A stretch of DNA of 64,000 nucleotides from assembly GCA_963774625.1 (NCBI GenBank), contig CAVZFQ010000014.1:55887-119886 (forward strand). Reading direction: 5' to 3'. Shown here one piece after another: positions 1 to 64,000 of this stretch; position 1 is the first letter of the stretch, and each line of letters begins with the position of its first letter. The notes below the pieces were generated by a model. It had not been told where the DNA came from. It ran no database searches and saw only the letters and a list, made by a program, of their open reading frames with translations. Made by a program: the position numbers and the translations under genes. Source of the DNA: an uncultured Actinomycetes bacterium (GTDB lineage: Bacteria; Actinomycetota; Thermoleophilia; Gaiellales; Gaiellaceae).

Positions 1-68
1 AGTCGTTGAACGTCAGCGTTGCCGCGGGCATCCTGCTCTACGAGGCCAGGAGGCAACGAGGTGCCTGA
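1..68 (+). CDS. C-terminal fragment of a SpoU/TrmH-family rRNA 2'-O-methyltransferase (RlmB/YacO-like); the 5' end lies outside the window
   Basis: The frame starting at nt 3 reads SLNVSVAAGILLYEARRQRGA* (stop 66-68), which resembles the conserved SpoU C-terminal motif. It sits directly upstream of yacP-like and sigH-like genes, as in Bacillus yacO-yacP-sigH. Confidence 0.6.
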   Translation, partial: SLNVSVAAGILLYEARRQRGA

Positions 69-498
69 CCCGACCCTCTACCTGTTCGACGGCTTCAATC
101 TCCTGCACGCCAGCGGCCTAGAGGATCCCCGCCAGCTGACGGACAAGCTGGCGAGCTTCGTGGCCGAACGCGGAGCTCGCGGGGTGCTGGTCTTCGACGG
201 GAGCGGGGAGGACCTGAGCTACGGGCCGCTGGAGGTTCGCTTCGCCGAGCATGCGGACACGCTGCTCGAACGCCTGGCTGCCGAGAACCGGAATCTGGAG
301 CGCGTCTGTCTCGTCTCTTCGGACTCGGCCGTACGAGGCACGTCCGGTCAGGAAGTGGCCAAGTTGAGCTCGGCGACCTTCGTCAAGGACTTCTCGCTCG
401 AGCAGCACGGTGGGGAATCTCCCATGCGTCTGGAGGACAAACTGGACGCAAAAACGCGTGAGCGGCTAGAAAAGCTGCGCCGTGGGCAAGGTCCATAA
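61..498 (+). CDS. NYN-domain ribonuclease-like protein (YacP/Rae1 family)
   Basis: ORF 19..498. The N-terminal LYLFDGFNLLHA...GVLVFDG pattern is typical of YacP NYN domains. The likely GTG start at 61 overlaps the upstream stop. Confidence 0.7.
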   Translation: MPDPTLYLFDGFNLLHASGLEDPRQLTDKLASFVAERGARGVLVFDGSGEDLSYGPLEVRFAEHADTLLERLAAENRNLERVCLVSSDSAVRGTSGQEVAKLSSATFVKDFSLEQHGGESPMRLEDKLDAKTRERLEKLRRGQGP

Positions 499-521
499 CG
501 GATGGGTCCAATGCAATTAGC

Positions 522-550
522 TTGTAATTACTTGCGGACCTTGCTACTTT
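522..550 (+). promoter_or_regulatory. Candidate sigma-A type promoter for sigH
   Basis: TTGTAA (522-527), a 17-nt spacer, then TACTTT (545-550), in a locally AT-richer intergenic stretch about 55 nt upstream of the sigH start. Confidence 0.3.
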
Positions 551-604
551 GGACACTGACTAAAGGGTGAGAGTGCAACAAGGCACCCCGCACAGCCCCC
601 AAAA

Positions 605-1273
605 ATGGCCGCCGCCCGTCCAGCCCCCGTCGCCCGCCCAGCCCACAGGGTTCAGCGGGAGCTCGAGGATCTGCAGCTCGTCGTCAAGGCACGAAACGGC
701 GACAGCCAGGCCCTCGACCAGCTGATTCGCCGCTACACCGGCTTCGTCCGTCTCAAAGCCAGCTCGTACTTCCTGGCCGGCGGCGACTCCGAGGATCTCA
801 TCCAGGAAGGGCTGATCGGGCTCTACAAAGCGGTCCGTGACTTCCGACACGACAAGGAGACGTCATTCCGCTCGTTCGCCGAGCTGTGCGTGACTCGGCA
901 GATCATCACGGCGATCAAGACGGCGACGCGCTTCAAGCACTCGCCGCTGAACACGTACGTCTCGTTCAGCCATACCCCGGCGGGCCAAGACCAGGACGGG
1001 GAGTGCAGCCTCGGCGACGCGCTGCCGGGGCCGAGCGTCAACGACCCGTCGGTGTGCGTGATCTCGACGGAGGAGCTTCAGAGCCTCGTCTTCGCGCTCG
1101 GATCAGGGCTGTCGAAGCTCGAAGCGGATGCGCTCAAGCTGTACCTCGAGGGTTCGTCCTACGAGGAGATGGCCGAAGACCTCGGTTGCGACACGAAGAC
1201 GATCGACAACGCCCTGCAGCGCGTCAAGCGAAAGATCCTCACGCACCAGAAGTCGCGCCAGGTTCTTTCTTAG
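605..1273 (+). CDS. sigH: RNA polymerase sigma factor, SigH (sigma-H/sigma-30) type
   Basis: The 222-aa ORF has a long collinear match, by memory, to B. subtilis SigH: SYFLAGGDSEDLIQEGLIGLYKAVRDFRHDKETSFRSFAELCVTRQIITAIKTATRFKHSPLN. Synteny with yacP supports the call. Confidence 0.85.
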   Translation: MAAARPAPVARPAHRVQRELEDLQLVVKARNGDSQALDQLIRRYTGFVRLKASSYFLAGGDSEDLIQEGLIGLYKAVRDFRHDKETSFRSFAELCVTRQIITAIKTATRFKHSPLNTYVSFSHTPAGQDQDGECSLGDALPGPSVNDPSVCVISTEELQSLVFALGSGLSKLEADALKLYLEGSSYEEMAEDLGCDTKTIDNALQRVKRKILTHQKSRQVLS

Positions 1274-1703
1274 TCCGTATCAACTTGATCGAGGCGACCT
1301 CGTAGTCCGTGGCATAACGAATTCGCTTTTGCTGGTTGTTTCGGGGCGGGTCGACTCGCAGCGCGATCGCAGCTTTCACAGGAGCTTCTTCTATCGGCAG
1401 AAGGTAGACCCCTCCTGTTCCGGGGCAGTAGACGCCGAAGTAGTCGATCTGGCCTTGGTAGTCCCGTCGAACGACCTGGGTATTCGCGTGGTGAGCGTAG
1501 GAGCTACAGGCTGGAAAGCGGACCGCCCCAGCCCGGAGGCGACCGGTTTTGCATTGGACTCGCGCCAGCCGGCGTCCGTCATCGATCACGAGGTCATAGC
1601 GAGTGTTTTCCCCAAACGGGATCAGTACCTCAAAGCCCGCGTCGTAGAGCGCCAGCATCACGGCCAGGGTTGTTCGGTCTCCAACTGCTTTCGGATGTTC
1701 CAC
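1239..1703 (-). CDS. PD-(D/E)XK endonuclease (PDDEXK_5 / group-I-intron-endonuclease-like family)
   Basis: The 154-aa ORF has a GTG start. The motif string GDRTTLAVMLALYDAGFEVLIPFGENTRYDLVIDDG..ARVQCKT fits the D...(D/E)xK core. Its 3' end overlaps the sigH 3' end by 35 nt. Confidence 0.7.
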   Translation of the reverse strand: MEHPKAVGDRTTLAVMLALYDAGFEVLIPFGENTRYDLVIDDGRRLARVQCKTGRLRAGAVRFPACSSYAHHANTQVVRRDYQGQIDYFGVYCPGTGGVYLLPIEEAPVKAAIALRVDPPRNNQQKRIRYATDYEVASIKLIRTKKEPGATSGA

Positions 1704-1780
1704 GAGTCCAAGCCTGCAGGAGGCATCGGCTGGGCCGTGTCCAAGACGGACAACAGGACTTCACCTACCATGACGTTCAG

Positions 1781-1852
1781 GCCGGAGTAGCTCAGTGGTA
1801 GAGCAACGCCCTTGTAAGGCGTGGGCCGTCGGTTCGAGTCCGACCTCCGGCT
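1781..1852 (+). tRNA. tRNA-Thr (anticodon UGU)
   Basis: A cloverleaf was folded by hand. It has acceptor GCCGGAG/CTCCGGC, D-arm GCTC-AGTGGTA-GAGC, anticodon stem ACGCC/GGCGT with loop CTTGTAA, and T-arm GTCGG-TTCGAGT-CCGAC. The discriminator is T and no CCA is encoded. Confidence 0.95.
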
Positions 1853-1853
1853 T

Positions 1854-2870
1854 CTAGGTCGAAAGCGCCTGCTCGAGGTCGGCCCAGAGCTCCTCGACGT
1901 CCTCGAGGCCGACGCTCAGGCGGAGCAGGTTCACCGGCACGCGATCGCCTTCCCAGCGATGGCGCGACTCCATGGTGGACTCCGCGCCACCTAGGCTGGT
2001 CGCGTTGACGATTAGTCGGGTCGAGGTCTCAACTTTGTTTGCGTCGCCGGTTACGTCGAAGCTCATGAGGCCGCCGAAGCCGGCGTAGCGCACCGTCTCG
2101 ACCCTGGGATCGCCCTTCAGCCGCGCGGCCAGCTCCTTTGCCGTTTCCGTCTGCCGGCGGACTCGCAGTTCTAGGGTTTTCAAGCCCCGCAGCAGCAGCC
2201 ATGCCGCGTCGGGGGCCGCGACGATTCCCGACCGGCTTCGGAACTCGCGGAGCCGGGCGACCTTCTCCTCGTCCCGCGAGATGACGGCGCCGAGCAGAAC
2301 GTCCGAGTGGCCGCTGAGGTACTTCGTCGCGCTGTGCAGCACGAGATCGGCGCCTTGCTCCAGCGGTCGCACGTGGACAGGGGTGGCTGCGGTCGCGTCG
2401 ACGAGCACCGGCGCCGGGTGTGCGGCGGCAGCCTCGAAGTCCGGCATCGTCAGGAACGGATTCGACGGCGCTTCGAGCCAGACGAGCTGTACGCCGTCTG
2501 GAGGCGCCTGGGTCTGATCGAACTCCACGTGCTTCAGGCCCCAGCGCTCGAGCTCCCGAAACAGGGTCGTGGTGCCGTAGTAACAGCCCTCGGCGACCGC
2601 GATCGTGTTGCCAGGAGCCAACAGTGCCAGCACGACCGCAGTCGAGGCCCCAGCCCCGGACGAGAAGAGAAGCGCCTCGCCCCCGTCGAGCTCCCCGAGC
2701 GCGCGCTCGGCGGCGACCCCGGTCGGGTGGGCATAGCGCTGGTAGTAGAACTCACCGGGCTCGCCGCCCTCGAACGGCCAGAGCGTGGAGCGGTCGAGCG
2801 GCGGCAGGCCCACGCCCACGACTGTACTAGTCTCCTTCGCCTTGGCTGCGACGGACGAATCGACCCGCAA
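1854..2870 (-). CDS. Cys/Met-metabolism PLP-dependent enzyme (cystathionine gamma-synthase/beta-lyase family)
   Basis: The 338-aa ORF carries the PLP-lysine motif [16 protein letters not shown]. The start is uncertain (a GTG at 2819 is also possible). The stop lies 1 nt from the tRNA 3' end. Confidence 0.85.
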
Positions 2871-4407
2871 GAAGCTCGAGGAGCTCCAGCGGCTCCGCGA
2901 CGAGACACTCCACGCCGGCAGCGAGAAGGCCGTCGAGCGCCAGCGCGCGCAAGGGAAGCTGCTAGCGCGCGAGCGTGTGGAGAAGCTGCTCGACCCGGGG
3001 TCGTTCGTCGAGCTCGACCGCTACGTGCGCCACCGAAATCCGTACTTCGGGATGATGGATCGGCGTCCCTACGGTGACGCGGTCGTCACCGGCTACGGCA
3101 CGATCTTCGGCCGCAAGGTCTTCGTCTTCTCGCAGGATTTCACGACCTTCGGCGGGAGCCTTTCCGAGGCCTTCGCAGAAAAGATCTGCAAGGTGATGGA
3201 CCTGGCGGCGAAGTTCGGTTGCCCGGTGATCGGGATCAACGACTCGGGCGGGGCGCGGATCCAGGAGGGCGTGGTCTCGCTGGCCGGGTACGCCGAGATC
3301 TTCTGGCGCAACGTGCAGTCGTCGGGCGTGATTCCTCAGATCAGCCTGGTGATGGGCCCGTGCGCCGGTGGCGCCGTGTACTCACCGGCCATGACCGACT
3401 TCGTGCTGATGGTCGAGGAGACGTCGTACATGTTCATCACCGGGCCCGACGTGGTGAAGACCGTGACGGGCGAGGAGGTCACCTTCGAGGAGCTCGGCGG
3501 CGCGGCGACCCATGCTTCGAAGTCGGGCGTCGCCCATTTCATGTCGCCCGACGAGGAGGCGTGCCTGGAAGACGCGCGTTACCTGCTCTCGTTCCTGCCG
3601 CAGAACAACCTCGATCCGCCGCCCTTTCACGAGCCCTCGGATCCGGCCGACCGCGAGGACGCCGAGCTGGACACCCTGATCCCGGACAATCCGAACAAGC
3701 CGTACGACATCAAGGACGTCGTGCGGCGCGTGGTCGACGAAGGCGAGTTCCTGGAAGTGCACGAGCGCTTTGCCGAGAACATCGTCTGCGGCTTCGCCCG
3801 CCTCGGCGGCCATCCGATCGGCGTCGTCGGCAACCAGCCGCACGCGCTCGCCGGCGTGCTCGACATCAACTCGTCGGTGAAGGCTGCGCGATTCGTTCGA
3901 ACGTGCGACGCGTTCAACATCCCGCTCGTCACGTTCGTCGACGTTCCAGGCTTCCTGCCCGGCACGGCCCAGGAGTGGGGCGGGATCATCCGCCATGGGG
4001 CCAAGCTGTTGTACTCGTACAGCGAGGCGACGGTGCCCAAGCTCGCGGTCATCACGCGCAAGGCTTACGGCGGGGCTTACGACGTCATGAGCTCGAAGCA
4101 CATCCGAGCCGACTTCAACTTCGCGTGGCCGACCGCCGAGGTGGCGGTGATGGGGCCGGAGGGTGCGGTGAACATCGTGTTCCGCAAGGAGCTCGAGGAG
4201 GCCTCGAATCCCGACGACCGCCGCGAGGAGCTCGTAGCGGACTACCGGGAGCAGTTCGCGAACCCGTATGTCGCGGCAGAGCGGGGTTACGTCGACGAGG
4301 TGATCGAGCCGCGCCGGACCCGGCCCGTGCTGATCGATGCGCTACAGACGGCGCTGACGAAGCGCGAGCCGCGCCCCCGCCGCAAGCACGGCAACATCCC
4401 TCTCTGA
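2785..4407 (+). CDS. pccB: Acyl-CoA carboxylase beta subunit (carboxyltransferase; propionyl-/methylmalonyl-CoA type)
   Basis: The 540-aa ORF has typical carboxyltransferase strings: [47 protein letters not shown], and [17 protein letters not shown]. The true start may be TTG 2842. Confidence 0.9.
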
Positions 4408-4506
4408 TCGAGCTGCTCGCTTAACCGGTACCCCCAACCTCCTCCCCAACACGAGCGTAGCGGGGAAAAACGCAAGCGTGGGTGCCAAAACGCACTCGAA
4501 AGACGC

Positions 4507-4538
4507 GTGACGGCGGGCGCGTGTCGCCGCGCCGTCAC
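4507..4538. terminator. GC-rich hairpin between convergent genes (candidate bidirectional terminator)
   Basis: GTGACGGCGGGCG-CGTGT-CGCC(G)CGCCGTCAC forms about 13 bp with one bulge. No U-tract follows. Confidence 0.4.
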
Positions 4539-4556
4539 TGGAGGGGAGGGGGGAGA

Positions 4557-6344
4557 CTAGGAGGCCAGCGCTGCGGGCTCGGGGATCCCGGCCAGCTGAA
4601 GCTCTTGGGACATCGCGAGCACGACGTCGGGGTCGAACTGCGTCCCGGCGCAGCGCTCGAGCTCCTCGAGCGCCTCCTCCGGGCTCAGCGAGCCGCGATA
4701 GACGCGGTCCGAGGTCATTGCGTCGTAGGCGTCGACGACAAAGATGATTCGCGCTCCCAGCGGGATCTGAGGTCCGGGCAGCCGATCCGGATAGCCGTTC
4801 CCGTCCCAGCGCTCGTGGTGATGCAGGATCCAGTCGGCGACAGGCTCGATGCCGAGGCTGTCGAGCATGCGGAAACCGATCTGCGGATGCCGCTCCAGAA
4901 CGAGCCGCTCGGGATCGGTCAGCGGGCCGGGCTTCCGCAGGATCTCCTCCGGAATCGCGAGCTTGCCCAGGTCGTGCAGGCTGCCTGCCAGGCGCGTGAG
5001 CTCGATCAGTTCCTGATCGAGGCCCAGACGTGCTGCGACCTTCGCAGCCAGCTCGGCCACTCGCGCCGAATGGCTACCCGTGTACGTGTCGCGGAGGTCG
5101 ACGGCCTTCGCCAGGCTCTCAGCCGCGCGGAAGCGCGCTGCCCGGTCCGGCCCGTGCGCCAGGCGGCGGAGCTCGGCCAGCTCGACCACGTCGGGACGGT
5201 AGACGTGAGCCCGGTTCTTGCCGTGCTCTTTCGCCCAGTACAGAGCGCTGTCGGCCAGCCGGACGAGCTCGAGGCGGCTTGGCGCCTGTGTCGGGAACGT
5301 CGCGACGCCGGCGCTGACCGTGACCGAGCCGATGTGGTCGAGCGCGAGCGCGGAGACACGGTCGACGATGGCCGACGCGGCCGCGACCGCTTCAGCCTCA
5401 TCCGACTGTGGAAGCAAGACCGCAAACTCGTCGCCACCGAGACGGAAGGCCTCGCCGTTCTGGCGAAGATTGGCCGCGATCTGGGCGAGCACGGTGTCTC
5501 CGGCGGGGTGGCCGTAGAGATCGTTGACGCGCTTGAAGTCGTCGACGTCCACCAGGCACAGACTGAAGTCTTTTCCGCGCTGATCCGCTTCGGCGAGCTC
5601 TCGCTCGACGCGATCGTGGAAATGGCGGTGGTTACCGAGCCCCGTCAGGGGATCGGTGAGCGCGAGGCGCATGGCGCGCAGTGCGCGGTAGGTCGAGCGC
5701 TGATAGAGCGCGATCGCCAGCAGCGGCCCGAAAAGGGCAACGGACAGGAGCGGCGAGCGCTGCCAGAGGACGACCAGGACGAGAGCGGCCGACCCCATCA
5801 GGGCGAAGACCATGATCGTCCAGCGAACGCTGGCGCGGATCAACTCGACGAACGGCCGCCGCGAGGTAACCGCGACGACCAGTGAGATCAGGACCAGGTT
5901 GATCGCGTACTGCGCCGTGGCCGCGATGGCGACCTTGGCGATCAGCGCGTCAGTGCCAGACCCCTCGATGAGCCCGACGAGCAGCCCGGAGACGAGCGCC
6001 GCGACTGCGAACACCGAGCCGTTGTAGGCGATCCGGATCGGAGGCCGGTGCTCGAGCGTCTGGATGAAGACCGGAGCAGCGAAAGCGACGAGCACGCCGG
6101 CATCCCAGCCGAAGAGCACGATCGCGCTCGCCGCGAAGACGAACGAGAGCGAGACACCGCCTGCGTTCGGGCCCTCGATGGGAACCGGGAAGTGGCTCGC
6201 CAGCGTGGACGCCAGCAGCAGGGCCAGAACGCCGAGCAGCGTTGACGGCGGGTATCCCTGTGTTGCGAACGAAAAGGCCGCGGCTGCTACGGATCCAATT
6301 CCGAGCAGGCAGACCGGCACAACGATCGGCAACAGGCGTTTCAT
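4557..6344 (-). CDS. Polytopic membrane protein with GGDEF diguanylate cyclase and HD-GYP phosphodiesterase domains
   Basis: The 595-aa ORF has a hydrophobic N-terminal half of about 230 aa. It then carries RLGGDEFAVLL (GGDEF) and HDLGK...HHERWDGNGYP (HD-GYP). Confidence 0.9.
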   Translation of the reverse strand: MKRLLPIVVPVCLLGIGSVAAAAFSFATQGYPPSTLLGVLALLLASTLASHFPVPIEGPNAGGVSLSFVFAASAIVLFGWDAGVLVAFAAPVFIQTLEHRPPIRIAYNGSVFAVAALVSGLLVGLIEGSGTDALIAKVAIAATAQYAINLVLISLVVAVTSRRPFVELIRASVRWTIMVFALMGSAALVLVVLWQRSPLLSVALFGPLLAIALYQRSTYRALRAMRLALTDPLTGLGNHRHFHDRVERELAEADQRGKDFSLCLVDVDDFKRVNDLYGHPAGDTVLAQIAANLRQNGEAFRLGGDEFAVLLPQSDEAEAVAAASAIVDRVSALALDHIGSVTVSAGVATFPTQAPSRLELVRLADSALYWAKEHGKNRAHVYRPDVVELAELRRLAHGPDRAARFRAAESLAKAVDLRDTYTGSHSARVAELAAKVAARLGLDQELIELTRLAGSLHDLGKLAIPEEILRKPGPLTDPERLVLERHPQIGFRMLDSLGIEPVADWILHHHERWDGNGYPDRLPGPQIPLGARIIFVVDAYDAMTSDRVYRGSLSPEEALEELERCAGTQFDPDVVLAMSQELQLAGIPEPAALAS

Positions 6345-6376
6345 TTCCCCTCGCTCCCGTTCCGGGCCTTACCGGC

Positions 6377-6487
6377 CTACCACTCCCAGTTGTCGTAGAA
6401 CGGAATTCCGTAACCGCTTGCAAGCGCAACGGCAAGCAGGGCGGTCAGGGCGACGAGTGCGATGAGGCGCGGGCGCCATTCCAACAT
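6377..6487 (-). CDS. 36-aa signal-peptide-like micro-ORF upstream of the GGDEF/HD-GYP gene
   Basis: GGGAGGA lies 8 nt before the ATG. The ORF reads MLEWRPRLIALVALTALLAVALASGYGIPFYDNWEW*. It is on the same strand as the c-di-GMP gene and ends 32 nt before that gene's ATG. It is too short for the ORF track. Confidence 0.45.
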   Translation of the reverse strand: MLEWRPRLIALVALTALLAVALASGYGIPFYDNWEW

Positions 6488-6599
6488 GATTTAGATCCTC
6501 CCAATGCGGTGGACTGCGACTGGGGCGATTGTCACCGTTCGCCGAGGGCAAGCCATCACCCTTTCGGGTGAAACTTCATTTGCTCCGAAATGCGGGGCT

Positions 6600-7622
6600 T
6601 TACTGGGAAAGGCCGGCTTCGAGGATCGGCCGGCGGCCCCAGGCCAGGCGGCGTGCGTACCAGCCGTCCAGGGGCGCGAGCGCCACGCCGTAGCGCGACG
6701 AGTGGATCATCCACCCGTTGCCGATGTTGATCCCCATGTGATCGACAGCGGCGGGCTTCGCGCGCGGACCGCCGTTGGCGAAGAAGAGGAGGTCGGCCGG
6801 TGCCAGGTTCGCAAAACGGATTCTGCGCCGGGGCCCGACTTCGCCTGCCATCGCCGCAGCCGTGCGGCCGCCCAGCGTCAGCGCAAGCTGCGCACCGCCC
6901 GGAGCGGTCTGACCCTTGAAGACGCGCCAGGCGAATCCAGAGCAGTCGAACCCGCCGCTCGCCTGGAGGCCGAACGGAGACACGCGTGTGTCGCTCTCGC
7001 CGCCCCAGACATAGGGGAAGCCGATTCGTCCAAAGGCAGTTGTCAGGATCCTCCGCTGCCAGGGCGTGAGCTCGGGCAGCTCGAAAGCGGCTGCGCTGTC
7101 TTCGACCTGCCGCAGCTCCCAGCCTGAAAAGCGGAGAATCTGCGCGGCGGAGTACGCAGCCTCGGCGCGGGTTGCGGGATCGGAGGGAAGGCGTTCTAGG
7201 TGGTCGTGGGGCGCCTCGTGGTTCTTGCGCAGCCCGAGCAGCCGTGCCACGACCTCTGTGCCGAACCGGGCGGGAGGCCGCGTTCCGGCCAGTGCTGCAG
7301 CGCGATAGAAGCTAGACGCCTCGTCGCTGAGGCCCAGTGCTCGAACGAGCTGCGCATCGAGCTGCGCGATCGTCACCTGAGCCGCCCCTTGCTGCGCGCG
7401 CGTCTCGGGCTCTTCCTCGGTTAGGCCCGCGATGAGGTCGCTGAGGGCCGTCTGCGTCAACGGTGCGTTGGGCTTGAAGGTGGCGACGCTCTCCGCCATC
7501 AGGCCGCGGCTGACAACGAGCTTGATCTCGGGCTGCGCCCAGGAGCGGGCAGGCTTGGCCGCCTCCGCCGTGGCGGGCGCGAGCAGTGTGAGAACAGCCG
7601 TGAGCAGGACAAAACGCCGCAT
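6600..7622 (-). CDS. Secreted NlpC/P60 (C40) peptidoglycan endopeptidase
   Basis: The 340-aa ORF has the signal peptide MRRFVLLTAVLTLLAPATAEA. The catalytic-Cys motif GGFDCSGFAWRVF and a downstream H (DHMGINIGNGWMIHS) are present. Confidence 0.85.
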   Translation of the reverse strand: MRRFVLLTAVLTLLAPATAEAAKPARSWAQPEIKLVVSRGLMAESVATFKPNAPLTQTALSDLIAGLTEEEPETRAQQGAAQVTIAQLDAQLVRALGLSDEASSFYRAAALAGTRPPARFGTEVVARLLGLRKNHEAPHDHLERLPSDPATRAEAAYSAAQILRFSGWELRQVEDSAAAFELPELTPWQRRILTTAFGRIGFPYVWGGESDTRVSPFGLQASGGFDCSGFAWRVFKGQTAPGGAQLALTLGGRTAAAMAGEVGPRRRIRFANLAPADLLFFANGGPRAKPAAVDHMGINIGNGWMIHSSRYGVALAPLDGWYARRLAWGRRPILEAGLSQ

Positions 7623-7669
7623 CTAGCCCTGTCATCGTCTGATTCAGCAGGCTGCTTTAGGCTCACGAG

Positions 7670-7885
7670 GTGGAATTCGAAGCGACGCCCGAGCCTTCCG
7701 CGCAGGAGCTGCAGGCGCTACAGGCTGCTCTCAGCAGTCTCGACGGCGGTCAACGTGCGGCGGCGGCCCCTTACGAGAGCGTCTGGCGGCTCGCCGGATT
7801 GCTCGAGAACGTCGATTCCGCGGCTGCCTCGGCGCCCGCTGCCGACACCGGTTCGCGTAGCAGCGACGGCGCCAAGCGCGCGTAG
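7670..7885 (+). CDS. Small hypothetical protein, possibly acyl-CoA carboxylase epsilon-subunit-like
   Basis: The 71-aa ORF (GTG start) has high GC3. The pattern ..QELQALQAALSSL....APYESVWR loosely resembles ACC_epsilon proteins from memory. It overlaps the pgsA 3' end by 115 nt. Confidence 0.3.
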   Translation: MEFEATPEPSAQELQALQAALSSLDGGQRAAAAPYESVWRLAGLLENVDSAAASAPAADTGSRSSDGAKRA

Positions 7886-8403
7886 TCGAGCCCCGACACC
7901 CAGGTCAGCACGAGCGCGACGAGCAGCGCCCACCAGGCCACGGCATCGTCGACCAGACCGGCCGCTGCGAGCCCGCCCAACAGAGCTGCAAGAGCCTGCG
8001 CCCAGGTCTTGAGCTTCCCGAGGTCGCGCGCCTGCAACACCGTCCCACGCTCGAGGGCAGCGAGCCGGAGCCCCGAGACGAGCAGCTCCCGGGCGACGAT
8101 CGCCGCCACGATCCAGCCGTCGAAGATGCCCTGGTCGACAAGGACGATCAGAACGGAGAGGACGAGCAGCTTGTCCGCCACCGGATCGAGCAGGGAGCCC
8201 AGGGCGGATGGGCGACCACTCCGCCGAGCGAGCTGCCCGTCGAACCAGTCGGTGGCCATGGCGACGGCAAACAGGGCTGTGGCCCAGTAGTCGTGGTTGG
8301 GGAAGTCCCACGCGAAGAGGAGGACGACAAAAGGGGCAGCGGCAGCTCGTGCCACCGTGAACCAGTCGGCAACGGCCATGGGCGGAGAGAATACGCGGGT
8401 CAT
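7771..8403 (-). CDS. pgsA: CDP-diacylglycerol-glycerol-3-phosphate 3-phosphatidyltransferase (CDP-alcohol phosphatidyltransferase family)
   Basis: The signature DWFDGQLARRSGRPSALGSLLDPVADK equals D-x2-DG-x2-AR-x8-G-x3-D-x3-D. ATG 8403 was chosen; ATG 8379 is also possible. Confidence 0.85.
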   Translation of the reverse strand: MTRVFSPPMAVADWFTVARAAAAPFVVLLFAWDFPNHDYWATALFAVAMATDWFDGQLARRSGRPSALGSLLDPVADKLLVLSVLIVLVDQGIFDGWIVAAIVARELLVSGLRLAALERGTVLQARDLGKLKTWAQALAALLGGLAAAGLVDDAVAWWALLVALVLTWVSGLDYARLAPSLLREPVSAAGAEAAAESTFSSNPASRQTLS

Positions 8404-10192
8404 GGCGCCCTTCTCGAAGGTTCTCGTCGCAAACCGCGGCGAGATCGCAATCCGCATCTTCCGCACGCTGCGGGAGCTGGAGATCGAGCCGGTTGCGGTC
8501 TACTCGGAGCCCGACCGCGACGCGCTCCACGTTCAGGTCGCGCCCGAGGCCTACCTGCTCGGGCCTGGTGCACCCTCCGAGAGCTACCTGAACCAGGATC
8601 GGATCCTCGAGGTAGCGCAGCGCGCCGGCGCCGAGGCCGTCCATCCCGGTTACGGGTTCCTGGCGGAGAACGCCGGCTTCGCGCGCGCGTGCGCCGAGGC
8701 CGGCCTGACGTGGATCGGGCCGCCGCCCGAGGCGATCGAGGCGATGGGCTCGAAGGTGGCTGCCCGCGAGACCATGCGCGCCGCGGGGGTCCCGATCGTC
8801 CCGGGCACCACCGAGGCTGTGACCTCCTCCGCAGACGTCGTGAAGCTGGGCGACGAGCTCGGCTGGCCGCTCGCGATCAAGGCCTCCGCGGGAGGGGGAG
8901 GAAAAGGCCTCAAGGTCGTGCGCAGCGCCGAGGAGGCGGAGCGCGCCTTCGACGCCGCTCAGCGCGAGGGCGAGGCGTACTTCTCGGACCCGGCGGTCTA
9001 CGTCGAGCGTTATCTCGAGGATCCAAGGCACGTGGAGGTGCAGGTGCTTGCCGACGCACATGGCAACGTCATCCACCTCGGCGAGCGCGACTGCACGATC
9101 CAGCGCCGCCACCAGAAGCTCGTCGAGGAAACGCCTTCGCCTGCGGTCGACACCGCTCTCCGTGAGCGCATCGGCCTGATTGCCGTCGATGCCGCCCGCG
9201 CCGTCGGCTACCGCAACGCCGGAACGATCGAGGGGCTGCTCGACCAGGAGGGCAACTACTACTTCCTCGAGATGAACACCCGGATCCAGGTCGAGCACAC
9301 CGTGACCGAGCTCGTCACAGGGCTCGACCTCGTCCGCGAGCAGGTGCTGATCGCGGCCGGAGAGCCGCTATCGCTGAGCCAGGATCAGGTCCTCCTGCAA
9401 GGGCACGCCATCGAATGCCGCATCAACGCGGAGGACGTGAGCACCGGCTTCCTGCCGACCCCGGGGCGGATCACGGCCTATCGGGAACCGGGTGGGCCGG
9501 GTGTGCGTGTCGACTCCGGAGTGACCGCGGGCAGCGAGGTCGTCGGGCTCTACGACCCGCTCGTCGCCAAGCTGTGCGTTCACGGCGTCGACCGCGAGCA
9601 TGCGAGACACCGCATGCTGCGAGCGCTCGGCGAGTACGAGATCGGCGGTGTGACGACGCTGCTCGGATTCCATCAAGCGCTGCTCGAGCACGACTGCTTC
9701 GCTCGAGGCGAGACCTGCCACGGCGTGGTGGAGTCGAAAGAGCTTGCGGAGCGGTCGCAGCAGTTGTCTCATCAGGCAACAAGTGTACGACCTTCGTCGG
9801 ACGGAGCTGCCGGAGGGCGTAGCCGGGAGAAAATCGTCCACGCCGAGGTCGACGGGCGCCGCTTCGAGGTGAAGCTCCTCACACCGGAGCCGCCGCACGC
9901 GGATCTGGCCCGGCGGCGGCACGAGCGCGACACGAGCCGCCGGCACCAGGGGGCGGCACGAGACGCGATCGTGAGCCCGATGCAGGGAACGGTGCTCGCG
10001 GTCGAGGTGTCGGACGGCGACGAAGTGGTCCCGGGCCAGGTGGTCTGCGTCGTCGAGGCCATGAAGATGGAGAACGAGGTCGCCGCGCCGCGGGCCGGCG
10101 TCGTCACCGAGCTCTCGGTTGCCGCCGGCGAGCCGATCACAACCGGCCAGGTGATCTGCGTGGTCAAGCAGGAGGCGGATGACGGAGCGTAG
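8402..10192 (+). CDS. accA: Acetyl-/propionyl-CoA carboxylase alpha subunit (biotin carboxylase + BCCP)
   Basis: ATG 8402 gives MAPFSKVLVANRGEIAIRIFRT. A full ATP-grasp region is present, and the C-terminal biotinylation motif is VEAMKMENEV. Confidence 0.9.
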   Translation: MAPFSKVLVANRGEIAIRIFRTLRELEIEPVAVYSEPDRDALHVQVAPEAYLLGPGAPSESYLNQDRILEVAQRAGAEAVHPGYGFLAENAGFARACAEAGLTWIGPPPEAIEAMGSKVAARETMRAAGVPIVPGTTEAVTSSADVVKLGDELGWPLAIKASAGGGGKGLKVVRSAEEAERAFDAAQREGEAYFSDPAVYVERYLEDPRHVEVQVLADAHGNVIHLGERDCTIQRRHQKLVEETPSPAVDTALRERIGLIAVDAARAVGYRNAGTIEGLLDQEGNYYFLEMNTRIQVEHTVTELVTGLDLVREQVLIAAGEPLSLSQDQVLLQGHAIECRINAEDVSTGFLPTPGRITAYREPGGPGVRVDSGVTAGSEVVGLYDPLVAKLCVHGVDREHARHRMLRALGEYEIGGVTTLLGFHQALLEHDCFARGETCHGVVESKELAERSQQLSHQATSVRPSSDGAAGGRSREKIVHAEVDGRRFEVKLLTPEPPHADLARRRHERDTSRRHQGAARDAIVSPMQGTVLAVEVSDGDEVVPGQVVCVVEAMKMENEVAAPRAGVVTELSVAAGEPITTGQVICVVKQEADDGA

Positions 10193-11060
10193 GCCGTTCT
10201 GCGCCGACCTCTCGCGCGAAAACGGCGAGCCGCTGGGGGCAACCGCGAGCCGGATCGACCGCTGGTTTCTGATCGAGTACCGGGGCCTGTGGACTCATGA
10301 CGCAGTGGCCGGCAGCGGGTTGTCGGATCAGGTCAAGGCTCGGCTCCGAGAGCAGGTCCGCGCGGTTCCGAACGGGCGCCTGCTCTTCGTCCGCCGTCCT
10401 GACCGCCGGCAAGCGGAGACACTCGTCGCCTTCACCGCGGACTCGCGTGCGGGGAACGAGCGCCTCCGGCGCTTCGACCTCGAGAGCCACGAAGACCTAC
10501 GGGAGGTGGACCTCCTGGACGAGGACGGCGGGGCGCCCGTCGAGCACCCGCTCTTCCTCATCTGCACGCACGGCAAGCATGACCCCTGCTGCGCGCGTTA
10601 CGGACGACCGCTCTACGAGGGCCTGCGCGACGAGGCCGAGGAGGACTGGGTCTGGCAGACGACCCACATCGGCGGCGACCGCTTCGCCGGCAACCTCGTG
10701 TGCCTGCCCGAGGGCGTCTACTACGGTCGCGCAGACCGGGTCGATGCGGCCGGCATCCTCGACGAGCACCTGGAGGGGCGGGTGTCTCTCGACCTCTATC
10801 GCGGCCGCTCGATCTATCCGTTCGCCGTCCAGGCCGCCGAGCGAGCAGTCCGGGAGGAAACGGGCCTGACCGGCATTCAGGACGTGGTCCTGCGCCGGGC
10901 GGAGCAGCAAGGCGAGAGCTGGCAGGTCACGTTCCTCGCCGGCGGGACAGAGCACGAGGTCGACGTCCACGCCGAGCTGGGCGACCTGACTTTCCTGACC
11001 TGCAGCGCCACGGCCGTCCGGCGGCCGCTGCGTTACGTGGCTACCACTCGTCCGGGCTGA
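10179..11060 (+). CDS. Sucrase/ferredoxin-like (thioredoxin-like [2Fe-2S]) family protein
   Basis: The 293-aa ORF carries FLICTHGKHDPCCARYGRPLY and HIGGDRFAGN strings characteristic of Suc_Fer-like proteins. It overlaps the accA end by 14 nt. Confidence 0.7.
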   Translation: MTERRPFCADLSRENGEPLGATASRIDRWFLIEYRGLWTHDAVAGSGLSDQVKARLREQVRAVPNGRLLFVRRPDRRQAETLVAFTADSRAGNERLRRFDLESHEDLREVDLLDEDGGAPVEHPLFLICTHGKHDPCCARYGRPLYEGLRDEAEEDWVWQTTHIGGDRFAGNLVCLPEGVYYGRADRVDAAGILDEHLEGRVSLDLYRGRSIYPFAVQAAERAVREETGLTGIQDVVLRRAEQQGESWQVTFLAGGTEHEVDVHAELGDLTFLTCSATAVRRPLRYVATTRPG

Positions 11061-12312
11061 CGCGCAGGAAGCCCTCGCGGACGAGCCGCCGAACGAGCAC
11101 CAGCCGGCCCTCCTCGTCGAGCGTGCCGGGCAGGTCGCTCACCCGGAACGGTTCCTCGGACAGCGCGGCCGCCTCGAGCTCCTCGCGCACATGCGAGGGA
11201 AACGTGACGCGGCGCCCTTCGAACGCGAGTGCGACTTCCGAATCGCCGGCTTCGAGGTCGAAGACGACGCTTTCGCGGCGCTCGAGCACCGTTTCGGCAT
11301 CGAGCTCGCGCAGCCCACGCAGCTGGTCGAAGCGGTCTGCGCGGATCGGTCTGCGCGTGGACACGAACTTCTGGCGGCGGCGGCGTGCGACCGCATCGCG
11401 ATCGAGCCGCTCCTGCAGAAGCCCCAGCAACTCGAGCGGCAACTCCTCGCCGTCGGCGACGCTTCGCCGGTAGCCCTCTTCCTTTCGCGCCGTCTCCTCG
11501 AGCGCGGCCCGGACCGCATCGAGCCAGGTGTAGACGTTGACGCCGACCGTGAGGTGAAGCGAGTCCGAGTCTGAAGTCAGCGCCTCATGGAGCCAGCCGC
11601 GCGGCAGGTAGAGCGTGTCCCCGGGCGTGAGCGTGATGTCCAGCACCGGCTCACCGGGCTCGGCGAGCTCCTCGGAGTAGCGCTGACCCTTCAAGGGCAG
11701 CTCGAGCGCAGGTTCGTAGACGAGCCAGCGCTTCTCGCCGGCGACCTGGAGGCAAAAGACGTCGTGCGTGTCGTGGTGCACCGGCAGGCCCTGCGCCGAA
11801 CGCGGCGTGTAGTACGCGTTCGTCTGCACGGGGTGCCCCAGATCCGCTTCGAGGGCGCGGCAGAACTCCGCCACGGGCAGGTGATGCAGGTGGAGAGCCT
11901 GGATGACGACGGTCGCTCCGCGCTCGAACTCCTCCGCGATGCGCTCGACGTTCGCCGTGGCCGTGAACCCGGTCGGTCGCCAGGAAAGCGTCTCCGTGTA
12001 GCCGGAGACGGGGATTGTCTCGCCTTCCTTCACGAGACGGACAGCCGGGTAGCGCAGGCCGGTCGACGAGACGAGCCGCTCGGCCTCGGCCTGCGACAGC
12101 AGGTCGTCGAAGCGACCGTCCTCGTTCCGCGGAACGAGGAGCGGCCCGCGCTCCCAGTAGTCCTCGAGGAACCGGCTGGGCTCGACCGGCTCGACGCAGC
12201 GGACGAGCGCCCTAAGCGTCTGTGCCGTCGGAGTCCGAGTCGGTGTCGTCCGAGTCAGAGTCGGTTCCATCCGTGTCGGATTCAGTGCCAGTCGAGTCGT
12301 CGCCGTCGACAT
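11041..12312 (-). CDS. Cupin-4/JmjC-like 2-oxoglutarate oxygenase (RoxA/YcfD-like)
   Basis: The 423-aa ORF has FLEDYWERGPLL near the N-terminus and the facial-triad region LPVHHDTHDVFCLQVAGEKRW. The only in-frame starts are 12312 or 12270. Confidence 0.75.
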   Translation of the reverse strand: MSTATTRLALNPTRMEPTLTRTTPTRTPTAQTLRALVRCVEPVEPSRFLEDYWERGPLLVPRNEDGRFDDLLSQAEAERLVSSTGLRYPAVRLVKEGETIPVSGYTETLSWRPTGFTATANVERIAEEFERGATVVIQALHLHHLPVAEFCRALEADLGHPVQTNAYYTPRSAQGLPVHHDTHDVFCLQVAGEKRWLVYEPALELPLKGQRYSEELAEPGEPVLDITLTPGDTLYLPRGWLHEALTSDSDSLHLTVGVNVYTWLDAVRAALEETARKEEGYRRSVADGEELPLELLGLLQERLDRDAVARRRRQKFVSTRRPIRADRFDQLRGLRELDAETVLERRESVVFDLEAGDSEVALAFEGRRVTFPSHVREELEAAALSEEPFRVSDLPGTLDEEGRLVLVRRLVREGFLRVSPDEW

Positions 12313-12391
12313 CTGCCACTTCGGCGCGCGCGCCGACCAAGCTCTCGGTGCTGATGTCCTCTTCGCGGAGCGTGGTGTCGCCTTCGCTCAT
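12212..12391 (-). CDS. 59-aa highly acidic Asp/Ser/Thr-rich micro-protein
   Basis: AAAGGAGG lies 4 nt before ATG 12391. The ORF reads MSEGDTTLREEDISTESLVGARAEVADVDGDDSTGTESDTDGTDSDSDDTDSDSDGTDA*. Its third-position GC is at least as high as that of the overlapping cupin frame. Confidence 0.45.
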   Translation of the reverse strand: MSEGDTTLREEDISTESLVGARAEVADVDGDDSTGTESDTDGTDSDSDDTDSDSDGTDA

Positions 12392-12417
12392 GCATCCTCC
12401 TTTTGGTCGATGAACCG

Positions 12418-12449
12418 CGACTCTAAGGCACGGCCCACTAGTAGAGTCG
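12418..12449. promoter_or_regulatory. Inverted repeat in the divergent promoter region upstream of sucC
   Basis: CGACTCTA (12418-12425) pairs with TAGAGTCG (12442-12449) across a 16-nt spacer. The repeat ends 8 nt before the sucC GTG. Confidence 0.25.
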
Positions 12450-12456
12450 CCCGCCG

Positions 12457-13599
12457 GTGGATCTGTACGAGTATCAGGGCAAGGAGCTCTTCCGGCGCTT
12501 CGGCATCCCGGTTTCCGACGGGCGGCTCGCGACGACGCCGGACGAGGCGCGCGCAGCTGCCGAAGAGCTCGGCGGCCAGGTCGTAGTCAAGGCTCAGGTG
12601 CTGGCGGGCGGCCGCGGCAAGGCGGGCGGGATCAAGCTCGCGGAAGGGCCTGAGGAGGCAGCCGCCCACGCCGAGGCGATTCTCGGCATGGACATCCGTG
12701 GGCACGTCGTCCGGCGGATCTGGATCGAGCAGGCCTCTGACATCGCTACGGAGTACTACCTCTCGGTGACGTTCGACCGAGGCGAGAAGAAGCCGCTCTT
12801 CATGTTCACGAAGGAGGGCGGCATCGACATCGAGGAAGTCGCCGCGGAGCGGCCCGAAGCGCTGGTGCGACTGCACATCGACCCCCTCGAGGGGTTCCAG
12901 CCGTATCAGGCCCGGCGGCTCATCTACGGCGCGGGGATCGACGATCCCGGCCAGCAGAAGCAGATCCTGGCCATCATCCAGCGGCTCTACGACGCCTTCG
13001 TCGGAGCAGACTCGATGCTCTGCGAGATCAACCCGCTGATCGTCACCCCCGACGGTGAGGTGAAAGCGCTCGACTCGAAGTTCACGGTCGACGACAACGC
13101 GCTCTACAAGCATCCCGACATCGCCGAGATGCGCGATCTCGAGGCCTACGCGCCCGAGGAGCGCGCAGCGCGCGAGAAGGGCGTCACCTACGTCAAGCTC
13201 GACGGTGAGGTCGGGATCCTGGGGAACGGCGCGGGCCTCGTGATGTCGACGCTCGACGTGATCGCGCTCGCCGGCGGCAAGCCCGCGAACTTCTGTGACC
13301 TCGGCGGGGGCGGTGACGCGGAGGGTGTCGTCGACGCGCTCGAGATCATCAGCGCCGACCCGCAGGTGAAGTCGATCCTGTTCAACATCTTCGGTGGGAT
13401 CACGCGCTGCGACGAGGTGGCGCGCGGGATCCTCCAGGCCCTCGACCGCATCGAAATCGACGAGCCGATCGTCGTGCGGCTCGACGGGACGAATGCCGAG
13501 GAGGGCCGGCGCCTGCTGGCGGAGGCGGCACCGGAGAACCTGTACGTGGAGCCGACGATGCTCGACGCTGCGAAGCGGGCCGTGGAGCTGGCCGCGTGA
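12457..13599 (+). CDS. sucC: Succinyl-CoA synthetase beta subunit
   Basis: The 380-aa ORF starts MDLYEYQGKELFRRFGIPV. ATP-grasp and ligase-CoA regions are present throughout. Confidence 0.95.
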   Translation: MDLYEYQGKELFRRFGIPVSDGRLATTPDEARAAAEELGGQVVVKAQVLAGGRGKAGGIKLAEGPEEAAAHAEAILGMDIRGHVVRRIWIEQASDIATEYYLSVTFDRGEKKPLFMFTKEGGIDIEEVAAERPEALVRLHIDPLEGFQPYQARRLIYGAGIDDPGQQKQILAIIQRLYDAFVGADSMLCEINPLIVTPDGEVKALDSKFTVDDNALYKHPDIAEMRDLEAYAPEERAAREKGVTYVKLDGEVGILGNGAGLVMSTLDVIALAGGKPANFCDLGGGGDAEGVVDALEIISADPQVKSILFNIFGGITRCDEVARGILQALDRIEIDEPIVVRLDGTNAEEGRRLLAEAAPENLYVEPTMLDAAKRAVELAA

Positions 13600-14231
13600 C
13601 CGACACCTGGTCGGAGCGCGCGGACATGTATCGCGAGAGCGAGGCTCATCGCGAGGGCGAGGATCTCGACGTGATCGTCGAGTGGGCCGAGGGCAAGAAC
13701 GCCCTCGACGTCGCGACCGGGGGCGGCCATGTCGCCCGGCGGCTGAGCGAGGCGGGTTTCGATGTGACGACTCTCGACCCCGCGCCCGGCATGGGTGCGA
13801 CCGCGGTCGCGCCGGCTGAGGACATCCCATTCGCTCCCGACAGCTTCGACGTCGTTGCCTGCCGGGTGGCCGCGCATCATTTCGACGACGTCGCGATGGC
13901 TGTCAGCGAGATGGCTCGGGTCAGCCGAAGCCTCGTCCTCGTGGCCGACAACCTCTTTCTCGGCGAGACCGTCGAGGAGGCGGAGAAGCTCCGCGACCCG
14001 ACCCACGTTCGCTGTTACACCGAGGACGAGTGGCGTGAGCTGTTCGCGGGCGCGGGCCTCACCGTCGAGGCTGTGCGCAGCTTCGAGAAGCGGATCGAGC
14101 TCGAGCCGTGGCTCACGCGAGCCGGCTGCGAAGGTGACGAAGCCAGGCGCGTGCGGGAGCTCCTGGGGGACCGGATCGAGGGCGACCACGTCGTGCTGAC
14201 GCGCGGTGCCTTCAAAGGCAGGAAGACCTAG
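13596..14231 (+). CDS. Class I SAM-dependent methyltransferase (Methyltransf_11-like) inserted between sucC and sucD
   Basis: The 211-aa ORF has motif I ALDVATGGGHVARRL and post-I DVTTLDP. Its GTG 13596 overlaps the sucC TGA (GTGA), and its TAG overlaps the sucD GTG (TAGTG). Confidence 0.8.
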   Translation: MTDTWSERADMYRESEAHREGEDLDVIVEWAEGKNALDVATGGGHVARRLSEAGFDVTTLDPAPGMGATAVAPAEDIPFAPDSFDVVACRVAAHHFDDVAMAVSEMARVSRSLVLVADNLFLGETVEEAEKLRDPTHVRCYTEDEWRELFAGAGLTVEAVRSFEKRIELEPWLTRAGCEGDEARRVRELLGDRIEGDHVVLTRGAFKGRKT

Positions 14232-15109
14232 TGGCCATCATCGTCGATCAGGACACGCTCCTGGTCGTGCAGGGGTTGACCGGTAGCGAAGGGTCCTTCC
14301 ACGGCGTTCGCAACCGGGATTACGGCACGAAGGTCGTCGCGGGGGTGACACCCGGGAAGGGCGGACAGGACGTCCAGGGCATCCCGGTCTTCGACACGAT
14401 GGCCGACGCGGTTGCGGAGACGGGCGCGAACACGTCGATGGTCTTCGTCCCCGCGCGCTTTGCGACCGATGCCATCTACGAGGCCGTCGACGCCGGCGTC
14501 GGCACCGTGGTCTGCATCGCCGAGGGACTGCCGGCCCACGAGATGCTCCGTGTTTACAACTACATCGGTCCGCGCGGCGTCACGTTGCTCGGCCCCAACT
14601 GCCCAGGGGCTCTCTCGCCGGGCAAGGCGAACGTGGGGATCATCCCGGCGGAAATCTTCAAGGAGGGCGCGATCGGCCTCGTCAGCCGCTCGGGCACGCT
14701 CACGTACCAGATCGGGCACGAACTGGCCCAGCGCGGGCTCGGCAACTCGACCATCGTCGGCATCGGCGGTGACCCGGTCGTCGGGTCGTCGTTCATCGAC
14801 GTGCTGCGTCGCTTCGAAGCCGACGACGAGACCGAGGTGATCGTCATGGTGGGCGAGATCGGCGGTGACGAGGAGGAGAAGGCTGCCCGGTTCATCGAGG
14901 CCGAGATGTCGAAGCCGGTGCTGGCCTACATCGCCGGCTTCACCGCGCCGCCGGGCAAGACCATGGGCCACGCAGGCGCGATCATCTCCGGCTCGTCCGG
15001 AACGGCCACGGCCAAAAAGGACGCGCTGGAGGCCGCAGGCGTCCGGGTCGGCACGACGCCGACCGAAGTCGCTGAGCTCGCGGCCGAGACCGCGGGCGCC
15101 CGCGCCTAG
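14231..15109 (+). CDS. sucD: Succinyl-CoA synthetase alpha subunit
   Basis: The 292-aa ORF carries VQGLTGSEGSFH, SRSGTLTYQ, and the phosphohistidine loop GHAGAIISG. Confidence 0.95.
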   Translation: MAIIVDQDTLLVVQGLTGSEGSFHGVRNRDYGTKVVAGVTPGKGGQDVQGIPVFDTMADAVAETGANTSMVFVPARFATDAIYEAVDAGVGTVVCIAEGLPAHEMLRVYNYIGPRGVTLLGPNCPGALSPGKANVGIIPAEIFKEGAIGLVSRSGTLTYQIGHELAQRGLGNSTIVGIGGDPVVGSSFIDVLRRFEADDETEVIVMVGEIGGDEEEKAARFIEAEMSKPVLAYIAGFTAPPGKTMGHAGAIISGSSGTATAKKDALEAAGVRVGTTPTEVAELAAETAGARA

Positions 15110-15243
15110 CGGGTCGTCGTCGTCTCCACCCGGGTCCTGGCCGGCTCGTCGTCGTTCGTTGCGACGATCGCCAGCACGGCGCCGAGTGTGGAGAAGACGA
15201 TCAGCGCGGCCAGGACTGCGAGCAAGACGCGCGTCGTCGTCAC
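15106..15243 (-). CDS. 45-aa single-TM micro-protein
   Basis: GTG 15243 overlaps the TGA of the upstream gene (GTGA). The ORF reads VTTTRVLLAVLAALIVFSTLGAVLAIVATNDDEPARTRVETTTTR*. Confidence 0.35.
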   Translation of the reverse strand: MTTTRVLLAVLAALIVFSTLGAVLAIVATNDDEPARTRVETTTTR

Positions 15244-15716
15244 GGGCCGACTATCCCATTTGAGCCGTAGAGCGTGATGTAGCGGTCGTCGTTGAAGTAG
15301 CTCGTCCATCCGCCGAAGTTGAACGAGAAGCGCGCCTGGGCATGGAACCGGATTCCGGCGCAGCCGATGCAGCCGCCGACGTGCCACCGGCTGACGCCGT
15401 TCGGGCCGTACAGGCCACTCGTCGTCTGGTAATGCCAGGACGGGTCCGCGTACGTGACGACGGAGCCGTTCCCGCACCAGTGCGGGTTGAAGTAGTGGTG
15501 CCAGGTCGATCCGGTCCAGTGACTGTTCCAGGCCTCGACGTAGGCGCGCCAGCAGCCCGGGTAACCGCCTCCGTCCTCGATGGGCGGCTCGCGGTCGGCC
15601 AGCCCACCCTGCTCGCGGGTCAGCGGCTCCACCTCGACCGTTGCCGCCGCCGCAGGGCCCGCCACGGCCAGCGTGAGTGCCGCGAGCGCAGCGCCGATGA
15701 GATGTCGTGTCTTCAT
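15240..15716 (-). CDS. Secreted Trp/His/Tyr/Gly-rich hypothetical protein
   Basis: The 158-aa ORF has AAGGAGG 7 nt before the ATG and the signal peptide MKTRHLIGAALAALTLAVAGPAAA. I recognise no family. Confidence 0.7.
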   Translation of the reverse strand: MKTRHLIGAALAALTLAVAGPAAAATVEVEPLTREQGGLADREPPIEDGGGYPGCWRAYVEAWNSHWTGSTWHHYFNPHWCGNGSVVTYADPSWHYQTTSGLYGPNGVSRWHVGGCIGCAGIRFHAQARFSFNFGGWTSYFNDDRYITLYGSNGIVGP

Positions 15717-15825
15717 CGCAGAGACCTCCTTCTTCGAGTTCTCTGTTTTCTACCAAGGCAACAGAAACAGGATCGTGCCATCCCCGTGACGACTCCATCC
15801 GGCTTCGTTCCTAGAGTCCGGCCAG

Positions 15826-16920
15826 ATGGAGACCATCTCGTTCGCCCGCGGGATTCCCGCGTCCGAATGCCTGCCTAGCGCGGACCTCGCCGATTGCGCG
15901 CGCGCCGCCATCGAGCGAGACGGCTCCACGGTGTTGAACTACGGCCCCGGCGGCGGCTACGAGCCGCTGCGCGGATGGCTCGCCGAGCGGCATCGAGTCG
16001 GGCCGGAGCGCGTCGTCATCACGAACGGATCGCTCCAGGGTTTCCTCTTTCTGGCGAACTGCCTGGCCGGGCGCGGCCCGGTGCTCGTCGAGGCGCCGAC
16101 GTACGACCGCCCGCTGAAGCTGCTGCAAGCGATGGACGCGGAGGTCTTCGCAGTCCCTCTCGACGACGAGGGCCTGGATGTCGACTCGCTCGAGGTGATC
16201 CTCCGCGCAGGACTGCGGCCGTCCTTTCTGTACACGATCCCGACCTTTCAGAACCCAAGCGGGAGGACGCTGTCGAAGGCGCGGCGGCGCCGGCTGGTCC
16301 GGCTCGCGCGCCAACATGACCTGCTGCTGATCGAAGACGACCCATACGGTCTAGTCCGCTTCGAAGGGCAGGCCCTTCCGACATTGTTCGAGCTGGACGG
16401 CGGCGCAAATGTCGTCTACGGCTCATCCTTCTCCAAGACGGTCGCTCCCGGCCTGCGCGTCGGGTATCTCGTCCTGCCACCCGGTCTCGCATCGGAGGTC
16501 GAGGCGGAAGCGACGTCCACGTACATCACGCCCGCCTTGCTCCCGCAGGCGACAACGTACGAGTATCTGGAGCGCGGGCTGTTCGAAGAAAATCTCGCGC
16601 AGACGCGGGAGGCGCTGCAGGTCCGGCGCGACACGATGCTGGCCGCGCTCGCGCGCGAGCTCCCCGATGCTCGCTGGAGTACGCCAGAAGGTGGCTACTT
16701 CCTCTGGCTCGAGCTACCGGAGGGCGTCTGGACCGACCACGTAGCCGCTCGCGCACAGGCGGCCGGAGTCACATTCGTGCCGGGCTCGGACTTCTTCCTC
16801 GACGGAGGCGGTGAGGGCGCTCTGCGGCTCGCCTACAGCCTGGCTTCGCCGGCTGAAATCGACGAAGGCGTCACACGCCTCGCGTCGGCGATCGGCTGCA
16901 GCCTGCGCTCGGCTGCGTAG
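15826..16920 (+). CDS. Class I/II PLP-dependent aminotransferase (AspB/LysN-like)
   Basis: The 364-aa ORF carries YGPGGGYEPLR and the PLP-lysine region GSSFSKTVAPGLRVGYLV. Confidence 0.85.
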   Translation: METISFARGIPASECLPSADLADCARAAIERDGSTVLNYGPGGGYEPLRGWLAERHRVGPERVVITNGSLQGFLFLANCLAGRGPVLVEAPTYDRPLKLLQAMDAEVFAVPLDDEGLDVDSLEVILRAGLRPSFLYTIPTFQNPSGRTLSKARRRRLVRLARQHDLLLIEDDPYGLVRFEGQALPTLFELDGGANVVYGSSFSKTVAPGLRVGYLVLPPGLASEVEAEATSTYITPALLPQATTYEYLERGLFEENLAQTREALQVRRDTMLAALARELPDARWSTPEGGYFLWLELPEGVWTDHVAARAQAAGVTFVPGSDFFLDGGGEGALRLAYSLASPAEIDEGVTRLASAIGCSLRSAA

Positions 16921-16927
16921 GGCCTAC

Positions 16928-17107
16928 TCAGGCGGCCGTGGCCGGTTCGTACGGCTGCGGGATGGGAACCAGACGGGCCTGACGCGGGGGAGAGAGGGCC
17001 CCACGGCCAACCGGACGATAGGTCGGGCAGGGGGCTTCGGGGAGGGCGCACAGACCCGCCTGGCGGAAGTAGCAATTATCGCAGGATGCTTTGTTCTTTT
17101 TGCTCAT
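16928..17107 (-). CDS. 59-aa Cys-rich micro-protein (C-x2-C-x8-C-x6-C)
   Basis: Reading from ATG 17107 gives MSKKNKASCDNCYFRQAGLCALPEAPCPTYRPVGRG.... The longer 97-aa ORF in the track lacks support for its N-terminal extension. Confidence 0.4.
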   Translation of the reverse strand: MSKKNKASCDNCYFRQAGLCALPEAPCPTYRPVGRGALSPPRQARLVPIPQPYEPATAA

Positions 17108-17183
17108 GTTTCTAGGTGCTACTCCCGTCGCGATTCCCTGACCGACGCGATATTGGGGGGCAGAGGTCACAAACGCAAGAGTT

Positions 17184-17213
17184 GCCGGAAAGGAAAACTG
17201 AGCAATTTCCGGC
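17184..17213. terminator. Hairpin downstream of the Lon/PDZ gene
   Basis: GCCGGAAA pairs with TTTCCGGC across a 14-nt loop, in a locally AT-richer spacer. Confidence 0.25.
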
Positions 17214-17243
17214 AGGTTCAAATTTACCGAAAGTTCACGTTTC

Positions 17244-18248
17244 CTACGAACTGCTCTCCAGTGTTGCCAGTGCCTGCAACGCCTGTCGAAAACTGTTCAC
17301 AGCGATCACCCGCAAGCCGCCTGCATGCCGCCGGGCCTCGCGTTCGTTATCCCCAGGCACCAGGAAGACATCCGCGCCGGCACGCCTGGCGCCGATCGTT
17401 TTCTGCTTGATTCCGCCGACAGGGCCCACGGAGCCGTCGAGTCGGAGCTCCCCGCTCGCGACAACCTTCCGGCCTCGGTCGACGTCTCGGCCCAACTCGT
17501 TGAGCACGTCGAGAGCAAAAGCGAGCCCGGCCGACGGGCCGCCGACTTCGCCGGTGTTGATGCGAACTCGAATCGGCAACTTCACGTCCGGCTCGTGGAT
17601 GAGGACGCCGATGAAAGGACGGTCGGGTACGTCCGGGTTCTTCGTCGTGCGGACGGCGACGGTGAGCGTTCGATTCCCCCGTTTCACGCGTAGGCGGACG
17701 GTCTCACCCGGCCGCTTGCGGGCGATGAGCGCGCGGAACTCGTCGGGACTCCGCGCGTCGTGTCCGTCCACTGCCACGACGAGGTCTTTCGGTCGGAGCT
17801 TTCCTGCCGCGGGGAAGTTTTTGACCGTCGACTCGATCAACGCTCCTCGTGGCACGATCTGGATCCGGTACCCGAGGGAGCGAAGCGCGACCGCAGCCGC
17901 GTACTCCTGCGACTGTTTCATCGAGGCCAGCTCGGCCCGCCGGTGCTGCTCCTCGTTCTCACCCGGTGCACGCACCTGGGAGACGTCGACCAGGGTCGCG
18001 CCCTCGCGCAGCCCGGGAATCAGCTTCTCGGCGATCGTCGCCTGGCGAACGTCCACGGCGACGTAATAGATGCCCCCGCCGTTCGAATCGGGTCGCTCGC
18101 CCTCCACGTCGACGAGCGGGGCCACGGCGCGCGCCTTGTCGGGCAGGAAGATGTACTCGTCCGAAGGCGCGAAGTAGAGGATGGCGACAACGGCCAAGAG
18201 GATGAGCCCCGCAGCAACTAGTCGCGCGGGGGTGAGGAAGCGCGCCAC
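17244..18248 (-). CDS. Membrane-anchored PDZ + Lon-protease-C-terminal (S16) domain protein (YlbL/SdrC-like)
   Basis: GTG 18248 gives VARFLTPARLVAAGLILLAVVAILYF (TM). A PDZ region follows, then GPSAGLAFALDV (Lon catalytic Ser) and GGIKQKT (Lys). Confidence 0.8.
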   Translation of the reverse strand: MARFLTPARLVAAGLILLAVVAILYFAPSDEYIFLPDKARAVAPLVDVEGERPDSNGGGIYYVAVDVRQATIAEKLIPGLREGATLVDVSQVRAPGENEEQHRRAELASMKQSQEYAAAVALRSLGYRIQIVPRGALIESTVKNFPAAGKLRPKDLVVAVDGHDARSPDEFRALIARKRPGETVRLRVKRGNRTLTVAVRTTKNPDVPDRPFIGVLIHEPDVKLPIRVRINTGEVGGPSAGLAFALDVLNELGRDVDRGRKVVASGELRLDGSVGPVGGIKQKTIGARRAGADVFLVPGDNEREARRHAGGLRVIAVNSFRQALQALATLESSS

Positions 18249-18294
18249 CTTCTCAGGATACGGAGAACGCTCCGCTCTGGTTCGCGGTTCGCGG

Positions 18295-19038
18295 TTACAG
18301 CAGCCCGCGTGTGAGGCCGCCGTCCACCGAGACCACCGAGCCGGTGACGTAGCCCCCCCGGTCGGACGCGAGGAAACACACGACGTCGGCAACTTCGCGA
18401 GTCCGGCCGAAGCGGCGGAGCGGGATGGCTGCCAGATCCTCGGGTTTCGGGCCCTCCGGGTAGACCTCGGCGAGCCTGGCGGTGTCGATGCGGCCCGGGG
18501 CGATCGAGTTGACCGTGATCCCGTCCGGCCCAACCTCGTGTGAGAGGGTCTTGGCCCAGCCCACGACTCCCGGGCGTACGGCGTTCGAGAGCGCGAGGTT
18601 CTCGATCGGCTCACGCACAGAGCTGGAGGTGATGTTCACGACCCGTCCGTGCCCGCTGCGGCGCAGCTCGGGAAGGCAGAGGTTCGTGAGTCGCACAGCG
18701 GAGACCAGCAGGAGCGCGACCGCGCCCTCCAGTAGCTCGTCGTCGATCGCCTCCGCGCTCGTGCGCGGCGGGCCGCCGCCGTTGTTGACGAGGATGTCGA
18801 TCCCGCCGAAGGCCGCGAGGGTGCGATCGACGAGGCGCTGGAGGTCGGCCGGGTTCGTCAGGTCGCCCCTGACGGCGAGCGCTCCGAGCCGCTCCGCTTC
18901 GCGCTCTAGGATCTCCCGGCGGCGGGCGAACATCGACACGTTCGCGCCTTCCTCGGCAAGCGCCTCCGCGATCGCGAGCCCGATCCCGGAGGAGGCTCCG
19001 CAGACGATTGCCGTCCTTCCCGAAAGTCCTAGATCCAT
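18295..19038 (-). CDS. Short-chain dehydrogenase/reductase (FabG-like)
   Basis: ATG 19038 gives MDLGLSGRTAIVCGASSGIGLAIA (TGxxxGxG). NNGG is present. Confidence 0.8.
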   Translation of the reverse strand: MDLGLSGRTAIVCGASSGIGLAIAEALAEEGANVSMFARRREILEREAERLGALAVRGDLTNPADLQRLVDRTLAAFGGIDILVNNGGGPPRTSAEAIDDELLEGAVALLLVSAVRLTNLCLPELRRSGHGRVVNITSSSVREPIENLALSNAVRPGVVGWAKTLSHEVGPDGITVNSIAPGRIDTARLAEVYPEGPKPEDLAAIPLRRFGRTREVADVVCFLASDRGGYVTGSVVSVDGGLTRGLL

Positions 19039-19201
19039 CCGAGCAGAATAGAAGGCCGCAGCCGGCGCGGCTCGGGCTCGTCGGGTGGCCGCTTGAAGAG
19101 CCCCTTTAATGGCACAGCCCACCTCCTCCCCGTCGCGATCGTACTGAGGAACCCCGCACGCCGCCGTCGCAGGACAGTGCCGGAAGCGGCACAGCCGGAA
19201 G

Positions 19202-20131
19202 CTACGAGCTGAGGACCCCCACGACCTCGCGCACGGCGCTTGCGGAGGCCTCGAGAGCCGTCCGCTCATCGTCTGTGAGGTCGAGCTCGATGATCGCCTC
19301 GATGCCCTGCGTGCCCAGCTTCGCCGGCACGCCCATGTAGAGCCCGTCGATGCCGTACTCGCCCTCGAGGTACGCCGTGCACGGGAGCACCCGCTTCTCG
19401 TCGAGCATGATCGCGTCGACCATCTGCGCGGAGGCTGCTCCCGGGGCGTACCACGCGGACGTGCCGAGGAGCTCTACGACCTCGCCGCCGCCCTTCGCCG
19501 TTCGCTCCACCATCTCCGCGATGCGTTCCGCGGAAACGAGCTTCGTCAGGGGCACGCCGCCGACAGTCGTCGCCGAGACGACGGACACCATCTGGTCTCC
19601 GTGTCCGCCCAGGACGACCGCCTGCACATCCTTGACCGACGCTCCCGTCTCCCAGGCGATGAACGCCCGGAAGCGCGCGGTGTCGAGAATCCCAGCCTGT
19701 CCGAACACGCGCTCTTTCGGGAAGCCGGACACGCTCTTGGCTACATGGCACATCGCGTCCAGAGGGTTGGAGACGACGATCAGGACGGAGTCGGGCGATT
19801 GCGCGACCACCTGCTCGGTGACGGAGCCGACGATCGACTCGTTCTTTGTCACCAGGTCGTCGCGTGACATCCCGGGCCCGCGCGGGAGGCCGGCTGTGAT
19901 GACGACGACCTCCGAGCCCGCGGTCGGCTCGTAGGAGGTCGAGCCCGTCACGTTCGGCTCGTAGCCGAGAACGGCGCCGGCCTGGTTGATGTCGAGCGCC
20001 TTGCCCTCGGGGAGGCCTTCCTTGATGTCCACGACGACCACGTCGGCGTAATCGCGCCGCGCGAGCTCTTGCACGCACGTGGCGCCGACGTTCCCGGCTC
20101 CGACGACGGTGACCTTACGGCGTTCGCTCAT
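19202..20131 (-). CDS. mdh: Malate dehydrogenase (LDH-like family)
   Basis: The 309-aa ORF carries KVTVVGAGNVGATCV, ITAGLPRGPGMSRDDL and GGHGDQMV. Confidence 0.9.
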   Translation of the reverse strand: MSERRKVTVVGAGNVGATCVQELARRDYADVVVVDIKEGLPEGKALDINQAGAVLGYEPNVTGSTSYEPTAGSEVVVITAGLPRGPGMSRDDLVTKNESIVGSVTEQVVAQSPDSVLIVVSNPLDAMCHVAKSVSGFPKERVFGQAGILDTARFRAFIAWETGASVKDVQAVVLGGHGDQMVSVVSATTVGGVPLTKLVSAERIAEMVERTAKGGGEVVELLGTSAWYAPGAASAQMVDAIMLDEKRVLPCTAYLEGEYGIDGLYMGVPAKLGTQGIEAIIELDLTDDERTALEASASAVREVVGVLSS

Positions 20132-21219
20132 CAGACCCGCACCCCCAGCTTCTCGATGATTGCGTCTGCGACGTCACTCGTCCCGACCGCGCTGGGGTCG
20201 TCGCGTGAAGGCTTCATGTCGTACGTCACGCTCTTGCCCTCGGCGATCACGTCCGCGATCGCGCCCTCGAGCCGGTCGGCGGCGTCTTCCTCCTCCAGAT
20301 GGCGGAGCATCAGCACGCCGGAGAGCATCATCGCCATCGGGTTGACCTTGTTCTGGCCGGCGTACTTCGGCGCCGACCCGTGTGTGGGCTCGAAAACCGC
20401 GGCCTCGGTCCCGAAGTTCCCGCCGGGCGCGAGGCCGAGGCCGCCGATGAGCCCGGCGGCGAGGTCGGAGACGATGTCGCCGTAGAGGTTCGGCAGCACG
20501 AGGACGTCGTACTCCTCGGGCCGCTGCACGAGCTGCATGCAGAGGTTGTCGACGATGCGGTCCTCGAACTCGATGTCCGAGTTCTGCTCGGCAACCTCAC
20601 GGGAGATCTGCAGCCAGAGCCCGTCGGTGAACTTCATGATGTTCGCCTTGTGGACCGACGTCACCTTGCGGCGGCCGAGCCGACGCGCGTAGTCGAACGC
20701 AAACTCCAGGATCCGGCGCGTACCCTCGATGGAGATTGGCTTGATCGAGATGCCGGCCTCGTCGCGCAGCACACCGCCGCGCGCTCGGATCCACTCGGTG
20801 AGCTCGCGAGCTTCCTCGGAACCGACCTCGTATTCGATGCCCGCGTAGAGATCCTCGGTCGCCTCCCGCACGATCACGAGATCGACGTCCTCGTACCGTG
20901 AGCGAACGCCTCGGTAGCTCTTGCACGGCCGCACCTGGCCATAGAGATCGAGCCCTTTGCGGAGCGCGACGTTCACCGACCGGAACCCGACGCCCACCGG
21001 GGTCGTGATCGGCCCCTTGATCGCGACGCCGCTCTCTCTGATCGCGTCCAGAACGTGGTCGGGCAGCGGGTTCCCGCCGTGCTGATCCATGACGTCGCTG
21101 CCCGCGTGTTGCACGTCCCAGTCGAACTCGACGCCGGTCGCCTCGAGCACGCGCCGAGTCGCCTCGGACAGCTCTGGACCGGTTCCGTCGCCCGGGATGA
21201 GAGTTACGCGGTGAGCCAT
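20131..21219 (-). CDS. icd: Isocitrate dehydrogenase (beta-decarboxylating dehydrogenase family, IDH3/IPMDH-like)
   Basis: The 362-aa ORF carries [12 protein letters not shown] and [25 protein letters not shown]. The TCA context favours isocitrate, although homoisocitrate or isopropylmalate are not excluded. It overlaps the mdh start by 1 nt (TGATG). Confidence 0.75.
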
Positions 21220-21281
21220 GCCGCGGCGATGCTACCGCCAGCGACTGCCCGGGAAGCGGTTCTCCTCGCGACGGCGACCGG

Positions 21282-21776
21282 TCAATCCTTCTCCGAGCCG
21301 AGCCACGCCCAGGGTTGTTCGGGATCGAACCCGAGACGGCGCTGGCGCAGGAGGAGCTCGTCGTCCCGGGCCAGGCGGCGCCGAATCGCAGCAAGTCCGA
21401 CGATTGTTCCGGCCAGGAAGCCCGCGACTCCTCCCACCAGAAGGGTTTGCGAGTCGTTCGTCAGGGTGTCCAGATCGACGAGGGTCACGGCCAGCACGCC
21501 GGCCACGGCGCTGATCGGCACGAGCAGGCGTGCCACTTTCGCAGACACGGGAATGGCCGGGCTCAGCGCGAAGAGCGCGACTGCGAGGATGAAGCCCGCG
21601 CCCACTCCGGCTGCCGCGCGAGGAACATCCTGCGCGAACGCGACGGCGGCCATGCCGACGGCCGCGAGGGCGAGCCCGCTGTACAGAACCACGACCATTC
21701 GGCGCGTACGTTGGAAGAACGCGGCTCGCATCTGAGCGACGTCCCGATCTCCAGCGTCTGCCATCGGCAAGGGCAT
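21282..21776 (-). CDS. Hypothetical polytopic membrane protein
   Basis: The hydrophobic ORF has about 4 predicted TM segments by eye. The start was chosen at ATG 21776 and I recognise no family. Confidence 0.5.
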   Translation of the reverse strand: MPLPMADAGDRDVAQMRAAFFQRTRRMVVVLYSGLALAAVGMAAVAFAQDVPRAAAGVGAGFILAVALFALSPAIPVSAKVARLLVPISAVAGVLAVTLVDLDTLTNDSQTLLVGGVAGFLAGTIVGLAAIRRRLARDDELLLRQRRLGFDPEQPWAWLGSEKD

Positions 21777-21817
21777 TCCCGCCCAGCGGGTTCCTAAGCT
21801 CGTCGCTCTAATGACAG

Positions 21818-22951
21818 GTGGCGGCAACTCGACCTATAGATTTCCGGCAGATGAACGACTTCAAGCCAGGGCTCGAGGGCGTTGTCGCGTTCCAGACCGA
21901 GATCGCCGAGCCCGACAGGGAAGGCGGTGCCCTCCGGTATCGCGGCGTCGACATCGAGGAGCTCGTCGGCCAGGTGCCGTACGAAAAGGTGTGGGGCCTC
22001 CTCGTGGACGAGAGCCTCGAGCCGGGCATGCCCGATCCGGAGCCGTACGAGCCGGCGAGCCTGACCGGGAACGCGCCGTCCGACCTCCAGGCGGAGACGG
22101 CGCGGCTCTCGAGTGTCTGGAACCTGCAGAAGATCGTCGACATCGAGGACCTGCAGGCCCGAAACGATCTCGCCAGGCTGTCGGCACAGATGATGTCGAT
22201 CGTGGCCAAGTCGGCCGCTGTGCACGACGGGCGGGACCCCGCTCCCGACCAGGTAGTCGCGCAAGGCGAGACAGCCGCCGAGAAGTTCCTCCTGCGGTGG
22301 CGTGGGGATGCCGACCCGGATCACGTGAAGGCGATCGACACCTACTGGCTCTGCACAGCCGAACATGGCCTGAACGCCTCGACCTTCACCGCGCGGATCA
22401 CGACTTCCACGGGCGCGGACGCCGGCGCGGCGATGTCAGCCGCGGTCGGGGCCCTGAGCGGGCCGCTCCACGGCGGCGCGCCGGCCAGGGTGTTGCCGAT
22501 GCTCGACGAGGTCGCCAGGACGGGCGACCCCGAGAGTTACGTCAAGGATCTTCTCGACCGCAAGGGCCTGATCATGGGGTTCGGCCATCGCGTCTACCGG
22601 GCTGAAGATCCGCGTTCGCGCATCCTCAAGCGCACGGCGAAGGAGCTCGGGTCTCCGCGCTTCGAAGTTGCAGAGGCGCTCGAGGAAGCTGCGCTGGCGG
22701 AGCTGCACAACCGCAAGCCCGACTACGTGATCGCCACCAACGTCGAGTTCTACTCCGCCGTCGTGCTCGATGCCGCAGACGTGCCTCCCGACCTGACCCC
22801 CGCGATGTTCGCGTGTGCGCGCGTCGCCGGCTGGTCGGCCCACATCCTCGAGGAGAAGAGGACGGGCCGGCTCATCAGGCCCTCAGCGCAGTACATCGGC
22901 CCCGACAGCCGTCCGTTGTCGGAGCTGGGCGGCGCACCGGTCCCGAGTTGA
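21818..22951 (+). CDS. gltA: Citrate synthase (short, about 370-aa type)
   Basis: GLEGVVAFQTEI, GPLHGGA and GFGHRVYRAEDPR are present. The start is either GTG 21818 or ATG 21851. Confidence 0.9.
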   Translation: MAATRPIDFRQMNDFKPGLEGVVAFQTEIAEPDREGGALRYRGVDIEELVGQVPYEKVWGLLVDESLEPGMPDPEPYEPASLTGNAPSDLQAETARLSSVWNLQKIVDIEDLQARNDLARLSAQMMSIVAKSAAVHDGRDPAPDQVVAQGETAAEKFLLRWRGDADPDHVKAIDTYWLCTAEHGLNASTFTARITTSTGADAGAAMSAAVGALSGPLHGGAPARVLPMLDEVARTGDPESYVKDLLDRKGLIMGFGHRVYRAEDPRSRILKRTAKELGSPRFEVAEALEEAALAELHNRKPDYVIATNVEFYSAVVLDAADVPPDLTPAMFACARVAGWSAHILEEKRTGRLIRPSAQYIGPDSRPLSELGGAPVPS

Positions 22952-23445
22952 CCCTGGTCGAGGCGGCAGCCGAAGCCGCCTCGCTTGCCGAGCGAGGTGA
23001 GGAGCGCGAGCTCGCGACCCTGCGGACGAAATGGCAGGACGAGGTCGAGGGGGCGGCGCGCTCGGCCGACTACCGGGAGCGCGCGGTCGCGTATCGGGCG
23101 ATTGGCCAGTTCCGCTATCGCCAGAAGATCGAGCTGCTGGGGCGGGGCCTCCAGGACGAGAGCCCGGCGTGCCGCGGGTCGGCGCTGATCTCGCTGGAGC
23201 TCCTGTCTCGCGACGCACCAGGGGTGGTCAACGGTGTGCGCTCGGCTCTCCACGAGCTGGCGAGCCACGATGACAACCAGGCCGTGCGCCGGCTTGCCAT
23301 CCTCTGCCTGAGTCACGGGTCGCCGCAGCGGGAGACGATCTTGCTGCTGAATGCGCTCGCAGACGACGACGAGCAGGACCGCGAGCTACGGGCCGCAGCG
23401 CGGAAGATCGCGGAGCAGCTCAGAAAGAAGGGCGCGACGCGTTAG
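22948..23445 (+). CDS. HEAT-repeat-like hypothetical protein
   Basis: TTG 22948 overlaps the gltA TGA (TTGA). The sequence has a repetitive helical A/L/R-rich pattern (..DESPACRGSALISLELL.., ..DNQAVRRLAILCL..). Confidence 0.45.
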   Translation: MTLVEAAAEAASLAERGEERELATLRTKWQDEVEGAARSADYRERAVAYRAIGQFRYRQKIELLGRGLQDESPACRGSALISLELLSRDAPGVVNGVRSALHELASHDDNQAVRRLAILCLSHGSPQRETILLLNALADDDEQDRELRAAARKIAEQLRKKGATR

Positions 23446-23449
23446 GAAC

Positions 23450-23608
23450 TCAGTCGGAGCAGGAGCACGGCTGACGGCCGCACGACGGGCATCTGGTTCG
23501 CCGCTTCCAGACGAGCATGCCCTTACCGACTCCGCTCATGATCATCAGGTAGCCGGCGCTCGTCGTCAGCGCAAAGAGGAGCACCATCTGAGGGTCGAGA
23601 GGAGTCAT
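23450..23608 (-). CDS. 52-aa TM micro-protein with a C-terminal CPSCG..C.C cluster
   Basis: The ORF reads MTPLDPQMVLLFALTTSAGYLMIMSGVGKGMLVWKRRTRCPSCGRQPCSCSD*. A weak AGGA lies upstream. It fills an otherwise empty 230-nt gap. Confidence 0.35.
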   Translation of the reverse strand: MTPLDPQMVLLFALTTSAGYLMIMSGVGKGMLVWKRRTRCPSCGRQPCSCSD

Positions 23609-23674
23609 TGCCCTGGTCCTTGCCATCGGCGTCCCAGGGGAAACCCTTGAACTCGTCCGAGCTACGAGCAGGGT

Positions 23675-24577
23675 TTACTTGCGGCGCTGTCGGCGGGCGT
23701 GGGGATGCGCCGCGAAGTAGGCGTCTTTCCGCCGGCGATCGCTCACGTGCGTGTACAGCTCGGTCGTGGCGAGGTCGGCGTGGCCGAGCATCTCCTGGAC
23801 GCTCCTCAGGTCGGCGCCGCCCTCGAGCAGATGCGTTGCGAAGGAGTGGCGCAGGAGGTGTGGATGCACGCGCCCGGGCTCGAGTCCCGCTTTCTCAGCG
23901 AGACGGCGGAGGATCAGGAAGGCACCGGCGCGTGTGAGCCCGCCGCCCTGCGCGTTCAGGAAGAGCTCGGGCCGGTGGCGTCGATCGAGAAACGGCCGGC
24001 CGCGAGCGAGGTAGCGACGGAGTGCGTCCACTGCCTGGCGCCCGAGGGGCACGATCCGTTCCTTGTCGCCCTTGCCCGTGGCGCGGACGAGACGTCCCTC
24101 GAGGTCGACACCGCCTCGCTCGAGCCCGACCGCTTCGCTGACCCGCAAGCCTGCGCCGTAGAGGAGCTCGACGAGGGCTCGATCGCGCAAGGCTCGGGGG
24201 GTCGTTCCCTGCGCGGCTTCCACGAGCCGCTCCGCCTCACCGGGCGAGAGCGTGCGTGGCAGCCGCCGTGTCCTTTTCGGGAGCCCGACGTCGGCCGCCG
24301 GGTTGTCAGAGCGTGCACCGATCAGGACCTGGTGCCGGAGAAAGGAGCGCAGCGCTGCCGCTCGACGCGCGATCGTCGTGGACGCGAGGCCCTGCGCCCG
24401 GAGATCGGCGAGGTAGCGCTCGACGTCTCCTCGCTGCACGTCGGCCATAGGCTTCCCGAACCAATCGCCGAACGCGATCAGGTCGCGCCGGTACGCCTCG
24501 ATCGTGCGGGGCGCCAGGCGGGCGGCGGACACCGCCAGGTACCGCGTGACTTCAGGATCGAGGGTGCGAGCGGTCAT
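23675..24577 (-). CDS. Tyrosine recombinase, XerD-like
   Basis: The ORF starts at ATG 24577. It carries LYGAGLRVSEAVGL (Arg I), HLLRHSFATHLLEGGADLR (H-x-x-R) and LGHADLATTELYTH (His/Tyr). Confidence 0.85.
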   Translation of the reverse strand: MTARTLDPEVTRYLAVSAARLAPRTIEAYRRDLIAFGDWFGKPMADVQRGDVERYLADLRAQGLASTTIARRAAALRSFLRHQVLIGARSDNPAADVGLPKRTRRLPRTLSPGEAERLVEAAQGTTPRALRDRALVELLYGAGLRVSEAVGLERGGVDLEGRLVRATGKGDKERIVPLGRQAVDALRRYLARGRPFLDRRHRPELFLNAQGGGLTRAGAFLILRRLAEKAGLEPGRVHPHLLRHSFATHLLEGGADLRSVQEMLGHADLATTELYTHVSDRRRKDAYFAAHPHARRQRRK

Positions 24578-25409
24578 AAACGCGGCGCAGGCGCCGTCCG
24601 TCGACGTGGCTGTAGACCTGGGTGGTCGAGAGCGAGCTGTGGCCAAGGAGCTCCTGGATCACGCGGAGGTCGGCGCCACCCTCGAGGAGGTGCGTCGCGA
24701 ACGCGTGGCGCAGGCGGTGGGGGTGGGGGAGGAGCCTGCGAAGCGTGCTCGTGTCGAGTCGCCGTCCGCGGATAGAGAGGAAGACCGCGTCGACGGCGCC
24801 GTTCGCGAGCTGCGGCCGGCCGTCCTCGAGATACCGGCGCACCCGGTAGGCGGCCTCCTCACCGAGCGGCACGACGCGTTCCTTGTCGCCCTTACCGCGC
24901 ACACGGACGGCCTCCTGCTCGAAGTCGACGTCGGCGAGGTCGAGGCCGACGGCTTCCGCGCTGCGCAGCCCGGCGGAGTAGACGAGCTCGACGAGCGCAC
25001 GGTTGCGAAGCGCGAGGGGATCGTCGCCCTCGAGGGCCTCGAGCACCGCATCGACCTCGGCCGCTTTCGGGGCATCGGGGAGCCTGCGCCCCTTGCGCGG
25101 GGCGAACGAGCCTTCCGGCACGCGCGCAGGACCGAGGGCGAAGCGAAGCAGAGCGCGGACCGCGGCCAGTTTCCGCGCGATCGTCGCGGGCGCGAGCTTG
25201 CGAGGCTCCCGCCCCGGGCGTCCGGCGGCCAGCGCGGCCGCATAGGCGGCGAGCGTCGAGGTCTCGACATCGTCGAGCGCGAGCCCCGTGGCGTGGAGCC
25301 AGGAATTGAACTCGGCGACGTCGGATCGGTACGCGCGGCGGGTCGCGTCCGAGAACGAGGCGTCGTCAAGGAAGCGGTCGATGACGGTGCGATCCGACAC
25401 ACGGGCCAC
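24552..25409 (-). CDS. Tyrosine recombinase, XerC-like
   Basis: The 285-aa ORF carries VYSAGLRSAEAVGL, HRLRHAFATHLLEGGADLR and LGHSSLSTTQVYSH. Its 3' end overlaps the next recombinase start by 26 nt. Confidence 0.85.
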   Translation of the reverse strand: MARVSDRTVIDRFLDDASFSDATRRAYRSDVAEFNSWLHATGLALDDVETSTLAAYAAALAAGRPGREPRKLAPATIARKLAAVRALLRFALGPARVPEGSFAPRKGRRLPDAPKAAEVDAVLEALEGDDPLALRNRALVELVYSAGLRSAEAVGLDLADVDFEQEAVRVRGKGDKERVVPLGEEAAYRVRRYLEDGRPQLANGAVDAVFLSIRGRRLDTSTLRRLLPHPHRLRHAFATHLLEGGADLRVIQELLGHSSLSTTQVYSHVDGRRLRRVYDRSHPRS

Positions 25410-25440
25410 TTCGCTTCGCCCGGGCCTTCGCCTGCCTCGT

Positions 25441-25500
25441 CGCTTGTAACTACTGTAACCTGTCTGTTGTGTTCATTAGTAAATGCAGTTGACAGAAGGA
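25441..25500. promoter_or_regulatory. AT-rich divergent intergenic region with TGTAAC direct repeats
   Basis: TGTAAC occurs at 25445-25450 and 25454-25459 (9-bp register), followed by TGTCTGTTGTGTTCATTAGTAAATG. This is the lowest-GC stretch in the neighbourhood. Confidence 0.25.
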
Positions 25501-25505
25501 GAGCC

Positions 25506-26240
25506 TTGGCCCCCCTAGGGCGAATCCTCGTCAGCACCGCGCTTGTACTCGTCTTCGTCGCGTTCGCCGTGGGAACCGCAGCGGCGAAAAAAGGTGGACC
25601 GCCTCCCGCGACGACCACGCTTCAAGGAGAGAACCTCGTCGCGCCCTTCTCCGGGTTGACCGTCACCTCGAACTGCGATCAGGTCGGCAACTCGACCGTC
25701 GGGTATCACGCGGAAGGCGACGCATCCGGGCCGTATCCCGGCACCTTCGTCGCCGACGGGACGATCACCATCGGCCCGCAAACGGCTCCCGCCCGGCCCC
25801 CGACCATCGACAGCGAAGGAACGTTCATGGGGCCGATCCTGACCCTCACCGAGACGTTCACGATCCTCTCCGGCACGACGACGATCACCGGGTCGAAGCA
25901 GCTGACCGCGCCGATCACAGGCGAGCAGGAGCGGGCCACGTGCCAGAACCTGACCTTCTTCGGCGGCATAACGGGCGCCGGCCGAATCATCGAGGTCGAG
26001 GCCGCCACCACCTACGAGGCGACGATCAACGAGCCCGCGGGTACGTCCACCGACACAGGCCGCGCAACACCGGTCTTGACCCTGGTCGAGATCACGGGCT
26101 CCTGTCCCGCCGGGCCGTTCTGCAGCTCAAACAGCGGCAGCTTCGACCAGCTCTTCACGCTCTCGGACCAGGTGGCAGCACCTTGTGACGAGGACGATCA
26201 AGGCGACGACGAGTGCGAGGACGAGGACGACGACGACTGA
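25506..26240 (+). CDS. Secreted hypothetical protein with an acidic Cys-containing tail
   Basis: AAGGAG lies 4 nt before TTG 25506. The signal/TM reads LAPLGRILVSTALVLVFVAFAVGTAAA and the C-terminus is ..APCDEDDQGDDECEDEDDDD*. The upstream part of the 578-aa track ORF is antisense to xerC. Confidence 0.6.
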   Translation: MAPLGRILVSTALVLVFVAFAVGTAAAKKGGPPPATTTLQGENLVAPFSGLTVTSNCDQVGNSTVGYHAEGDASGPYPGTFVADGTITIGPQTAPARPPTIDSEGTFMGPILTLTETFTILSGTTTITGSKQLTAPITGEQERATCQNLTFFGGITGAGRIIEVEAATTYEATINEPAGTSTDTGRATPVLTLVEITGSCPAGPFCSSNSGSFDQLFTLSDQVAAPCDEDDQGDDECEDEDDDD

Positions 26241-26241
26241 G

Positions 26242-27783
26242 CTAGTGCACTGACTCGACGATTTCCTCGGAGAGGCTCGGAAACTTTCCGAGGAACTCGG
26301 CCCGCGCGTTCTTCAACCGCTCGATCCCAGCGTCGAGCTCATCCGTCCGGCCCGTCGCCTCGTAGAGGCGGCGAGGCTGGAGGATGTCGATGTCCTCAGC
26401 GTCGATCCCCGGGACGTGACTGGCGACCATGTAGCCGAAATCGGGGTCACGCTCCCACTCGATCGTGCCCTCGGCGATGCCTTTCACGATCGCGGAGGAG
26501 TGCTTGATCTTCACCTTCTTCGAGCGCTCGTCGCTCTCGGGGCCGCCGACGCGCCCGGTGTTCATGAGATAGACCTCGAGCGGGTGCTCCTCGAGCAGCT
26601 CGAGGAAGCGGTTGCCCTGGAGGTCGTGCGGCATCGGGAAGAACGGGTTCGTCCCGGGCACACGAAGGAACTTGCCGGCTTCGTCCGCTCCGCCCGCGCT
26701 CGTACCCTGCGTCTCGCCGAGCATGAAGAAGGCCGCGGCCTGCGGGCCCTCGAGCTTGGCGACCGCCGGGATCACGTTCTCGTTCTTGTTCAGGATCAGC
26801 AGGAAGTGCGCATCCTCGATGTCGTCGGTTGCGGCCGACTCGATGACGCGGAACGGGAAGGTCGCGCGTCCGTTCTGCGTGTAGCTCGTGTCGTAGAAAT
26901 CGACGTCGTCGCCGTGCTGGGAGACGTTCTCGAGGTAGGAGTCGGGCTGCGTGACCGCGCCGTGAATCGTCGGCTCGTCGTCGGGGTTGAGCCCGAAGGT
27001 CTTGGCGAAGCAGCCGTTCTCGGTGGCGGAGACGCGCCCGTCGGGCATCCAGGCCACGAAGTCGTCCTGCACGGGAAGCGATCCGTTTTGCCGCGTGAAG
27101 GTCGTAGTCGTCTTGCCCGTCCCCGAAAGGCCGACGATCAGGCCGACGCGGCGGCCGGCGCGGGTCGGGATGATCTTGCAGCCGGCATGGAGAGGCAGCC
27201 CGCCCTGGTCGTAGACGAGCTTGTTCCACATGCGCAGCCCGCCCTTCTTCGACTCCCCGAAGTAGTCCGAGTTGAAGACTCGCGTCACCCCCTGCTCGAC
27301 GTCGACCATGATCAGGCGGTCGTCGGGGTAGCCCTCCGCCTTTAGGTTGGGCGTGTAGACGACGGTCAGCTCTGGCTCGTGCTCCTCCGCTTCGTCTCGC
27401 TCGAAGTAGAGCTGCTGCTGCATGCCGGCGATGTTCGCGTTCGCGGCCTCGACGAAGAGGCGTGCCGGCGTCCTGAACTCGGGATCGTGGCCGATGAAGC
27501 CGTCGATCTGGATCATCTCCTGCCCCGCGATGTAGGCGTCCTGCGCCTCCGCCCAGCGCTGTGCCTCTTCGCGGTTGATCGACTGGTTCTGCCCGTCGGG
27601 CTCGTCCGTGACGATGAACGTCGAGCGCTTGGAGCGCGAGGCGACCTCGGTCGTCACGTTGAGGTTGCCGTACGCGGTCGGGCGCGCATTGGCCATCTTG
27701 GCTGCGAGCTCCTTGACTTCCTCGGGGCTCGGGTTGTCGATCACCCGCGCGGCCTTCGGCGGGCGGAACAGCATCTTCGCCAC
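26242..27783 (-). CDS. pckA: Phosphoenolpyruvate carboxykinase (ATP)
   Basis: The 513-aa ORF carries the kinase-1a loop GLSGTGKTT and further typical PEPCK-ATP blocks (RMWNKLVYDQGGLPLHAGC, NTGRVGG). Confidence 0.95.
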   Translation of the reverse strand: MAKMLFRPPKAARVIDNPSPEEVKELAAKMANARPTAYGNLNVTTEVASRSKRSTFIVTDEPDGQNQSINREEAQRWAEAQDAYIAGQEMIQIDGFIGHDPEFRTPARLFVEAANANIAGMQQQLYFERDEAEEHEPELTVVYTPNLKAEGYPDDRLIMVDVEQGVTRVFNSDYFGESKKGGLRMWNKLVYDQGGLPLHAGCKIIPTRAGRRVGLIVGLSGTGKTTTTFTRQNGSLPVQDDFVAWMPDGRVSATENGCFAKTFGLNPDDEPTIHGAVTQPDSYLENVSQHGDDVDFYDTSYTQNGRATFPFRVIESAATDDIEDAHFLLILNKNENVIPAVAKLEGPQAAAFFMLGETQGTSAGGADEAGKFLRVPGTNPFFPMPHDLQGNRFLELLEEHPLEVYLMNTGRVGGPESDERSKKVKIKHSSAIVKGIAEGTIEWERDPDFGYMVASHVPGIDAEDIDILQPRRLYEATGRTDELDAGIERLKNARAEFLGKFPSLSEEIVESVH

Positions 27784-27928
27784 GGTCGCTCCTTCGTCGG
27801 GAACGCGAAATGTTACCCCCGCTGGCTTAGACGAACCCCATAACTGCCGCCGTTAGCGGCCGGTGAGTCCGCCGTGACGTCGCCGTTGGCCCTCCGCTCG
27901 AGCGTGGTCTCGAGAAAGGAGGTGCGCA

Positions 27929-28015
27929 ATGGCAACCAGGCTCTTCATCTATCTCTCGGCACTCGCAGCGGCTCTGGTCGCAGCGAACTTCGGCGGCGGC
28001 GGGGGAGGTCCCTGA
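27929..28015 (+). CDS. 28-aa hydrophobic micro-peptide with a poly-Gly-Pro tail
   Basis: AGAAAGGAGGTG (27913-27924) is, from memory, a 12-nt perfect complement of the canonical 16S 3' end and lies 4 nt before the ATG. The ORF reads MATRLFIYLSALAAALVAANFGGGGGGP*. A hairpin follows 30 nt downstream. Confidence 0.5.
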   Translation: MATRLFIYLSALAAALVAANFGGGGGGP

Positions 28016-28045
28016 TCCCCGTCAGACCAAGGCAAGCACATGGAG

Positions 28046-28064
28046 AGCCCCGCATCGGGGCTTT
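28046..28064. terminator. Hairpin between the micro-peptide and the convergent pseudogene
   Basis: AGCCCCG-CAT-CGGGGCT followed by TT. Confidence 0.4.
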
Positions 28065-28082
28065 CCGTGTGGATGGGGTCGA

Positions 28083-31000
28083 TTAGGCGACGGAGAGCTC
28101 GTCGAGCAGCGACCGGGCGGCGATCGTGGAGACGACATTGCCCTTGCGCTCGAACAGATCCATCGCTTGCTCCACGTAGCCCGCCGCCTCGTCTGGCCGG
28201 TCGGCGAGGCGCAGCACTTCGGCCAGATCGAGCAGCACCACCGCATAGTCGTTGAGCGCGTCCGTCTCGCCCGCAAGCCGTGCCGCTTCGGCCGCGAGCT
28301 CCTCGCCCTGGCCTGGAGAGCCGGTGCGAACGAGCAGCTTCGCCCTCACCCGCCGCCACGAATACTGTGCATTCACGTCGTCGCGCGGTGCCGATTTCTC
28401 GGCGAGCAGAAGCCAGCTGTCCGCCTCCTCATAGCGAGCCTGGGCGTAGAGGGCGTCCGCCAGCTCTGCGCTCTGGCTCGACAGCGCCGCGCGGTCACGA
28501 ACGCGCTCGAACGTCTCGCAGCACCGGCGCGAGGCGCGCTCGGCCGCCGCGGCATCGCCCGCGAGCATCTCGATTCGGCTGAGTATCCGGCCGCTGTTGT
28601 TCGCGAGCGCATAGACCTCGCCGATCTCTTCGTAGGTGGTGGCCGCCTCGAGAACGAGGCGCCGCCCTTCCTCGATGTCTCCACCAAGGGCCTTGAGGCC
28701 CGCCATGAAAGCGAGCACGTTTGCCTTCCCCGCGCGATCAGTTGCCTCGTGGAGGAGCTCCTCGCAGCGCCGCTCTGCCTCCGGAACGCGCGTCGGGCCG
28801 TAGAACAGGGTCGCCGCGAGCTCGGCTAGGCATCCGGATGCCGACCACCCCGAGCGGCGGTAATGGGTGAGCGCGCGCTCGGCCGCCTCCTGCCAGTCGG
28901 CGAGTCGCCCCTGCATCCCGCCTCGGATGAAGCCCACGTGTCGCCAGGTGCGCCCGAGCGCGCGGTCGTCACCGAGCTCCTCGAAGATCGGGATTGCCTT
29001 CTCGGCGAGCTCGAGCAGCGTGTCCGCACTCGGCTCCGACTCACTGAACAGGTGGGCGTGGGCCAGCTCGATACGCGACCGAAGCTCGACGCGGCGGTCA
29101 CGCGTCGCCGAGGCGGCGTCGATTGCCTGGGTAAGGGTCGTCTCCGCGCCCTGGAAGTCGCCCAGCCACCGTTGCGCGATCCCGAGCTCGCAGAGCAGCT
29201 CGGCTCGGTCGTCGCCCTCGGTCGGCAACAGTGCTACGGCCCGGCCCAGCAGATTGACGGTCGCAGACGTATCCGCACGCTTCCACGCGCGGATCCCCGC
29301 GGCCGAAAGCTTCGTGCCTGCCCAGTCGGCAAGTTGTGGAACGGCTGCATCGCCGGGCCGGAGCTCGGCCAGATAGCGGTGTGCCTGCTCGACGTGGTAC
29401 CCGACGAGCTCGTCGCTCTCGCTCCGCTGGTCGAGCCAGGCCGCGTGGCGCTCGTGGAGGTCTGCACGCAGCTCTTTCGTGACTCCGGCGTAGGCGACGT
29501 CGCGGATGAGCACGTGGTGGAACCGCAGTGCCTCCTCCTCCAGCGCCGTCGGACGCATGGCGTGGACGAGGCCCTTGCGTTCGAGCGCCCTGAAACCGCT
29601 GTCGAGGCCCGCGAGCTCCTCCGGAGGTGAGAGCTGGAGAACGGCGGCGCGGCGGAAGTCCTTGCCGACGATTGCCGCCCGCTCGAGCAGCTTTCGCTCG
29701 GAAGGCTCGAGACGGTCGAGCCGGCTGGCGAGCAGCGCCTCGATCGACGGCGGGACCGACTCGAGCTCATCGGCGCCGACATCCTCGGTCACATAGGCGT
29801 GCAGCTGCTCGACGAAGAGCGCGTTCCCTTCGGCTGCCTGGACGATGCGCGAGCGGACCTCGTCGGAAACCCCGATTGCGCCCGCCAGCTCGCCGACCAG
29901 CGTATGAGCCTCGTTCTCCGAGAGCGGGTCGAGGAGGATCGTCTCTGCCTGGGCGCCCCAGCCGGGGCGTTTCTCGAGGAGCTCGGGCCGCGCGAGACAG
30001 AGCACGAGCACCGGTGCCTCCGATATCCACGTCCCGAGGTACTCGATCAGCTCGAGCAACGTCGGCTCCGCCCAATGGATGTCTTCGAGCACGACGAGCA
30101 GCGGTTGCCGGCGCGCCAGACCCTCGAACAGGCGGCGAACCGCCCAGAAGGCCTCGCCGGTCGAAGCTGTGCCCTCCGCTTCACCGGCGAGCTCGGTCAC
30201 TCGCTGTGCGACGAGCTGCGCGTCTTCTTCGCCTGCGAGCAGGGCAGCGATCGTCTCCCGGGGCCGCTTCGGCACCGCCTGGCGGACGATCTCCGTCATC
30301 GGCAAGTAGGTGGCCCCCTCCCCGTAGGAGACGCACCGTCCGTAGAGCGAGGTCGCCTCGGAGCCAAGCGCCGACACCAGCTCGCCGGCGAGCCGTGTCT
30401 TTCCGATACCGGCCTCGCCGAGGATCGTGAGCACCTCGCTTCGCCGTTCCGCGCGGACCCGGTCGAAACGCACTCCGCAGCGCTGCGAGCTCGTCCGTTC
30501 TGCCGATCAGCGGGGCGCGGGGCGAGCGTTGCAGGACGGCCTGGTCTACGAGCTCGACGAGGCGGAACGCCTGGACGCGGCCGAGCGAGCCGCCGAGATC
30601 CACCGATTCGACCGGCTCGGTCGTTGCGGCGTCCCGCACGAGTCGTTCCGTGGCCGGGCCGAGCAGCGTCTCGCCCGGGAGAGCCGACTGCTGAAGCCGC
30701 ATGGCGACATTGACCGCGCCCCCGGCTGCGAACTGCTGGCCGGAGGCGGTGTCGGCCGCGATTACTTCGCCGGTGTTGATCGCCGTGCGGATCTGGATGG
30801 TGAGCTGATGATCTCGTCCGAGGTCGGCGTTCAGCCCGGCGAGGGCTTCGCGCAGCTCACCTGCCGCTCGCACCGCACGGAGCGCGTCGTCCTCGTGCAG
30901 CTGCGGGATTCCGAAGACCGCCATGGCCGCGTCTCCGATGAACTTCTCGAGCGTGCCCCCGTGGCGCTCCACGATCGTGCGCACCGTGTCGTAGTAGCGG

Positions 31001-31885
31001 CGCATCACGCTGCGCATGACCTCGGGGTCGAGCCGAGCACCAAGGCTGGTCGAATCGACGATGTCCGTGAAGAGGATCGTGACGGTCTTCCGGCGATCCA
31101 GCGGCTCTGGCTGCGGAACGGTTGCGACTTCCGGCTGCGAGGGGAGCTCGAGCTCCCGATCGTGGCGCAAGATCGCCTGCTCGAGCCGTTGTAGCTCCGG
31201 CGACGGCTCGATACCGAGCTGCTCCACGAGCGTCTCGCGCGCCTCTCTGTAGGCCTCCAGACGCCTCGGCCTGCCTGCCTGAGCGGTACAGGGCGAGCAT
31301 CAGCTGACCGCGCAGCCTTTCCCGCAGCGGATGCTCGGCCACCAGCGCCTCGAGCTCGCCGACCAGCTGTGCATGGCGTCCAACTTCGAGCTCGGCGTGG
31401 ATCAGATCCTCACGCGCGGCGGTTCGCAGCTCCTCGAGACGAGCGATTTCGACTTGCGCGAAGGGCTCGAGCGCGAGATCCGCGAGGGGAGGCCCTCGCC
31501 ACAAAGCCAGCGCTTCACGCAACTGGGTTGCACGGAGCTCGGGGTCCGTGGTCTCGCCCGCTCGAGCGACGAGGCGCTGGAAGCGGTGCACGTCGACGAG
31601 CTCGGGATCGACGTCGAGCACGTAACCAGGTGAGCGCGTGTGGAGAACGTCTGGCCCCAACGCCTTGCGCAGCTCCGAAACCAGGTTCTGGAGGGAGCCG
31701 ACGGCAGTCTTCGGTGGCTGTCCTGCCCACAGCTCCTCGACGAGGCGGTCGGTGGACACGATCTCGCCCACGTTGAGCAGCAGGAGCGCCAGGAGGGAAC
31801 GCTGCTTGGCCCGGCGTAGCTCGACGACCCGCCCCGCTACCGAGATCTGGAGCGGCCCGAGAACCCCGAGCTGCAGCGCTTGCAT
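28083..31885 (-). pseudogene. SARP/BTAD winged-helix regulator - class III adenylate/guanylate cyclase - STAND/AAA ATPase - TPR protein, split into three frames by two apparent 1-nt insertions
   Basis: Track ORFs 30857..31981, 30181..31227 and 28083..30473 join collinearly. The first junction reads ..LYRSGRQAEA|(L)EAYREARETLVEQLGIEPSPEL.. near 31255-31270. The second reads ..ELAALRSAF|DRVRAERRSEVLTILGEAGIGKTRL.. near 30460-30475. The cyclase motif is ILFTDIVDSTSL...FIGDAAMAVFG. Confidence 0.8.
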
Positions 31886-31975
31886 TTGGGTCCGTTCTAC
31901 CACCGCTTGACTGTTGTTCCTAGTGCGCGCGTGAGCCGTGTATGAGAGCCGTGTGAGCGGCGGGTCGCAGGCTCG

Positions 31976-32200
31976 TTGCATGCAAAACGCACCGACGGCG
32001 GAACGAGCGTGAGCGGGCGTCCGGTTCCTCCTAGCTGCGCGGGCGATTTGGTCTGCGAAGCCGAGCGTTACCTGGCGCTCGTCGACGACTTCCGAGCCGA
32101 AGGCTGCGAGCCGCGCTGGCGGCTCGAGCGAACCGTCGTGCTGCGTGCGGCTCGCCCGCTGGGGGTTGGGCCGAAATCCACGGAAAGGAGCAAGAAATGA
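31976..32200 (+). CDS. Possible 74-aa hypothetical protein
   Basis: The ORF has a TTG start and its TGA overlaps the ATG of the next gene (ATGA). GC3 is moderate and I recognise no family. Confidence 0.25.
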   Translation: MHAKRTDGGTSVSGRPVPPSCAGDLVCEAERYLALVDDFRAEGCEPRWRLERTVVLRAARPLGVGPKSTERSKK

Positions 32201-32625
32201 GCATCGTCAAGGCACCGAGCCCGGCGCTCGTCATCGCGTGCCTCGCGCTGTTCGTTGCGCTCGGGGGAACGGCGATCGCTGCCGCCCCGATCGCCAAGCG
32301 TGCACTGTTCGCGAACAACGCGGGCAAGCTTCAAGGGAAAACGGCGGCTCAGGTTGCAGCTCTGCCGGGACCCGCGTCCAGCGGAGCCCGCCTGGTCTCG
32401 ACCAAGACGGCGCCTTTTGCCCTGAACCCGGGCGCCGAGGGCCCGTTCTCGGTCTCGTGCGGACCCGGCGAAAAGGCGGTCAGCGGCGGCTACACCACGC
32501 CGAACCTCGTGCTGGGAATCGACACGCTTCCCACCAGCGACGGGAACGGCTGGCAGCTCTACCTGATCAACGGTTCGTCATCGCAGGGCGCCTCGGGCAC
32601 CGTGCAAGCGGTCTGTATCCGCTGA
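32197..32625 (+). CDS. N-terminally anchored or secreted hypothetical protein
   Basis: AAAGGAG lies 6 nt before the ATG. The N-terminus is MSIVKAPSPALVIACLALFVALGGTAIAAAP. A strong hairpin follows. Confidence 0.7.
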   Translation: MSIVKAPSPALVIACLALFVALGGTAIAAAPIAKRALFANNAGKLQGKTAAQVAALPGPASSGARLVSTKTAPFALNPGAEGPFSVSCGPGEKAVSGGYTTPNLVLGIDTLPTSDGNGWQLYLINGSSSQGASGTVQAVCIR

Positions 32626-32636
32626 ACCGCGCCACA

Positions 32637-32672
32637 GCATCCGCCGCGATCGGTGTCCGGCGCGGCGGATGC
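32637..32672 (+). terminator. Strong stem-loop terminator candidate
   Basis: GCATCCGCCGCG pairs with CGCGGCGGATGC (12-bp perfect stem), followed by ACGTTTCGTT. Confidence 0.5.
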
Positions 32673-32724
32673 ACGTTTCGTTACGAGGCGAGGCTAGGGG
32701 CGCTTTCTGTAGCGTCTTACTGCA

Positions 32725-34407
32725 GTGGAAGCGACGCACGACGTGCTCGTCGTAGGCGCCGGCTGCGCGGGCATGCGCGCGGCCATCGAGGCGCACGATC
32801 AGGGCGCGGACGTCGCTCTCCTCTCCAAGATTCACCCCGTGCGCAGCCACTCCGGCGCGGCCGAGGGCGGGATCAATGCCGCGCTCGGGAACGCGTCGGA
32901 GGACGACCCCGAAAAGCACGCCTACGACACGGTCAAAGGGTCGGACTACCTCGGTGACCAGGAAGCCATCGAGATCCTCTGCAACGAGGCGCCCGACGAC
33001 GTCTACCAGCTCGAGCACTGGGGCGCGGTCTTCTCGCGGACCGAGGACGGGCGCATCGCGCAGCGCCCCTTCGGCGCCGCCGGCGAGCCGCGCACCGCCT
33101 ACGCGGCGGATATCACGGGCCACGTGCTGATCCACGTCCTCTACGAGCAGGTGATGAAGCGCGACATCTTCGCGTACGAGGAGCTCTTCGCCTGGAAGCT
33201 GGTCGTCGACGACGACCGCTGCCAGGGCGTGATCGCCTGGGACCTTCTGAACGGCGGGCTGAAGACGATCGGCGCGAAGACGGTGATCCTCGCAACCGGC
33301 GGTGCGGGCCGGCTCTACAAGGGGTCGACCAACGCGTACGCGTGCACCGGGGACGGCATGGCTCTTGCACTCCGTGTCGGAGTGCCTCTCAAGGACATGG
33401 AGATGATGCAGTTCCACCCGACGACGCTTTCGCCAACGGGGATCCTGATCACTGAGGGCTGCCGCGGTGAGGGCGCGTACCTGATCAACGCCGAGGGCGA
33501 GCGCTTCCTCAAGGACTACGCGCCGAACGCGATGGAGCTGGCGAGCCGGGACGTCATCTCGCGCGCCGAGCAGACGGAGATCGACGAAGGCCGTGGCATC
33601 GACGGAAGCGTTCTCCTCGATCTTCGCCATCTCGGCGCCGAGAAGATCGTCGAGCGCCTCCACGGCACGCGCGAGTTGGCGATGACATACGCGCTCATCG
33701 ACCCCATCTACGAGCCGATCCCGGTGCGGCCAGGCGCCCACTACCACATGGGTGGCGTCGACACGGATGTCGATGGCAAGACGGAGCTCGAGGCGCTCTA
33801 CGCCGCCGGCGAGTGCGCGTGTGTCTCGGTGCACGGCGCCAACCGTCTCGGCGGCAACGCGCTGATGGAGACGATCACGTACGGCAAGCGCGCCGGTCGC
33901 GCGGCTGCGGACTGGGCGCTGACGCACACGACGGTGACCGTCCCGGCGGGAGTCGAGTCAGACGCCGAGCGCGAGCTCAAGACGCTGCTCGACCGGAAAG
34001 ACGGCGAGCGCCCCTGGAAGATCCGCGACGAGCTCGCAGCGACGATGCACGAGAACTTCGGCGTCTTCCGCCGCGAGCGGCAGATGCAGGAGCAGGGCCG
34101 CATCGTCGGCTACCTCCGTGAGCGCTACGAGAGCGTCGTCGTCGAGGACAAGGGCGAGGTCTTCAACAACGACCTCACCCAGGCGCTCGAGCTCGGCTTC
34201 CTGCTCGAGCTCGCCGAATGCATGCTCGTCGCCGGCATCGAGCGCAAGGAGAGCCGCGGCGCCCATGCGCGGCCCGACGACTATCCGGAGCGGGACGACG
34301 AGAAGTTCATGAAGCACACGATCGTCCGCTGGGTCGCCGACCAGCCGGTGCTCGACTGGAAGCCGGTGACGATTACGAAATGGCAGCCGCAGGAACGGAC
34401 GTACTGA
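32725..34407 (+). CDS. sdhA: Succinate dehydrogenase/fumarate reductase flavoprotein subunit
   Basis: The 560-aa ORF carries DVLVVGAGCAGMRAA, RSHSGAAEGG (FAD-histidyl site), HPTT and HGANRLGGNAL. Confidence 0.95.
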   Translation: MEATHDVLVVGAGCAGMRAAIEAHDQGADVALLSKIHPVRSHSGAAEGGINAALGNASEDDPEKHAYDTVKGSDYLGDQEAIEILCNEAPDDVYQLEHWGAVFSRTEDGRIAQRPFGAAGEPRTAYAADITGHVLIHVLYEQVMKRDIFAYEELFAWKLVVDDDRCQGVIAWDLLNGGLKTIGAKTVILATGGAGRLYKGSTNAYACTGDGMALALRVGVPLKDMEMMQFHPTTLSPTGILITEGCRGEGAYLINAEGERFLKDYAPNAMELASRDVISRAEQTEIDEGRGIDGSVLLDLRHLGAEKIVERLHGTRELAMTYALIDPIYEPIPVRPGAHYHMGGVDTDVDGKTELEALYAAGECACVSVHGANRLGGNALMETITYGKRAGRAAADWALTHTTVTVPAGVESDAERELKTLLDRKDGERPWKIRDELAATMHENFGVFRRERQMQEQGRIVGYLRERYESVVVEDKGEVFNNDLTQALELGFLLELAECMLVAGIERKESRGAHARPDDYPERDDEKFMKHTIVRWVADQPVLDWKPVTITKWQPQERTY

Positions 34408-35225
34408 TGCGACTCGCCCCGTTCGTCGTCTTCGTCCTGGTGCTCGTCGGCTGCGGCGCCGCTCCTTCTCCCGAGGAGGCGGTGTCAGACACCGGCGCCA
34501 AGACCGCCGATGCAGGCACGGCTCGGATCGCAGTTGGCTTCGACGGGGTTGTGGAGACGAACGGCGCCTTCAACCTCGAGGATGGAACCGGGGTCCTCGG
34601 CGGGGATCGGCCGCACGGGATCATCGCCGCGGATGCGTCCTACGAGCGGTTCTCAGACGAGCGCGGGTTTATCAGCCCGATCCCGAGCTCGAAGCGCTGG
34701 CTCAAGTGGGAGAAGCCGAGCGGGCTCGCGCCGCTGGTGCTCAACCCGGTCGTGGACAGCTCGGCCGACCTCCTCGCGTTCCTGGGCTCCACCGGCGAGG
34801 TCCACGAAGTCGGATCCGGCGAAGAACGCGGCGAGCCGGTGACCCGATACTCGGCGGTGCTCGACCTCGAGCGGTTCCTAGCAGGAGTTCCGTCGGCCGA
34901 GCGCGCGGACATTCGCGCCGCTCTCGAAGACTTCTGGCCCGACTGGGACACAGCGGCGCCGTCGGTGCAGCTGGCGCTCGACGCGGAGGGCCGGCTCCGC
35001 CGAGCGGATCTCGTGCTCGGTGACGGCAGTGGAGAACTGGCGTTCGAATTCTTCGACTACGGCGTCAAAGTCGATGCAACCGCGCCACCCGCGGAGGAAG
35101 TCGTAACCTGGGCCGAGTACGAGGAGCTGCTCCGGAAGGAATGCGAGTCCCTCAAGAAGAAGGGCCTCGAGAACACGAAGCCGCATTGCGTCGGCGGCTG
35201 CAGCGCAGGCGAGGGGGAAGTGTGA
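34407..35225 (+). CDS. Predicted lipoprotein inserted between sdhA and sdhB
   Basis: ATG 34407 overlaps the sdhA TGA (TGATG). The lipobox is MRLAPFVVFVLVLVGC. The stop overlaps a possible GTG start of sdhB. I recognise no family. Confidence 0.7.
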   Translation: MRLAPFVVFVLVLVGCGAAPSPEEAVSDTGAKTADAGTARIAVGFDGVVETNGAFNLEDGTGVLGGDRPHGIIAADASYERFSDERGFISPIPSSKRWLKWEKPSGLAPLVLNPVVDSSADLLAFLGSTGEVHEVGSGEERGEPVTRYSAVLDLERFLAGVPSAERADIRAALEDFWPDWDTAAPSVQLALDAEGRLRRADLVLGDGSGELAFEFFDYGVKVDATAPPAEEVVTWAEYEELLRKECESLKKKGLENTKPHCVGGCSAGEGEV

Positions 35226-35260
35226 CCGAGGCAGCAACACATACCTGGGAAGGCGCGACG

Positions 35261-36298
35261 ATGCAGGTCGCGCTCAAGATCTGGCGTGTCACCGGCGACG
35301 GCGAGCGCGCGCTCGAGACCTACGAGGTCGAGGCGCCGGAATGGGCCTGCCTGCTCGACGTCCTCGACATCATCAAGGACCGCCAGGACGGGTCGCTCGC
35401 GTATCGCAAGAGCTGCCGGATGATGATCTGCGGCTCCTGCGGGATGCGCATGGACGGCCGCGCGGTGCTCGCCTGCAAGGAGCGGATGAAGCCGATCGTC
35501 GACGCCGGCCACGTCCCGGTCATCTCGGCGATGGGCAACCTGCCGATCGTCAAGGACCTGGTCGTGTCCATGGATCCGTTCTGGAACAAGATTCGCGCCG
35601 TCAAGCCCTGGCTCGACCCCGGCTACGACGAGGTCGACGAGCGCGAGCGCGTGCGCTCACAGCAGCAGATGAACGTCATCGCCAAGGAGTCCCTCTGCAT
35701 CATGTGCGGCTGCTGCGTCTCCGAGTGCAACTCGATGGAGTCCGACACGGAGTTCCTCGGCCCCGCAGCGCTGGCGAAGGGGATGCGCTTCGTCGGCGAT
35801 CCGCGCGACCAGGCCGACGTCGAGCGCCTCAACGACCTGAACGGCGAGCACGGGATCTGGGACTGCACCCGCTGCTACATGTGCAATGAGCGCTGCCCCA
35901 AGGGCGTCGACCCGCGTGACGCGATCGCCAAGCTCGGAGCCGAGTCGATCAAGCAGGGCATCGACCACGACATGGGCGCGAAGCACGCGAAGTGGTTCGT
36001 CACCTCGGCCAAGACCACGGGCTGGCTGCGCGAGACCGATCTCGTTCCGAAGACGCAGGGAATCATCGGCGCACTGAAGGAGACGAAGTTCGCCCTGAAG
36101 CTGGCCCGCCGCGGGAAGGTGCCGCCGCCCGGGCCGATCCACGTCGCTGCCGAGGTCGACGAGGCCCGTGCTCTCTACGACCTCGTCAAGCAACAAGGCT
36201 TCGATGGCGCGGCCGGCATCGTTCAGGGCGAGAAGGCGCTCCAGCGACTCGAGTTCGAGCACACCGTGCACCAGGACGAGCCCGAGGGCGAACAGTGA
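35261..36298 (+). CDS. sdhB: Succinate dehydrogenase iron-sulfur subunit, non-classical (type E-like) with a long C-terminal extension
   Basis: CRMMICGSCGMRMDG is the 2Fe-2S motif and CIMCGCCVSECN a 4Fe-4S motif. CTRCYMCNERCP (C-x2-C-x2-C-x3-CP) carries four Cys where the 3Fe-4S motif would normally be. About 95 extra C-terminal residues are present. An alternative GTG start is at 35222. Confidence 0.9.
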   Translation: MQVALKIWRVTGDGERALETYEVEAPEWACLLDVLDIIKDRQDGSLAYRKSCRMMICGSCGMRMDGRAVLACKERMKPIVDAGHVPVISAMGNLPIVKDLVVSMDPFWNKIRAVKPWLDPGYDEVDERERVRSQQQMNVIAKESLCIMCGCCVSECNSMESDTEFLGPAALAKGMRFVGDPRDQADVERLNDLNGEHGIWDCTRCYMCNERCPKGVDPRDAIAKLGAESIKQGIDHDMGAKHAKWFVTSAKTTGWLRETDLVPKTQGIIGALKETKFALKLARRGKVPPPGPIHVAAEVDEARALYDLVKQQGFDGAAGIVQGEKALQRLEFEHTVHQDEPEGEQ

Positions 36299-37191
36299 AG
36301 GTCGCGTACTACAAGGGCTGCCTCGCCTCCCTGTCGGCGAAGGAGCTCGACTCCTCGACGCAGGCGCTCGCGCCCAAGCTCGGCATCGAGCTCGACGAGC
36401 TGGACGCGGTCACCTGCTGCGGCGCCGGCGACATCCACGAGGCCGAGCCCGACTACTACCTGCACCTGAACGCGCGGATCCTCGCCTACGCCGAGCAGAC
36501 CGGCGCCGAGACGCTGATGACGATCTGCAACGTCTGTACGCTCAACCTCCGGCAGGCCGACTTCCAGCTCAAGAAGGACGACGACCTGCGCGCGCGGGTG
36601 AACACCAACCTCGAGACCGTCGGGGTGCCCGCCTACAACGGCACGATCGAGGTCAAGCACCTGCTCTGGCTGATCGCGGACGGAGACGGCTACGAACAGC
36701 TGAAGCAGGTCGCGCACAAGGGCCTCAAGGGCCTGAAGGTGGCGCCGTTCTACGGGTGCCAGATCCTGCGGCCCTCGAAGCTCCTCGGCTTCGAGGATCC
36801 GGACCGGCCGTGGTCGCTCGAGGCGATCATCCAGGCGTGTGGGGGCGACCCGATCGACTACCCGGCGAAGATCAAGTGCTGCGGGTTCCCGATCATCCAG
36901 GCCCGCGAGGAAACTGCCCTCGGAGAGCTCGTGCAGCCCATTGAGCAGGCGATCGAAGCCGGCGCCGACGTGATGGTCACCCCGTGCCCCCTCTGCCACC
37001 TGTCGCTCGACGCCTGGCAGTCGAAGCTGAACGCCGAGCGCACGAAGCGGGGACGTGCGGAGCTGCCGCCGATGCCGATCCTGCACCTCTCGCAGTTGAT
37101 CGGCGTTGCCGCCGGCCTCACAGACTCCGAGCTCAAGTTCAAGCGGCACGTCGTCCCGGTCAAGCCGGTCATCGAGAAGCTGCAGGTCTGA
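36295..37191 (+). CDS. CCG-domain (HdrB-like) subunit of a type E succinate:quinone oxidoreductase (SdhE/SdhC-like)
   Basis: GTG 36295 overlaps the sdhB TGA. Two CCG motifs are present: AVTCCGAGD and KIKCCGFPI. The N-terminus is VKVAYYKGCL. Confidence 0.85.
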   Translation: MKVAYYKGCLASLSAKELDSSTQALAPKLGIELDELDAVTCCGAGDIHEAEPDYYLHLNARILAYAEQTGAETLMTICNVCTLNLRQADFQLKKDDDLRARVNTNLETVGVPAYNGTIEVKHLLWLIADGDGYEQLKQVAHKGLKGLKVAPFYGCQILRPSKLLGFEDPDRPWSLEAIIQACGGDPIDYPAKIKCCGFPIIQAREETALGELVQPIEQAIEAGADVMVTPCPLCHLSLDAWQSKLNAERTKRGRAELPPMPILHLSQLIGVAAGLTDSELKFKRHVVPVKPVIEKLQV

Positions 37192-38000
37192 CCGCGCTCC
37201 GGCTGGCGCCACTCGCGGTCGCGGCCGGTGCGGCTGCCTGGGGGCATTTCGAGGCGGGCTGGGTGCGGCTCGCAGAGCGCGAGGTGCCTCTGCCGGGATT
37301 GCCGGAGGAGCTCGACGGCCTGAGGATTGCCCACCTGTCGGACTTCCATCTCGGCTTCCCGTCTCGTGGGACGACAGCCGTCGAGCGGGCCGTCGAATGG
37401 GTCGCGCAGCGCGACCCCGATCTCGTTCTCATCACCGGGGATCTCCTCTCGCGGCCCCGGGCCGAGCAGAAGCTCCGCGAGCTCCTGGAACGGCTGCCGG
37501 GCTCGTTCGCAGTGCTCGGGAACCACGACTTCGCGCTCAGCCGCGACCCGTTCTCGAAGCCGGCCGCCCTCGCCGACCTCGGACCGACCGTGCTGCTCGA
37601 AGACGACTCGCGGATCGTCGAGCTCCGAGGTCGCCGCATGCAGATCGTCGGCGTCGATCCGCGCTCGTATCGTCGCGGGCGCTCGCATCCGGAGCGACTC
37701 GCAGATCCCGACGCTGACCTCCGCATCCTCCTCTGCCATTTTCCGAACGTGATCGACAAGGTGCCGCCGGGCGTGTTCGACCTCGTGCTCGCCGGCCACC
37801 TCCACGGCGGCCAGATCTGCATCCCGTACGGCTTCGGAAAGCTGCGTCTGGCTCATCTGCGCTGGACGTACGCCGAGGGTCTCTACCGCAGGCCGGGCGG
37901 CGTCTTGCACGTCTCGCCGGGGCTTGGGACGACGTTCGTCCCCTTTCGGTTCTTCGCTCGGCCTGAGGCAACGGAGCTCGTCCTACAATCAAGCCTGTGA
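37188..38000 (+). CDS. Calcineurin-like metallophosphoesterase (YaeI/YkuE-like)
   Basis: LRIAHLSDFHLG, ITGDLL, GNHD and AGHLHGGQ are present. The homology-expected N-terminus begins near 37188, where only a CTG is available. The next canonical start is GTG 37263. Confidence 0.75.
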   Translation: MTALRLAPLAVAAGAAAWGHFEAGWVRLAEREVPLPGLPEELDGLRIAHLSDFHLGFPSRGTTAVERAVEWVAQRDPDLVLITGDLLSRPRAEQKLRELLERLPGSFAVLGNHDFALSRDPFSKPAALADLGPTVLLEDDSRIVELRGRRMQIVGVDPRSYRRGRSHPERLADPDADLRILLCHFPNVIDKVPPGVFDLVLAGHLHGGQICIPYGFGKLRLAHLRWTYAEGLYRRPGGVLHVSPGLGTTFVPFRFFARPEATELVLQSSL

Positions 38001-38620
38001 CCACCCGCGTCGGAGGACTCACCGGCGCGACTCTCGAGCAGGCCCCGGTGGTCTGCCACGGTTGCGTCTGGTGGCAGTCGAGCGGAGCGCGTGTGCCGAC
38101 CAAGCGCGCCTGGATCGACGATGCCGAGGCCGAATGGGGCGCCTGGGGGGCCGTCTACTACGACGACGACGGCAAGACGCTCGGGTCGATGCAGTACGGG
38201 CCGGCCGTCCTCTTTCCGCGCGCCTGGGAGCTGCCAGCCGGACCGCCGTCGGATGACGCTGCTCTCATCACCTGCGCGTATCTCGTCGACCGGGCGACGC
38301 CGTGGGTTCTGCAATCGCTGTTCCTGGCTGCGATCGGCGACGCCAAGGACAAGCGCGCGAAGGCGCTCGAGACGTTTGCCTACCGGTACGCCGAGGGGGA
38401 GTCGGCCTACGAGCGGTTCCTCGTGCACCGGACCGTTTTCCCGCGGGACTTTCTCTCCGACTTCGGCTTCGAGACCGTGCGGCAGGCGGGGCAGATCGAG
38501 CTCGTGCGGCTCGACCTCGGCGGCTTGCAGCCGGTGGTCGAGGGTAGTCGCGCCAAGGTACTGCGGGTGGTCAAAGAGGCATTTGCGCCGGAGCCGGCGC
38601 CCGTGCCTCGCGGGCCCTAG
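37997..38620 (+). CDS. Conserved-looking hypothetical protein
   Basis: The 207-aa ORF starts at a GTG overlapping the upstream TGA (GTGA). A CHGCVWWQS motif lies near the N-terminus. I cannot assign a family confidently. Confidence 0.6.
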   Translation: MTTRVGGLTGATLEQAPVVCHGCVWWQSSGARVPTKRAWIDDAEAEWGAWGAVYYDDDGKTLGSMQYGPAVLFPRAWELPAGPPSDDAALITCAYLVDRATPWVLQSLFLAAIGDAKDKRAKALETFAYRYAEGESAYERFLVHRTVFPRDFLSDFGFETVRQAGQIELVRLDLGGLQPVVEGSRAKVLRVVKEAFAPEPAPVPRGP

Positions 38621-38736
38621 TAGGGCCCGCCGCCTCCTCCGCTGCCGCCGTCGCCGCCCCCGGCGAGCACGACGACTAGCACGATCACCGCGACGAGCAC
38701 GACGAGTCCGAGGATGAGCAGCGCGCTGCGGCTCAT
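38617..38736 (-). CDS. 39-aa TM micro-peptide with a poly-Gly-Pro-Tyr tail, translationally coupled to asd
   Basis: ATG 38736 overlaps the asd TGA (ATGA). The ORF reads MSRSALLILGLVVLVAVIVLVVVLAGGGDGGSGGGGGPY*. Confidence 0.45.
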   Translation of the reverse strand: MSRSALLILGLVVLVAVIVLVVVLAGGGDGGSGGGGGPY

Positions 38737-39674
38737 GCCGCGAGCGCTTGACGCGCGAGGAGGAGCTCGGCGATCTGAATCGCGTTCAGCGCCGCGCCCT
38801 TCCTGAGGTTGTCGCAGACTCCCCAGAGGACGATTCCCTCGCCAGTTGTGTCGCGTCGAATGCGTCCGACGAGCACGTTGTCACCACCGACGGCATCCCT
38901 GGCGGTCGGGCGATCCAGGACTTGCACCGAGGGGGCTGCGGCCAGCGCCTGCCGGGCCTCGTCCGGCGCGAGTGGCTGCTCCGTCTCGACCCAGATCGCC
39001 TGTGAGTGGCCGACGAGCACCGGCACCCGCGCGCAGGTCGCGCTCAGCGGGAGCTCGGGCAACTCGAGGATCTTGCGCGTCTCCGCTCGCAGCTTGGACT
39101 CCTCTTCGGACTCGTCGCCCTCGAGGTCCCAGTCCATGACGACGTTCCCGTCCGCGCTCTGCTGGGCCCGAAGCCGGTCCATCGAGGCCCGGCCCGCGCC
39201 GGAGGCCGACTGGTAGGTCGAGACCCGGACGCTCTTGAGGACGGCTGCTTCGTGCAAAGGCTTCAACAGGCATACGAGCTGAATCGTCGAGCAATTTGGG
39301 TTGGCCACGATGCCCTGGTGGTCGAGGGCGCGCTCCCCGTTCGCCTCGGGGACGACGAGCGGGACCCCTGCGGTCAGCCGGTACGCCGACGACTTGTCGA
39401 CGCAGACGGCTCCTCCCGTGGCGGCATGCGGCACGAGCTCGCGACTTGCCGCGGTGCCGACCGAGAAGAAGCAGACATCGAGGTCGCTGCCGAGCGCCTC
39501 GCGGGTCGCTTCCTCCACGACGAGCTCGCTGCTTCCGTAGGGAAGCCGCCGGCCGGCCGAGCGCGCGGAGGCAAATGCGCGGACGTTCTCGAACTCGCGC
39601 TCGGCCAGCAGTGCGAGCGTGATCTCGCCGACGGCGCCGGTTGCGCCGACGACGCCGACGCGCACGTCAGACAT
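38733..39674 (-). CDS. asd: Aspartate-semialdehyde dehydrogenase
   Basis: The 313-aa ORF carries VGVVGATGAVG, ANPNCSTIQL (catalytic Cys), and a later H in VGHSQAIWVE. Confidence 0.9.
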   Translation of the reverse strand: MSDVRVGVVGATGAVGEITLALLAEREFENVRAFASARSAGRRLPYGSSELVVEEATREALGSDLDVCFFSVGTAASRELVPHAATGGAVCVDKSSAYRLTAGVPLVVPEANGERALDHQGIVANPNCSTIQLVCLLKPLHEAAVLKSVRVSTYQSASGAGRASMDRLRAQQSADGNVVMDWDLEGDESEEESKLRAETRKILELPELPLSATCARVPVLVGHSQAIWVETEQPLAPDEARQALAAAPSVQVLDRPTARDAVGGDNVLVGRIRRDTTGEGIVLWGVCDNLRKGAALNAIQIAELLLARQALAA

Positions 39675-40923
39675 GCTGGCGCTCCGCCTGCTCGGTGTCG
39701 AGCTCGAATGCCGAATGCAGTGCCTGCACGGCGCGCTCGACGTCGTCCCGCGGCACGAAGCAGGCGATCTTGATCGGCGAGGTCGTCACGATCTGGGGCT
39801 CGATCCCGAGCTCCTCGAGCGTGGCAAACGCCTTTGCGGCCACGCCGGGGTGGCTCTTCATCCCGGCGCCGACGATGCTCACCTTGCCGAGATCCTCACG
39901 TGCCGACCAGGTGACGCCGAGCTTCTCGAGTGCCGCGTCCGCTCCGGCTCCTTCGGCATCAGCCGCCGAGAACACGATCTCGCTTCCTGTCTGCACGACC
40001 GTGTCGACGTTCACGCCGGCCTCTGCCAGCGCCTGGAAGAGCTTTGCGGCCGAGATGTCCTCGACCCGGTAGACGCGCTCTTCGATGGTGTGCGTGACGC
40101 CGGAGATCAGGGCCTTCTCGAGCATCCGTTCGTCCTCCTCCCGAATCCACGTGCCGTTTGCCTCCGAGAAGCTCGACCGCACGTGGAGCTTGACGTCATG
40201 TCCTCGCGCCAGCTCGACCGAGCGCAACTGCAGCACCTTGGCGCCGCCTGCCGCGAGCTCGAGCATTTCGTCGTAGCTGACGGCGTGCAGCTTGCGCGCG
40301 TTTGGGACGACCCGCGGATCGGCCGTCTGCACGCCGTCTACGTCGGTGTAGATCTCACACGCCTCGGCGCCGAGGGCGGCTGCGAGGGCGACGGCCGTCG
40401 TGTCCGAGCCACCGCGGCCGAGCGTCGTGATGTCGTAATCGGTCGAGACGCCCTGGAAGCCGGCGACGAGCACGATCTTCTCCGCATCCAGCGCCTCGTG
40501 GATGCGGCGCGCCCGGATGTCCACGATCTTGGCCTGACCGTGAACCGTGTCCGTGACGATGCCGGCCTGCGAGCCGGTCAGCGAGATCGCCTCGTGCCCG
40601 AGGTCGTGGATGGCGATTGCGCAGAGCGAGCACGAGATCCGCTCGCCGACCGAGATCAGCATGTCGACCTCCCGCGGCCTGGGGTGGGCTGACATCTCGT
40701 GCGCGAGCCGCACCCACTCGTCGGTCATGTCGCCCATCGCGGAGAGGACGGCGACGATGCGGTTCCCGGCCTCGCGGGCGGCGACGATGCGCTTCGCGAC
40801 GGCGCGCAGGCGCTCGACCCCGGCGACCGACGTGCCGCCGAACTTCATGACGACGGTTCCGGGCCGGTCCGGAGTCTCTTCAGCTGCGATCTCTGGAACG
40901 GCCTCGTATTCGGTCGTGACCAT
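39667..40923 (-). CDS. lysC: Aspartate kinase
   Basis: The 418-aa ORF carries VVMKFGGTSVAG and GRGGSDTTAVALAAAL, with two C-terminal ACT-like regions. It overlaps asd by 8 nt. Confidence 0.9.
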   Translation of the reverse strand: MVTTEYEAVPEIAAEETPDRPGTVVMKFGGTSVAGVERLRAVAKRIVAAREAGNRIVAVLSAMGDMTDEWVRLAHEMSAHPRPREVDMLISVGERISCSLCAIAIHDLGHEAISLTGSQAGIVTDTVHGQAKIVDIRARRIHEALDAEKIVLVAGFQGVSTDYDITTLGRGGSDTTAVALAAALGAEACEIYTDVDGVQTADPRVVPNARKLHAVSYDEMLELAAGGAKVLQLRSVELARGHDVKLHVRSSFSEANGTWIREEDERMLEKALISGVTHTIEERVYRVEDISAAKLFQALAEAGVNVDTVVQTGSEIVFSAADAEGAGADAALEKLGVTWSAREDLGKVSIVGAGMKSHPGVAAKAFATLEELGIEPQIVTTSPIKIACFVPRDDVERAVQALHSAFELDTEQAERQHV

Positions 40924-40946
40924 GGCGGGGATTCTAGGTGCCGCCC

Positions 40947-41537
40947 CTACATTTCCCTTCTGCCGGACAGGGCGCGTCCGAGAGTCACTTCGTCGGCGTA
41001 TTCGAGGTCTCCTCCTACCGGCAGCCCGCTGGCGAGCCTCGTCACCCGGACGCGGCCGCGCAGCCGGTCTGCGAGGTAGGCGGCGGTGGCCTCGCCGGTC
41101 ATGTTCGGATTGGTCGCGAGGACGACCTCCTGGATCCCGTTCCGTTCCACGCGCTGGAGCAACTCGCCGATCCGTAGGTGCTCAGGCTCGACACCGTCGA
41201 TCGGCGACAGGGCGCCGCCCAGCACGTGGTAGAGGCCCCGGTACTCGTGCGTTCGCTCGACCGAGATGAGATCGGCCGGCTGCTCGACGACGCAGACCAC
41301 GGCGCGGTCGCGCCTCGCGTCCTGGCAGATGTCGCACACGTCCTCCTCCGTGAGGTTCCCGCACTCCGAGCAGAAGCGGACGCGCTCCTTGACCTCGGCG
41401 ATCGCGCCGGCCAGAGCCGCCGCCTCGTCCTTCGGGACGCGCAGGAGATGGAAGGCGAGCCGCTGGGCCGTCCGGGTCCCTACGCCGGGCAGGCGTGTCA
41501 GCTGCGAGACGAGGTTCTCGACGGCGGGCGAAGACAC
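40947..41537 (-). CDS. recR: Recombination protein RecR
   Basis: GTG 41537 gives [32 protein letters not shown] (HhH). A Cys4 zinc finger [16 protein letters not shown] and a Toprim region follow. Confidence 0.9.
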
Positions 41538-41550
41538 CGACCCATTGTGC

Positions 41551-43287
41551 CTAGGCCGGTCGGTCGGTCTGCGGAACGACGAGCTCGAAGCGGGCGCCGT
41601 GCGGCGGGGCGTCCTCGTAGACGAGATCGCCTCCGTGAGCCCGGGCGTAGGAGCGGGCGATCGAGAGGCCGAGCCCGGAGCCAAGGCCGCGGGCGCGGGC
41701 CTCGGCGCTGCGGGTGAAGCGCTCGAAGAGATCGTCGATGAACTCTGCGGGCACGCCGCTTCCGCTGTCCTCGACCGCGATGCGGAAATGCCGGTCCTGG
41801 CGGACGGCCGTCACGAGGACCGGCGCGTCGCCGTGTCGAAGCGCGTTCGTCAGCAGATTCGAGACGACGCGCTCGAACACGGTCTGATCGATCCTCGCCG
41901 TCAGCTCACCCGGGATCTTGATCTCGACTTCGTTCGACCGTTCCCCTGCCGAAGCCGCAACGATCTCCTCGACGTGCTCCCGCACCGCGATCGGCACGGG
42001 GTGGATCGGCACGGAGTCCGCGTCCAGGCGGGAGAGGTCGAGGAGCTGGTCGACGAGACGGCGGAGCCGCTCCGACTGGGTGAGCAAGGCGTGCCTCAGG
42101 TCGCCGCGATCCCCTTCGCTGAGCCGATCGCCAAGGCGGTCGAGCGTGTTGACGACCCCGTGGACGCTCGTCACCGGAGTCCGGAGCTCGTGCGCTGCGA
42201 GAGCGATGAAGTTCGTCTTCAGCTCGTCGGCACGCTCGAGCGCCTGGCGCGCTTCCTGCTCGCGCACGAACAGGCTGGAGCGGTCTAACGCGAGGCTGGT
42301 CAAAGCGCCGAGCGATCTCAGGATGTCCATCTCCTCGGTCCCGAAAAACGGCGAGTACGGCCCGGCCCAGACGACGAGGCTTCCACCGGGAGTGTCCAGC
42401 TTGACGACGCCCGGGTCCTGCGGGTTCAGCGACCCGAGGGCCTCCGGGGGCGCGCCATGACTTGCGAGCACGACGTCCTCCGCATCGAGTAGGAAGACGG
42501 CCCGGGCGCCGACCAGCCCGGCCATCGCGGGCAGGACTGCGCTCGTGACCTGCTCCGGTGTCGTCGCGGCAATGAGCCCGCCCGTCGCCTGGCGCGTCTT
42601 CTCCATCTCGGGCCGGCGCCACTGGAGCCGAAGAATCGCGGGCGGTGCCAGGCCGAGGCCGAAGGCGACTGCGCTCGCGAGCCCGAGGATCGAAGTGATC
42701 AGCGCGAGCGAGGAGGTGCCTTCGGGATTTCCCACCGCCAGGAGGATGGCCATGGTCAGCAAGGTCGCTGCGAAGCTCAGAAGACGCATTCGCCGCCGCG
42801 CGACGCTGGGCTGGTCGCGGCCGGCACGCCAGAGCTTGACCGCCACGAAGAGCGACAGCGCGGCCCAGTAGAGGGCGAGCGCGCCGAGGTAGACGTCGAA
42901 CCCTGTGGAGCGCGGCTCGTCTTCCTGCGGGAAGTCGGGCAGCGCGATGGTCCAGGCCGAGAGTGCGACGGTCGACGCGCCGACGAGCCACTCGACGCGC
43001 CTGGAAGCGGACTCGAACGCCGCCGCGAATCGAAAGAGCAGGTAGGGAAACATGAGCAGCACGACGATGAGCAGTCGCAGGCCCGCTTCCTCGAGGCCGG
43101 TGTTCGCATCCTCCGGAAGCAACTCCCCGGCCAGGACGACGGCCGTCAGGGTCCCGAAGCAGAGCGCGGCCCACAGGCTCGGACGGTCGCGGCGCTGGAG
43201 CCAGAAGCGAAGCGAGAGGAGTCCAAGGGCTGTGAATGCCCCCGTACTGACATGGCCGAGGATGTCGTTGACCGTCTGGGCGTTCAC
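41551..43287 (-). CDS. Membrane sensor histidine kinase (multi-TM N-terminus, GAF-like region, HisKA + HATPase_c)
   Basis: The H-box is [16 protein letters not shown]. The N and G boxes are [13 protein letters not shown] and [18 protein letters not shown] 43287 was chosen because AAGGA lies 7 nt upstream. Confidence 0.8.
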
Positions 43288-43929
43288 GTTTTGTCCTTGA
43301 GTACTCGCACTGTAGTGTCCGGCGCCCTGAGCCGCACTGTTTCTAGCCCGGCCCGACGGCCACGACGTAGCCCTCGGCTCGGGGAGCGGGAGCGAGGTCC
43401 CGATCGCCCTGGGCTTGGTGACTCCGACGTCTGGTCGCACGCACAGACCGCCGCCGACGAGGCGGTCCGGCACAGCGATGAACGCAGCAGCGACCGCAGC
43501 GCTGCCCAGGGGCGCGTTCTCATCGTCGACGACGAGCAGGCGATCAGGCTCATTTGCCGGGTCAATCTCCGCAGCGCTGGATTCGACACCCTCGAGGCGT
43601 CGGACGGCGCGGAGGCAATAGCTCTCGCCCGCGCGGAACGGCCGGATCTGATCCTGCTCGACGTCATGCTGCCGGCCGTGGACGGCTGGCGCGTCGCCGA
43701 GGAGCTGGCCGCGAGCGAGGACACCCGTGAGATTCCAATCGTCTTCCTGAGCGCCCGCTCGGAGCCGGCCGACGAGCATCGCGGCCACGAGCTCGGCGCC
43801 GTGGGCTACATCACGAAGCCCTTCAACGCCGCGGCCCTACCGGACGTGGTCGCGCACACGATCGACCGGGTACGCCGCGGCGAGCGTGAGGCTGTTCGTC
43901 GCGAGTGGCTCGAAGAGCTAGGCGAATAG
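43252..43929 (+). CDS. Single-domain (CheY-like) response regulator; start codon unresolved
   Basis: The receiver core is RVLIVDDEQAIRL...DLILLDVMLPAVDG...GYITKPF. There is no ATG/GTG/TTG in frame between 43316 and the receiver domain at about 43507. Candidate starts are 43252, 43291, 43297 and 43315. Confidence 0.7.
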   Translation: MAEDVVDRLGVHVLSLSTRTVVSGALSRTVSSPARRPRRSPRLGERERGPDRPGLGDSDVWSHAQTAADEAVRHSDERSSDRSAAQGRVLIVDDEQAIRLICRVNLRSAGFDTLEASDGAEAIALARAERPDLILLDVMLPAVDGWRVAEELAASEDTREIPIVFLSARSEPADEHRGHELGAVGYITKPFNAAALPDVVAHTIDRVRRGEREAVRREWLEELGE

Positions 43930-43981
43930 GTCCGGCGCCACGGGCGCCGGACTCGCGGAAAGTGCTGCGCACTTTCCGCGA
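43930..43981. terminator. Two abutting perfect hairpins immediately after the response-regulator stop
   Basis: Hairpin 1 (43930-43952) has a 10-bp stem GTCCGGCGCC/GGCGCCGGAC and a 3-nt loop. Hairpin 2 (43953-43981) has a 13-bp stem TCGCGGAAAGTGC/GCACTTTCCGCGA and a 3-nt loop. No U-tract follows. Confidence 0.45.
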
Positions 43982-44085
43982 CTGAGAGCACAGATCGTGA
44001 AGTGCCTACGCGCCCGACCCGCGTGTCGTTGGGACTAAGGCCCCACCCGGCGTTTCGCCTGGCCGCTAGGTGTCTCGCAAAGCCC

Positions 44086-45232
44086 CTAGGTGAGAGCGCC
44101 GACGAGGGTGTCGACCACCGCGTCCACTTCCTCATTGCCCATGTGCCCGTAGAGCGGGAGCGTGACCAAACGCTCTGCGACGCCCTCGGTGCGCGGCAGC
44201 GGACGTTTGGCGCCCAACTCCGCGTACAGCGAGAACCGATGGATCGGCGGGTAGTGGACGCTCGTCTGGATCCGTGCTTCCTGTAGCGCGGTCCGCACCT
44301 CGTCGCGAGGGGCGCCTTCAGGAAGGAGGATGACGGCGAGGTGGTGGGACGAGGAGCGCTGGGCCTCTTCATCGTCGAAGGGCATCGTGAGCCCGTACTG
44401 GCCGTGCAGGCGCTGCCGATAGGCGGCAGAGATCTTCCGCCGGCCGGCGTTCTCCCCGGTCAGCCGGCCGAGCTGAACGATTCCCATCGCCGCGCGCAGC
44501 TCGTCGAGTCGGTAGTTGAACCCCTGGGCGACGACGTCGTAGCTGTGCGCGTGGCCCCGGTGACGATCCCAGGTCAGCGTGGTCATCCCGTGTGAGCGCA
44601 ACAGCCGGAGCTGCGCCGCCAGCTCGTCGTCGTTCGTGACGATCATCCCGCCCTCGCCGACGGGCAGGTTCTTGTTCGAGAAGAAGCTGAAGCACCCGAT
44701 CTCGCCCAGGGTTCCGCACGCGGCTCCGTGGTAGGTGCCGCCGGGAGCGTGCGCCGCATCCTCGACGACTCGCAGGCCGTGTTTCGACGCGATTTCGCTG
44801 ACCGCGTCCATGTCGCACGCGAAGCCGCCGTAGTGCAGTGCGAGGATCGCCTTCGTCGCCGGGGTGACCGCGGCCTCGACGTCCGCCGGGTCGAGATTGA
44901 GGTCGGCGTCGCCGTGGATGTCGCAGAAGACGGGCGTCGCACCGGTGTGGAGAATCGCGTTCGCGGCGGCCACGAAGTTGAGCGACGGAAGGACGACCTC
45001 GTCCCCGGGCCCGCACTCGACCGCGAGCAAGCGCCAGGTGCAGCGCGGCCGTTCCGTTGGCGACGGCGATCGCGTGCCCGGCCCCGGTCAGCTCGGCGAA
45101 TGCCTCCTCGAAAGCGTTGACGCGCGGGCCCATCGACCACCAGCCCGAGGCCACGGCTTCGCGCGCCGCCTCCACGAGCTCGTCGTCGACGACCGGGTCC
45201 GCCAACGGGACCCTCCAGCGGGATTCGCTCAT
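44086..45232 (-). pseudogene. DegT/DnrJ/EryC1/StrS-family sugar aminotransferase interrupted by one apparent 1-nt insertion
   Basis: The N-terminal frame reads MSESRWRVPLADP..AVANGTAALHLAL. It joins the C-terminal frame LAVECGPGDEVVLPSLNFVAAANAI... near 45020-45040 (track ORFs 44369..45289 and 44086..45030). Confidence 0.8.
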
Positions 45233-45392
45233 CACTCTTCTCTGCGTTGAAGCCGGGGATTTGTCAAGTCCGAAATCTAAGCAATTCATTAAGAGCTTGA
45301 CGAAACTTCACTTTCATGGAATAACCCAATACGAAGCAGTTCTGAGATGCGGCGCTCAGGGGGAGCGTCGCTGGGAGAGGAGAGGGGATCGT

Positions 45393-46187
45393 ATGCGGCG
45401 CGATCTAAACGACCACCCAGGCTCGGGGAGCGTGAGCCTTCCCGGGGAAATGACTGGGCGCAGTCTCCTCGGCTTCGTCGACGAGACGGTCAAGCGAGCG
45501 CTCGACATTCTCGCTGCCGGAGCACTTCTCGTCCTCCTCGCTCTGCCCATTGCCTTGATCGTCGTCCTGATCAGGATCGACAGCCCCGGCCCCGGTTTCT
45601 ACCGCGCCCGGCGCATCGGATTCCGCGGCCGCGAGTTCAAGATGCTCAAGTTTCGGAAGATGCACGACGACGCCGAAGGGCCGGCGCTGACCACGAAGGC
45701 TGACGAGCGGTTCACGCGCTTCGGCCGGTTCCTCGCGAGCTCGAAGCTCGACGAGGTGCCTCAGCTCTGGAACGTCGTCAAGGGCCAGATGAGCCTCGTC
45801 GGGCCCCGCCCGGAGGACCCGAGTTTCGTCGAGGAATGGGCCGAGGCGTACGACACGATCCTCGAGGTGCGTCCCGGTGTCACGGGGCTCTCCCAGATCG
45901 CGTTCGCGAAGGAGGGCGAGATCCTCGACCCCGAGGATTCCGTCGGCCACTACCTGACGAGCATCCTCCCTCAGAAGGTCCGCATGGATCAGCTCTACGC
46001 TCGACGCCGCTCGCTGCTGATGGACGGTCGGATCCTCGTTTGGACGGTGGCAGCGGTCCTGTTGCGGCGCGACGTTGCCGTCCACCGCGAGACCGGAAGG
46101 CTCAACATGCGCCGGCGCCGGACGAGCACCCAACCGATCGGCAGCTTGCAACCGGCGGTCGTACGCCAACGGGTGGAAAGCCCGTAG
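45393..46187 (+). CDS. Initiating sugar-phosphate transferase (bacterial sugar transferase, WbaP/PglC-like small form)
   Basis: GGAGAGGAGAGGGG lies upstream of ATG 45393. One TM is followed by SPGPGFYRARRIGFRGREFKMLKFRKM...DEVPQLWNVVKGQMSLVGPRP. Confidence 0.85.
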   Translation: MRRDLNDHPGSGSVSLPGEMTGRSLLGFVDETVKRALDILAAGALLVLLALPIALIVVLIRIDSPGPGFYRARRIGFRGREFKMLKFRKMHDDAEGPALTTKADERFTRFGRFLASSKLDEVPQLWNVVKGQMSLVGPRPEDPSFVEEWAEAYDTILEVRPGVTGLSQIAFAKEGEILDPEDSVGHYLTSILPQKVRMDQLYARRRSLLMDGRILVWTVAAVLLRRDVAVHRETGRLNMRRRRTSTQPIGSLQPAVVRQRVESP

Positions 46188-46189
46188 CG

Positions 46190-47620
46190 ATGGCCAGTCG
46201 AACTGCGGCGAACGGCAACGGCTCCAGGCCGAGCCGTAATGGGAAGACGAAGGCTGTCGTGCTCGCGGGCGGCCGCGGCACGCGCCTCGCCCCGTATACC
46301 TCGGTGCTTCCGAAGCCGCTGATGCCGGTCGGTGAGCGAGCGATCCTCGAGCTCGTGGTCGACCAGCTCGAGTCCTGCGGGATCAAGGACATCACGTTCT
46401 GCGTCGGCTACCTCGCGCACCTCATCCAGTCGGTTTTCGACAACCGCGACAACGGGCACGTCTCGATCGAGTACGTGCACGAGCACGAAGCGCTCGGCAC
46501 CGCGGCGCCGCTCAAGCTCGTCGACGGCCTCGACAGCACGTTCCTCGTGATGAACGGCGACGTGCTGACGGAGCTCGACTACCGCGACCTGATCCGCTAC
46601 CACCAGGAGCACGGCAACATGCTCACGATCGCGACGCGCGCGCGGGCGATCAAGGTCGACTACGGGATCCTCCACCTCGACGTCATGCAACGAGTTCGCG
46701 ACTTCGAGGAGAAGCCTGAGATCACCACTCCGGTGAGCATGGGGATCTACGTCATGGAGCCCGAGGTGCTCGAGCACATCCCCGAGAACCAGTACTTCGA
46801 CTTTCCTCACCTCGTGGAGAAAATGCTCGAGGAGGGCTTGCCGATCGGCTCGTACCGCTACGACGGCCTCTGGTTCGACATCGGCCGCCAGGAGGACTAC
46901 GAGGAGGCCGTCTCGGCCTGGGCGGCCGCGGACGGCGGCGACATCGTGGGCCACCTGACGAACGCGATCGGCGCGAGCACCAAGGGTGCGAACGGCAACC
47001 GCGTCAAGCTCCGGTCGAACCGGTCGCTGAGGAGCCTCTCGCGCACGTACTCGAGGCCGAACAGCAACGGCGCACGGTTGCACTCGGTCGACGGCGGCAA
47101 CGGCAACGGCCTCGGCGAGTCCCTGGAGTGGAGCGGGCCGGATGCCTCCTCGGCGGGTGTCGTCGGTGACGACTTCCGCGACACGCTCGCCGGAGTGCCG
47201 GCCCCGGTCACGATCGTCACCACGTCCAGCCCCGAAGGGCCGCACGGCACGACGGTCAGCGCCTTCAGCTCCCTGTCCGCGGATCCGCCGCTCGTCCTCG
47301 TCGCGCTCGACCGGAAGTCCGACCTGCTCAACCTGCTGCCGAAGACCGGCAAGTTCGCCGTCAACCTGCTGGCCGGTGATCAGGAAGACCTCGGGCTGAC
47401 GTGCGCGAAGAAGGGCTCCGGGAAGTTCGACAAGGTTCCGTGGCACGAGGACCGGGGACTTCCTCGCATCGACGGCGCCGCGGCGTGGCTCGCCTGCGAC
47501 ATCCAGGAGTTTCTGCCCGGCGGCGACCACGTCATCGTCGTCGGCCTCGTCACGGCCTGTGAAAGCGAGAAGGACGAGGCGCTCGTCTACCACCGGCGCC
47601 GGTTCCTACAGCTTGCTTGA
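46190..47620 (+). CDS. Fusion protein: sugar-1-phosphate nucleotidyltransferase + Asn/Gly/Ser-rich linker + flavin reductase (Flavin_Reduct split-barrel)
   Basis: The N-terminus has AVVLAGGRGTRLAPYTSVLPKPLMPV (the G-x-G-T-R-L nucleotidyltransferase signature). The C-terminus has FRDTLAGVPAPVTIVTT...GTTVSAFSSLSADPPLVLVAL...GDHVIVVG. It is a single uninterrupted 476-codon frame. Confidence 0.8.
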   Translation: MASRTAANGNGSRPSRNGKTKAVVLAGGRGTRLAPYTSVLPKPLMPVGERAILELVVDQLESCGIKDITFCVGYLAHLIQSVFDNRDNGHVSIEYVHEHEALGTAAPLKLVDGLDSTFLVMNGDVLTELDYRDLIRYHQEHGNMLTIATRARAIKVDYGILHLDVMQRVRDFEEKPEITTPVSMGIYVMEPEVLEHIPENQYFDFPHLVEKMLEEGLPIGSYRYDGLWFDIGRQEDYEEAVSAWAAADGGDIVGHLTNAIGASTKGANGNRVKLRSNRSLRSLSRTYSRPNSNGARLHSVDGGNGNGLGESLEWSGPDASSAGVVGDDFRDTLAGVPAPVTIVTTSSPEGPHGTTVSAFSSLSADPPLVLVALDRKSDLLNLLPKTGKFAVNLLAGDQEDLGLTCAKKGSGKFDKVPWHEDRGLPRIDGAAAWLACDIQEFLPGGDHVIVVGLVTACESEKDEALVYHRRRFLQLA

Positions 47621-47657
47621 GGGCGGCCGCGCGCCGCAGCTTCTAGATTTAGGGGGG

Positions 47658-48689
47658 ATGAATGAAATGAGCGGCAACGACAACAATGCCGTCGAGGTCT
47701 TCTCGACGTGTCCGCAGTCGAAGGACGTCGACCAGGCGGAGTACCTGCAGCGGATCGAACAGGTCGCCCGGTGGAGCGACGAGGCCGGGTACCGCGGGAT
47801 TCTCGTCTACACCGACAACGGGCTCGTCGATCCCTGGCTCGTCTCCCAGCTCATCCTGCAGAGCACGGAGCAGCTCGCCCCGCTCGTCGCGATCCAGCCG
47901 ATCTACATGCATCCGTACACGGCCGCGAAGATGGTCGCCTCGCTCGCCTTCCTCCACGAGCGGCGGATCTACCTGAACATGCTCGCCGGCGGATTCAAGA
48001 ACGACCTCATCGCGCTCAACGACGACACGCCTCATGACGACCGCTACCTGCGCACCGTGGAGTACACGCAGATCATGACCGGGCTCCTGTCGAGCCCCGA
48101 CCCCGTCACCTTCGAGGGCAAGTACTACAAGGTCACGAACCTGAAGCTGACACCGCCGCTCGATCCCGATCTCTACCCCGGGATCATGATCTCGGGGTCG
48201 TCCGACGCAGGGCTCGCCGCCGCCCGAACGATCAACGCGACGGCGGTCAAGTACCCGAAGCCGCCCGGCGAGGAGGTCGACCAGCGCGGTGACACGGTCG
48301 ACTCCGGTGTCCGGGTCGGGATCATCGCGCGGGAAGATCCCGACGAAGCGTGGCGCGTCGCGCTCGAGCGCTTTCCCGAGGATCGCAAGGGACAGATCAC
48401 GCACAAGCTGGCGATGAAGGTCTCGGACTCGCAGTGGCACAAGCAGCTGTCCGAGCTGGGGGGCGACCGCCCCGTCGACGGGGAGAACCCGTACTGGCTG
48501 GGCCCGTTCGAGAACTACAACACCTTCTGTCCCTATCTCGTCGGCAGCTACGACGCGGTCTCGGCCGAGGTCGCGCGCTACATCGGCCTCGGCTTCAAGA
48601 CGTTCATCCTCGACATCCCCGTGTCGGACGAAGAGCTCCAGCACACGGCGGTCGTCTTCGAGCGCGGCAAGGAGCTTGCGTTGCGGTGA
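47658..48689 (+). CDS. Luciferase-like (LLM class) flavin-dependent monooxygenase
   Basis: GGGGGGA lies directly upstream of ATG 47658. The 343-aa ORF has a TIM-barrel LLM look (VFSTCPQS..., LNMLAGGF, ISGSS). A flavin reductase is encoded immediately upstream. Confidence 0.75.
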   Translation: MNEMSGNDNNAVEVFSTCPQSKDVDQAEYLQRIEQVARWSDEAGYRGILVYTDNGLVDPWLVSQLILQSTEQLAPLVAIQPIYMHPYTAAKMVASLAFLHERRIYLNMLAGGFKNDLIALNDDTPHDDRYLRTVEYTQIMTGLLSSPDPVTFEGKYYKVTNLKLTPPLDPDLYPGIMISGSSDAGLAAARTINATAVKYPKPPGEEVDQRGDTVDSGVRVGIIAREDPDEAWRVALERFPEDRKGQITHKLAMKVSDSQWHKQLSELGGDRPVDGENPYWLGPFENYNTFCPYLVGSYDAVSAEVARYIGLGFKTFILDIPVSDEELQHTAVVFERGKELALR

Positions 48690-50303
48690 CGCTGCTCCAG
48701 GACTATGTGACGCGTCAGGCTGAGACGCGGCCCGACGCTGTGGCTGTCGTCATGGGCGAGGAGCGGCTGACGTACGGGGAGCTCGAGGAGGCAGGGAACC
48801 GGCTCGCACGGCTGCTCCGTGAGGCGGGCTGCGTGCGCGGTGATCGCGTCTGCCTGTTCGTGCCGAAATGCCCGACGGCGATCGTCGCCGAGCTCGGCGT
48901 GCTGAAGGCCGACTGCGCGTACGTGCCGATCGACATCGCCAGCCCCGCTCCGCGCGTCGAGATGATCGTCGAGTCGTCGGAGCCCGCCTTGATCCTGGTG
49001 ACCGCTCCGGCGGCGACAGCTGCTCGACGACGTGCTCGCGCTGCGGCCCGGCACGAAAGTCCCCGTCGGCTCGCTCGAGGAGCCGCTCTCGGGAGAGCAT
49101 TTCGAGACGGCCTTCTCGGGCGCCGACATCGACTCGCAGTCGGCGGATCCCATTCCGACCGAGAACACGGCCGAGGATGCGGCGCACATCCTGTTCACGT
49201 CCGGCTCGACCGGCACGCCGAAGGGCGTCGTCATCAAGCACGAGAACGTGGTCACGTTCGTCGACTGGGCGACGGGCTACTTCGAGACGAAGGAGACCGA
49301 TCGGATCTCCGGGCATCCGCCGCTGCACTTCGACCTGTCGACCTTCGACATCTACGGGACCTTTCTCGCCGGTGCGGAGCTGCACCTGGTGCCCGCCGCG
49401 GCCAACCTGATGCCGAACAAGCTCGCGGCGCTGATTCGCGACTCGGAGCTCACCCAGTGGTTCGCCGTTCCCTCGACCTTCACGTACATGGCGAAGTTCG
49501 AGGCGTTCGAGCACGGCGACTTTCCGTCGCTGGAGCGCGTCATCTGGTGCGGGGAGGTCCTGCCGACCCCGATCCTGATGCACTGGATGGAGCGCCTCCC
49601 ACACGCCACCTTCACGAACCTCTACGGGCCGACCGAGGCCACGATCGCGAGCAGCTACTACACGATGCCCGAGATCCCGGCCAGCGAGACGGAGCCCGTG
49701 CCGATCGGCGTCGCCTGTGCGGGAGAAGAGCTGCTCGTCGTCGACGAGAAGCTGCAGCCGGTGCCGCCGGGCGAGATCGGCGACCTCTTCATCGCGGGTG
49801 TCGGCCTCAGCCCCGGCTACTGGCGGGACGAGGAGAAGACCGCTGCCGCGTTTCTCCCCGACCCGCGCAATCCCGGCGAGCGCATCTACCGGACGGGAGA
49901 CCTCGCGAAGGTCCGTGAGGACGGGCTCGTCGACTTCCTCGGGCGCGCCGACTCGCAGATCAAGTCGCGGGGCTACCGCATCGAGCTCGGTGAGATCGAG
50001 ACCGCGCTGAACGCGCTCGACGACATCCGGGAGTGTGCCGTCGTCGGCGTCGAGACCGGTGGTTTCGAGGGCACCGCCATCTGCTGCGCGTACGCGCCGG
50101 CCAAGGGCGAGAGCGTTGCTCCACCGGCGATCCGCGAGCAGATCGCGAAGACGCTCCCCTCCTACATGCTGCCCGCCCGCTGGAAGGTGCTGGACGAGCT
50201 CCCGAAGAACGTCAACGGCAAGATCGACCGGCGGTCGATCAGGGAGCAGTTCGAGGCCGAGGCGACCGCCGAGCCGTCCCAACAGGCCGCGGCCGGGCGC
50301 TAG
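48686..50303 (+). pseudogene. Stand-alone amino-acid/aryl-acid adenylation enzyme (AMP-binding, DltA/NRPS A-domain-like) interrupted by one apparent 1-nt insertion
   Basis: GTG 48686 overlaps the LLM TGA. The first frame reads VTLLQDYV..LTYGELEE..ILVTAPAA up to about 49015. It then continues in track ORF 49032..50303 with (Q)LLDDVL... The core motifs are LFTSGSTGTPKGV, YGPTEAT, YRTGDLAKV and GKIDRRS. Confidence 0.85.
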
Positions 50304-50318
50304 GCTCGGAGCCCCTCG

Positions 50319-50564
50319 ATGGCCGGCGATCCAGGCGTCAGCGAGCGCGTGCAGCAGCTCTTCCTCGAGACGCTGAACGTCCAGGTGCCGTCGCAGGAGG
50401 CAGACCTGATCGAGTCCGGGCTGATCGACTCGCTCGCCCTCGTCGAGCTCCTGTTCGCGATCGAGCGCGAGTTCTCGGTGAGCCTGCCGCTCGATGATCT
50501 GGAGATCGAGAACTTCCGCAGCGTCAACCGCATCAGCGAAGTGATCGAGGGGGCGCAGGCGTGA
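50319..50564 (+). CDS. Acyl/peptidyl carrier protein
   Basis: The 81-aa ORF has the phosphopantetheine site GLIDSLALVELL. Confidence 0.8.
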   Translation: MAGDPGVSERVQQLFLETLNVQVPSQEADLIESGLIDSLALVELLFAIEREFSVSLPLDDLEIENFRSVNRISEVIEGAQA

Positions 50565-51646
50565 GCGCGATCCGCCCGCTCGAGCGCGCCGATCTCCCGC
50601 AGGTCGTCAGCCTCTACGAGCACGTCGCGCGCTCCGGGTCGAGGACGCCTCCACCGGGACTGGCCGGCTACTTCGAACGGACCTTCCTCGACCACCCCTG
50701 GGCCGATGCGGAGATTCCGTCACTCGTCTACGCAGACGGTGACAAGATCCTCGGCTTCCTCGGATCGAGCGTCCGCAGGATGGAGCTCGAGGGGCGGCCG
50801 TTGCGCATGGGGATCAGCGGCCAGCTCGTGACGGAGCCCGAGGTGCGTAAGCGCGCCGCCGGTGCGTTCCTGATGCGCGAGTACATGTCCGGTGCGCAGG
50901 ACCTGACGATCACCGACACGGCGTCTGACATGGTGCGCCGGATCTGGGAGGGAGTCGGCGGCGAAACGAGCCAGCTCGCGTGCATCGGCTGGGTGCGCAT
51001 CTTCCGGCCGGCGCAGTTCGCTTCCGCCTATCGCGGTCGGCAGCAGGTCGAGCCGGTGCGCCGGGCGAGGATCTCGCAGGTTCTGGACACTGTGGCCTCG
51101 CCGCTGGCCTCGCGGACGCTCCGCCCGGATCGAGCGGGCGAGCTTCAGGCCGAGGAGCTGACGGCGGCCGAGCTCGTCAGCCAGGTTCGTGACATCAAGT
51201 TCCGCCTCCGTCCGGCGTACGACGAGGGATTTGCCGACTGGCTACTGCAAGAAGTGGCTGCGGTGCGCAGCCGGGGCACGCTCGTCAAGCAGCTCGTCCG
51301 CGGCGCCGACGGACGGGGCCGCGGGTGGTACGTCTACTACCTCGTTCCCGGCGGGATCTCCCAGGTGCTCCAGATCGGCGCCGAGGAGCGCAACGCGCCG
51401 GACGTGGTCGACCACCTCTTGCGGCATGCATACGACGCGGGCAGCGCGGGGATCCAGGGGCGGCTGGAGGCGCAGCTCAGAGAGCCGCTCGCACAGCGTC
51501 GGGCGCTCTTCCACCAGAGCGGGTTCCTGGTGTTGATCCACGCCAAGGATCGCGAGGTCTCGCATGCGATCCAGGCCGGGCACGCCCTCCTCACGCGCCT
51601 CGAAGGCGAGTTCTGGATGGGGCATCACCTCGAGCCGTTCCGGTGA
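50561..51646 (+). CDS. GNAT-family acyltransferase, long form (about 360 aa)
   Basis: GTG 50561 overlaps the carrier-protein TGA. The N-terminus IRPLERADLPQVVSLYEH and ..QLVTEPEVRKRAAGAFLMREY.. are GNAT-like. The call is by motif only. Confidence 0.55.
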   Translation: MSAIRPLERADLPQVVSLYEHVARSGSRTPPPGLAGYFERTFLDHPWADAEIPSLVYADGDKILGFLGSSVRRMELEGRPLRMGISGQLVTEPEVRKRAAGAFLMREYMSGAQDLTITDTASDMVRRIWEGVGGETSQLACIGWVRIFRPAQFASAYRGRQQVEPVRRARISQVLDTVASPLASRTLRPDRAGELQAEELTAAELVSQVRDIKFRLRPAYDEGFADWLLQEVAAVRSRGTLVKQLVRGADGRGRGWYVYYLVPGGISQVLQIGAEERNAPDVVDHLLRHAYDAGSAGIQGRLEAQLREPLAQRRALFHQSGFLVLIHAKDREVSHAIQAGHALLTRLEGEFWMGHHLEPFR

Positions 51647-52566
51647 ACGTGCTGCTCGTGGCCGAGGAATCGGCCGGAATCCAGGTGCTCAGAATGGTCG
51701 CGGGGTCGGAGCACGACCTGGTCGCGGTCCTGACCGAGCCGCCGACCCGGGGCGGAGGCGCAACCGTCGCGAGCGTGGCGGAAACGCTCGGCGTGCCGAT
51801 CCTGCCCTCGACGAGCGTGCGCGATCCGGAGTTCGCGGAGTGGATGCGGAGCAAGGAGATCGACCTCCTGCTCAACGTGCACTCGCTGTACGTCATCCAT
51901 GCGGACCTCGTCGCCGCTCCGCGAACCGGCAGCTTCAACCTGCACCCGGGGCCGCTCCCCGAGTACGCAGGCCTGAACGCGCCGAGCTGGGCGATCTACC
52001 ACGGAGAGGACAGTCACGCCGTGACGGTGCACTGGATGGAGCCCGGTATCGACACCGGTGCGATCGCCTACGAGACCTCCTTCGAGATCACCGAGGACGA
52101 CACGGGCCTCTCCCTGAGCGCGCGCTGTGTGCGTGAAGGATTGCCCCTTTTCCAGCAGCTGCTGGACGTGGCCGCGCAGGGTCGCGACGCCATTCCGGCG
52201 ACCGCGCAGGATCCATCGCGCCGCAGGTACTTCGGCGCCGACGTGCCGAATGACGGCCGGATCGCCTGGGGCCGCCCGGCCCGCGAGGTGGTCGACTTCG
52301 TCCGGGCCTGCGACTACTTCCCGTTCCCCTCTCCGTGGGGCCAGGCCCAGGCCAGGCTGGCCGGGGCGACTGTGGCCGTCACCAAGGCTTCCCGAACGGG
52401 TGAGGCTGCCGGCGCCGAGCCCGGCGACGTCGGCCCTTCCGGCGAGGAGGGCGTGCGCGTGGCGACCGGGGACGAGTGGATCCTCGTGCACCGGCTGCAC
52501 GTGGACGGCCAGGCTCAGCCCGCAGCGGCTGTGCTCGAACCGGGCATGCGGCTCGACGATGGTTAG
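51643..52566 (+). CDS. Formyltransferase (Fmt/ArnA-N-like, with a C-terminal Fmt_C-like domain)
   Basis: GTG 51643 overlaps the upstream TGA. NVHSLYVIHADLV...SFNLHPGPLPEYAGLNAPSWAI...TVHWMEPGIDTG matches the formyl_trans_N HxxxD/SLLP-like core. Confidence 0.8.
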   Translation: MNVLLVAEESAGIQVLRMVAGSEHDLVAVLTEPPTRGGGATVASVAETLGVPILPSTSVRDPEFAEWMRSKEIDLLLNVHSLYVIHADLVAAPRTGSFNLHPGPLPEYAGLNAPSWAIYHGEDSHAVTVHWMEPGIDTGAIAYETSFEITEDDTGLSLSARCVREGLPLFQQLLDVAAQGRDAIPATAQDPSRRRYFGADVPNDGRIAWGRPAREVVDFVRACDYFPFPSPWGQAQARLAGATVAVTKASRTGEAAGAEPGDVGPSGEEGVRVATGDEWILVHRLHVDGQAQPAAAVLEPGMRLDDG

Positions 52567-52573
52567 GTCGCGG

Positions 52574-53311
52574 TCAGCGTCCCAAGGCGGCGCGCGCCAG
52601 GGCCGCGGCCCGGTAGATGGGCCTCGCGACGAACGACGTCTTCAGGGTTGCCCGCAGCAGCGAATCCGCGCGGTAGACGTGCGCCCGCCTGATGGAATAG
52701 CGGCCGGCCTTCTCTCGCGTGCCGTGCAGCGTGAACGCAGCGTCGTAGCCGGCACGCTCGGCCAGGCTCTTGACGCGCGCGTCGTGCTCGCCGTACGGAT
52801 AGGCGAGGTAGCGGCACGGCCGTCCGAGCTGATCCTCGCAGCGGGCTCGCGACTCCCGGAGCTCGCGGTCGATCTCGGCTTCGTCGAGGCGGGGGAGATG
52901 CGGGTGGCTGACGGTATGCGAGCCGATCTCGAACCCCCGGTCCGCGAGGGCGCGGAGCTCGTCCCAGTCCATGGTCTCCAACTCGTCGGGCTGAGCGATC
53001 GCGTCCGCCGCGAGCTCGGGAACGTCGAGCGGACGGCCCTCGTCTGCAAAGGCGGTCGAGGCAAAGATCGTGGCCGGCACGCCCAGGCGCTCGAGCAGGT
53101 CGAGGGCACGAGCGATGCTCGTGTACGCGTCGTCGAAAGTCACGTGCAGGAGGCGGCCGTTCCCGTCGATCGCCTCGCTCGCGCCGACGGGCTGGAACCC
53201 GCGATCGAGCAGGCTCCGTATCTGACGCTCGAAGGCCGCCGGCGGCAGGGCCAGGGCATGGCCCCAGCCGTCGGAGACGGCGTGGTAGCAAAGGACGAGC
53301 GGACGTGACAT
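52574..53311 (-). CDS. Polysaccharide deacetylase (NodB homology domain)
   Basis: The 245-aa ORF carries LHVTFDDAYTS and FEIGSHTVSHPHL. This is the only minus-strand gene inside the plus-strand block. Confidence 0.85.
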   Translation of the reverse strand: MSRPLVLCYHAVSDGWGHALALPPAAFERQIRSLLDRGFQPVGASEAIDGNGRLLHVTFDDAYTSIARALDLLERLGVPATIFASTAFADEGRPLDVPELAADAIAQPDELETMDWDELRALADRGFEIGSHTVSHPHLPRLDEAEIDRELRESRARCEDQLGRPCRYLAYPYGEHDARVKSLAERAGYDAAFTLHGTREKAGRYSIRRAHVYRADSLLRATLKTSFVARPIYRAAALARAALGR

Positions 53312-54624
53312 CAGCTGCCTTCGACCACGGCTGGCTGGCCGCCGTGCTTCCTGCCGACGCGAGTCGCTTCCGCGCCCTCGACGAGGGGCTGGCGGCGGTG
53401 CTCGCCGACGCGGGGGCGGAACTGGTCGAGTTCGGCGCGGACGTTGACATCGCGCCTGCCTCCGAGCTCAGAGGAGAGGCCGACCTCGCCGTGGTCAGCT
53501 TTGCGGCGCGCCCCCACGACAGCACGCACCTCGCCGTACGGGTGGGTCGCCGGCTCGCGAGTGCAGCCGAGGTGCGCGTACGGGCGCGTCGTGCGCGGAC
53601 GGTCGTCCGCCGCCGGGGGTACTCGCGGACGGAGGTGGTCTTCTGGGACGTGAGGCAGCAGTTCCGGGCTCCGGGCTCCCGTGCAGGGCGACGGAAGCCG
53701 GTGGAGTACCTCCCTCAGCGAGCGCTGGTCATCGGCCGCCGCCCGCCCCTCGCCTCGACCCTGCTCGACGCGTCGCTCTCGGCCGCGGATGCGAAGCTTC
53801 TCGGCCCGCCGTCGATCCGGTCCGGGCTCGTCGCCGCGATGACCGACAAAGGGCTGATTCGGATCGCGGTCGGGCCGTCGAGGCGCCAGCTCGACGGACA
53901 ATCGCGAGCGCTCGAGCTCCTGCAGGCGATAGACCCCGAACCACCTGTAGCCGAGCGGGCTCCATGGCTGCTCGCTTCCGGCAAGTCGGGCCTCGCCGAA
54001 TGGTCGCTCGAGCGCCGGCTGGCCGGATCGAGACCGACCACCCTCACCGATCCATTGCGTGCCCAGTGCCTGGACTTCCTCGTCGCGCTGCACACCGCCG
54101 GCGGGTCGGGAGCGGCGCTCCGTCCCAGTGAGGATGCGGAGAGCATCGCCGTCTTTCGACCCGAGCGAGGAGTGGCGCTCGCAGCCGTCGGTAGCCGGTT
54201 GGACTCTGCGCTCGCCGACGTCCCGCGCGGTTTCGGGCACGGCGACTTTTTTCTCGGGAACCTGTTGGCCGAAGGGGATCACCTCACTGGGGTTGTGGAC
54301 TGGGACGCGGGCGGGCCGGGCCGCCTGCCGTTGTTGGATCTGATCCACCTTCAGCATCTGGCGCAGTATTCCCTCGCCGACGAGGACTGGGGCCCCTCGC
54401 TCGTTCGGCATCTGTTCCCGTGGGCGCAGTCCGGCGGGGACGAGGTGGCGCGCACGTACTCCAGCCGGATCGGCCTCGAGGTGACGCCCGGTCTGCTCCA
54501 GAGCCTCGCAGCCGCCTACTGGCTGGATCGCACCGCCTACACCTTGCGGACGCACCGGCAGCGGCGCACGGAGCCCAGATGGCTGGCGCGAAACGTGGAT
54601 CACGTCCTGGAGGCGGTCGCGTGA
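53305..54624 (+). CDS. Aminoglycoside-phosphotransferase-like (APH/choline-kinase fold) kinase
   Basis: The Brenner-like motif is GFGHGDFFLGNLL..VVDWDAGG. The GTG start overlaps the divergent deacetylase start by 7 nt, so one of the two starts may be wrong. Confidence 0.65.
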   Translation: MTSAAFDHGWLAAVLPADASRFRALDEGLAAVLADAGAELVEFGADVDIAPASELRGEADLAVVSFAARPHDSTHLAVRVGRRLASAAEVRVRARRARTVVRRRGYSRTEVVFWDVRQQFRAPGSRAGRRKPVEYLPQRALVIGRRPPLASTLLDASLSAADAKLLGPPSIRSGLVAAMTDKGLIRIAVGPSRRQLDGQSRALELLQAIDPEPPVAERAPWLLASGKSGLAEWSLERRLAGSRPTTLTDPLRAQCLDFLVALHTAGGSGAALRPSEDAESIAVFRPERGVALAAVGSRLDSALADVPRGFGHGDFFLGNLLAEGDHLTGVVDWDAGGPGRLPLLDLIHLQHLAQYSLADEDWGPSLVRHLFPWAQSGGDEVARTYSSRIGLEVTPGLLQSLAAAYWLDRTAYTLRTHRQRRTEPRWLARNVDHVLEAVA

Positions 54625-54631
54625 GGCGAAG

Positions 54632-55423
54632 TTGGCGAAAACCCCTCGAACAGCCCATCATTCGATGATGGCGTCCTACCCCGCGCTCAAGGCGGCCCTG
54701 CCCGGGCGCCTCAAGCTCGTCCTCAGGCGCAGCTTCTTGCGGGTCGCATCGATCCTGAACACGGGCTCGAACGTCTCGTGTCCGTGCTGCGGTAGCAGCT
54801 TCCGGAAGTTCGCCCGTTTCCACGGGCTCAACGACCAATGCCCGAGGTGCGGGTCGTTGATGCGACAGCGCGCCGTGACGCTGTACCTCCGGGACGTCCT
54901 GCGTGTACCGGAGAGAGGCGGAGACATCCTTCATATCGGCCCGGCGTCCTCGGTTCAGGGCTGGCTCGTCTCGTTCCCGGCGGTGCACTATGTATCGCTC
55001 GACCTGGACTCTCCGCTGGCCGACATCAAGGGGGATATCACCGATCTCCCGTTCCCCGACGGCTCCTACGATCTGATCGTCTGCCTGCACGTGCTCGAGC
55101 ACGTGCAGGAGGACCGCAAGGCGATCAGCGAGCTCTTTCGAGTGCTGAGGCCCGGAGGCACAGCAGTGATCCAGGTTCCCCCGAGCCCCTTCGAAGAGAC
55201 GCTCGAGGACCCGACGGTGACCGATCCAGCGGAGCGCGAGCGCCGGTACGGGCAATACGACCACGTGCGGCTCTGCGGCTCCGACTATCTCGAGCGGCTC
55301 GAGGAGCCCGGCTTCGCGGTGACTCGAGAGGACTACGCGGAGCGGCTCAACCTGGCCACGCGCTCGCTCTACGAGATTCACGCCGGTGAGCCGTTCTATG
55401 TGTGCCTGAAGCAGCCCGCGTGA
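54632..55423 (+). CDS. Class I SAM-dependent methyltransferase with an N-terminal Cys4 zinc-ribbon
   Basis: CPCCGSSF..x..CPRCGS is followed by ILHIGP...DLDS...DITDLPFPDGSYDLIVCLHVLEHV...RVLRPGG. The start is either TTG 54632 or ATG 54665. Confidence 0.8.
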   Translation: MAKTPRTAHHSMMASYPALKAALPGRLKLVLRRSFLRVASILNTGSNVSCPCCGSSFRKFARFHGLNDQCPRCGSLMRQRAVTLYLRDVLRVPERGGDILHIGPASSVQGWLVSFPAVHYVSLDLDSPLADIKGDITDLPFPDGSYDLIVCLHVLEHVQEDRKAISELFRVLRPGGTAVIQVPPSPFEETLEDPTVTDPAERERRYGQYDHVRLCGSDYLERLEEPGFAVTREDYAERLNLATRSLYEIHAGEPFYVCLKQPA

Positions 55424-56445
55424 AGCGAGTCTCGGTCATGGCGCCGATGTGGAACGAGGCGTCGCACATCGACGGCTTCGTCGCCGACATCGCAGCGCAG
55501 GACTTCGACGGGGAGCTCGAGTTGCTGGTCGCCGACGGAGCATCGAGCGACGGGTCCGTGGAGCGGTTGCGCGGCGCGGCCGAGCGTGAGGGGATCGAGG
55601 TCACGGTTCTCGACAACCCCGCGCGGTGGGTCTCCGCCGGCCTCAACTCGTGCATCCGCTCGGCCACCGGGGACCTCATCGTCCGCGTCGACTGTCACAG
55701 CCGGTACCCGACGGACTACGTGCGAAGGTGCGTGGCCGCGGCCGAGGAGACCGGGGCCGAGAACGTCGGCGGCGTCTTCATTCCGGTCGGCCGCACCGGC
55801 ACCGAGCGTGCAGTGGCCTGCGCCATGAACAGCCCCTTCGGCGGGATTCACTGGACGCGCCACGGAGAGGGCGCGCGCGTCGAGGTCGACACCGTGCCCT
55901 ACGGGGCCTTCACGCCGGATGCGTTCGAGCGGGCGGGGCTCTTCGACGAGACGCTCGTCCGCAACCAGGACGACGAGTTCAACCTGCGGCTGCGCCTCGC
56001 CGGCGGCAAGATCGTGCTCGACCCTGCGATTCGGATCTTCTACACGCCCCGCGGCAGCTTCACCCGGCTCTTTCGGCAGTACTACGAGTACGGGCTCTGG
56101 AAGCCGGCGGTCATGAGCAAGCACGGCCGGGTCGTCAGCGCGCGCAGCCTCGTGCCCATTGTCTTCGTCGGCTCCCTCGCCGTCCTACTCGCGCTCGCGG
56201 CGTTCAGCGTGACTGCGCGCATCCTGCTGGCGCTCGAGCTCGCCGTCTACCTCGCCGGCGCCCTCGTCTTCGGCGTGCGCGCCATCCGTGCGAACAGTGA
56301 GAAGTGGAGCCTGCTCCCGCGCGTGATCGCGTCGTTCGTGGTCTTCCACGTCGCGTACGGGATCGGGATGGCTGCCGGTCTAGCCCGTGTCGGGCTCCGG
56401 CGGCGGCGCAGCGGCGCTTCCGCCGGAGCCGAAGCGCTTCCGTAG
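55420..56445 (+). CDS. Family 2 glycosyltransferase with C-terminal TM segments
   Basis: GTG 55420 overlaps the upstream TGA. VSVMAPMWNEASHI, a DGASSDGS (DxD-like) region, and QDDEFNLR are present. Confidence 0.85.
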   Translation: MKRVSVMAPMWNEASHIDGFVADIAAQDFDGELELLVADGASSDGSVERLRGAAEREGIEVTVLDNPARWVSAGLNSCIRSATGDLIVRVDCHSRYPTDYVRRCVAAAEETGAENVGGVFIPVGRTGTERAVACAMNSPFGGIHWTRHGEGARVEVDTVPYGAFTPDAFERAGLFDETLVRNQDDEFNLRLRLAGGKIVLDPAIRIFYTPRGSFTRLFRQYYEYGLWKPAVMSKHGRVVSARSLVPIVFVGSLAVLLALAAFSVTARILLALELAVYLAGALVFGVRAIRANSEKWSLLPRVIASFVVFHVAYGIGMAAGLARVGLRRRRSGASAGAEALP

Positions 56446-57753
56446 CCGGCGAGCGAACCAGGCGACGTCGCTCGGCCGCGGCACGAGGTCGGACGCTCGC
56501 GCTCCCAGCGTGCGGATGAAGATCGTCGCGACGACGAGGCCCGCTGCCGTGTGCGCCAGGGCGGCCGCCACCGCAGCGCCCGTGCCGCCGAACGGTGGAA
56601 TCAGCACGACGTCGAGCACGACGCTGCACACGAATCCGGCGCCGATGGCCATGCTCTGCAGGCCGGGGTTCCCGCGCGCGACGAGCGCGCTACCGAGGAG
56701 CTTGATCGTCGTGACCCCGATCGAGGCCACGACGAGGATACGAAGCATGCCGACCGAGTCTTGGAACTCGTCACCGAAGATGACCGTGCAGAGGATCGGC
56801 GCCGCCGCGAACATGACGACACCGAAGAGCGCAGTAATGAGGATCACGGCGCGGAAGACGCGCGCGGCCAGTCGCGCCGCCTCGTCCCGTGCGGCCCGAA
56901 CCAGATCCGGCCTCTGGACGTAGGACAGCGCCGTCGGCAAGTACCAGAGGGCTTCGGCCCAGGCGACGGCGACGCTGTAGACCCCGAGCTCGCGCGAGCC
57001 AGCGATTGCGCCCAGCAGCCACTGGTCGAGGCGGTAGTTGCCGAGCAACATGATCCGGCCCGGGTGGGCCCGGGCTCCGAAGGCCAGCGCGCGTTTGGCG
57101 AGCGCCAGATCGGGTCGTCCGAAGCCCGCCAGCCTGCGCTGCACGTACCAGGCAAGCAGCACGGTCTCGAGTGTCTGCCCGGCGAGCCACCAGCCGACCG
57201 CGGTCCCGACAGTGAGGATCCCGAAGGCGTAGAAGAGCCCGTTCCCGACGACGTTCAGCGCCGGTGCGAGCAGATAGGCGGTATTCGTGACCGCGAAGCC
57301 GTAGTCGGCCTGCACGAGGAAGCGGAGGAAGATCTGGAGCAGGATCGCCGGGATGAAGGCGAACGCCACCCAGCGGAGGGTCGGGTCCGACTCGCCGGCG
57401 ACGGCGGGAACGAGGGCGATGAGGCCGGCCAGCACGGCGATCGCCACGCCGCCGAGGACGAGCGAGAGCAGGACCGAGTTCGAAGCCAGCGCGCGCCGTA
57501 CCCGTGGCTCCGACGCTGCGAGGTTGGCATTCGCCTCCTGGAGGCCGAACGTCGCGAGGTTGGCCGTCAGGAACGTGATCGCCGTCAGAAAGGCGACGTT
57601 GCCGCGGCCCTCGGCGCCGAGCGCGCGGGCCACGATCAACACGCTGAGGAGCGACAGAAACGCCGCCGAGACCTGTGTGCCGTACGTCAGCACGGCCGAG
57701 CGGGCAAAGGGCGGCGGAGTTGTGCCGGCTTCGTTGTTCGGCCGTTTCGACAC
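56380..57753 (-). CDS. Polysaccharide flippase (Wzx, MOP/PST family)
   Basis: The ORF starts at GTG 57753 and has about 12-14 hydrophobic segments. Typical PST N-terminus: SAVLTYGTQVSAAFLSLLSVLIVARALGAEGRG. Confidence 0.8.
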   Translation of the reverse strand: MSKRPNNEAGTTPPPFARSAVLTYGTQVSAAFLSLLSVLIVARALGAEGRGNVAFLTAITFLTANLATFGLQEANANLAASEPRVRRALASNSVLLSLVLGGVAIAVLAGLIALVPAVAGESDPTLRWVAFAFIPAILLQIFLRFLVQADYGFAVTNTAYLLAPALNVVGNGLFYAFGILTVGTAVGWWLAGQTLETVLLAWYVQRRLAGFGRPDLALAKRALAFGARAHPGRIMLLGNYRLDQWLLGAIAGSRELGVYSVAVAWAEALWYLPTALSYVQRPDLVRAARDEAARLAARVFRAVILITALFGVVMFAAAPILCTVIFGDEFQDSVGMLRILVVASIGVTTIKLLGSALVARGNPGLQSMAIGAGFVCSVVLDVVLIPPFGGTGAAVAAALAHTAAGLVVATIFIRTLGARASDLVPRPSDVAWFARRLRKRFGSGGSAAAPPPEPDTG

Positions 57754-57939
57754 TATTCTTAGAACCCTAGGCGGCGATGACCTTTCCGGGAACTCACGAC
57801 GCGGCGTACCGGCCGCACATGGACCTGTCTGCCCTTGGGTGGATCGGCCTGGCGGCGGTCCTCGCGTTCGTCGAGGCGTTCGCAGCACTGATCGATTGGC
57901 AGCTCGGGCTCGCGGTCGCCCTGGCGGTGATCTTCGCCG

Positions 57940-59256
57940 GTGATCGTCCTGACTCGGCCCGTTTTGCTCCTCCCGCTGGCCGTGGTGACCGTCTTCATCG
58001 AGTCCCTGGTGTTCGCCGGGCTGCCGGTCACGCGCCTGCTGGCGCCGGCGGCACTGATCATGGTGCTCGTCGAGCTGCTGCGGGGCGGCGCTCGCATCCG
58101 GCCGGGCGCTCCGCTCGTGGCCGCCAGCCTCTACGTGGCGTGGGCCGTGGCGAGCGGCGCCTGGACGATGAGCGCGCCAGGCACCCAGTACCTGCTCCAG
58201 TCCCTCGGCATCTCCCTCGTCTACTTCCTCGCCAGCGCTTCCCTTCCGCGCTCCGAGGATGACCTACGACTTTTTCTCTACGTCGTCGCCTTCGGCGCGG
58301 GTCTCATGGGCACCCTCTCTGTCCTAGCGTTCGCCGGGATGCCGTCACCCCCCGGCATCGATCTGCTCCAGGCCGGGCGCTCGCAAGGAGGTGTCGGCGA
58401 CCCTGACTTCTTCGCTGCGATTCAGCTCGTCGTCGTCCCGCTCGTCCTCGTGCTGGCGAGCGAGACCACGAAGAAGCCGCTCCGGGTCGCTCTCTATCTG
58501 AGCCTGCTGCCGATCCTCGCCTCGATCTTCACATCGCTGTCCCGCGGAGCGTTCATCGGCGTCGTCGTCCTGGGCACGCTCTTCCTCGTCTCGCGCCCGG
58601 AGCGTCTCTTCCGCTCGCGGCAGGAGAAGGCCCTCGCCCTCGTAGTCGTCGCGCTCGGCATGATCGGCTTCTTCTCGCGGCCGTTCCTCCGCGACCAGGT
58701 GGTGACGCGTGCGCAGTCGATCTACGCGCCACAGACTCAGGAGGACAAGACGGGCTCCGGGCGCACGAACATCTGGAAGGCGGCGGCGAGGACGGCGACC
58801 GAGCATCCGGTCCTCGGGGTCGGGTACGGAAGCTTCAGGTACATCTCCGAAGAGCTGATCCTGCAGACGCCGGGCGTCGACCTCGAGGTCTACGGGGACC
58901 GCAGCGAGGGGGACAACTACGCGGCGCACCAGACCTATCTGGGCACCGCCGCGGAGCTGGGCTTCACGGGCCTCTTCCTCTACCTCGGGATCCTGGTCAC
59001 GACCGGGTTGGCGCTGAGACGCACGGTCAAGCGCGCGGCACTCCTGGGGTCGCCGTTCGTGGGCCGTGTCGCCCACGCCCTGCTCCTGGGCCTGATGACT
59101 TGGGCAGTCACCGCTTTCTTCCTCAGCACGGAGACGGCGAGGATGTTCTGGGTCATCGTCGGCCTCAGCCTCGCCTTACCGAGGCTGCTTCCGGAGCCCT
59201 GGGGAGGGGCTGCGAAGGACGACTACCCCGAGCGCTCGAACGCGCCGACGTCGTAG
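57940..59256 (+). CDS. O-antigen polymerase/ligase-like (Wzy_C) membrane protein
   Basis: The polytopic ORF has the periplasmic-loop signature GSGRTNIWKAAARTATEHPVLGVGYGSF...AHQTYLGTAAELGFTG. The GTG start is uncertain (see findings). Confidence 0.8.
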   Translation: MIVLTRPVLLLPLAVVTVFIESLVFAGLPVTRLLAPAALIMVLVELLRGGARIRPGAPLVAASLYVAWAVASGAWTMSAPGTQYLLQSLGISLVYFLASASLPRSEDDLRLFLYVVAFGAGLMGTLSVLAFAGMPSPPGIDLLQAGRSQGGVGDPDFFAAIQLVVVPLVLVLASETTKKPLRVALYLSLLPILASIFTSLSRGAFIGVVVLGTLFLVSRPERLFRSRQEKALALVVVALGMIGFFSRPFLRDQVVTRAQSIYAPQTQEDKTGSGRTNIWKAAARTATEHPVLGVGYGSFRYISEELILQTPGVDLEVYGDRSEGDNYAAHQTYLGTAAELGFTGLFLYLGILVTTGLALRRTVKRAALLGSPFVGRVAHALLLGLMTWAVTAFFLSTETARMFWVIVGLSLALPRLLPEPWGGAAKDDYPERSNAPTS

Positions 59257-60386
59257 CCGCGCCCGGTTGGGCGTTTCCGGCCGGCGATGTCCGTACGCGG
59301 AGCGGAGTCGGCCCGCGCGCGGTCGACCGCAGGGCTTCCGCTCGCGAGCCTGAAATCACGGCGGGAGCGCGAAACGAACTTCGGGTCGGAGCTGATGTTG
59401 CTGCCCAGCCGCAAGGTCGAGCACCCGCGCTGCACCGCCCCGTCGCCGTTGCCGAAGATCACGTTGGCATCGATCGCGACCGGCCCGGTCGGGCAGTCGC
59501 TGTCGGTCTGGACCCCGTACTGGTCGTTGAAGGCGAGGATGTTGTTGCGGATCGTGATGTTGTCGACGCCGCCGGAGCCGCCGACGACGATCCCGCTGTG
59601 CGCCGAGCCGGTCACCGTGTTGTTGACGATGAGCGAGCGGCTGTTCTGGTCGTACACCTGGATCCCGAACCCGAAGGGATGGCTGAAGATCAGGTTGTTC
59701 GCCGCGACGTGGCTACGGCCCTGGAAGTAGAGCCCGTGGCTCTGGTGCTGGCCCGAGACGTGACCCAGGCCGTTGTCGTGGATCCGGTTGCCGAGGATCT
59801 GGAGGTGGTGGGTCTGCTCCTCCGAGAAGACGCCCTGGTCCTGCGAGTAGCGGATCTCGTTGCCCGAGAGCTCGATGTGATGGGCGTCGTCCTGGAAGTA
59901 CACGTTCGTCGAGGACGTGCCCCGGGCGCGCTCCAGGACGAAGCCCCGGATCCGGTAGTAGCCCGTGTCGATCTCGAGCGCTCCGTCCGCGTGTGAGATC
60001 ACCGGCCGCTCCCGCGGGTAGGCGGCGATCGTGATCGGCTTCGCAGCCGTCCCGGGCCTCGTCACCTGGACGTTCTCCCGATAGATGCCCTTACGGACCA
60101 GCGCCCGCTGCCCGGGCCGTAGTGTGCTCGCGGCTCTCTGGATCGTCCGCCAGGGTCGTGCCAGCGTTCCGGGGTTCGAATCGCGCCCTCGGGCAGACAC
60201 GTAGTACGCCCGTCCGCGGGAGAGCGGGAGCGGCTGCGGCAGACCCGATGCGGCGGCTTTTCCCGAAACCGCGGCCGGCTGATCCGACTCATTCGACCGC
60301 GCCTGCTTGTGCGCGCACGCCGCTCCCGGCACGAGCATCGTGACGGCGACGGCGCCGATGAAAATGCTCTTTCTTGGCCCGGCCAT
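59223..60386 (-). CDS. Secreted right-handed parallel beta-helix repeat protein (pectate-lyase fold)
   Basis: The signal is MAGPRKSIFIGAVAVTMLVPGAACA. Repeated ..N.I..N.. beta-helix rungs follow (GNEIRYS, GNRIHDN, ANNLIFS, VNNTVTGS, IRNNILAFN). Confidence 0.75.
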   Translation of the reverse strand: MAGPRKSIFIGAVAVTMLVPGAACAHKQARSNESDQPAAVSGKAAASGLPQPLPLSRGRAYYVSARGRDSNPGTLARPWRTIQRAASTLRPGQRALVRKGIYRENVQVTRPGTAAKPITIAAYPRERPVISHADGALEIDTGYYRIRGFVLERARGTSSTNVYFQDDAHHIELSGNEIRYSQDQGVFSEEQTHHLQILGNRIHDNGLGHVSGQHQSHGLYFQGRSHVAANNLIFSHPFGFGIQVYDQNSRSLIVNNTVTGSAHSGIVVGGSGGVDNITIRNNILAFNDQYGVQTDSDCPTGPVAIDANVIFGNGDGAVQRGCSTLRLGSNISSDPKFVSRSRRDFRLASGSPAVDRARADSAPRTDIAGRKRPTGRGYDVGAFERSG

Positions 60387-60616
60387 GGCGGCGAAGGATA
60401 GCGGCGCGAGTCGTAGCCCAAAACTCGCTGAGAACCGTTTGTCGCACTAGGTATCGATGGTCAGAAAAGTAGGCCGTCCGACCTATTGAACAATGGCCAA
60501 TTCGCTGCAAGTAATACGTAGGGCGTAGGCGAACTAAGCACGGGAGAGGTTGGGGCTCTGCGGCACGTAGCGGCATTACTAGTCTGGTCGGGGCTGCCCG
60601 ACCGGGTGCAGGAAGC

Positions 60617-63595
<2,979 letters not shown>

Positions 63596-64000
63596 CGGTC
63601 GAACCAGAGCGAGAAAGTCAGCAAGGCCCAGATTTTCCGGCTGTTGTCGGCGCGCCGTTCGGCGTGGCTCTCGAGCAGCTGGGTGACGACCTCGGGACGG
63701 AAGAAACCCTGCCGTCGAACGTTCTCCGGCGACAGGACGTCCCTCATCAACGGCTGCAGGTCCTTGCGCAGCCAGGTGCCGATCGGGGGCACGAAGCCCT
63801 TCTTCTTGCCTTCGAGAATCTCTCGTGGGAGGAGGGGAGCGACGGCCTTCCGGAGGAGTCGCTTTTTGGCGAGCCCTCGCACCTTCAGCTTGCTCGGGAG
63901 TGCCAGCGCGAGCTCGGCGACGACCGGGTCGAGGATCGGCACGCGCGCCTCGAGCGAGTGCGCCATGCTCGCTCGGTCCGTCTTGACGAGCATGTCGTCG

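Follow-up and report, generated by a model that had tools for sequence, protein, structure and literature searches.

A tight block of six consecutive coding regions in an uncultured soil actinobacterium (46190-52566, plus strand) is read here, with slightly better than even confidence, as a module for the carrier-protein-dependent tailoring of a cell-surface glycan of the Wzx/Wzy type, in which a small amino acid would be loaded, modified and transferred to an amino sugar. The window, i.e. the whole stretch of DNA that was analysed, is 64,000 nucleotides long. A Pfam scan of the block gave the domain order Flavin_Reduct, Bac_luciferase, AMP-binding with AMP-binding_C, PP-binding, a weak GNAT match and Formyl_trans_N with Formyl_trans_C, which bears out the six-gene plus-strand unit of the preliminary description. 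The same block was found again in dozens of genomes, so that the arrangement is far from chance, and it is widespread in Actinomycetota. The block and its neighbors are as follows.

44086..45232, minus: DegT/PseC/ArnB-like sugar aminotransferase, interrupted by a +1 insertion (Pfam DegT_DnrJ_EryC1, 3.4e-97)
45393..46187, plus: small polyprenyl-phosphate glycosyl-phosphotransferase, initiating (Pfam Bac_transf, 4.7e-53)
46190..47620, plus: sugar-1-phosphate nucleotidylyltransferase fused to NAD(P)H:flavin reductase, 476 aa (Pfam)
47658..48689, plus: luciferase-like flavin-dependent monooxygenase (LLM), divergent SsuD/MsuD-like (Pfam Bac_luciferase, 2.1e-30)
48686..50303, plus: stand-alone amino-acid adenylation enzyme, split by a +1 insertion (Pfam AMP-binding, AMP-binding_C)
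50319..50564, plus: carrier protein, 81 aa, with a GLIDSL phosphopantetheine-attachment motif (Pfam PP-binding, 7.9e-10)
50561..51646, plus: tandem-GNAT acyltransferase, putative carrier off-loader (AF2 model, Foldseek, family members)
51643..52566, plus: Fmt/ArnA-N/FDH-N-type formyltransferase with a C-terminal OB-like domain (Pfam Formyl_trans_N, Formyl_trans_C)
52574..53311, minus: polysaccharide-deacetylase-family de-N-acylase with TFDD and HxxxH motifs (Pfam Polysacc_deac_1, 3.2e-27)
53305..54624, plus: APH-family small-molecule kinase with an extra N-terminal domain (Pfam APH, 8.5e-09)
54665..55423, plus: SAM-dependent methyltransferase (Pfam Methyltransf_11/23/25)
55420..56445, plus: family 2 glycosyltransferase (GT2; Pfam Glycos_transf_2, 1.8e-17)
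56380..57693, minus: Wzx-type (MOP) flippase (Pfam Polysacc_synt_3, Polysacc_synt; NCBIfam MOP flippase)
57940..59256, plus: Wzy/O-antigen-ligase-like polymerase (Pfam Wzy_C, 5.5e-23)
63514..64000, minus: AsnB-type amidotransferase, cut by the window end (Pfam Asn_synthase, 8.9e-39)

All three GTGA stop/start overlaps reported earlier are present (at 48686, 50561 and 51643), and the adenylation and carrier genes are closely spaced as described, although the spacer is 15 nt (stop 50303, carrier start 50319) rather than 16. The polysaccharide flanks were likewise confirmed by Pfam (DegT, Bac_transf, Polysacc_deac_1, GT2, Wzx-type, Wzy_C and Asn_synthase genes), and the block, whose reading frames overlap, has the initiating transferase on one side and GT2/Wzx/Wzy on the other. 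The earlier gene inventory had missed the frameshifts, the nucleotidyltransferase fusion, the kinase and the methyltransferase. The latter two are members of the same conserved block, as judged by Pfam and the loci of relatives, with the methyltransferase retained in L004-L008 and L011 of the 45 related loci that form the comparison set. The AF2 model of the kinase (pLDDT 91) matched type II homoserine kinase, aminoglycoside phosphotransferases and LicA in Foldseek. Among the outer genes, the initiating transferase (with an uncertain start, 45393 or 45450) scored 213 bits against NCBIfam EPS_sugtrans and the AsnB-type gene 114 bits against the NCBIfam XrtA/PEP-CTERM system amidotransferase, both below cut-off.

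Adjacent genes for the adenylation enzyme, the carrier and the tandem GNAT form the invariant core of loci with an orthologous adenylation gene. This core spans Gaiellaceae, Solirubrobacterales, Thermoleophilaceae, Pseudonocardia, Actinomycetospora and uncultured Actinomycetes, and the LLM gene directly adjoins it in at least 30 of the 45 loci. In a census of the flanks (136 ORFs from 17 diverse loci) the families were mostly Bac_transf, DegT, Wzx, Wzy, deacetylase, dehydratase/epimerase and Asn_synthase, and PKS, condensation and thioesterase domains were absent from the 25 commonest families. The neighbors are overwhelmingly glycan genes, and not the NRPS/PKS genes that had been named among the contexts contradicting a glycan role.

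The adenylation enzyme is, as judged by its sequence, of the amino-acid type and not a fatty-acyl-AMP ligase, the other possibility raised beforehand: the intact orthologue in L004 (96% identical) passes TIGR01733 with 396 bits against a cut-off of 317. The specificity code (D-L-F-F-V-W-L-I-A-K plus Cys302) is all but fixed: 29 of 30 orthologues share it, with position 299 (V, L or I) as the only variable site, and its conservation extends to orthologues at 55% identity, including those of the LLM-less loci L008 and L009. Asp235 is retained, the WCGE and FDLS features are common to this enzyme and DltA, and the best single-domain PDB match is the second module of LgrA (254 bits; DltA, 238 bits), a module that activates glycine. 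On the basis of the motif-derived code and of features of DltA and Gly domains, the substrate is most likely to be one small amino acid without an L-configured side chain, e.g. glycine or D-alanine. A protein identical to the 81-residue carrier is encoded on four metagenome contigs.

The tandem-GNAT protein has no NCBIfam match and reaches no Pfam cut-off (Acetyltransf_9, 19.8 bits versus a threshold of 25), so that the earlier GNAT call is sub-threshold as a sequence profile but is upheld by the predicted fold and by family members. Its AF2 model (pLDDT 87.8) matched N-myristoyltransferase (E = 3e-13) and Eis-like acetyltransferases (TM 0.54-0.58) in Foldseek; both kinds of enzyme are amine acylators. 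The protein belongs to an unnamed family of 1,184 clusters (E<=1e-30). An N-terminal PP-binding domain is present in four of the six longer members examined, and one member is an ATP-grasp fusion with a stand-alone carrier gene upstream.

The first gene of the block, described previously as a flavin reductase, does contain a reductase domain (residues 335-475, Flavin_Reduct, 4.3e-39), but this is not stand-alone, being preceded in the same protein by NTP_transferase (residues 21-242, 6.2e-37); in the PDB, the N-terminal part is matched best by a UTP-glucose-1-P uridylyltransferase (131 bits). A flavin-reductase match occurs in seven of the 33 loci with LLM and in none of the 12 without (p=0.16). 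The LLM, likened earlier to the MupA/Atu3671 type, is not of that type: it gave no match to TIGR04020 in the NCBIfam search and scores best with SsuD/MsuD (NCBIfam SsuD, 120 bits, cut-off 510; PDB MsuD, 104 bits). In the MsuD alignment it retains Arg226 of SsuD, with Gly in place of His228. The dN/dS of the LLM is 0.03-0.05, and the LLM and adenylation genes show the strongest constraint in the locus (0.03-0.08).

In the pathway that we propose, the adenylation enzyme would activate the small amino acid and then thioesterify it to the 81-residue carrier. The SsuD-like LLM would hydroxylate the tethered aminoacyl group using reduced flavin supplied by the reductase domain of the fusion; this step would be optional, because some relatives are without it. 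The Fmt-like enzyme may N-formylate a free amine, for which the alpha-amino group of the loaded residue is the simplest candidate. The tandem GNAT would move the finished acyl group from the phosphopantetheine arm of the carrier to an amino group on a sugar; the DegT aminotransferase would have installed that amine and/or the deacetylase-family enzyme would have unmasked it. The decorated sugar would join a repeat unit built on by the Bac_transf/GT2 enzymes and be exported by Wzx/Wzy. The earlier suggestion of an activated, oxidized amino or acyl group passing from a carrier through the GNAT to an amino sugar stands in outline, as it fits all of the findings (invariant trio, carrier::GNAT fusions, glycan neighbors).

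A possible, although clearly less probable, arrangement would place the formyl group on the sugar. The formyltransferase would then formylate the DegT-made sugar amine and pull transamination forward, as ArnA does after ArnB; a GT2 or phosphotransferase would load the lipid carrier with the formamido sugar; the deacetylase would later deformylate this sugar like ArnD, itself one of the Polysacc_deac_1 enzymes; and only after that would the tandem GNAT attach the group borne by the carrier protein to the freed amine. The two best NCBIfam matches of the formyltransferase are PRK06988 (109 bits), a model for stand-alone formyltransferases and possibly the split ArnA of Burkholderia, and ArnA (104 bits; Fmt, 97 bits), but all of these scores are far below cut-offs. 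In the PDB search Fmt, FDH-N and the ArnA N-domain are equal (~80 bits each), and the Asn/His and DTG motifs align. An intact DegT relative scored 322 bits with PseC and 296 bits with ArnB, both below the NCBIfam cut-offs. The formyltransferase and deacetylase genes adjoin in the window and occur together in 14 loci (seven with Fmt only, three with deacetylase only and 21 with neither, counts uncorrected for shared ancestry). The deacetylase has no obvious N-terminal signal peptide by eye, and its domain is fused to an APH kinase in other organisms; it gave no match to the NCBIfam ArnD model at E<=0.01. In other lineages a carbamoyltransferase takes the gene slot of Fmt (Fmt in 21 loci, carbamoyltransferase in 11 and both in 0 of 45), which is hard to reconcile with transient protection of a sugar, and the Pseudonocardia loci contain Fmt with no DegT within 10 kb. 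The marginally best scores with ArnA-type models and the co-occurrence with the deacetylase both suit formylation of a sugar amine and are points against the preferred reading.

The adenylation gene, previously described as one ORF, is split by an extra C at 49016..49017 (plus strand; ~49017, GCGA[C]AGCTG), with AMP-binding profile positions 2-99 in frame 1 and positions 151-384 together with AMP-binding_C in frame 2. This C is absent from six relatives (L004, L005, L006, L049, L050 and L051), and the L006 match is full-length in a single frame. Similarly, an extra A near 45029/45030 in the DegT gene is absent from five relatives; the DegT_DnrJ_EryC1 match covers profile positions 56-359 only and the N-terminal 68 residues lie in another frame. 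Each insertion is either an error of assembly or a mutation that inactivated its gene very recently. It is conceivable, as a minority view, that they are real, e.g. phage-selected, and that the glycan lacks the decoration: neither lies in a long homopolymer, both are unique to the window among these relatives, and frameshift switching under phage pressure has been described for wbeL, the analogous adenylating gene of V. cholerae O1 (PMC3441752). Against this, downstream of the frameshift the adenylation gene still shows a dN/dS of 0.04-0.08, as low as its intact neighbors, so any inactivation would be very recent; the nearest genomes are long-read (Nanopore) soil MAGs (PMC12313526); and L007 and L031 show fragmented matches in several locus genes, typical of residual indel errors. 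The broken reading frame of the adenylation gene in the window is a further point against the preferred tailoring reading. The same proteins as those of the window are present in run ERR11630401.

It is improbable that the cassette serves to produce a small natural product (an N-acyl amino acid or amide) and lies in glycan loci only incidentally. In all Actinomycetospora genomes the core stands beside a carbamoyltransferase with no recognizable glycan genes within 10 kb, so the acceptor need not always be a polysaccharide; eight or nine of these genomes have the order carbamoyltransferase, tandem GNAT, LLM, adenylation enzyme, carrier, amid unrelated neighbors (siderophore-interacting protein, FAD oxidase, LigD). 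In at least 24 of the 45 loci and in the 17 scanned with Pfam, however, the nearest genes encode initiating transferases, flippases, polymerases, sugar aminotransferases and deacetylases, and the flank census and the embedding of the block in the window also argue for a glycan.

Equally doubtful is a reversed role for the tandem GNAT, in which it would N-acylate the carrier-bound amino acid from acyl-CoA, much as N-myristoyltransferase acylates an N-terminal glycine, and another enzyme would release the product. N-myristoyltransferases are its best fold matches, and the carrier::GNAT fusions also suit a carrier-bound amino acid as acceptor rather than donor, which counts against transfer to a sugar. 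However, such a pathway would have no exit, since the core is not accompanied by any conserved off-loading enzyme, be it a thioesterase, a condensation enzyme or another, and an amine cap is already supplied by Fmt or the carbamoyltransferase.

The analogy with Dlt systems drawn in the preliminary description is not borne out by the gene content, and esterification of wall-polymer hydroxyls with an aminoacyl group, as in teichoic acid D-alanylation, is very unlikely: the shared WCGE and FDLS features notwithstanding, the intact adenylation orthologue (330-338 bits with the two NCBIfam DltA models) and the carrier (35.6 bits with the DltC model) are below cut-offs, no match to MBOAT (DltB) or DltD was found among the 24 ORFs scanned (28083-64000), and the universal partner has a GNAT fold, as is typical of amine acylation, and on inspection by eye no obvious signal peptide.

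A characterized pathway with the same gene set had not been known to the preliminary description; analogous logic does exist, carried out by other enzymes. The AHBA side chain of butirosin follows similar logic and is characterized; in the work of Li in 2005 and Llewellyn in 2007 it was reportedly tethered to an ACP and then transferred. The predicted logic of Vibrio cholerae tetronate is also similar, again with different enzymes: in the O1 locus the adenylating enzyme RfbL/WbeL is accompanied by the carrier RfbK, and perosamine is N-acylated with tetronate (PMC12208996, PMC3441752).

The locus was mapped from Pfam and NCBIfam scans of the window, the G+C content of which is ∼68%; third-position G+C follows one coding frame per gene over 44-54 kb. 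The features, in window coordinates, are as follows.

41551-43929, − and + strands, histidine kinase and response regulator
44086-45232, − strand, DegT aminotransferase
about 45393-46187, + strand, small Bac_transf initiating transferase
46190-47620, + strand, NTP_transferase fused to Flavin_Reduct
47658-48689, + strand, luciferase-like flavin monooxygenase (LLM)
48686-50303, + strand, adenylation enzyme
50319-50564, + strand, PP-binding carrier of 81 aa
50561-51646, + strand, 361-aa protein with a weak GNAT signal
51643-52566, + strand, Formyl_trans_N/C protein (formyltransferase)
52574-53311, − strand, Polysacc_deac_1 enzyme (deacetylase)
53305-54624, + strand, APH-family kinase
54665-55423, + strand, methyltransferase
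55420-56445, + strand, GT2
56380-57693, − strand, Wzx-type flippase
57940-59256, + strand, Wzy_C protein
59223-60386, − strand, β-helix protein
60644-63595, + strand, Laminin_G_3/Metallophos protein of 983 aa
63514 to the window end, − strand, AsnB-type amidotransferase

The genes recR and those for aspartokinase and aspartate-semialdehyde dehydrogenase lie upstream. Bac_transf, Glycos_transf_2, Polysacc_synt_3 and Wzy_C are all present by Pfam, which defines a Wzx/Wzy-dependent glycan locus. The compact six-gene cassette of the preliminary description is real, and its three GTGA overlaps were confirmed, as was a gap, of 15 nt, ahead of the carrier gene; corrections were nevertheless required, as the first gene encodes a fusion, the adenylation gene is split, the DegT gene contains an insertion and the LLM is of a different type from that suggested.

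Several other features accompany the locus. The histidine kinase/response regulator pair flanks it in the window (41551-43929) and in two related loci (L004, 1156-3540; L005, 903-3344), while in Pseudonocardia (L020, 4659-6970) a kinase and a LuxR-type regulator lie directly upstream of the LLM gene; such a pair may serve specifically to regulate the decoration. A Pel9A-like right-handed β-helix protein (59223-60386, − strand), the gene for which is kept in relatives, adjoins Wzy, and the nearby 983-aa protein (60644-63595, + strand) contains Ig-like, calcineurin-like phosphoesterase and two Laminin_G_3 domains. Either might act in glycan processing or be a surface protein. No RNA related to the locus emerged from Rfam and tRNA scans of the window, the only RNA genes detected being tRNA-Thr(TGT) at 1780-1854 and tRNA-Ala(CGC) at 18831-18902, the latter an ARAGORN call that is absent from Rfam at the gathering score.

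The first gene of the cassette, previously described as a flavin reductase, does encode a reductase domain, but as part of a 476-aa fusion with a nucleotidylyltransferase (Pfam) and not as a plain reductase. The N-terminal half is a sugar-1-phosphate nucleotidylyltransferase, with UTP-glucose-1-phosphate uridylyltransferase as its best PDB match (131 bits). Flavin_Reduct (HpaC/HsaB-like, about 100 bits) and Bac_luciferase occur in adjacent genes, which together would encode a putative two-component flavin monooxygenase. The reductase match is confined to LLM-bearing loci (seven of 33 with an LLM and none of 12 without; p=0.16), and in L008, where the nucleotidyltransferase lacks the reductase, the LLM is also absent. 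The LLM is weakly SsuD/MsuD-like, scoring 120 bits on NCBIfam models with cut-offs of 510-518 and 104 bits against MsuD in the PDB. Its proposed MupA/Atu3671-type identity was not borne out, with no TIGR04020 match at E<=0.01 and SsuD-type models as the best LLM models. A true SsuD sulfonatase was likewise rejected, as the score is far under the cut-off and His228 is replaced by Gly in the MsuD alignment, with the Arg kept.

The adenylation gene had been read as a single ORF; the reading frame changes after 110 codons, with a further 428 in the second frame. Alignment with relatives places the shift at a single additional C near 49017 (GCGA[C]AGCTG), which is missing in L004, L005 and three metagenome contigs (83-92% identity); in L006 the adenylation match is full-length and in a single frame. 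A second +1 insertion, an extra A near 45029/45030 (GCGAGC[A]AGCGCC on the + strand), lies in the DegT gene (44086-45232, − strand), within 4 kb of the first, and is not present in five relatives. Past the frameshift, the adenylation gene has a dN/dS of 0.04-0.08 against three relatives, equal to or below that of the intact neighboring genes, so that the lesion must have arisen very recently if it is not an artefact. At 90-92% DNA identity, the closest genomes are MAGs labelled 'uncultured Actinomycetes' that bear MFD sample names and were obtained by sequencing soils of Denmark deeply with Nanopore (PMC12313526); in two of the nearest, L007 and L031, several genes of the same locus give fragmented matches. 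Because of the Nanopore origin of these relatives, the fragmented matches and the low dN/dS, the +1 insertions are probably assembly errors. Genuine inactivation is a possible alternative, for which the analogous V. cholerae O1 adenylating gene wbeL, frameshift-inactivated under phage pressure (PMC3441752), would be a parallel. Exact matches to the carrier protein were confined to short metagenome contigs, which end before the frameshift site; proteins the same as those of the window are present in run ERR11630401. Broken genes may hide in gene-by-gene readings of long-read metagenome assemblies, which calls for caution.

The intact adenylation orthologue of L004, 96% identical to the window halves, passes the amino-acid adenylation model TIGR01733 (396.3 bits; cut-off 317.4), on which the two window halves scored separately give 80.6 and 313.3 bits. 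It falls below both DltA cut-offs (TIGR01734, 330.6 versus 559.85; NF003417, 338.4 versus 476). Its best single-domain PDB match is the second module of LgrA (254 bits), which we take to be glycine-activating, with DltA at 238 bits. The specificity code read from the core motifs of the window protein is D-L-F-F-V-W-L-I-A-K with Cys302 ('WCGE'), and 29 of the 30 orthologues, which range down to 55% identity, keep it essentially unchanged, with only V/L/I exchanges at position 299. Both Asp235, the amino-group contact, and Lys517 are present. Substrate assignment from these positions and from features of DltA and glycine domains is necessarily predictive: Asp235 indicates an amino acid as the substrate, the large residues Phe239, Phe278, Trp301 and Leu322 indicate that its side chain is very small, and Cys302, presumably common to DltA and the LgrA glycine domain, suggests glycine or a D-amino acid. 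The passing TIGR01733 score bears out an amino-acid-type rather than a lipid-type enzyme and, with the retention of Asp235, rules out a fatty-acyl-AMP ligase of a lipid pathway.

The 361-aa protein belongs to a large family with hundreds of close homologues, nearly all of which are unnamed; at E<=1e-30, a profile search gave 1,184 clusters (50% identity). No Pfam or NCBIfam model recognizes the window protein at its cut-off (Acetyltransf_9, 19.8 bits against a gathering score of 25), whereas the family members P0143, P0155 and P0165 exceed the Acetyltransf_1 threshold (26-29 bits versus 20.7). The AF2 model of the window protein (pLDDT 87.8) is a tandem GNAT, and Foldseek places N-myristoyltransferase (NMT; probability 1.00, E 3e-13) among the closest fold matches, together with the Eis-like acetyltransferases 3n7z and 4my3 (TM 0.54-0.58). 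The model thus predicts two GNAT folds in one chain, the class of NMT, Eis, MshD and FemX.

The carrier gene lies directly upstream of the tandem-GNAT gene with a GTGA overlap, an arrangement kept across lineages. An N-terminal PP-binding domain is fused to the tandem GNAT in the homologues P0153, P0155, P0158 and P0165, and P0237 has a C-terminal ATP-grasp fusion with a stand-alone carrier gene upstream. As seen in the genomic surroundings of fusion members (loci L052 and L053), an Asn_synthase-domain gene lies upstream of the P0153 fusion. The fusions tie the family to carrier-bound substrates whatever the loading enzyme, and suggest that it pairs with several kinds of the latter. Genetic and physical linkage together mark the tandem GNAT as a putative carrier-protein-dependent acyltransferase. 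Five loci without an LLM (L016, L018, L026, L028 and L029) encode distant tandem-GNAT homologues (44-48% identity), paired with adenylation enzymes of only 30-32% identity, and suggest that sister subfamilies move other acyl groups.

When each species was represented by a single genome, a scan gave 43 loci, found in Gaiellaceae, Solirubrobacterales, Thermoleophilaceae, Egibacteraceae, Acidimicrobiales, Pseudonocardia, Actinomycetospora and one Pseudomonadales MAG, against which the window proteins were searched. The core of adenylation enzyme, carrier and tandem GNAT is contiguous and invariant across the loci; the LLM gene directly adjoins it in >30, in three gene orders, and is missing in L008 and L009. 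For 17 diverse loci, a Pfam census of the closest ORFs outside the core, 136 in all, was headed by Bac_transf (nine ORFs), followed by DegT, Wzx-type and Acetyltransf_6 (six each) and by Asn_synthase, dehydratase/epimerase, Polysacc_deac_1 and Wzy_C (five each); the 25 commonest families included neither PKS nor condensation domains. In Pseudonocardia the core and formyltransferase lie beside deacetylase, GT2 and FemAB-like genes. Actinomycetospora is an exception, with the core and a carbamoyltransferase placed among unrelated genes.

The formyltransferase contains both Formyl_trans_N and Formyl_trans_C above the Pfam thresholds, and its FNLHPGPLPEYAG and GIDTG segments align with the Fmt catalytic motifs (Asn/His/Asp). 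Of the loci, 21 encode a formyltransferase and 11 a NodU/CmcH-type carbamoyltransferase (L015, 11122; L019, 3140; L022, 2249; L030, 8140-9972; and seven other Actinomycetospora loci, L034-L038, L045 and L048), with no locus containing both; the carbamoyltransferase fills the formyltransferase slot, after or before the tandem-GNAT gene. Formyltransferase and deacetylase occur together in 14 loci, formyltransferase only in seven, deacetylase only in three and neither in 21, counts that are uncorrected for shared ancestry. The deacetylase (52574-53311, − strand) and APH kinase (53305-54624, + strand) genes are arranged head-to-head, with starts overlapping by 7 nt. The kinase has a generic APH, homoserine-kinase II or choline-kinase fold (AF2 and Foldseek) with an extra N-terminal domain, and its sequence had no match in the PDB. 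Elsewhere the two are fused into one protein of 600-710 aa (P0301, P0302, P0306 and P0318), so that they probably act in one pathway, which the nucleotidyltransferase domain of the first gene possibly joins.

Taking the conserved trio, its fixed specificity, the fold and fusions of the transferase and the glycan context as the observed basis, we infer a substrate, hydroxylation site, formylation target, acceptor and order of steps. One small amino acid would be loaded onto the carrier by the adenylation enzyme and optionally hydroxylated by the LLM with reduced flavin from the fused reductase. An amine, most simply that of this residue, would then be capped by the formyltransferase or, in other loci, the carbamoyltransferase. 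The tandem GNAT would move the acyl group from the carrier to a sugar amine, made by the DegT and/or deacetylase-family enzyme, and the decorated sugar would enter the Wzx/Wzy pathway. The idea in the preliminary description of a carrier-built group transferred by the GNAT to an amino sugar is a prediction that largely fits the comparative evidence.

The main internal alternative is an Arn-like scheme, with the sugar amine itself as the target of formylation by the formyltransferase and of deformylation by the deacetylase-family enzyme. It would account for the co-occurrence of formyltransferase and deacetylase and for the ArnB-like DegT enzyme, and the formyltransferase scores marginally better on ArnA-type models. 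This protein is, however, equidistant from Fmt and from the N-domains of FDH and ArnA and does not reach the ArnA equivalog (104 bits versus 777), and Pfam scans found no UDP-GlcA decarboxylase-type dehydrogenase between 44 and 64 kb. The exchange of formyl- for carbamoyltransferase in the same slot and the Pseudonocardia loci, which carry the formyltransferase without DegT within 10 kb, argue against it. A bolder extension of the preferred reading, which we consider less likely than not as a whole, is that the tandem GNATs are founders of a large unnamed family of carrier-dependent sugar N-aminoacyl transferases and that the glycan decoration is combinatorial and previously undescribed: a small amino acid, optionally LLM-hydroxylated, then formyl- or carbamoyl-capped. 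Examples would be N-formyl- or N-carbamoyl-hydroxyglycyl/alanyl amides. Within this extension, the formyltransferase/deacetylase pair might serve protect/deprotect chemistry by analogy with butirosin.

If correct, the proposal describes a widespread, uncharacterized mechanism of surface-polysaccharide diversification in soil Actinomycetota, and assigns a function to the tandem-GNAT family, which comprises ∼1,200 clusters at 50% identity. Gaiellales-like groups, Solirubrobacterales, Pseudonocardia and Actinomycetospora are among the lineages concerned. The proposal would also add NRPS-type adenylation as a third loading chemistry for carrier-borne glycan substituents, beside ATP-grasp and acyl-CoA-type ligases. 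The optional LLM and the choice of formyl or carbamoyl cap resemble a modular tailoring kit that could serve glyco-engineering. The hypothesis is directly testable, as the module occurs in cultured bacteria, namely Pseudonocardia sp. H11422 and several type strains of Actinomycetospora. The lead is tempered by close mechanistic precedents and by the two frameshifts in the window sequence.

By analogy, the closest characterized logic is that of the butirosin AHBA pathway. There, an amino acid is reportedly tethered to the small carrier BtrI, with the ligase BtrJ, BtrK and BtrG also taking part; the tethered group is said to be N-protected and to be hydroxylated while on the carrier by the LLM BtrO, which is served by its own flavin reductase, BtrV, and BtrH reportedly moves the chain from the carrier to an amino sugar/aminocyclitol amine. 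The proposed module would share the carrier-tethered amino acid, hydroxylation by an LLM with a reductase, the N-cap and transfer to an amine. It differs in loading (an NRPS-type adenylation enzyme instead of an ATP-grasp ligase, although one tandem-GNAT family member carries a domain of this ligase type), transferase (tandem GNAT instead of BtrH-type), proposed cap (formyl or carbamoyl instead of γ-glutamyl) and acceptor (a Wzx/Wzy polysaccharide sugar instead of an aminoglycoside). The likeness rests on gene content and on PMC2922099, which, citing Llewellyn 2007, describes hydroxylation of the butirosin side chain by the monooxygenase BtrO.

The closest glycan example, again by analogy, is the V. 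cholerae O1 tetronate module (RfbK/L/M/N/O = WbeK-O), in which the adenylating enzyme RfbL/WbeL and the carrier RfbK are encoded in an O-antigen locus and are predicted to function in N-acylation of perosamine with tetronate (PMC12208996, PMC3441752). Both loci combine an adenylate-forming enzyme and a dedicated carrier in a glycan context, with a predicted role in building an acyl group for an amino sugar (the 4-amino sugar perosamine in V. cholerae), and the V. cholerae adenylating gene is a known frameshift target, just as that of the window is out of frame. The V. cholerae substrate is a hydroxy acid (2,4-dihydroxybutanoate) rather than the amino acid proposed here, the other enzymes differ, and the pathway, predicted and partly reconstituted at most, belongs to a Gram-negative organism with ABC-transporter-dependent export.

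The suggested resemblance to DltA/DltC holds for the FDLS and CGE motifs of a stand-alone adenylation enzyme, the predicted small amino acid, the ∼80-aa carrier and the proposed decoration of a surface polymer, but not for the equivalog scores or the DltB/DltD partners. Membership of the Dlt system was rejected, as the adenylation enzyme and carrier fall below the DltA and DltC cut-offs and Pfam gave no MBOAT (DltB) or DltD match among the 24 ORFs between 28083 and 64000. The module adds an LLM and a formyltransferase, and GNAT-fold transfer to an amine is proposed instead of extracytoplasmic esterification. As in ArnA/ArnB/ArnC/ArnD, a DegT-type aminotransferase, an Fmt-like enzyme with a C-terminal domain, a GT2 and a Polysacc_deac_1 enzyme occur together, but no window protein reaches an Arn equivalog cut-off, the ArnA dehydrogenase domain and ArnT are absent, and the window has a Wzx/Wzy system and an extra carrier-protein module.

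Nod-factor synthesis employs the deacetylase NodB, the N-acyltransferase NodA with the acyl-NodF carrier, the methyltransferase NodS, the carbamoyltransferase NodU and the GT2 NodC. The logic of de-N-acetylating a hexosamine and re-acylating its amine from a dedicated carrier would be alike, and the Nod domain types, including methyl and carbamoyl tailoring and GT2, all occur among the loci studied. In Nod-factor synthesis, however, NodE/NodF make a fatty acyl group that serves as donor, the NodA fold is unrelated and the product is a secreted lipo-oligosaccharide. Exosortase-A (PEP-CTERM) EPS loci also combine an AMP-forming ligase (TIGR03098), a carrier, a double-GNAT-type (FemAB-like) protein and an AsnB-type amidotransferase. 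The window adenylation, Wzy and AsnB proteins match the corresponding models, but all scores are below the cut-offs and there is no exosortase here; these EPS systems are themselves uncharacterized.

No directly relevant work emerged from literature searches for an LLM together with a carrier protein, a formyltransferase and a polysaccharide or O-antigen. As the enzymes differ or miss the family cut-offs in every system compared, the window module belongs to none of them. It would represent a new form of glycan N-acylation that depends on a carrier protein and employs a transferase family without a name in Pfam or NCBIfam.
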